From Asterionella formosa (Eukaryota), in NCBI GenBank assembly GCA_002256025.1, contig NKIB01015260.1, positions 1-36,935 on the forward strand: 36,935 bases of DNA. The letters run 5' to 3'. The notes beneath the pieces are model-generated. The model saw nothing but the letters and a program-made list of their open reading frames with translations. It was not told where the DNA came from and made no database searches. Positions 1-36,935 of this stretch are shown here, in pieces; the stretch's first letter is position 1; every line of letters begins with the position of its first letter. A program made the position numbers and the translations under genes.

Positions 1-603
1 TGATGCTGCCCTGCAAAAGTGTAAAACGTAAAGTAATAAGAAAATAATTTTTGTAGTATTAACGGAGTAAAAATAAACACGGTTTGGGGGGAAAATATAT
101 ACATGTACAGATAGAAAAATATGCACTGTAAGCCACCGCTATGCAATAATCTTAGTGACTTTGGAAAAATTATTTCTTCATGGCTAGATACACTGAATCA
201 AAACTGATTCCTTAATAGTATAGCAGAGAGCATTGTCTAACATAAGCTTTGTACTTGCGTCAAGTTTTGATCGTTGAATTACATAAATATTTTTAGTCGA
301 AAGAAAGAGTAAAATAGCGTTTAAGTGGTAGTGTAAATATGACATATATGTACATACATATCAGGTAGTCCTACCTGGCTACCAGTGCAACATGCAACGT
401 ACGAATGGATGTACCGGTATCTTATGATTGCTTTGGTCCGTCTGACGTATGTGCACTACCGGTATGGCTGATATATACCGAGTACCGGTAAGCAAATGCA
501 AGAAAAAATTAAATGTTTATCGGCACGATTCAATACATCAATACACAGCATCCCCAAAGCTTTTGCTTCGTTCCATTGTTTGTTCTTGTTGTAGCCTTTC
601 GCG

Positions 604-3151
604 ATGGATCCCCCAGAGCCTGAAGGATACGATCATGAGGAAGCAGTCGATAATGGCGATCCAGAGGCTGGTGAGACCCCTCGTAGTGGCAATCGATCCT
701 TGCCTCTTCCTGACGTGATGAGCATTTGCATCCTAATTTGTGGTACACACGGAGATGTGCTTCCTTTTGTTGGACTCGCTCATACTCTTCAAAACAGGGG
801 GCACCGCGTGCGAATTGCGACGCACGAATCTCATCGAAGACTAGTCATGAGTGAACATTTAGAGTTTTATCCTCTGGCGGGAGATCCAAAGATACTGTCA
901 CAATGGATGGTAAGTGTTACGCCCGCCAAATAAGTCGTATACTGTGAGTTCAGCGACGATTCGTGTTCACTCTTTCTCCACAACAGGTCCAAACCGGCGG
1001 CTCCATAATGGGTGAAGCTATGAATCCACAGTTGTTGCCCCAAAAAACGAAAATGGTAAAAGAAATTTTGAGAAGCTGCTGGCCAGCAGTCACAGAAATC
1101 GACCCATTAGATCCTGATGCGAAGCCATTTATCGCTGACGCAATCATATCAAACCCTCCGACCATGGGACATATTCATGTAGCGGAGGCTTTAGGTATTC
1201 CACTTCACATCATGTTTCCTCAGCCATGGTTTTACAGGACAGTTGCGTTCCCCCACCCAATGTGAGTAATCACTGTGGTTGCGGAAATCCGCGCCTAGTC
1301 GTAATGACAGGTACCGGTCCTTTTTTCTAACATTTAAATACTGCCCCTTGAATTGAACAGGGCTGGTTTGAGCTTTGTTAAGGAGCGAAAGAGGAATGTT
1401 CAAAGCTATGCTGTCTTTGAAGCCTTGGCTTGGGCAACCTTTGGGCGGACTATCAACTCATGGCGGCATAAAGCACTTCATTTACCGCATGTTTTTCTTG
1501 TCAATGGCGTAAGTAATGCAATCGTCAACAGTCATATCCCTTTTTCGGCCATGTGGTCTCCACATTTTGTCCCAAAGCCAAATGATTGGCCGAAACAATG
1601 CCGAGTGGTTGGAACTTTCTTTTCGCCCAGAACAAAAGTTCAGATAGACAAAAATCTGTTTGCTGAAGCCATCGCGTGGTTAGAGAATGGACCCAAGCCA
1701 GTTTTCATAGGCTTTGGAAGTATGGTCATTAAGGACACTACCAAGCTAGCTACTGTCATTAGTGAAGCAGCAAACCAATCTGGATGTCGAGTTATCGTGC
1801 AATCCAGTTGGTCCAAGCTTGAAGTTTCTGGTGAATCTAACTGCTTTAGCATCGGACCCTGTCCCCATGATTGGCTTTTGCCGCTATGCTCTGCCGTGGT
1901 CCATCATGGTGGCGCAGGTACGACAGCAGCTGGACTACGATTTGGTTTGCCAACTCTCGTTTGTCCCTTTTTTGCTGATCAGTTCATGTGGGCAGAGATG
2001 GTGCATCGAGCTGGAGTCGGCCCATCGCCATGCCCAGTCAATAAATTGACGACTCAAATCTTGGCGCAGAAACTGAAGGAACTGAAGAATCCTGAAATCC
2101 AAGCCAAGGCGCAAGCCCTGTCTCAGGAAATGGACCCCGAAGATGGAATCCATCGCGGCCTGATACATTTCCTGAATGATCTCCCAAAAGAAAACATGCT
2201 TTGCGATGTAAGCTTGCTCATGGGGGAACACAAAATGGCAAGGTACACCCTAAAGCGGAGCCGGGTCAAAGTTTGTATGGAAATTGCCGCCCTGTTGCGA
2301 GCAGAGCTCGAAGCTGATTTGAGTATTCGTGATATAGCAGGAAGTTTTCGTCGTGCTGTTTCGGTTGCGGGGAAGTCACTGAAATACCAAATGGTGCGGC
2401 ACTCGGTCACCACGTACGCATTGGGAAAAGTGCTTACTATCTCCGCTGGATGCCGAACTGGATGGGTGGCCCTCATTTTATACGTATACGCTCCCCGTTT
2501 CAAGTATACTTCAAATCAGACAGGTGCGCTCGCCATCACGGAGCCTTAGGTTGTCTACTGGGGTTAATGATGTCACCTTTCTTTGTCTTTTGGCTTGTCT
2601 TCCGATCTCTCCATATTTGTATTGACAGAATCTTGACTGGATGCGTGAATGGCTGTTACGGCACATCCAAGCTTCATGTTTGCGACCCGCTTCAACAAAG
2701 TTTTGTTCCCGAGACAAACGGCCTCTGGAAACAGTTGAAGGCCGTTCCAAAATGTACCCCTGGGAGATCCCGTGAACTTCTTGCCTTTCTAGATATTGCG
2801 ATTGCTGCAAGAGCTATTTTTCTCCATGCGGGCCCTGGCTTTCCTGAGGATCACGGCCATTACAAAATTGCAAAACTGCAGAAGTTGCTAGAATCTCTAC
2901 GGCGAAACATTTTTGATTTGAAGCTTACAGAACAAGAAGAAAGTTTACTTTTCGGTTACATGGGAGATTTCCCACCAGATGCTGGAATCAGCTTCTCCCG
3001 TTTCATCTTTCTTATCCATCAGGCGTCTCGAGAAACATCTGTGCGGCGTGTTGAAAGAAAGGGTTTTGATCGAGACCAGATGACGAGACCTCCATCATTT
3101 GCTGCCGTATACCTGAGTGACGACCAAGGGGCCTTAAAACATCACGATTGA
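604..3151 (+). CDS. Sterol 3-beta-glucosyltransferase (GT1, UGT80/ATG26-like) with C-terminal hydrophobic extension; spliced, one apparent frameshift near 2485
   Basis: Exons 604-909, 987-1261, 1361-3151. Introns 910-986 (GTAAGT..CAG) and 1262-1360 (GTGAGT..CAG) join in frame. Motifs: [30 protein letters not shown] (Glyco_transf_28-like), [62 protein letters not shown] (UDP-sugar-binding box). The frame switches from ORF 1353-2549 to ORF 2450-3151 near 2480-2490. Confidence 0.9.
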
Positions 3152-3688
3152 TCGTTTGTTACTTTTGAACATTTTAGTTACAGATGGTATTTGCTTCACC
3201 TGTAATTCAATTGTTTAGAATATGCCCTTACTTGCTGTATATGATGTCACAATCCGATGAAAGAATTCTGCCCTATTTCATGTTTCTAGCTATGGAAGGG
3301 AATACTAGTTCATTCCATATTTGGCCATAGAACTACTGGTACCAGGTAGTCTACGAGGACGAACTGACTAGCGAAAGCGACCAACAAAACGCCGACGGAA
3401 CAAGCAGGTGCGGGAACTGTGCCGGAATTGAACTACGTTCCTCTCTTATGTGATCCTACTCATGAGATTTAGCATTAGTTATTGTGCAAGTCTAATTGCC
3501 GAAAGGCATTAAATTACAAAAAGGATTTGATGTCATCGCGAAGGGTATTGGTCGGGAACCAAAGGCCCTCTTGGTTGCAATTCATCCATGTAGCATTCTC
3601 GGTCAGAAAAACCCCTTGGACTTTCATGCGTTCTTACACAAGAGCGAAATACCTTCAATGACTGCAGCCACCGTCAATTATTACAAGA

Positions 3689-5822
3689 CTAGTTCGGTGT
3701 CAGAAGACAAACCTTTCCTTGGCAGTTGTTGGATACAGTATATCCATGATTTATCATTAATTGAAGAACGTCGTGGAAGTCATTCATCCAAAGCTGGTTA
3801 TCAAATCTGTCTGCTCGACACAAGAAAAAAGGTGAGCATTCCTCCGAGACATCCGATACTTAATTCCAAACGAATGACTTACATTGAACTGCAAAATGTA
3901 TCGCAAAGTCGTTGTGTGGGCATCGTCCCTGTCGTCTGAAGTTACAACTCACAACACCATCTTTATCCATATTGCCAGGATTCAAATCACGGACTAAAGC
4001 GATGTCTGCCTGCAACATAACAATTTTTATTCCGCCCGGTCTTCCTGAAAAGATATGCTTGTCAGGAAAACCATTCCCTTTAAGACTATTCATCTCCACA
4101 GTTTGCTGCCAATTCGGAGCGTCATTGATGTTAGTGTCGAGGGAGTCGTTGATACTGAAGCCTCCAATCAGTTCCTTGTAATATTCTGAAAGACCATGAG
4201 TTACCATTGAAGAAAAAGTCAAAACACATCCAACTTAGCTACATACCATTGTTGAAGATGTTGTTATTACGCAACCATCCATGGCCCTGAACTCCAACGT
4301 CTTCCGCTCTGAGTTCCCCAATGGTGTGTGCACCCATAAGTGCAACTCCTTGCTTCACGCTAAATCCAAATTCTTTGTTGAAGAAATCGAAAAGATCTCG
4401 GGAGTTTGTAACCATCCCTGGGATGACTCTATGAGGTCCACGAGTCGCACTGCATTCTTGTTGCACTCCGGCTTCGTTGAGACAGACGGAGTTGGCGTCT
4501 TCACAGTTGATGCGTCCGACGGTATCCATATTCATGAATACGCGAACGTCTGTCTGCAAAACATCTGCTCCAACAGTAGCTGCCAACGCCCATAGATCGG
4601 CGCGCGTCACTCCGTCCCTTCCTTCATAAGCTTGAACGATTGATCTCATTGCGTTAATTGGAACTTGCAATCCACCATTTTCAGGATTCGTTAGATCTAT
4701 GCATCCGTCAAATCCTCCGATACTGTCATGAAATCCCATGCGAAGAAACTTGGCGGCTAGCTTTTGATTGCCGCCAGGGCCCATAATTAACTTGACAATG
4801 TCCTTTCTAGCGGCAGCGATTGTTGCTTGTGTGCCACTTCCGAATCCATTAGCATTGCCGCCACCAGAAGTGCCCTGTACAATGGAGAATGGTGAACTCA
4901 CCGCAACTGGGATAAACCCACCATTGCTATTCTTTGTGTTGGCCCGAAGGGAATACGCAACCCAAGTGGTCGCACCGGACAAGGGCCAGGAACTTGCAGT
5001 CCAGCCGCTGCTCGAACCAAAGACGAGATTATTTGACGATGGCTGTGGATGAAAAAAGGAACGGAGCGGGACAAAGGTTAGAATCCCTTCTTAACCAGTC
5101 TGCTGCTTTGTCGAACACATACTGAGCTGACTTTGTATACGTACCGATGTTGAGCAGACTTGGTCTCCACATGTCCACAACCATAAGGTGGCTTCAAACA
5201 AGAAATTGCTATCGGTAGAAGCGGGATAAATTCCGATCCAATCTTGAGCTGCAGGGGTTGCAGTATTGAAAGCAACTTGAATCGACTCGCCGACACTGTA
5301 GGATGACTTGTCAGTAACTATTGAGCCAGACGGAACTGTCCTGTCAACTGGAGGGTTAGTAGGAGCTGGGATGTTCACTGGAGCGTTTGTTGGAGTTGGG
5401 ATATTGCCACCTCCGCCGCAGGTGGCGCTGACCACAAATGAATGCGATACAGCTTTGGCAGTGTAAGGCGGCGTCGCCGCGTTATCCACCAGAGCAACTA
5501 TCCATGTTCCCTCCGGTAAAACAGCTTTATACGATATCGTGGCACTTGGGATCCCGTTCGACGTAGTACACTTTCGGGAGCCGCAAGTCCAAAGCCATTC
5601 GATTCCTGAAGGATTCGGAAGCGAATCCAAAGCTGTGGCGGGAGAATAGAAAGCGACGAAATCGTCGACCATGGGACTGTCGTCCTGAAACGTTATATCG
5701 ATGTTTTGACCGATAGCAAAGCAATCGCTATTGACAGTAATCGAGCTAGCGCTCGCACAAGCAGCGAACGACGCACAGAAAAATAGCAACCGCAAACGGG
5801 TGATGTTCAATGTTGGTGCCAT
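3689..5822 (-). CDS. Secreted heme peroxidase (peroxidase-catalase superfamily) with two N-terminal Ig/FN3-like modules; paralog 1, 632 aa
   Basis: Exons 5822-5145, 5042-4247, 4185-3883, 3810-3689 (1899 nt, in frame, TAG stop). Introns of 102, 61 and 72 nt, all GT..AG. Signal-like N-terminus LLFFCASFAACASA; distal KFLRMGFHD; PENGGL; proximal MGAHTIG; MLQADIAL. Confidence 0.9.
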
Positions 5823-6304
5823 GGCAAATTTTGGTTTTCAGATGGAGGGTAATGAAAAATAATGCGTGATCGTTCTTGTTTTATTTTGTTTGAATGGGAC
5901 TTGTGGCACTCCACTTGTTGCACATGTATCAGCCATAGTACGAACAACAGCGAGAAAATACAGTCATATATCTAGAAACCAAAGAAGGCGAAAATGAGAA
6001 CCAAATCTCGTTGTGACTATCTAATCAGACAAGACTAATCAAAAAGACTTTAAAAGACTCAAACTTCAACGGTCCTGCATACACTTCATTTGGACCTACG
6101 CAACAATGCATGGAGTAAATTCAAAAATAACGGCTGATCGGTGATTACAAGCGTGCTGAGTCAAAATAATCATGACCAAACGACTCAGAAAATACGAAAG
6201 CTGCACTGTGCAAGTGGATGTCGTAGTGGTTTTACACGATTAGAATGTTCAGCGAGGTCTTTACCGGTGGGTCGATGTATGAAATATTCGCTTTTTAGGA
6301 TCCC

Positions 6305-7056
6305 AACTACGGGTACCCTGGTACCAGTACCGGCAACGTCATTCCAGGTCCCGCTTTCTTTTTATCAGACATGGGATTGTACCCTTGTACCTGGTAATTG
6401 CAACGTGGTACTCCACTCAAGGGAAAAGAGACCTACATGACAGCATTCTTCCGTTGCTACCGGTAGATGGATTCCATGCCCATTCCTCGGCCAACGTGTT
6501 ATTAAGGCGGAGGCAAAGAATGATTCAACAATCCTGTATTCTAATATATCGGTAGCAAACAACATATTTTATGTATGGATACATAACCGTTTTTGTTTTA
6601 TCCAAGTTTTATGAACCAGTACCGTTAACCTACCGTTATGTCGGAAAACGGAGAAAAAGAAATATCCACAGAATACAAGGTAGTAGTACCCTGGTACTGG
6701 TACCAGGTACCGTAGATACACAAGCGTCACAGGTATTATCATCATTTAAAAATTTGTTCTTTTCACCTACGCTAACAAATTATCGGTCCCAGGTACCGGT
6801 ACCTACCGGTACTACAATGAATGAATATACCGGTAGGTACCTGGTACCAGGTACCTGGTACCTGCACTGCCTTGCCTAGAAAACGATGAGGACGAATACA
6901 TTCAAATAAATACTGGCATATTATTATAAAGAGTACTTTATTCATCTACAGCTATGGACCGGTATCCAAGCTCATAAAGGTACGTACGGTAGTCGGAGTG
7001 GTGGAGTGACTCAGCATGGACCAAGAATCAATCGACGAGTACAGGTACCTGGTACT
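6305..7056. repeat. GTAC-rich palindromic cluster (TA-CCGG-TA / TA-CCWGG-TA concatemers)
   Basis: TACCGGTA at 6458, 6794, 6804, 6828; TACCTGGTACCAGGTACCTGGTA at 6838-6860; TACCAGGTA at 6701; TACCTGGTA at 6388 and 7046. Confidence 0.85.
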
Positions 7057-7159
7057 AGCTTTTCAAAAATGCAAATTGAAGAACGCTCCAATAAAGAACT
7101 GTGCGAGTGCACCTCCGACGTCTCGTATTGTAATAAGTCTGTAAGATGAAATGATTTTC

Positions 7160-9392
7160 TCAGATTGGACTGAGGACGCAAATGCTTCCGTCACAGTTGG
7201 ATGTTTTGGTATATCCTCTTCTCAGCATACGAGTTAGAACGTCACGGAAATCATTCAACCACAGCAGATTATCAAAAGTGTCTGATGGAACAGAGGCGAT
7301 CAGACGAGGTGAGTATGGTGCAGGATGCAAGATTCGACAGCCGAAATGGAGACAACTTCTGCCGCATGTACTTACAATCAATGGCAAATTGGATGGATAA
7401 ATTGTTAGCAGGACAGGCTCCACTCTTTCTGAATTTGCAACTGACTTTTCCATTTTGATCCATATTACTGGAGTCCAATAGACGAACCAAAGCGATGTCA
7501 ACGTTTAGCATAACAATCTTTATTCCGTTTGGAAATCCCACCCAGATATTACGATCAGGAATACCATTTGGATTGTTAAGCTCAACACCTCTCTGCCAGC
7601 CAGGAGCTTGGTTAACATGAATGTCCAGAGATTGGCTTGCACTGGTCCCGCCGATCAATTCGGCGTAGTACCCTAAATGAGAAGAACTAGAATGAGGTCA
7701 CATTGCGAATGGCCACAACGACACAACGAAACAAGAAACCAAGCGTACCATTGTCAAAAACATTATTTTTAAGCAGCCACCCGTTAGGTGCATCCACTCC
7801 ACTGTTTTCCTTCCTGAGGCGTCCAATGGTGTGCGCGCCCATAATTGCAACAGTTTCCTTAATGCTAAACCCGAATTCTTTGTCGAAGAAGCTGAAAAGA
7901 TCACGGGAAGGAGTATTCATTCCTGGGAGATGTCTATCAGGTCCAAGAGTTTCACTGCAAGCCTGCTGAGCTCCAGCAGCGTTGCGGCAGATTGTGTTAG
8001 CGTCTTCGCAGTTGACTCGTCCAACAGAATCCAAGTTAAAATCAATGCGTTGGCTTGGTTGCATCACATCAACTCCCACAACTGCTGCCAGTGCCCATAC
8101 ATCTGCACGAGTGAAACCTTTTTTAGCATGCTTAGACACAACAGGTCGTAATGCTTCAATAGGAACGAGCAATCCGAAGTTGTCTGGGTTGGTCAAATCT
8201 ACACATCCGTCACAACCACCGACGCAATCATGAAACATGAGACGAAGAAATTTTGCTGCAAGTTTTTTATCACCACCTTGACCTATGATGATATCTTCGA
8301 GATCTAATCTGGCAGCGCTGACTGCGGCAGATATGGTACCTCCGCCACTTGACCTGCTTGATTTAACACTGAAGGTCTCAGTTTTTGCTATGGGGACAAA
8401 CCCACCATTTCCATTCCTCACATTGTTCCTTAAGAGGTACGCTTGCCACGAGCCAGCCGCTAATGGCCATTCACTTCCTGTCCAGCTAGTACCGGAACGG
8501 ATGATGACTGTGCCTGATGAAGGCTGTTATATTTTTAAAAGAGAATGTGATGGTCAGAATAGTCCGTTAGGAATATATAAATTGAGTGAATGTGACTCAC
8601 CGATGAGCCGCAAGTTTGCGATCCACATGACCAAACCCACAAAGCACCCTGTTGCAAATTGTTGATGCTGATAGATGAAGGATATACTCCAATCCAATCT
8701 CCCTGTGTAGGGCTTCCATTTTTGAAAGTGATTTCAATCTGCTCGCCAACTGTGTAGGAACTTTTGTTTGTCGTTGCGAAAGTAGACGATTTCGTCGGAG
8801 CTCGGGTGGGAGCCTTTACCGGGGCTCGTGTGGAGGGCCTTGCAGTAGGCGCTCGTGTGGAAGGCCTTGCAGTAGGTGCTCGTGTGGAAGACCTTGCTGT
8901 AGGCGCTCTGGTAGGAGACCTGACTGGAGTACGGGTTGGGGACCTGACAGGAGTCCCTGTAGGGACTATAACAGGGGTGGTGGAAGGACTACCACAAGTC
9001 CAACGAACCTCAAAAGTCGACGACTGAGCCAAAGCAGTGTATGGTGCTCCATCTGATTCGTCGTGAACGAGAACCATTTTCCATGATCCGATCTGCAATT
9101 TGTCTCGATACGTTATGGTGCCAAAACTTATGGCAGAAGAACTTGTGCAGTTGCGACTTCCACAAGTCCTGAGCCAATTATTGTCAGACGGAGACGGCAA
9201 CGCACTAGGAACACTGGGATGATAAATGCCTATCCAGTCAAGGGGCTGAGGATTGTTACCCTGAAACATGATAGAAATGTCTTCGTTAATGGTGAAACAG
9301 CTTTTTTTAACTCGAATCGAGTCTGCTTTGGCAGTTACAAAGCATACGCAAAGGGAAATCATAAGGTGAGAGATCCTATTTGACGAAACCAT
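7160..9392 (-). CDS. Secreted heme peroxidase with two Ig/FN3-like modules and a long Pro/Thr/Arg linker; paralog 2, 661 aa
   Basis: Exons 9392-8601, 8523-7749, 7672-7376, 7281-7160 (1986 nt, in frame, TGA stop). Introns of 77, 76 and 94 nt at the same positions as in paralog 1. Motifs KFLRLMFHDCVGGCDGC, PDNFGL, MGAHTIG, GWLLKNNVFDNGYY, MLNVDIAL. Confidence 0.92.
8793..8968 (-). repeat. Coding tandem repeat in the paralog 2 linker (27-nt STRAPTARP and 24-nt PTRTPVRS-type units)
   Basis: Repeated gctcgtgtgga(g/a)g(g/a)ccttgc(a/t)gtagg units; translation PTGTPVRSPTRTPVRSPTRAPTARSSTRAPTARPSTRAPTARPSTRAPVKAPTRAPT. Confidence 0.9.
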
Positions 9393-9649
9393 GCTGGGAG
9401 TTTCTTCGCAAAAGGGGTTTCGATTTTTTGCTCCAGTTATTGATTATGCAACTATCAGCGGGGATTGGTTCCTTAAAAAGTGACCTACAGCAAAAATGCA
9501 GCATTGACACAGTGGGAAGTGATTCTACTGGCTATATCGATTAATATCCTCGCCGAACTGAAAAGCGACCATCAGTGGACTCCTACATAGGAGAAAAACA
9601 AGACTAAAACATGCAACAGAGCAGGCACGCACATGGCTGTGAATTTCGG

Positions 9650-10290
9650 TATGTACCGGTTTCACTGTAGCAAAAAAACGTGTGTATATCTAAGTAATTC
9701 AAAAGTAACGGCATACCGGTTTTAGAGATGCCATGCATATGATAACAACAAATGTACCGGTTTGATAATCGGAGCATCAAGTCCTGCAAGTACCGCTAAC
9801 ACAGTGTTCAACATAGTCCAAGTCATCCGTATTCACTCGGAGTCGGGCACCAGGTGTACTTGGTACCTGGTACGAAGTGGTGTGTGCACAATTTCAATTT
9901 GTTGCTTAATTGCCTTGATTCGTGCTGTTCGTCGTGCAACGCCTGCCAGGATGGAATATCAGTATCATACCGGTATATGGTTGGTACCCGGTACGAATGT
10001 TGAAACTTCAACCAGCCGTTTCTTTTCTTGGGACTGGTACAGTACCTGGTACTCCGGAGTACGGTACCCTGGTAACGCGTACCTGGGTACCGGTATTTCA
10101 GCAGGTACAGTACCGGTACTGGTACAAACCTCCGAGTACGTGGAGTACAAGCAACCTGGTCCTAGTACCTGGTACTAACCCTGGAACATACAGTCGTGCC
10201 AAATATTCCATCTAGAATCTCTTGAATCTTCGTGGTCAGTCTACCGTTGTGCACTAGGATACCAACCATGTATCAGGTATCAGGTACCAT
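9650..10290. repeat. GTAC-rich palindromic cluster upstream of peroxidase paralog 2
   Basis: TACCGGTA at 9968, 10088, 10111; TACCTGGTA at 9864, 10043, 10166; TACTCCGGAGTA at 10050; TACCCGGTA at 9986. Confidence 0.85.
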
Positions 10291-10542
10291 CATTTTCCCG
10301 AACCGGAATACAGATAAAAGCGAGGAAGGAATCATAATTCAACTGGAAGGTCGTTAATCAGCGAACAAAGCGCACAGGTTGCTCCGTTTTCTGGTCATCG
10401 ATTCGCATGCGAAAAAAGGCAGGTACTGCCCCTGAAATTGTCGAACCCCTAAATTTTACGCCACTCCGATATTCTTTGAATTATTGTTTGTATAAACGTT
10501 AAGCCGTTAGTCATTTTAGTGTCAAATTGAACTTCAAGTCAT

Positions 10543-11100
10543 AAGTCAGTAAGCTGAAGTTATGTAGCAGTCAGCGATTTCATGAGTCGATAGTCAGGAA
10601 ATGAAGTCATCAGTCAGCGAGCGATTTTTTCAAAATTTCTGTGAATCAAGTCAGCAGTCAGCGAAACGAAGTCCACAGTCGGTAGGTAGTTAGCGACTTG
10701 AAGGCAGCATTTTTAAGATACAAATTACATACTGATAGCAAAGTAAAGAAGTAGCAATGACTATTTTCAGTCATCGATGAATATTTATAATAGTTTTTTA
10801 TTACCGGTATATACCTCTGTGTTACTCCCAATAATATGTATGTCATATGCATTGCTTCAGTATCCCACAACGAAAAGATGCATTTCCATTGAACACGATT
10901 CGTACATTGGTAGTTGGTTTCTTACTACCCAGTAGGTTTTTTGAAGTCAGCAAGTTGAAGTTAGCAGTCACTGATTTCATGTCACTAGTCAGCAAAAAAA
11001 GTCAAAAGTTGTGAATATTTCAAATTTTCAGCAAATCAAGTCAGCAGTCAGCAAAATGAAGTCTGCAGTCAGCAAGTTAAAGTTGGTAGTCCTCGGCGAT
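10543..11100. repeat. AGTCAGC-motif array in two imperfect ~155-bp direct copies, probably transposon subterminal repeats
   Basis: 10543-10697 and 10944-11100 share e.g. aatcaagtcagcagtcagc(g/a)aaa(c/t)gaagtc and gatttcatg. A related motif recurs at ~34488-34582. Confidence 0.7.
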
Positions 11101-12511
11101 TCTGCTGTGAAAGGTGGTAGCGCTTTTCCACTTAAAACTTTGTAACGGTTAGAGGTATTTAAATAAATGGAAATATTTTGAAATATTTCATCATTTTGGA
11201 ATTCGTGAGCCGGTCAGACTACCAATGTAGTATGTAGGTTAAAACCGCTATGTTGAATTTTTAGTGTAAAGTGAGCATAATTTGCTGAGTACCAGACCTT
11301 CTTAATGATTCAATCAGCAATTCCCAGCACTCCAGCTATTGTCTTGCTATTCGGATACTTCTAACTACTTTTAGGCTTAAAGTAATTTTCATTTAGGGGC
11401 AATATGGGGCACATCAAATTTTTCGGCATTAAAATTGAAGATTTTAGCATGATAGCCAGAATAACAGTAAATATTGGTTTTTTCGATTGGTCAAAGAACA
11501 TAACTGAGAATGGAAAATTTTGAACCATCGAAAAATTCACACTAAAATGATTGGAGCATGCCGATGTCCAAAAATTGAGCATCAGGTTTTTGCAACCAAA
11601 GTATGATTCATTAGCAACAGAGGGAAACAACAAGATGATGATTCAAGTAGGGAGAGGACGAAAAAATGAGAAAAGGAAAGGAATATAGATTGGGTGAGAA
11701 AACCGTCAACAAAAAATATGTATAGATTCAATGTCACAAAAAGCTTACACTCTGTTTTTCCATCATGTCATTGCAGAAATGAATTTTTCAATATGGAGAA
11801 GGAGCTGGGCGGGGTAATTGGCTGTATATGCCAGAAGTTGGTGGGGTTGTGAAGGATGGATGTGTGCTAGAATTGGAGTTGGCTGATGATTATAGTAGAC
11901 TGGTGGTTGACTGGCGGGAGGTGGTGCATGGCAACAGATGATAGTACTATTCATGAGGAGGAGGAGGAGGAGGAGCATGGTGGGATTAGTACATTTGTTG
12001 TATTGGAGCTGGCTGAGGAAAAAGATGTGACTGCTGATAGGAATATAAACCAGTGTTGGGTTGGGTATCTAGGGGCTCCGGAATGGTAGATTGCATGTTG
12101 TGGAGGCGGATGACCCAAACTGTAAATGTGTTGAGGACAGGTTTGAGGCGAATTGGAGTATTAGTGAACTGGAGCCGGAGCAGAAGCAGCATGTGCTGCA
12201 GTAGAAGACATCAAAACAATTTTTCAATTGGAGTTGAAATTTTAATTGACATCAGGAGGAATGAATGTGAAGTTGAAAGTATATATATATTGGGAATTTC
12301 AAGCTGGTTCATGGCTTCTTTGACCTTCTCAAAAACTGCAATCCTTGCTTGATGCTGCATATACTTTGATGGCAGCTTGCTGGTACCTGGCATTTATTTT
12401 CGCTGATCCATGCCTGGATTTATCAAGAATTATCTTTGTAGGTAATGCAGCACTGGAGTTGACAACAAGTGACGAGATCATAATCTTCCTCCTACTAGGC
12501 ATAGCCTTTAC

Positions 12512-13272
12512 ATTTCAATGGATGGCAGCAGTTGGTATTAGACACAAACCTCGACAAAAGCACTAGAACCTTGTAGATGTTCATGAAAAGCGAGACACTT
12601 TGCTTGGCCTATCGCCCACCAGCCAGTATATACTGCAAAAATGCAAGAAGCACAAGTTGAATGCCCATTTATGGATTCAAGTTTCGCTCAGTAGTGCAAC
12701 AATGTAAAATATTAGAAACCGGAAGTCACATTTCATCTAGCTAATGACAATTTATGGATTCAAGTTTCAGTAGTGCAACAATTTAAAAAATTAGAAACCG
12801 GAAGTCACATTTCATCTAATTACGGTTTTCATTAGCTATACTAGTATTGATTGAGAGGAAGCAATGGTAGAATGGCTGCCAAACGGGCGGGGGCAAACAC
12901 AGAATCTCCTACTAATTTTTCTCCCCAATGATCCCCGACCCTTTTTGAATGTCACTAGCTACAGAAAATTTGGTAGAACAGCCGCCATGATCTGTTGATT
13001 GTTGCTTTATGGTGCCACTGACCGAGACCTCCAGAAATCTCAATTAGTTGCTTGTTTCTTGACTTGAATGCAAAAGGGATCGAAACCAGTGGAAAAATAA
13101 AAAGGGAAGAACTAAAAATGCTCTGCAAACATCAGGACAATTGTGAAAGAGAAATGAAGGTTCTTGGGAGGAGAAGTAAAGGGATAATTGCTTCTGGTCT
13201 TGCGGGAACAAATATAGATCAACCCAAACAATGTTGAAAAATAAGTACCTATGGGAAAAGGAAGCAATGCTT
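12512..13272 (+). mobile_element. Decayed DDE transposase fragment, IS630/Tc1/mariner-like (copy A)
   Basis: Broken-frame peptides GIRHKPRQKH*NLVDVHEKRDTL, NAHLWIQV, GQTQNL..FLPNDP and LVLREQI*INP resemble motifs recalled for diatom/fungal YVDGHE-type transposases. Inverted homologue at 26760-27450. Internal ~70-bp duplication 12667-12739 / 12750-12818. Confidence 0.6.
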
Positions 13273-14099
13273 TCAGCATCATCAATCTATACACAAGCAT
13301 GAGCCACCTGATGTCGTTAATATAGCTACCTCGACTTCATCAATGAAGAAGTCAATGGGTGGAGCATGTGAGGAAAATCGGGGTTGAGGTTTTCTTGACG
13401 CCAACGTGGACCTGCTTGGCTGAACTCCTTGCAGATGAAGGCATTTAGTAACCTGGGCCTGTGAAGCCAAAGGATAAAGAAAAATCTATGACAAGGGTGC
13501 GTGGTGAGACAGTATTTAGGAGGGGGAAGCAAAAGTTATCATACTAGCTGAATGCATTCGAAACTTGTATAGACAATAAATAATGGCATGCCATGGCTGC
13601 TCTTGGCTGACAGCTGCCAAGTCAAGTACAAACACAATGAGGGTGCACAAAAGACAATCCAATTTTAATCGACTGGCTGATACTTAGTTGTGAGACTCAC
13701 CATTCTGCAATGGGGTGGACTTTGATCATTGCTTCGTTCAAAGCACAATCAATTCGAATGCTGTCCAATGAAACAGCCAATGAAAACAATTGTGGCGAAA
13801 AAGGGCAGAACAGATCAAGAGATTTCATAGGAAATAAAAAAACAGGGCATATATGATGCACTGCTTCTTGTGTAGACTAGCTACGTTTGATCATTTCCAT
13901 ATTTCAAACTATACAGGTGCATGGATGACTCCTCCCGCCCTTTCATTAGATATGCAGCCATGTTGCGATAATTCTACAGGACCTATAGCATTGGTAGTCT
14001 GGTGGTTATCATTTCCGCATTATATATACCAGTAGCTAGGAGTCATGTATGCATGCATGCTGCGATACAGGGCGGGGAAAAGGGGTTGCATGCATGAGC

Positions 14100-16040
14100 A
14101 ACTACTCCGGTATAAACTATGATCTTTAATCAATGAATTTTGATTCGTTTATCCTATAACTTTGATCATAACATATTGATCATATGATGAACGGTGTCGT
14201 TGATGAGAAAATGAACAATCAACATTTATTTTCAAGAATCAGGATCAATTGATCTTAAAAATATGATCAAATGATCCAAAAATATGAGCGCATTCAGTTT
14301 TCCGCTGCACTATTGTTGTGATATTTCCATGATAGAAGTAATTACCAGCAATTATACAGCAGTACTACCAGTAGGCCATATGAATTTTGGTCAATATGTC
14401 TATATACATAAATGTATGATTTCGACCATTTGAAAAATTGGTGATGACTCCCGTTTATTAAGGGGCTTAATTAAATCAGCAACTGACTTGTAGTTACAAG
14501 AATTGAAACAGAACAAATTGAAAAGATTCAACAGGTCGTGGAAAACTATGAACTCATCATGCATTGTATATATTTGAATTATGTATAATCAAAATTGATA
14601 TTAGTATACACATGATGTGCCGTATAATGAGTGTGTTTCAAACTATGCAAATGTTCAACTATGTATACATTTAAACTTCTTACAAATCTTTATATATATG
14701 TTTTCATGGCTGAAACATTTGAAATCATGTTTTCATGTTCCTTGTCATGCATACACTTTGCTCCTGAATTGAAGGATTATCACAGATGATGACGCGGAAA
14801 ACGAAAGTGATAATACAACACAATGATACTTGCGGCTTAGAAGAGAAGGGCGGAATCAATTGATAGTAAGTCAAGAGCAAGAGCAAATGCCTTTCATGTT
14901 CCTTGTCATGCTGCATCCACTCCCTGAAATGAAGGATCTCAAGCAACACATGATGCGAAAAACTGAAGTGACAATACAGCACGATAAGAATGAGTGAATA
15001 TGATGTATAAGGGCGGAATCAACAAGTTGTGCATAGCATCACGGTTTGTCAAGAGCAAATGCCAAGATGATCAATTGCTGGGATTAAAAATACGGAATGA
15101 CTCGTCCCCTTTCAGTGATTCAATAGCTCCTTTTCGATTTGGTGGCTGGCCAACCATCAATGTGGACAAAAGAAATCGGTACGTGCTGCCTATCAGCCAT
15201 CTTTGAATCAATCCACAACTGTTAGAAAATCTGACACATATGTGTTGCTTCTTTCAGGATAATGGTAGACAAACAGTATTTGTAAGTTACAAAGAGCAGT
15301 GTTGGAGCCCATTTATTGATCGATACTTTGCTTCTCATTCAATCTTCGACTGACACATTCTTCTACAGAAATATGCATCAGTTACTTCCTCAATTTGTGG
15401 TAAGTGAAGCAAGATAGAAGCGAAATGAATGCTGTTGTGTAAGCAAAACATGAACAGCTAACAATGAATTGCTTCTCTTTGTTAGTATGGCTGATTGGAA
15501 CAACGAAACGGATTCAATAGTAATAGGAAAATGCGTGAATGCAAACTCAGAACAACCCTCAGGAGTAAATGGAACAAAGCAGGGGAACAACGGCAAGGCA
15601 ACCAGTACAACAACCTTCAGAATTGGTTTGGGGGGAAGGTGGAAGTGAAAGCGGCACCAACAATCATTGCAATGAGAGCATTGTAGAAAATTCTGTAGCC
15701 ACTTAAGATATAGAATCATAGAACCATTCTTAGCTAAATATAGTTCTAAATTTCGATCAATTTCATCCTATTTTAGACAGTGATATCGATGAGAATTATG
15801 ATCATGCTAAGATAGATGTATGACAAAAGTATACAAATCATATGACCATGTTTAACTAATTATATGATGCAATGGTATTATAACTATGATAGTCTCATCA
15901 TACTTCAAGCTCGGTAAAAGTTTACTGCATGATCATAACTATATGATACATTGATCATATTTTTGATCGAAAAACTATCATATATGTGAAAATCCTGTGC
16001 CACTTAGCGTACGATACCCTTGATCATATTTTCATGATAT
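14100..16040. mobile_element. Non-autonomous DNA-transposon-like element with TGATCA-rich ends and an internal ~160-bp tandem duplication
   Basis: aaaaatatgatcaa motif at the left end (~14256) and inverted at the right end (~15951-15964). 14252-15325 is repeated at 30144-31214. Internal units ~14731-14890 and ~14891-15063. Boundaries approximate. Confidence 0.55.
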
Positions 16041-16669
16041 TTTTTATTTACAGACAGAGAGTATAGTAACTTACCTATGCTCTCACTGTTGATCTATGGG
16101 TGACAGGGTAGTGTTGTTAACCCTCACATCTGCATATATGGAAGGGAAAGATGTTATTAATGTCGAAATCCTAATTAATGGACACAGACACTACAAAGCC
16201 TCTGCAGCATTGTGCACAAATACATTAAGTGCGGTTTCTTACCTCGTAATTAGGTTGATTTTTATCGTTCGTCCTGAGGAAGTATAGAAACTTTGAGTGG
16301 CAGAAGCGCACACGAACAGCGATACAATTTTATAGTTTGCTTCCGGTCTCACACGGTACCGATCAGAAGCCCCTTGGTAGCCACAGTTGAGAAGCAAAAC
16401 AATCATATAACTTACCTCTTCTCACCGGTTGGTTTGATACCGGTAGAAGGCTCTCCATCACCATTCCCTCATCAGTTTGTTATGTGAAATAGAATGCATT
16501 ACCGGCATGAATTTTTTAACAATATCTCAAAATTTCCTCTTCTTCTTCAAAATGTGTGTATAACTTACATCTCTGTATGTCTAGTAACTTTTTCGAAGGA
16601 ACATTTAATACCCTACCAGTATGTATTATTAGATAAAATATACAAGACTTAACAGGAATTCGAATACCC

Positions 16670-16841
16670 GGTACTGTGAAACTGTACCTATTACTACGCT
16701 GGTACTGTGAAACTGTAGGTTTGCCCTACCAGCATTCCCTTCTTCCCCTTGTCTCAATACCCAGTCAGAACATGACGTGGCTACAGTAAAACTGTACCTA
16801 TTACTAGGCTGTTACTATGAAACTGTAGCTTTGCGCTACCA
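16670..16841. repeat. Two 62-bp direct repeats, each a dimer of a ~31-bp unit
   Basis: ggtactgtgaaactgtacctattactacgctggtactgtgaaactgtaggtttgccctacca (16670-16731) vs gctacagtaaaactgtacctattactaggctgttactatgaaactgtagctttgcgctacca (16780-16841). Confidence 0.85.
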
Positions 16842-19757
16842 ATCTAATGTCTATTACTGAGTATGTCAGTGCTGCATCTCTTCCGATCCAGCATTTGCCC
16901 ACTGTCTAATCCTATAGTTGACAGACCATTATCCCTTTCTGCTTCCTTGTTCTGTTACAGTCACGTTTTTCTTGACAACTTGACATTTGCACGCTATCGA
17001 TACTAGTGCAATATATCACTTCTTATCTGGAATGGCAAATGTTCCGAGTGCTACAAGGAATGGAACGATCTTGGTTGTGAAGGGGACACTAATTGCAGAT
17101 TTTTCAATCAGGAAAAACGTGTTTTCATGGCGTATTTCATGTCTGTTCAAGAGACAATGGAAGAGTAAGGAACGACTCTTACTGTTAGATACTTTGATCA
17201 TGATGACAAAGGCAAGGAGAAGAGACTAGATGTGGGCAGTGTCCTGGATTTTGTTCTCAACAAATTCTATGTGGTCCCAGAGTCTGGCTTGTTTAACAAA
17301 ACATCATTTGAAACTTCAAGGAAATATCGGAATCATATAGGACCAGCGATGATTTTATGGAAAACTCACTTTCCTCGAGATATTAGACTACATCAGAAAG
17401 ACAACAATATGCCACCAAATGCACCCATGAACTACATCCAGACTGGCAACCATGTCCTGCTTCAATATTTCCAACTCCTTACTGAATAAATGGGACAAAT
17501 CACTTTTCTCCTCAACCTGTTCTTTATTTACTTTCCCAATCACTCCTACAATTTCGGAACTCTTTGGTGACAAGTCATGGACTGCTTCTTTCGGATTGGC
17601 AACCATGTCTGGAGTTGCCTTTAATTTACATTTTCTTTTGCTTTGGAAGGGGGAGAGTTTATATCAAGTCTATCAGATTTGATAGACTCAATTAGACGCT
17701 CTGAGGAAGTAGAAACAAGATCTACCACGGGCATACAAGCAACACGATCTTTACTTCTTGGAATGGTATCATTGGGAGAAGATGAACTGGCATCAACTAT
17801 TTCGTTTTCACTCGCCTGTGTCAATGCATAAACGGAGAATACACGACATCGGTGATATTTATTTGGAATGACAGGTATGACAATTCCATCGGCTTGTCAG
17901 GAAAAAATTCCCAATTTTGGCGATGCTTCTCAAATGTGGCCGTAATGGTGCACAGAAGCTTGTTCCTCTCTTCTTCTGTATCAATACCAGCACCAACATT
18001 ATTAGGAAAAATACAGGGATCATTTGAAACGCCCCAATAATGGAGAATTTTATCAACATCATTGGAATCATTTCGACAATCATTGTTGCTGGCTGTATGA
18101 CATTGGAATCAGCTATTGATTGAACAATGGTTCTGGTACCCTCATAAATATTTTACACTTCTTCGGAGTGGCGAGAACATATGTGTGGGACAAGCTAGTA
18201 CACTACATATATATAAGCTATATAAACATAGTGGTCACTTTGTGGAAAGTATATGTGTGGCAATGGGGTTAGGCTGTCCTATATAGTGCCTCTGATGTTG
18301 CCGATAAAGAGATTTCTTAAAACAATGGGACAGTACAATGTTATTAAGCAAAGTTAGGATTGTTATTTCGAACCCCCTGCTATTCAAGGTTCATGTGATG
18401 CTACTATTTGCTTCCTGAATGAAATGAAGCTACTTCCTGATTAGAGATGTTGCGGCTCTAATTTTGCAGCAAACAAACGTGCTCGCCAATAGCTAGTCAA
18501 TGAGAATGGAAGACCCATGGCTAATTAAGGCCATGAGCAACAAACTGCGCCGCCATCTGGTCCATCTTCACTTTGATCCACATCTCATCTTGAAGAACAG
18601 ATTCGAAATACGGATCGATGTTCGCAATGGGCGAATTATGATCAAAAGTTACTTTCTTCTTGATTTCGGTTTAAATTGGAATAGGGTATGGCCTTCAATG
18701 CATCGTTCTCCAATTCTGTCATATAAATTGACCAAAGCTTTTGATTTCGAGTAACAAACAAAAAATCAAACTTTGCCAGCATAAATTCCCATCAATATCG
18801 AGACCATATCATTCGTTATAAGACTGAGATCATCGTCGTCCCCGCAAGAAGGTATCTTGTAAGGGATTCAACGAACGCACATGGCTTGTAAGAAATTCGA
18901 TTAATGATATCATGCGAATTGAGAGATAATGACGAATACTACCGGTACAAGAATTGTATTAAAGCATGTACCGGTAGAGCATTCAAATCAGAATGGCTCA
19001 ATCTTCAGTTTTTGTCACTGTAGCAGCAAAGCGAGCGATAAATCACATGGTTCTGTTATTGTTGTCTACATTTATTTTACATTTTAGCCGTCAATTTCAC
19101 AACAGGAGCATTCTTTTGAACGCATCAGTGAGTTGTGGTGCTGCCTGGTTGTTGCCGGTTTGTTGCTTCAATTCGACTTGCCCGAGGAACAGTTGAATAC
19201 TACTACATGTGTGTGTTACTTTCTGCTGTTGCTAGTTCTAAAATAAGGATTACTGACACACTGTTGTTATGTAAATCTTTGCAGGTCAATGGCGAAGTCA
19301 TTTCAAGGACAAGAAGGAAGCCAGTGTGATGCATTCCTGTTGCAATTTCGCACCATGATGCCTCTTCAAGAATGAATATGTTTTTCATTCAGAATGAATG
19401 GCTCCTGTTTGTCTTGCATTGTCCTTACAGACTTCTCAAAATGCCTGGCTTCTCAAGACTGAAGATGCCATTCTGAAAGAACTGCTTTGTTTGATTGTAT
19501 ATCGAGATTTGTTTCCCATGTAATGTGAAATACCGGTAGCTGAATTAGTAATCAACATATTTGATAGTACTTTTCAATTACGTAAACAAATTTAATACAT
19601 TACATGAACTATATTATAGAATTACGTGAACAAAATTATAAGGCAATGTGAACTAAATTACAGAATTAATTGAAGTATTTCAAATAATTACGTCAAGTAT
19701 TTCAAATAATTATGTGAAGGTGATAACTTAATATAGTGATGATCAGGAATGCATGCA

Positions 19758-20077
19758 TGATACTCTGATCAAATAATTAATGTGATGTATTCAGATAATA
19801 TATAGATATATTCAAGTAAGCATTTTGATGTATTCAACTAATTCATGTGATTCATACAAAATCAACTACCGGTAGGCTTATTTATGTGATGGTCACTTCA
19901 CGTAATACGCGGCTTAGATGTGATACTCTGATCAAATAATTATGGTGATGTATTCAGATAATATATAGATATATTCAAGTAAGCATTTTGATGTATTCAA
20001 CTTATTCATGTGATCCTTTTAAAATCAACTAGGTTTACTTACGTGATGGTCACTTCACGTAATACACGGATTAGATG
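19758..20077. repeat. Head-to-tail tandem duplication (163 + 157 bp) within an AT-rich satellite-like array
   Basis: 19758-19920 and 19921-20077 are near-identical; the only length difference is CCGGTA at 19869-19874. Related ~21-22-bp sub-units (aagtatttcaaataatta) extend back to ~19570. Confidence 0.95.
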
Positions 20078-21690
20078 TATTTTGGAAGCATCAATTGGAG
20101 TTAACAGGTCACCACATTCGAGCGCACCAGGACGCAGAATTGGAATATGAACAATTTTCATGGGAGGCTAAGCTGAATGTGGATTGTGATGCGCTTGCTA
20201 CCTCTGCACAAACATGCATCAAATATAATCACTAAAAGCCAAGCACATATGAACTCCCACCGGATCATCGGGAAACACGACAGATTGGTTCCACATGGGT
20301 GACCAGCCACTTATCAATGGCAATCAAAGAGGCAGTGCATAGATCAGCCATGGTGGATTTTATCATGGCAAGGGCAGGGTGGCTGGGAAGCCCATGAAGT
20401 TTTTAATATGGTAGATTGGGAATCACGAGCCCAAGCAGGCACAAATCAAAGGAAAACAACGTACTAATATCTTCAAACTCGAATTTGAATTTTTTGCAAA
20501 GATGAAGAAGCGAAGAAAATACGAAAAATTCAATGACGGCTGATGTCCCCAGTGTGGGAAATTTAACAACGATTTCGATCATATTCTCAGATGCCCTCAC
20601 ACAAATCAGGCGCAAGCTCAGAGTTGGTTGCATATGATTGAGCCATTCCACGATCAGCACACATGCCCACACATTGTCAATACTTTTGAGAAAGGGCTAC
20701 AACAATGGTTCGCAAACCGTCCTGTCCGTTGGGAAGGCAACAAGATGCCACAGCAAAGCAATAAAATTAGACAAGCAACATTCCAAGCATTTTGAATTCA
20801 ACAGGACATCGGTTGGAACCAGGCAGTGTAGGGAAGGATCACCAGACAATGGGTTATCGCAAATGCCCTGTACTGCAGAGAATGACAGATGTATCATGAC
20901 GCTGCAAGGGACAAACAATGGACTACCCCACTGGTGGTGTCAACACTGTGGCAGTATGGCGTTGCATGCTGGAGTTCTAGGAATCAATGGTTGCACAGAG
21001 AAAACGATGCACAACAGGCGGTCATTATGGAAACCGAAGTGAACACCCTGGTCAAGCATCTGTATGCGATGATAGAGATGATCAACCCACATGATTCAGC
21101 TTTGTTTCTCTTACAAGCAGGTTTACCAAAAACATCACACAGTTGGACAAAAGCTTTTAGGGATTAAAATGGTCAACATCTCCATTCAGGCATGGCATCG
21201 GGAAGGTGGAATTACTCTGAGAGATGGAGCTAGGCTCTGCCTTGCACCACATCAGATTGAAAGACTTGAGGGCCATTCTTGGCCCAGGGTACGGTACAAA
21301 ACTGGGTGGATTTAAATTCCCATCTTGTGTCTCATAGGCCCATGTGCAACTAGATGTTAGGATTTAATGTACTATGAAATGTCATTTAAATCCTAGTAGT
21401 AACTATTTTCATGAATTTGATCTCGCTTGATTATTGGCATGATTGACTAGGGTCTGTTGGGTAACATATAATGTTGATATGTTAACCTCGATTCAACTCA
21501 ATTGTTTCATTAGTTTGACCCATAGAGGGTAGGGTTGTTGAAAAGGCCCATTCTCCTTCCTGTGGGCTGTCTCTTCACGTACTAGGCTCTTACATGCTAG
21601 TGGTACTACCAAGTACCACTTACTTTCTCTTTGCTCTGCTTCTAGCCTTCCTACTAGATAAACTAATTGACCTTCCTGTCAATTAACACA
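20078..21690 (+). mobile_element. 5'-truncated, decayed non-LTR retrotransposon 3' part (RNase H end and CCHC finger; resembles diatom Ambal-type LINEs)
   Basis: HHIRAHQDAELEYEQFSWEAKLNVDCDALA at 20110 (RNase H C-terminal motif); CPQCGKFNNDFDHILRCP at 20544; FQQDIGWNQAV*GRI; LWQYGVACWSSRNQWLH; several stops and frameshifts. The small hairpin taattgac-cttcct-gtcaatta near 21664 is a possible 3' end. Confidence 0.75.
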
Positions 21691-22485
21691 CTGTTTCCTT
21701 TATTGATGATCTAAACTTAAATTAAATTATAAGCTAAACTAAATGTTTCCTTTCCATGCATCTTTGCTTCCCACAAAGTTGTTCTAAGACTCTCCATGAA
21801 TTTCCACTTCACATTTCCATAGAAATGTTCAATCTTTGATCTCATGAGATAGCTGATTAATGTGGCAATGCAATATTCGACTCTTTGGATTACAATTGAG
21901 TCCACAATCCTTCTGACTCAAGCTAATATTCTTAACATAGAGGGTTAGGCAGCTTTGCGTCTGTGTGTTGGATATAATCCTGGTTATGTAGAATGGCCAC
22001 TGCTCTTTTTGTTAATCTCTCACAGTTGTTTGCTTCATTTGCAGCTGCAGAGCACAGAGCAGTACTGTTATTTCGAAGGCCCCATTCCAGGTGTTGTGTG
22101 ATTGTTCCTCTCCACCTTTTCCGTTCTTTCTGCACTTATTGTCTACAGGATGACATGTTGAACAGAAGCTCAGTCGATTTCCTGATGTTGTCATGATTTC
22201 GCAGCAAATATCACATCACTAAACCCGAAACACGGACAGCCGACAAGGATTTGACCGAAGCTCATCCACTTTCTTGCTAGGATCACAGAACAATCCTCCC
22301 TATATAATGTTCAAATGTAAAATATATTGCATACTGAGATTAGAATCTATTTCTGGGGAAATTTTGGCAGATCAGAGAAATGGCTTGAGGAAGTCGTCAT
22401 AAACTGTCGTCACCGTCCGTGAGAATGGAACAAGAATATTCACGAGGCTCCAATAATCTGCGCAAGTTCATAAGCCTTTAAAATT

Positions 22486-24104
22486 CTAGATGCGACGAAG
22501 GAGGCAAATGCTTCCATCACAGTTGGATGTTTTGGTGTATCCCCTTTTCAGCATACGAGATAGAACACCACGGAAGTCGTTTAACCACAGCAAATTGTCA
22601 AATGTGTCTGAAGTAACAGTGATCAGACGAAGTGAGTAAGTGTAGCACAGAAAATTCAAAATCGTCAATGATGACAGCTTCTGTCGCAATTACTTACAAT
22701 CAATGGCGAATTGGATTGATAAATTGTTGACGGGGCAGGCTCCTGTCCTTCGGAAAGTGCAACTGACTCTTCCATTAGAATCCATGTTACTAGAGTCCAA
22801 TAGGCGAACCAAACCAATGTCAATGTTTAGCATAACAATTTTAGTTCCGCCAGGAAATCCCACCCAGATGTTGCGATTGGGGATACCATTTGGGTTGTTA
22901 ACCTCGACCCCTCTCTGCCATCCGGGAGCCTGATTGACATGGACGTCTAGAGATTGGCTAGCACTGGTCCCGCCGATCAACTCATGGTAATACCCTAAAA
23001 AAAGAAAGAAAGGAGATGAAATCACGTTTTGCGAAGAAAATTGAATAAAACACAAGCGTTTCTCGTACCATTGTCAAAGACGGTATTAGCTAGCAGCCAT
23101 CCGTTAGGTCCATCCACTCCACTGTTTTCCTTCCTGAGGCTGCCAATGGTGTGCGCGCCCATAATTGCAACTGTCTCCTTAATGCTGAAACCGAATTCGT
23201 TGCTGAAGAAGCTGAAAAGAGTACGAGAAGGAGTATTCATCCCGGGGATGAATCTGGCTGGTCCACGAATGTCACTGCAGGCTTGCTGGGTGCCAGCTGC
23301 GTTGCGGCAGACAGTGTTGGCGACTTCGCAGTTCACACGTCCGACAGAATCCAAGTTAAAATTGATGCGGCGGTTGCTTGGTTGCATGACATCTACTCCC
23401 ACCACAGCTGCCAATGCCCACACATCTGCACGAGTGAATCCGGCTTTAGCGTGCCTAGATACAACAGGACGTAGAGCTTGGATTGGAACGAGCAATCCAA
23501 AGTTGTCTGGGTCGGTCAAATCGACACACCCGTCGCAACCACCAACGCAGTCATGGAATATGAGCCGAAGAAATTTGGCAGCCAGAGCTTGATTTCCGTT
23601 TTGACCAATAATAATACTCCGAATGTCAGATGTTGCGGCGCTGACTGTTGCAGCTATGGATAGGGACGAACCTGGGCTTGGGGTAGGGACCCTAACAGGG
23701 GTGGGGGCAGGACTACAACTCGAGCGCACCGTGAATGTGGAGGATTGAGCCAAACCAGCATATGGAGCTCCATTTGCTTCGTCATGAGTGAGAACAATCT
23801 TCCATGATCCGGCCGCCAAAGCATTTCGGTATGTTATGGTGCCGGTTTTGATTGGAGTTGAAGTTGTGCAGGAGCGGCCTCCACATGTCCAGAGCCATTG
23901 AATGCCTGAAGGAGAGGGCAGGGCACTAACGGATACGCTGGGATCATAGATCCCTACCCAGTCATCGGTTCGAGGATTGTCTACCTGAAACGTGATGGAG
24001 ATAGCTTCACCAATGGTGAAACAGCTTTTGTTCACCCGAACCGAGTTCGCCTCTGCGGTGACAAGGAAGGACACGCAAAGGCTAATAAAAAGGTAGGAAA
24101 TCAT
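22486..24104 (-). CDS. Secreted heme peroxidase with a single Ig/FN3-like module; paralog 3, 484 aa
   Basis: Exons 24104-23069, 22994-22698, 22607-22486 (1455 nt, in frame, TAG stop). Introns of 74 and 90 nt are homologous to introns 2 and 3 of the other paralogs. Motifs KFLRLIFHDCVGGCDGC, MGAHTIG, GWLLANTVFDNGYY, MLNIDIGL; signal-like MISYLFISLCVSFLVTAEA. Confidence 0.92.
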
Positions 24105-25399
24105 GATCCACTAAATACTCGGTATTTCTTCGGCGCAGATGCTTTTGAAGGAGAGTACCTGGAACGTAAACTCTGCGAGTGTTTAACGGGTATTCTTTGT
24201 TGTTTTTGAATGACTCGATGCAACTATTTAAAGGTGCACGAATCTGTGGTTTGTGTGTGATGAATGAAAAATAATATGATGCAACAAGTAAAAGCAGAGG
24301 AACGATAACGATTTACGGCCACAACAACAATTGGCATCGGTCGGCTCGTTGGCGCTTGTTCTGAAGACTCAGTATTGGCGAATGCAACAAAGACGACTAT
24401 CGTTATGTATGTAGAATTCACAGTTCGCCAGCAAAGTGTACGTGCCGGCGAACAGATATTAAGAAATTTCGAAGGACTGGATTCACATTCCAAGATCTCC
24501 TCAACAATTACTATGTCTGCCCTACTTCCTAAATTTAGTAAAAGCCCATTGTGACCAAATATGTGCATACGGATAAACCATCGCTTCTGGGAAGTGATTT
24601 GCAGTCTTGTGTCAATGAAGTCACACCTGTGGTCGGACATCCATCGCCACTATCGTGTATGTAGGAGCTTACTACGGTGATCTATTGAGGGAAAATTCAT
24701 TAATGATTCTAAGTACCTGGTACGGGTAGGACCGTTAGTTAGAAAATTCTATTTCACGATCTATCTATCACCTTCTCGTCCAGAATACGAAATACCGGAA
24801 TGTTAGTGGAGTGAATTTATGAGCAGCTGCCTGTACGTGCGTACGGGTAGATCGAACAACAAGAACAAATTTTAAAACGGCAAGAGTAGCGTGCGCGCCT
24901 TTCGTACTTACCGGTAAATGAAGCTACCTGCATGTGCATGTTTATATACAGCCACATGCCTGATGCTTGAGGGTCGTTCTTATCATTCCGAATTTGCTGT
25001 ATTATTTCCGGGTTGCGGGCAAAAAGTGACGGTTGGTATCAAAACAGGGTATCAGCAACAATAATTTTGTATCATTGATACAAAAGTGAAACCTTTTTTT
25101 GCCCCCCTCCAAAAACAGTATCAGTGACACTGACATTTTCACGCAGGTATCATTTCCGTTGTCACTAATAAAATAACCGAAAATAAGCCTACAAGGCAAG
25201 GCACCACTAATATTAATGGCATATACTATTCCTTCAATTTTATGCTGCCTGGCTGCATACATCCAAGCAACACTATTGATACAATTATATGGCACCAGAA
25301 AGAAACTCCACTTACTTATATTGGCGATCTTATAACTCCCAAGTGTTTTTGTGTATTTGTTACAACAGATCAGTCATTGGAATCTCCCTGAATATACTA

Positions 25400-26759
25400 C
25401 AAGCAAGGCAAATGGAACCGCATACTAGTATGGAACCAGTCACACAAAGGCAGACAACAACTATTGATGTGGAGACCACTGTATATCAAGATCAACCCAC
25501 CACCTCCAACAAAACAATGCAGTCTCTTGCTACAGATACTGAAGTTGATTAATTTGTTGACTCCCTCATACTTCCTGATGACTTTGTGCTTGATAGTGAA
25601 AGGACACAGGTGATTTTCATCAAAGGTATTGCAATGAAGCAGATCTCAGTCAAGGTTCTCCGAATAATTTGTGTCAGATAAAAATTTTCTGGATACAAAA
25701 ATGCGAAGACTTTCACTGTTGCTTTGATTGTTCGACTTTTGAAGAGAGACAGCTTGTCACAGAGGATATACCCTAGATCTTTCAATGTCAATGAATCAGA
25801 CATTGAATTGGATAGTGATAATGATAATCACAAAGATGGTTCAATTAATGATGAGGAATTCAAAGTCGATGAGCAAAGATTGCGAAGATGATAATGATGA
25901 AAGGAATGACAAAGTTCAAGAGCCAACAGCAGCGCAGCCAAATGAGTCTTTGGTCGATCCTCAGTTTGCTTGAACAAGAGGAAGTGAACCCTCCCATAGA
26001 AAAAGCGAAAAAGAATAAGGCTCAGGCAAATTCAGCCCCTCCAGATGCTGTGACCTGCAGCAACACATACTTCCATGTCTCATTACTGTCTACATGTGCA
26101 ACAAGCATCGCAGTGATGTTTTGCGTCTAGGTCAGCCACCAACTCTGGCTGAACTTGATGCAAGGAGGTTTTGACACAAGTTCATTTTCGATCGACTTGT
26201 TGTCACATATCTTTATGATGAGGATGAAGACTACACCATTCTAGCATTTCCCAGAGATGAATGCTGGGACCAAGTTGGAATTGATGCTGACTTCGCAAAA
26301 AGATTTATGCCCTCACTTCCAAAGACTTTTCATTGGTAATGGGATACATTAATCATGATTATCAAGCTGCCTATCGAAATAACAAACAATCAGGCAGTCA
26401 TGATGATTTTGTCAACTTTGTTGGGCCATGTCATTTCCTATTTTACTACCATCTTTGGTTGTGTCAAGTTCCGCATCTATTGAATTTTGCTGTACCACTG
26501 TTACCAAATTATGCCTTCCGTGAGAGTACAGACATTGACAATACTGCCACCACATTGTCATCAAAATCAAAATCTCCAAGCAATTTCAGTGTTAGAAAGA
26601 AGGGAAGACATGCAATCTTGACGCAAAAACCTAAATCGTCTTCTCAAAAACTTGCAAGTGCATTGGAATCATTTGAGAAGTCAAATGTTGCAAAACTCAG
26701 ACTGCTAGAGTCTACAACTGCACCACGCAGAGAAAATGATCTACTGGATGTCTTGCCAC
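25400..26759 (+). pseudogene. Disrupted ORF, probably a transposon accessory protein (Harbinger-associated type), cut at 26760 by another element
   Basis: Fragmented frames with protein-like segments: FIKGIAMKQISVKVLRIICVR, RLGQPPTLAELDARRF, YRNNKQSGSHDDFVNFVGPCHFLFYYHLWLCQVPHLLNFAVPLLPNYAFRES. Family assignment from recalled motif resemblance only. Confidence 0.45.
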
Positions 26760-27450
26760 AAGCATTGCTTTCTTTTCCCGTGGTAGGTACCTATTTGTCA
26801 ATATTGTTGTTTGGGTCAATCTATTCTTGTTCCCGCTACACCAGAAGCAATTATCCCTTTACTTCTCCTCCCAAGAACCTTCATTTCTCTTTCACAATTG
26901 TCCTGATGTTTGCAGAGCATTTTTAGTTCCCTTTTGATTTTCCCACTGGTTTCGATCCCTTTTGCATTCAAGTCAAGAAGCAAGCAACTCATTGAGATTT
27001 CTGGAGATTCTGTCAGTGGCACCATAAAGCAACAATCAACAGATCATGGTGGCTGTTCTCCATTTTTTGTAGCAAGTGACAAAGTGACAATCAAGAAGGG
27101 TCAGGGATCATTGGGGAGAAAAAATAGCAGGATTCTCTGTGTTTGCCCGGCCTGTTTGGCAGATATTCAACCATTGCTTCTTCGCACCAATCAATACTAG
27201 CTGGTTTAGCTAATGAAAACCGTAATTGGATGAAATGTGACTTCCGGTTTCTAATAATTTACATTGTTGCACTACTGAAACTTGAATCCATAAATGGTCA
27301 TTCAACTTGTGCTTCTTGCATTTTTGCAGTATAGACTGGCTGGTGGGCGATAGGCCAAGCAAAGTGTCTCGCTTTTCATGAACATCTACAAGGTACTAGT
27401 GCTTTTGTCGAGGTTTGTGTCTAATACCAACTGCTGCCATCCATTGAAAT
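26760..27450 (-). mobile_element. Decayed IS630/Tc1/mariner-like transposase fragment (copy B, inverted relative to 12512-13272)
   Basis: Reverse complement matches 12512-13272 along its length. ORF-track peptides LDLNAKGIETSGKIKR..LKMLCKHQDNCEREMKVLGRRSKGIIASG occur in both copies. Lacks the 70-bp internal duplication. Confidence 0.65.
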
Positions 27451-30143
27451 ATTCCAGATACATCAAAGAATAGCTACGCTCCTGTCTTCAAAGGTAAGGA
27501 ACTAGTACGATGACAATGAAAATCTAATGAGACATGAAAATTACGAAACCAGAATCACTCTGTTACTATAAATAGCTAGACAGTCTCATGCTTCTTTGTG
27601 CATATCGCCTGCTATGCTGCATTTCCATTCTAGATGTATTACGTTCTTGTTAGAGAGACGAGGTTACAGAGAAGTAGATTGTGCTGTTCTATAATGGATG
27701 TTGTTTACTAGCTATGATTGAGGTTGTAAAACTGATTGATGCTCTGGTGACAGACCGGCCGGAAATATTCGTCATACTATGTTGAGCCATTTCGTTTTCA
27801 TTGGATTTCTTTTCAAGCTCTTAACGGATTGCATAGTATGAACATACTGTGCAATGTAGATGATGATTCATCGAAGACAGGTGATGACTTGAACGACAAA
27901 TGAAGATTTTATCACAAACACTCGTTCCTCTCGACAAGGCTGCTTTGTCGTTGTTGCAAGAATCAGAGTGAGGACTGGCGAGGATGATGAGCCAAACCAC
28001 ATTACTCTAACTGGTACATTATCCTACCAAGAAATTTAAATAAAGGAAGCTAAAAGAAACAATACATATAATAATTAAATTTCCATACTAGTCAAAAGGG
28101 TTACTATTTAAATTACAAGGGCATTTATCAAAATTATTAGATGATATAACGAAAAATTATGATCAGTTGATCATAATCCTATGATGCATCATGGAAATAT
28201 GATGGTTTTTATTTGCAAACGTTCGTTTCAGTCTCCAGAGCCAGATGACAAAGGATAAAGAGTTGATCATGGTCATCGTAAGCAAATAATTGATGGTTGT
28301 TCTTATTTTCAAAAACTTGAATACTGATGACATCATTGCCATCATAATCATTGCCATTGTTGATATTCACGGCACCTTCAGTCCAATGTTGATCCACTTG
28401 TTCGTCGTTGTGAACTGACAATGATGACATGGTGCTGATTGCTTGTAAAACAGAAAGGGGACGATGGCAAGTGGAAGTTTAAGAAGAAGGGTAAAGACGA
28501 TCTTTCATGTCTGTGTTGACTCATGGCAAATCAAGAATTTAGCAGGTATGTCAGATACATATTCTATACTGGTACATAGTACGCGTAGTTTTCCTTCATG
28601 GTTTTAGTACTGGAAAATTATCGAAATAGTCTGGAGGGAAGCCTGGAGGTATATGCACATGATTGTAGCCAGCCCGTAACCGTTGAATTTTCGTGATACT
28701 TTTTGGTGGTACAATTTCATTTATATTTTTGTGGAGAATGGATTTTTCGGTTTAAATCGAGTAGCCTATACATGATACTTTTTCAAAAAGATGATACCAA
28801 ATCGAAAATGATTAGAACGACCTTCAGGGAAAAATGCAAGGAATCTGTTACCCCAGAGTACAACCTAAATAATGAGAGTCTATTATACTTTATCCGCCAT
28901 TGCATTATCCAAAAAGGCTGAATTCAGTCTATCGGACTGAATTCTCAATCCCTTGCCCAACCCGAGCAACATTCATCGGATATTTCATTTCTGGAAAGCT
29001 AATGTCAGTAAAACTGTACTCCCTCTGTTCAACTATAGTTGCAACCAAAGGTCAGTGATGTTATACTGTGCATTTTTTCGGTCAACCCAAGGATGCAGCA
29101 GATAACAATAATGGCAGCTTTATACAGAAGTGATGATGTGATTAGGTGGTTAGTGCTGCTTTTTTCCATTTTTTGTGTTGTTAGAATACATAAGAAACCA
29201 AATACAACTTGTCACTACAATAACTAAAATTTGAATAGATAGCAAAGCGTTGTTTTCATTTTTCATGGAAATATTTGTTGATTTCATCATTTTCAGACAA
29301 CATGATGAACAGATGCACCATGCACACTCCAGCCGCTCACGACGACTACACAGTTACTCTGTAACGCTATACAGGAAGATATATTATCTATAGCTAGAAA
29401 AGAATCGAATAATCTAAGAAGCTAAATAATTATGTTCAAGTGCTTACGAGTGCTTCCTCAGGTCCCCTGGTACCCTGAGCAGCATGAGTCCAGCCACCAG
29501 CATACATACATACGGTGGAATTTAATAATAGTTATATGTATAGCGTACAACCAGTTGTCACTTGTGATGATGCTAGCATGCAAATATTTCAAATCCTACT
29601 TGATATTGAACAGTTCATTATTGGTTATTTTCATCACTTCGACCGGAAAAAGAGAACGATTTGGAGAGAATAAAGCAACGTAAGCACGGCTTGCTAACTT
29701 TTGCTTCGGGCCGCCCCTCTATTGCCTCGGTCATTGTCATTTTCTTTTTCAGCCATTTGCCTCGTACGAAATAAGTATTTACGTCACTAATAAGTCGTGA
29801 TACTGTCGACTCAGAGAGAATTGATGATGGTCTCTATTTAATCGTTTTGCGTGCCTGTCCTGCGTCATGTTGTCCATTTCAGTAAAATGAGCACAACTTC
29901 CAGGTACTGCATACTATACTATTGAGCATGCACCATGTTTCTGGTAATCATGCTTCACTGTGGTGCTTTTCTATTACCGCTAACTGGTACCATGGAACCA
30001 GAAAGTTGCGGTCATTTGGCTTAAATAGAAAATTTAACATAGGATAAAGATAGCTAAGGTGCAATTATTGGAACTTGCACCAGAGGAGCATAACGGCTGT
30101 AGTTTTATGGTCATTTGTATGCCTCGCACTGGCAGCGTAATGC

Positions 30144-31336
30144 ATCTTAAAAGTATGATCAAATGATCCTAAACATATGATATTTAGTTTTCGGCTGCAC
30201 TTTTGTGGCATTCCTATGAGAGAAGTTATACCCAGCAAGTATACAGTACTAATGGTAGGCCATATGAATTTTTCGAATGTACATGGTCAATGCGTCTTTA
30301 TTCATAAATGTATGATTTAGACCATTTGAAAAATTGGTGATGACACGATTTATTAAGGGGCTAAATTAAATCAGCAACTGGCTTGTAGGTACAAGAATTG
30401 ACAAAACCAAATTGAAAAAATTCATCAGGTCATGAAAAACTATGAACTCATCATGCATTGTATATGTTTGAATTATGTATGATCAAAATTGATGATGGTA
30501 TACGCAGAATGCGCCATACAATGAGTGTGTTTGAACTATGCAAATGTTCAAATATATATACATTACTAACTTAAAAATCTTTAAGTATGTACTATACATG
30601 GCCGAAACATTTGACATCATGTTTTCATGTTTCTTGTCAAGCATGCACTTCCTGAAATTAATGATCATCACACATGACAAGGAAAGCAAAAGTGATAATG
30701 CAACACAATTATACTTGCGGCTTAGAAGGAGTGAATATCGAGAAGGGCGGAATCAATTGATGGTAAGTCAAGAGCAAATGCCTTTCATGTTGCTTGTCAT
30801 GCATACACTTCCTGAAATGAAGGATCACAAGCAATACATGATGTGAAGAATTGAAGTGACGATACAGAACGATGATACACCATACGGCTAAGAAGGAGTG
30901 AATATGGAGAAGGGCGGAAAATCAACAAGCTGCGCATGGTAGCACATCAAGAGGAAATGCCAGGACTATCAATTGTTGGGATTACAAATACAGAATGACT
31001 CGTCCCCTTTCAGTGATTCAATAGCTCCTCTTGGATTTGGTGGCAAATCATCAATGTGGACAAAAGAAATGGGTAATAAGTGCTATCATCCTTGGATCAA
31101 TCCACAACTGTTAGAAAAACTGACACATGTGTGTTGCTTCTTTCAGGATTATGGTAGACAAAAAGTATCTGTAAGTTACAAACAGCAGTGTTGGAGCCTT
31201 TTTATTGGTTGATAGTTATTCAATGTTATCATACAGATAGGATCAAGGGTATTGTATGCTAAGTGGCACAGGATTTTTACATATATGATAGTTTTTGGAT
31301 CAAAAATTTGATCAATGTATCAAATAATTATGATCA
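30144..31336. repeat. Second, rearranged copy of the 14.1-16.0 kb element
   Basis: 30144-31214 is a direct repeat of 14252-15325, including the internal duplication (~30622-30782 / 30783-30961). ~31226-31336 is the reverse complement of ~15929-16039. Confidence 0.85.
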
Positions 31337-32155
31337 TCAACATTATGGATCCAAAAATTTTGCGAAGAGGTGCATGATAATACCTTTTGAAGGGAGAAAC
31401 TTTTTCATCCATCTGTTGCATCATGGATTTTACATAGACAACATCATCCTTCTTAAGCGAAGAATTGCAAGGAACTCGTCTAAATAATTCGTTCAACATT
31501 TTCAAATCTAATTAAGAGCTCAAAAAATTTCAATAAATAATTGGAGAACAAATATTTCCAACTGAAACATATCCTCACAAGAATTTGCCGTTTTGACTTG
31601 AGGCGAAACTGTTCCAGGATGAAAGTATGTTGACTTGATTGGTGGATCAGATCCATCAGAGAAAAAATCGTCTGTTCGATAGAAGTTGATGAACTACATA
31701 ATTTTTGAGTGCTGGTCAGTGATGGTTACTATCTTTTTATGTGGTGATCTGGTGGAACAATGACATTCTGGCTTATTTGGTGGAGTAACCCAGAGGGCGA
31801 TGTCAATGTTGGAATCAGTTGATTGGTTTCTCATCAGAAACGCCCAACAGGTATCTAGGTGACTCTATCTTATCTTGGACAAAATAAGACACGACCAAAT
31901 ACATTATAATAATAATAACAAATAGTATTTTTCACATCGTTCTGCCGAATCAAGTACGGTATGGCATACAAACGAATTCTGGATTCCGTCCTGTGTTGCT
32001 GTCGTGTGTTAAATCTTCTGTATGTAGCCTGTTCATATCTGACCTACATAAATATTAAAGTGTCCGGTGAAACTGAAAAGCAACTCATCGGCTGATTGAT
32101 AGATGGCAAATCCGCCCATTGTTCGCGGTGAACATAATTGCACCATTCTGTTATC

Positions 32156-33034
32156 ATGCCGTCAATAACGAAAGTGACTGTTCTCTTCCTTTGCTCGTCA
32201 TCTCTGGTATCAGCTAGATTCTCAGTAAACGGCCCAATCCTGACCGTCACGTTGAAAGATCCGAATAACAGCGGCGAACCATCGAAATGGCTCGATCTAG
32301 GCTGCCTCGATCCCAGCGCTGCCTGGTCGGTGCAATCCAAGGGCCCGCCCCTTCCCAAATGGTTTCCATCACTGAAAGGGATCAGAGGATCGTTAAATTA
32401 TCGATACGAAGACAATCCAATGTTACCGTCCGATGTATCTGCCGAGGTGCGATTCGCCAAGGAACGAATTGGGGAACTACAGTTCCAGCCGTCTTACCAT
32501 TTGAAATCTAAACAAACTACATGTGTAGTTCAAGCCATTCGCGGGGAAAAGTTGAGTATTATGGCTCGTTTTTCCACTTCGGGCAAGGCTTTACTGGAAT
32601 TCGTTAAGGGCTCTCTGCTTTTGGAGCTCCCCTTTCAATCCCTGTCGGCAATTAAGGTGACCCCTGCCTTTGACTTTGCCCAGAACAATCCGACTTGCGT
32701 CATGGAAGGCATCACTGGCTCCGGTCGGACAAAAGCAATCTTGAACCTACAATGGCAAGATCCTACGCTAACAGTTGTACATGCCTTAGATGACCGGAAC
32801 ACGATTGCCCCTGAGATATCCTTGCAAACTGCAAAGATTTTGTACAGTTGGTCGATTGCTCTTGACAGCGGGTCCATTGAGACAAAAGTAGATCCAACTG
32901 CTGCTGTTCATGTCACTTGGACGGATCAAAGTATGAGTGGTCGCTGGGTGACGGACTTTTCCTTACCACTCAAGGGAACAACAGTTTCCGCTTTGGCAGC
33001 CAATGTTAGAGTGAGGCGGCAATTTGCATTTTAG
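32156..33034 (+). CDS. Hypothetical protein with signal peptide, predicted beta-strand-rich (possible beta-barrel pore), 292 aa, single exon
   Basis: Open 879-nt frame from ATG 32156 with genic composition. N-terminus MPSITKVTVLFLCSSSLVSA; many alternating hydrophobic/polar segments; ends VRVRRQFAF. Confidence 0.8.
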   Translation: MPSITKVTVLFLCSSSLVSARFSVNGPILTVTLKDPNNSGEPSKWLDLGCLDPSAAWSVQSKGPPLPKWFPSLKGIRGSLNYRYEDNPMLPSDVSAEVRFAKERIGELQFQPSYHLKSKQTTCVVQAIRGEKLSIMARFSTSGKALLEFVKGSLLLELPFQSLSAIKVTPAFDFAQNNPTCVMEGITGSGRTKAILNLQWQDPTLTVVHALDDRNTIAPEISLQTAKILYSWSIALDSGSIETKVDPTAAVHVTWTDQSMSGRWVTDFSLPLKGTTVSALAANVRVRRQFAF

Positions 33035-33045
33035 AGTTTTGATCA

Positions 33046-34089
33046 CTATAGTAATATTTGAAATGGTAATTTTTCGTTGGCCGATTGAAGGGGAGTTGGT
33101 CGCAATGAAATCCCTTCTTTTAGAAGAATGGTTTCGGCTTGTTCCAGTACATCGGGGAGATGCTTTTCCAACAACTCCATCATATCATCAGCTATTGGAC
33201 AGGTGGCGTGGATTCCTTCCGGGGTATAGTCTGTAGGTGGTAGCATCAGCTCCAGCAAGTGCAAACAAATTCTCTCCCCTGCCAGCCCTCGTTCCCTTCT
33301 CCATTCTTGATTGACTTTTGACACCCCATGTGACGAGTCGCCCAAAATGGGATGTGACAATCCGTTCAGGTGTCGTCGGATTTGATGCCACCGTCCTGTA
33401 ACTGGTCGTGCTAGTACAAGTGAAGCACGAGGCCGTGTTCCATCACCACCATCTTGACCCGCCACAAATCGAAAGTACGTTGTTGCATTGTTGAGCTTGC
33501 CTCCTTCATCTTTGATTGGCCGATCGACACAAAACCAACCCTGTTCCTTGAAATCAACTCCACGAAGGACTCCTTCACCCCTAACTAGGGCAACGTATGT
33601 TTTACTGGCTTGCATATTCATCGCCCCGATGAGTTGTGAGGTTGAATCGCCATCGTCAGTATATGACATTAGCAAACAGCCACTTGCGCCTCTGTCGAGC
33701 CGATGCACGAGATTTACCTTGCGACCAACGGCTATTCGTACACGTTGTATCATGGGAACTTCTTGGCGAGTTCGTGATCCAGTCCAGTCTGAATGATGAC
33801 AGACTACCGATGGTGGCTTCGCCACAACTAAGTGGTGTGGCGATTGATCAAGAATCGTAACGTTTCCTTCGAGTAATACCTCGCGATCCTTACTATTGCT
33901 ATCGGCGGTTACTTCAGGCGTTGCGCTGAATTGAGAATAATCCAATGGGAGGATTCCTCGGCGAGTACCACACGGGAGCCATCCTTGGGCGGCAAGGGGG
34001 AGAGATAGGATTAGGAGCCATCGATACACTATCTTGTTGCGGTGTTTCATTTTTGGTGTTGAGTGTCGAGAATGTGGCGGCGGCATCAT
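33046..34089 (-). CDS. truC: RluA-family pseudouridine synthase, TruC-like, likely organelle-targeted
   Basis: VVAKPPSVVCHHS, catalytic VHRLDRGASGCLLM, KTYVALVRG, PVTGRWHQIRRHL..LSHPILGDSSHG, RICLH; no S4 domain visible. Alternative start ATG at 34050 gives a signal-like peptide ending AQG-W. Confidence 0.88.
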   Translation of the reverse strand: MMPPPHSRHSTPKMKHRNKIVYRWLLILSLPLAAQGWLPCGTRRGILPLDYSQFSATPEVTADSNSKDREVLLEGNVTILDQSPHHLVVAKPPSVVCHHSDWTGSRTRQEVPMIQRVRIAVGRKVNLVHRLDRGASGCLLMSYTDDGDSTSQLIGAMNMQASKTYVALVRGEGVLRGVDFKEQGWFCVDRPIKDEGGKLNNATTYFRFVAGQDGGDGTRPRASLVLARPVTGRWHQIRRHLNGLSHPILGDSSHGVSKVNQEWRRERGLAGERICLHLLELMLPPTDYTPEGIHATCPIADDMMELLEKHLPDVLEQAETILLKEGISLRPTPLQSANEKLPFQILL

Positions 34090-34783
34090 GAGAATTAATT
34101 ATTGAATGTTCATATTCATGTGTTAGCATACACATACATGTCGCGATACCATTTTGAGCGGGTCGTATCTGATGCTTATTGCTAAGGATAACAGCATGAA
34201 ATACTAAGGATAGGGCCATACCAGTAGAAAGTACTGGGAAGGTCTGGTAGCTGACATTTTTTGCACACCTTTTCAGTTTCAACACACTCCCAATGGGCGG
34301 ACCATTGCATGCCAGCCAGATGAGATAGACTGGCTTCTCATTCCAAACTCTCCTTAGTAACTTTCTTCAATGTTAAATTATCATTCATTTAATCCTAGGC
34401 GTGTTCTGATCATCGAAATTGTGTTCACTTGCTACAACTGGTAATGGTATTCAGCAACTGAATGACAGTTTGCTGATGGAATTCACCAATCAGCAAGTTC
34501 TAGTCGTAGTCAGCAAATTCTAGTTGTTGTCAGCAGATTTATAGTCCCATGTACTCCGTAGTCGCCAAATTGGATCAGCAATCATAAACAAAAACTCATT
34601 TTGAAAATGTCGATGGACTATTAATAGACATTACCAATCAAACAAAATTTGGTTCTACCTACAGATTATCGTAGTGTAGCGTGTGGCGTACTACTGCGAA
34701 AGTTTCAAATTTGTTCATAAGGACTGTATTTTGTATTATTTCAATTACATTTATCTATGATTATTGATCATGATTTCCAAAAC

Positions 34784-34833
34784 TGTTGTTGTTGTTGTTG
34801 TTGTTCTTGTTGTTGTTCTTCTTGTTCTTGTTG
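34784..34833. repeat. (TTG/TTC)n trinucleotide microsatellite
   Basis: tgttgttgttgttgttgttgttcttgttgttgttcttcttgttcttgttg. Confidence 0.9.
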
Positions 34834-34835
34834 GA

Positions 34836-34908
34836 AAATCTTGGCAGCATTCCAGGCTTAAGCTTTCTCATATGAAGAAAGCTTAAGTCTGGAATGCTGC
34901 CAAGATTT
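34836..34908. repeat. Near-perfect 73-nt inverted repeat (33-bp arms)
   Basis: aaatcttggcagcattccaggcttaagctttct-catatga-agaaagcttaagtctggaatgctgccaagattt; one G/T mismatch in the arms. Confidence 0.95.
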
Positions 34909-35189
34909 GCTGAGATATGAAGAAGTTGAAAATCGAAATGCAGCGATTGACCCCTCATTTCGAGTCAGTCGATCGGAATCATGAAAACATTATTAATTTA
35001 GCTAAGAAAACACAAGACTGATTATGATTCTTTTTACAATGACTTTCAATTGCCCATTTTATCAATGAACATTTGAAGCACAAAAGGTTCACAAAAGGTT
35101 GCATGTGGATGAAAAGAGTCATGATAGTTGCTGATGATGGGATGATACACGATCATACAAGGACCATGTACCAGATACCAGGTACCTGG

Positions 35190-35384
35190 TGAAGTATCTA
35201 ACTGGGAGTAGTAGTATTTATTGAATATATGAGCTTATAAATTAATCCTTATGTACAACTCATTTCCTGAAATGTCATCAAAGTATAGAATGGATGTTAG
35301 TCGGGTTCTCTCATTATTGAATTCTGATGTATTTGATATAACCCTAACTCTATATATATCTGTATCGATGTGCAGGATTGCTCA
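35190..35384 (-). repeat. Probable 3' LTR (195 bp) of the Ty3/gypsy element
   Basis: On the minus strand it follows the purine tract GGGAGAG (35391-35385), starts TGAG, contains TTTATAA and AATAAA, and ends TTCA. The 5' LTR lies outside the window, so it cannot be confirmed. Confidence 0.55.
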
Positions 35385-36935
35385 CTCTCCCACACTTGAG
35401 GGAAAACCTTTAACATATGAAAAGGTTTGATACGACGAATATTAATTCGTTCGGTAATGTGCATAGTGCGTTGAAAAGTAACTGTACCATTGGCATGTAC
35501 TTGAATGATAGTATAAGGACCTCGTCCACGATCATCCAAAGTAGTAGGATTATCCAATAATATTAAAATCTCGTCACCCACTTTGTAATCATAAGATCGA
35601 CGACGGAAATTAGCACAACGTAAGCGTTCGTCAATTATCGCTTGTCGACGTTGATGTATTAATTGTAAATCTGTAATCAAAGGAATATTTAATATCATAT
35701 CACGTTGAAAAACCCATGCTCCTGGTGAAATACGTAATATACTATGAATAGTAGCTCGAGCTGCATATGACGCAGCTGCAAAACATGTATCCACAATATT
35801 TTGGGCTTGAAATTCATTGATTGGAGGATGAGCCTTTAACATACTAACTCGTAGACTATTGCTGATAGATTGATGTAAACGTTCACAGATAGCATTTGCT
35901 TGTGGATTCTTTACTGTAGTAGTCACATCTTTGATTCCATTCAATACTAACATGTGTAAGAAAGGAGCACCAGTAAATTCACCTCCATTGTCATGTATAC
36001 AGCGTTCTGGACGGGGATATCTGGCTAACCAGTCATTTTCAAATTTCATTGCAATATATTCTGATGTTTTATTGGTGATACGTGAAATTTCTGCTAAATT
36101 GGTGACTGTGTCAATACAAGTTAGAGCACGAAATTTAATCGTTTGAGCAGACACTGTTATCTTCCATGGACCAATTAGATCTACTGCAACTTCTGACCAT
36201 GGTAATAATAATGCATTCCTGGGTGGAAGTTCACCAAAACCAGTACCAGGTAATTTTGTACGTTGACATGCTTCTCATACTCTTACAATATGTTCCACTC
36301 TTGCTTTTAATGTAGGGTGATAATAATGTGTAGCAATTGTAGCATTTAATCTTGTCATACCCACATGAGCTAACATCTGATGATACCAATTAATAATAGG
36401 ATCCAATAATGATGTAGGAAAAGCAATACGCCAAGTATCTCCTGGATTCTTCACAAAACATATTAAAAATGTATCCTGAAAATTGATAGAAGGAAATTTT
36501 AATGGATGTGTTTGTTGATTGAGAATCAATTGTATATCCAGCAATTGTCTATCATGTATTAAATGATAATCCAGAGGATATTGAATATTGTCTGTCAACG
36601 TGGGATGATTAAGGAAACATGTAAGCAGAGGTTCATCATCTAATTCAATTGAAAAGGTAGAAGTGGAAGTTGATGTTGGAGATTTCGATCCAATATCAAT
36701 ATCATCCTCCACCAAAGACTCAAGCCTCGGGAGGCGAGAGATGGAATCTGCAATAGCATTGTCAATCCCTTTCACATAGTGAAAAGTAGGATGGTATTCT
36801 TCAATCTTAAGTCTCCATCGTAGAACACGTTGAGTATGTAATGTATTATAAATAAGATTTCGATGATCAGTGTGAACATGTAGAACTGCGCCCAATAACA
36901 TAGAGCGAAATTCTTTGAAAGTTTCTACCACAGAA
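35190..36935 (-). mobile_element. pol: Ty3/gypsy LTR retrotransposon 3' part (RNase H end, integrase HHCC finger, DDE core); pol has an in-frame stop; runs off the window edge
   Basis: HTDHRNL..RVLRWRLKIEEY..YVKGIDNAIADSISRLP; YHQMLAHVG...VRV*EACQ; PWSEVAVDLIGPW; CIHDNGGEF; NPQANAICERLH; GRGPYTI..INIRRIKPF. RNase H precedes integrase (gypsy order). TGA at 36277-36275 is in frame with both ORF parts. Confidence 0.93.

What the first reader, a model, noticed from the sequence alone, without database searches (positions are those of the whole stretch)
19867..20031. Filled versus empty TA site shows TACCGGTA is a 6-bp insertion: window-wide transposon excision footprints
Seen: in the tandem duplication, copy 1 reads caac-TA-CCGG-TA-gg (19867-19874) and copy 2 reads caac-TA-gg (20030-20031); this is the only indel. 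By eye there are at least 17 TACCGGTA (412, 457, 483, 6458, 6794, 6804, 6828, 9968, 10088, 10111, 10802, 16438, 18940, 18969, 19531, 19867, 24909), versus about 0.5 expected at ~40% GC, and none in host exons. There are also at least 13 TACCWGGTA. Known: Tc1/mariner elements duplicate TA and leave TA+end bases+TA on excision (Sleeping Beauty: TA-CAG/CTG-TA). Inference: elements ending CCGG and CCAGG..CCTGG, with 4-5 nt staggered cuts, have scarred this genome at very high frequency. The A/T ambiguity at the centre of CCWGG fits mismatch repair of annealed overhangs.
Basis: partly seen in the sequence, partly recalled or inferred. Interest (0 to 1): 0.78.

Follow-up and report, generated by a model that had tools for sequence, protein, structure and literature searches.

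The report
Transposon exit scars across diatom genome
The short palindrome TACCGGTA, present tens of thousands of times in this diatom's non-coding DNA, arises when six bases are added at a plain TA, and it is most likely the scar left when resident cut-and-paste transposons jump out, a known kind of event seen here on an unusually large scale.

Summary
TACCGGTA occurs 17 times in the window (0.33 expected) and 28,528 times genome-wide (control 1,718); TACCWGGTA occurs 26,886 times (control 902). The site at 19867 lies in a high-copy repeat; all 29 other copies aligned carry the plain TA, so the six bases are a derived insertion. The same insertion recurs in other repeat families (4 of 33 single-copy 6-bp insertions, 0 of 7 deletions). 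The genome holds matching donors: recently active pogo (DDE_1) elements ending TA|CCGT (at least 470 ends), and a divergent Mos1-fold lineage ending TA|CCAG or TA|CCAC (at least 499 ends). Each lineage's target context matches one scar class: broad for CCGG, G-TA-C for CCWGG. The footprint reading holds, but no CCGG- or CCAGG-ended element was found; 2-4-nt overhangs suffice. Not shown: cut positions, an element and its scar at the same site, or scar polymorphism between strains. Scars near genes are about 14-fold denser than the rate in repeats would sustain. This scan had already reported the same reading on other pieces of this genome. Verdict: a known mechanism at unusual scale.

The parts
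19867..19874 (.). Filled site TACCGGTA: TA plus a derived 6-nt insertion; proposed excision scar of a CCG-ended pogo element
   Evidence: plain TA in 29 of 29 paralogous copies, 32 of 32 covering alignments; exact empty 12-mer 31 times and filled 14-mer 0 times in other loci
20030..20031 (.). Empty TA in the second copy of the repeat end
18996..19920 (.). End of a high-copy non-coding TIR repeat (family E) that hosts the scar; it is not the donor element
   Evidence: 608 candidates, 40 scored; alignment to a two-ended 2.9-kb copy in L176
19921..20077 (.). Second copy of the terminal ~160 bp of family E
19531..19538 (.). TACCGGTA at a position where the family already reads TACCGG; inherited, not private. 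Copy L007 carries further TA-bounded insertions here
412..490 (.). Three TACCGGTA upstream of a glycosyltransferase gene
6388..7054 (.). Scar cluster upstream of a peroxidase gene (4 TACCGGTA, 6 TACCWGGTA), including a three-unit chain with mixed A/T centres at 6838-6860
9864..10809 (.). Scar cluster upstream of a second peroxidase paralogue (4 TACCGGTA, 3 TACCWGGTA)
16438..16445 (.). Single TACCGGTA
18940..18976 (.). Two TACCGGTA
24714..24916 (.). One TACCWGGTA and one TACCGGTA upstream of a third peroxidase paralogue
1..330 (-). Damaged end of a CCAC-ended element (lineage H): 1-319 is 93% identical to the end of L181; terminal GTGG|TA at 325-330 after a short deletion
   Evidence: loose ends at 319 carry the missing TIR stretch
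36244..36252 (-). TACCWGGTA that is ordinary coding sequence of a retroelement integrase frame; not a scar

Best explanation
TACCGGTA and TACCWGGTA are excision footprints of resident Tc1/mariner-superfamily (pogo-type) DNA transposons. An element inserts at TA and duplicates it (shown). On excision the transposase leaves a few terminal bases on each flank as 3' overhangs, and end joining seals them (inferred from the known chemistry). Families A, B and D end CCG...CGG: 3-nt overhangs annealed through their CG, or 2-nt overhangs joined whole, give TA-CCGG-TA. Lineage H ends CCAG or CCAC and prefers G-TA-C: overhangs annealed with one central mismatch give TA-CC(A/T)GG-TA. An H scar leaves two G-TA-C sites where there was one, so re-insertion builds chains (inferred). 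In a unicell without a separate germ line every such repair is heritable (own knowledge), so scars outnumber surviving elements by up to about 100 to 1.
For: Polarity: 29 of 29 paralogues empty. Recurrence: 4 of 33 single-copy 6-bp insertions, against about 0.001 expected; 11 distinct TA versus TA-CCGG-TA paralogue pairs; one 7-bp insertion at GG-TA-CC absent from 3 paralogues. CCGG and CCWGG are enriched only between TA and TA, not between the 15 other dinucleotide pairs. Donors: 93 DDE_1 matches; family A has a 421-aa open frame, DDE_1 E 1e-21, and copies 99-100% identical with different flanks; filled and empty site with TA duplicated for family B; 470 CCGT ends (control 24); 499 CCA ends (control 1); a complete 3,532-bp CCAG-ended element with a 779-aa open frame whose model is closest to Mos1, SETMAR and Sleeping Beauty. 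Context match: G before TA at 52 of 58 H ends versus 7 of 37 CCGT ends; at 130 of 197 unchained CCWGG flanks versus 68 of 278 CCGG flanks and 23% of all TA. Minor predicted products are also over-represented: TA-CCG-TA 59 vs 26, TA-CCSGG-TA 7 vs 1.1, TA-CCAGGG-TA 17 vs 0.6. Adjacent CCWGG pairs read AA 5, AT 5, TA 5, TT 5.
Against: No site was found where one copy holds the element and another its scar. Cut positions are not measured. No presence/absence of a TACCGGTA site appears among the gaps listed for 4 runs over window 1-11000 (12 gap rows shown, 10 not shown). In the all-against-all test only 2 of the 11 CCGG pairs and 0 of the 2 CCWGG pairs passed the polarity threshold, and none of 10 seven-base insertions in six AT-rich families was CCWGG. 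The rate in repeats (4 per 253,617 bp at 0.034 substitutions per site) would sustain about 0.6 perfect motifs per 10 kb, but 5'-proximal DNA has 8.0 (arithmetic), so targeting, an earlier burst or selection must be added. The commonest short insertions in the same repeats (XY-C/G-XY, XY-GC-XY) have no donor element found. The H protein has no Pfam match of its own.
Confidence: 0.82

Rival explanations
1. The motifs are transcription-factor sites, kept in promoters by selection; the insertions seen in repeats are a minor neutral source.
For: Density per 10 kb is 8.0 (CCGG) and 8.2 (CCWGG) within 1 kb 5' of long ORFs, against 2.3 and 0.9 in repeats. TACCGGTA is listed as high-confidence promoter motif M94 in Phytophthora infestans (PMC3597505, passage); the sister palindrome TACATGTA is bound by PsMyb37 (PMC11134190, passages), and its footprint origin was considered and rejected (PMC3520976, passage).
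Against: It does not explain exact 6- and 7-bp insertions at TA in non-coding repeats, the match of flanking context to element targets, or the length variants. A pogo element (Passer) itself prefers promoters and enhancers (PMC9976928, passage). Origin as scars and later use as binding sites are compatible.
Confidence: 0.08
2. The insertions come from repair of 2-nt staggered breaks with fill-in and added bases, without an element ever sitting at the site; the same process would make the XY-C/G-XY and XY-GC-XY insertions.
For: Duplication-plus-G/C insertions dominate the spectrum at any dinucleotide: 122 of 174 single-copy 3-bp and 49 of 81 4-bp insertions, and no matching element was found among 8 candidates examined.
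Against: CCGG and CCWGG occur only between TA and TA, equal the terminal bases of resident elements, and follow their target contexts. Fixed 4-5-base fillers are unlikely without a template, and no local template exists at 19867.
Confidence: 0.06
3. For the 7-bp class only: lineage H duplicates the 4-bp target GTAC, its true ends are CAG/CAC, and the scar is a Sleeping-Beauty-like C(A/T)G; or a PIF/Harbinger-type family that duplicates CWG builds the arrays.
For: 11 of 12 two-ended H copies also fit a GTAC duplication; GTAC is the only 4-mer X with X-CWG-X seen 3 or more times (82); among 24 ends not selected by the pattern the two readings cannot be told apart.
Against: One-mismatch variants of the 11-mer are 43 at the outer G against 11-15 at each inner position, so the outer base behaves as a preference rather than part of the duplication. 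The Mos1-like fold argues for TA (established knowledge). A 3-bp duplication outside the G fits 1 of 12 pairs, which excludes CWG duplication for these families only.
Confidence: 0.12
4. Slippage or local template switching produces the palindromes and chains.
For: Motifs are clustered (50% within 50 bp of another, 6% expected) and form short tandem chains.
Against: Half of adjacent CCWGG pairs have different centres; TACCGGTA is never doubled in 397 kb; the inserted bases at 19867 have no neighbouring template.
Confidence: 0.02

Closest known systems
Excision footprints of Tc1/mariner elements (Sleeping Beauty CAG footprint; Tc1 taCATGta; ZB 0-3 bp)
   Same: TA duplication plus terminal bases left by cuts inside the element and sealed by end joining (PMC8151067 passages; PMC7913693 passages; Tc1 footprint as cited in PMC3520976).
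   Different: Here about 55,000 fixed scars (about 0.5% of the assembly) are the most over-represented words of the window, two lineages leave two distinguishable scars, and the fillers are 4 and 5 nt. In rice only 8 of 94 excisions were perfect (PMC4423477 passage).
pogo superfamily: Passer (DD35D), Fot-like, Tc2-type CCGTA ends (the Tc2 likeness is recalled, not tested)
   Same: Families A-D: DDE_1 transposase, short TIRs, TA duplication. Passer leaves 0-4-bp footprints and prefers promoters and enhancers (PMC9976928 passages).
   Different: [quoted passage not shown]
Oomycete promoter motifs M94 TACCGGTA, M93/motif-1 TACATGTA, motif-9 GTACCGGTA, streme-5 ATACCGGTAT
   Same: Same or sister palindromes, abundant upstream of genes in another stramenopile group (PMC3597505, PMC3520976, PMC10031896; passages).
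   Different: Described as transcription-factor sites; their origin by insertion was not tested here.

Membership tests
Tc1/mariner-type excision footprint | Derived insertion at a TA, with the TA duplicated | tested here: met
   one 7-bp case
Tc1/mariner-type excision footprint | Filler equals terminal bases of a resident TA-targeting element | tested here: met
   CCG ends give CCGG; CCA(G) ends give CCWGG
Tc1/mariner-type excision footprint | Flanking context equals the element's target preference | tested here: met
   (52/58 vs 7/37, Fisher P 2e-12)
Tc1/mariner-type excision footprint | Element and scar seen as alleles of one site | tested here: inconclusive
   None among split alignments of the loci held, or in 4 runs over 11 kb; sample small
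Tc1/mariner-type excision footprint | Cut position of the non-transferred strand (overhang length) | not testable with these tools
   Models compared by product counts only
pogo superfamily (families A, B, D) | DDE_1 transposase between TIRs | tested here: met
pogo superfamily (families A, B, D) | TA target-site duplication | tested here: met
   Filled L077 versus empty L063 for family B; TA at all 37 ends is partly built into the search pattern, but boundaries from alignment also begin at TA
Tc1/mariner superfamily (lineage H) | RNase H-type DDD catalytic domain related to mariner | tested here: met
   Three conserved aspartates in 60 homologues; model pLDDT 91.6; best Foldseek hits Mos1 E 9e-5, then SETMAR, Sleeping Beauty
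pogo superfamily (lineage H) | DDE_1 profile match | tested here: inconclusive
   No match for the protein itself; 2 of 60 homologues at E 0.001 or weaker; Atlas neighbours are DDE_1 clusters, 0.93-0.94
Tc1/mariner superfamily (lineage H) | TA rather than GTAC duplication | tested here: inconclusive
   Scar variants favour TA; ends fit both
NuwaI-type PIF/Harbinger (CWG duplication; feature taken from an earlier scan note and recall) | 3-bp CWG duplication flanking the element | tested here: not met
   1 of 12 two-ended H copies
Transcription-factor binding site | Enrichment upstream of genes | tested here: met
Transcription-factor binding site | Position conserved between orthologous or paralogous promoters | tested here: inconclusive
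   Upstream regions of the three peroxidase paralogues do not align; no related genome is held
Transcription-factor binding site | Protein binding or effect on expression | not testable with these tools
   Needs experiment

The most novel reading that the evidence does not exclude
Transposon scars are a main source of promoter sequence in stramenopiles: in this diatom a lineage whose scar renews and doubles its own target writes repeat arrays in front of genes, and the abundant palindromic 'promoter motifs' of oomycetes (TACCGGTA, TACATGTA, one with a known binding protein) began as such scars and were later taken over as regulatory sites.
Probability: 0.25. Interest if true: 0.8.

Novelty: new variant of a known kind. 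Interest (0 to 1): 0.55.

Why it matters
Footprints are normally seen a few at a time in excision assays. Here they would record at least 55,000 past excisions against a few hundred surviving elements, so counts of transposon copies would understate past activity by up to about two orders of magnitude. Because the scars pile up in front of genes, motif finders will report them as regulatory sites; the same words are published as promoter motifs in oomycetes, where a footprint origin was dismissed without an insertion test. That question is now testable by aligning repeat copies. Lineage H is also an unannotated transposase group with a G-TA-C target.

Tried and rejected
Pfam DDE_3 and Transposase_1 searches of the own genome gave no match; the second rang in no control genome and shows nothing. 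No element ending CCGG or CCAGG appeared in TIR scans of the loci held; these cover about 1.4% of the genome at most, so absence is not shown. Family C (CAGT ends) is not the donor: its predicted TA-CAG-TA is only 1.3-fold enriched. Family E hosts the scar but is not its donor. Laying four runs on window 1-11000 showed one 12-nt and one 5-nt insertion and no listed loss of a TACCGGTA; with about 0.2% divergence and only 12 of 22 gap rows shown this is uninformative. A test whether frame-keeping 6-bp scars survive in genes better than 7-bp scars was inconclusive: most of the 15 hits lie before the first methionine or in doubtful frames. TACTGGTA/TACCAGTA (98 vs 15 expected) could be CpG decay of TACCGGTA or a product of CCAG ends; not resolved. 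A search for a G...C-ended element with a 2-bp duplication, to explain the GC-type insertions, failed among 8 candidates. A sequence-profile search of the H alignment against PDB found nothing. Paralogous promoters did not align. More unselected H ends, wanted to separate TA from GTAC duplication, were not obtained, so that point stays open.

Full report
OBSERVATION. The window holds 17 TACCGGTA and 13 TACCWGGTA at the positions given, against 0.33 and 0.30 expected under a second-order Markov model; TACCGGTA is the most over-represented 8-mer. The tandem pair at 19758-20078 differs by one gap, 6 nt at 19867-19874 versus the TA at 20030-20031. No motif lies in 14 host ORF segments of 9,980 bases. 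One TACCWGGTA (36244) is coding sequence of a retroelement integrase frame, shared with a paralogue, and is not a scar. The window is one contig of a 68.4-Mb assembly. Run labels are algal and freshwater and the only named homologues of a resident transposase are from a diatom; I treat the organism as a freshwater diatom. Genome-wide there are 28,528 TACCGGTA (reversed control 1,718) and 26,886 TACCWGGTA (control 902). At 6 and 7 added bases each this is about 0.36 Mb, 0.5% of the assembly.

POLARITY. The focal site lies in the end of a high-copy repeat (608 candidates, 40 scored, 30 loci returned). All 29 other copies aligned have the plain TA; 32 of 32 covering alignments lack the six bases; the empty 12-mer occurs 31 times and the filled form never in the other loci. 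The search ranks by similarity to the filled query, so filled copies would have come first. The long allele is therefore a derived insertion. The motif at 19531 is different: the family already reads TACCGG there.

RECURRENCE. Against the consensus of six repeat families (253,617 aligned bases; two further families left out as near-identical or tandem) I found 554 insertions and 222 deletions. Among single-copy events, 4 of 33 six-base insertions and 0 of 7 six-base deletions are TA-CCGG-TA; a rough chance expectation is 0.001. None of 10 seven-base insertions there was CCWGG. In an all-against-all comparison of about 0.9 Mb, 11 distinct TA versus TA-CCGG-TA pairs and 2 TA versus TA-CCWGG-TA pairs appeared; 2 and 0 passed a strict polarity threshold. 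Direct alignment of one CCWGG case showed the 7 bases absent from three paralogues, at a GG-TA-CC site. In a 397-kb sample (40 stretches from long contigs, chosen by me, not at random) CCGG and CCWGG are enriched only between TA and TA (128 vs 2.9; 124 vs 3.5) and not between other repeated dinucleotides.

DONORS. A DDE_1 search gave 93 matches. Families A, B and D end TA|CCGT, family C ends TA|CAGT. Family A is 2,460 bp with a 421-aa open frame (DDE_1 E 1e-21) and has nine copies 99-100% identical, with different flanks in the eight where a flank is held. Family B has a filled/empty pair with TA duplicated. A pattern for A, B and D ends finds 470 (control 24). A TIR scan then revealed a second lineage, H, ending TA|CCAG or TA|CCAC: 499 ends by one restrictive pattern (control 1), 154 matches to its protein among 149 scored candidates of 618, a complete 3,532-bp copy with a 779-aa open frame, and a subfamily with copies 99% identical. 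The protein has no Pfam match, but three aspartates are conserved in 60 homologues, and its model (pLDDT 91.6) is closest to Mos1, SETMAR and Sleeping Beauty. The window itself begins with a damaged H end (1-330). No element ending CCGG or CCAGG was seen.

TWO SCARS, TWO TARGETS. G precedes the TA at 52 of 58 H ends but at 7 of 37 CCGT ends. The scars follow suit: G at 130 of 197 CCWGG flanks outside chains, 68 of 278 CCGG flanks, and 23% of all TA. TACCWGGTA is G..C-flanked in 73 of 124 cases, TACCGGTA in 11 of 128. So CCGG comes mostly from the CCGT families and CCWGG from H (inference).

MECHANISM. Tc1/mariner transposases cut the non-transferred strand a few bases inside the element, and end joining of the 3' overhangs leaves a footprint (PMC8151067, passages). 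For CCG ends with 3-nt overhangs the predicted products are CCGG (two matched pairs), CCG/CGG and CCSGG; their counts in 434 kb are 145, 64 and 9, all above expectation in the 397-kb sample. A 2-nt overhang joined whole also gives CCGG. For CCAG ends with 4-nt overhangs the products are CCWGG (137), CCAG/CTGG (107) and CCAGGG (20); a 3-nt model gives CCWGG for both CCAG and CCAC ends but not CCAGGG. The overhang lengths are inferred, not measured. An H scar turns one G-TA-C into two, which would build chains; adjacent units have centres AA 5, AT 5, TA 5, TT 5, as expected of independent events and not of slippage. One family C copy carries a 40-nt stack of such units that a paralogue lacks. 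Whether H duplicates TA or GTAC is not settled: 11 of 12 two-ended copies fit both, while scar variants are about three times commoner at the outer G than at inner positions, favouring TA; a CWG duplication fits 1 of 12.

WHAT DOES NOT FIT. No site shows element and scar as alleles. Four runs laid on 1-11000 showed no listed loss of a TACCGGTA; contigs without gaps span 9968, 10088 and 10111, 12 of 22 gap rows were shown, and divergence is only about 0.2%, so the test is weak. Density per 10 kb is 8.0 within 1 kb 5' of long ORFs, 3.5 elsewhere, 2.3 in repeats and 0.67 in ORFs. The rate in repeats (4 events, 0.034 substitutions per site) would sustain about 0.6 per 10 kb (0.2-1.5 on Poisson limits; my arithmetic, and biased low because best-scoring copies were sampled). 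Gene-proximal excess needs promoter targeting, as reported for the pogo element Passer (PMC9976928, passages), an earlier burst, or selective retention. The commonest insertions in the same repeats are a 2-bp duplication around C or G (122 of 174 single-copy 3-bp events) or around GC (49 of 81 4-bp events; CG 1), at any dinucleotide; I found no donor for them.

LITERATURE. Seen as passages only: PMC8151067, PMC7913693, PMC9976928, PMC4423477 (footprints); PMC3597505 lists TACCGGTA as promoter motif M94 in Phytophthora infestans; PMC10031896 reports the like in Plasmopara; PMC3520976 rejects a footprint origin for TACATGTA on grounds of abundance and conservation; PMC11134190 shows a Myb protein binds TACATGTA; PMC11267843 has no ACCGGT in its main text, but its logos and supplements were not seen. 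Nine searches (listings only, at most 30 rows each) showed no paper on genome-wide footprints in a diatom; the library lacks most subscription papers. The likeness to Tc2 ends and the lack of a germ line in diatoms are recalled.

EARLIER NOTES. This scan has reported the same reading on other pieces of this genome and a 7-bp class in another diatom; these are unchecked and are not counted as support. One of them proposed CWG duplication, which I tested for lineage H and did not find.

VERDICT. Real, derived, and best read as excision footprints of two resident Tc1/mariner-superfamily lineages (0.82). The mechanism is known; the scale, the pairing of two scars with two targets, and the overlap with published promoter motifs make it a new variant. 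Interest 0.55.

Noticed in passing
Repeat families F01-F06 (window 12743-16056, 18996-19920; loci L002-L140): The insertion spectrum is dominated by a 2-bp duplication around C or G (3 bp) or around GC (4 bp) at any dinucleotide, far above 1- and 2-bp insertions; no donor element found.
   Followed up: partly
L221:7-3538: Complete CCAG-ended element with a 779-aa open frame, no Pfam match, Mos1-like fold; 264 homologues, the 120 listed all unnamed or hypothetical.
   Followed up: yes
L049:551-596: A 40-nt stack of CCWGG/CCGG units inside a family C copy, absent from paralogue L076.
   Followed up: partly
L190:221-226: Two H elements back to back sharing one TA.
   Followed up: no
L169:232-2702: A 2.47-kb TIR element with an apparent TTA duplication nested in an H MITE; probably PIF/Harbinger-type; many copies genome-wide.
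   Followed up: partly
L147:2464-3432, L149:1384-2601, L068:1669-1915: Short G...C-ended TIR elements with 3-bp duplications (AAT, TCA, ACT), Harbinger-like.
   Followed up: no
window 4239-5837, 7272-9443, 22690-24110 (minus strand): Three paralogous secreted-looking haem peroxidase genes with Pro/Thr-rich linkers; each has a scar cluster upstream, and the upstream regions do not align.
   Followed up: partly
window 35297-36934 (minus strand): RNase H and integrase frames of an LTR retroelement, split by a stop; a close copy lies in L143.
   Followed up: no
window 6432 and 5884: Other samples carry a 12-nt motif-like insertion behind 6432 (X2, X4, X6) and a 5-nt insertion behind 5884 (X4, X7).
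   Followed up: no
L187:854 and L149:9606: TA versus TA-CCG-TA pairs, the Sleeping-Beauty-like 3-nt product expected from CCG ends.
   Followed up: partly
window 12512-13272 and 26760-27450; 14388-15328 and 30284-31217: Further high-copy non-coding repeat families (356 and 539 candidates), type not determined.
   Followed up: partly
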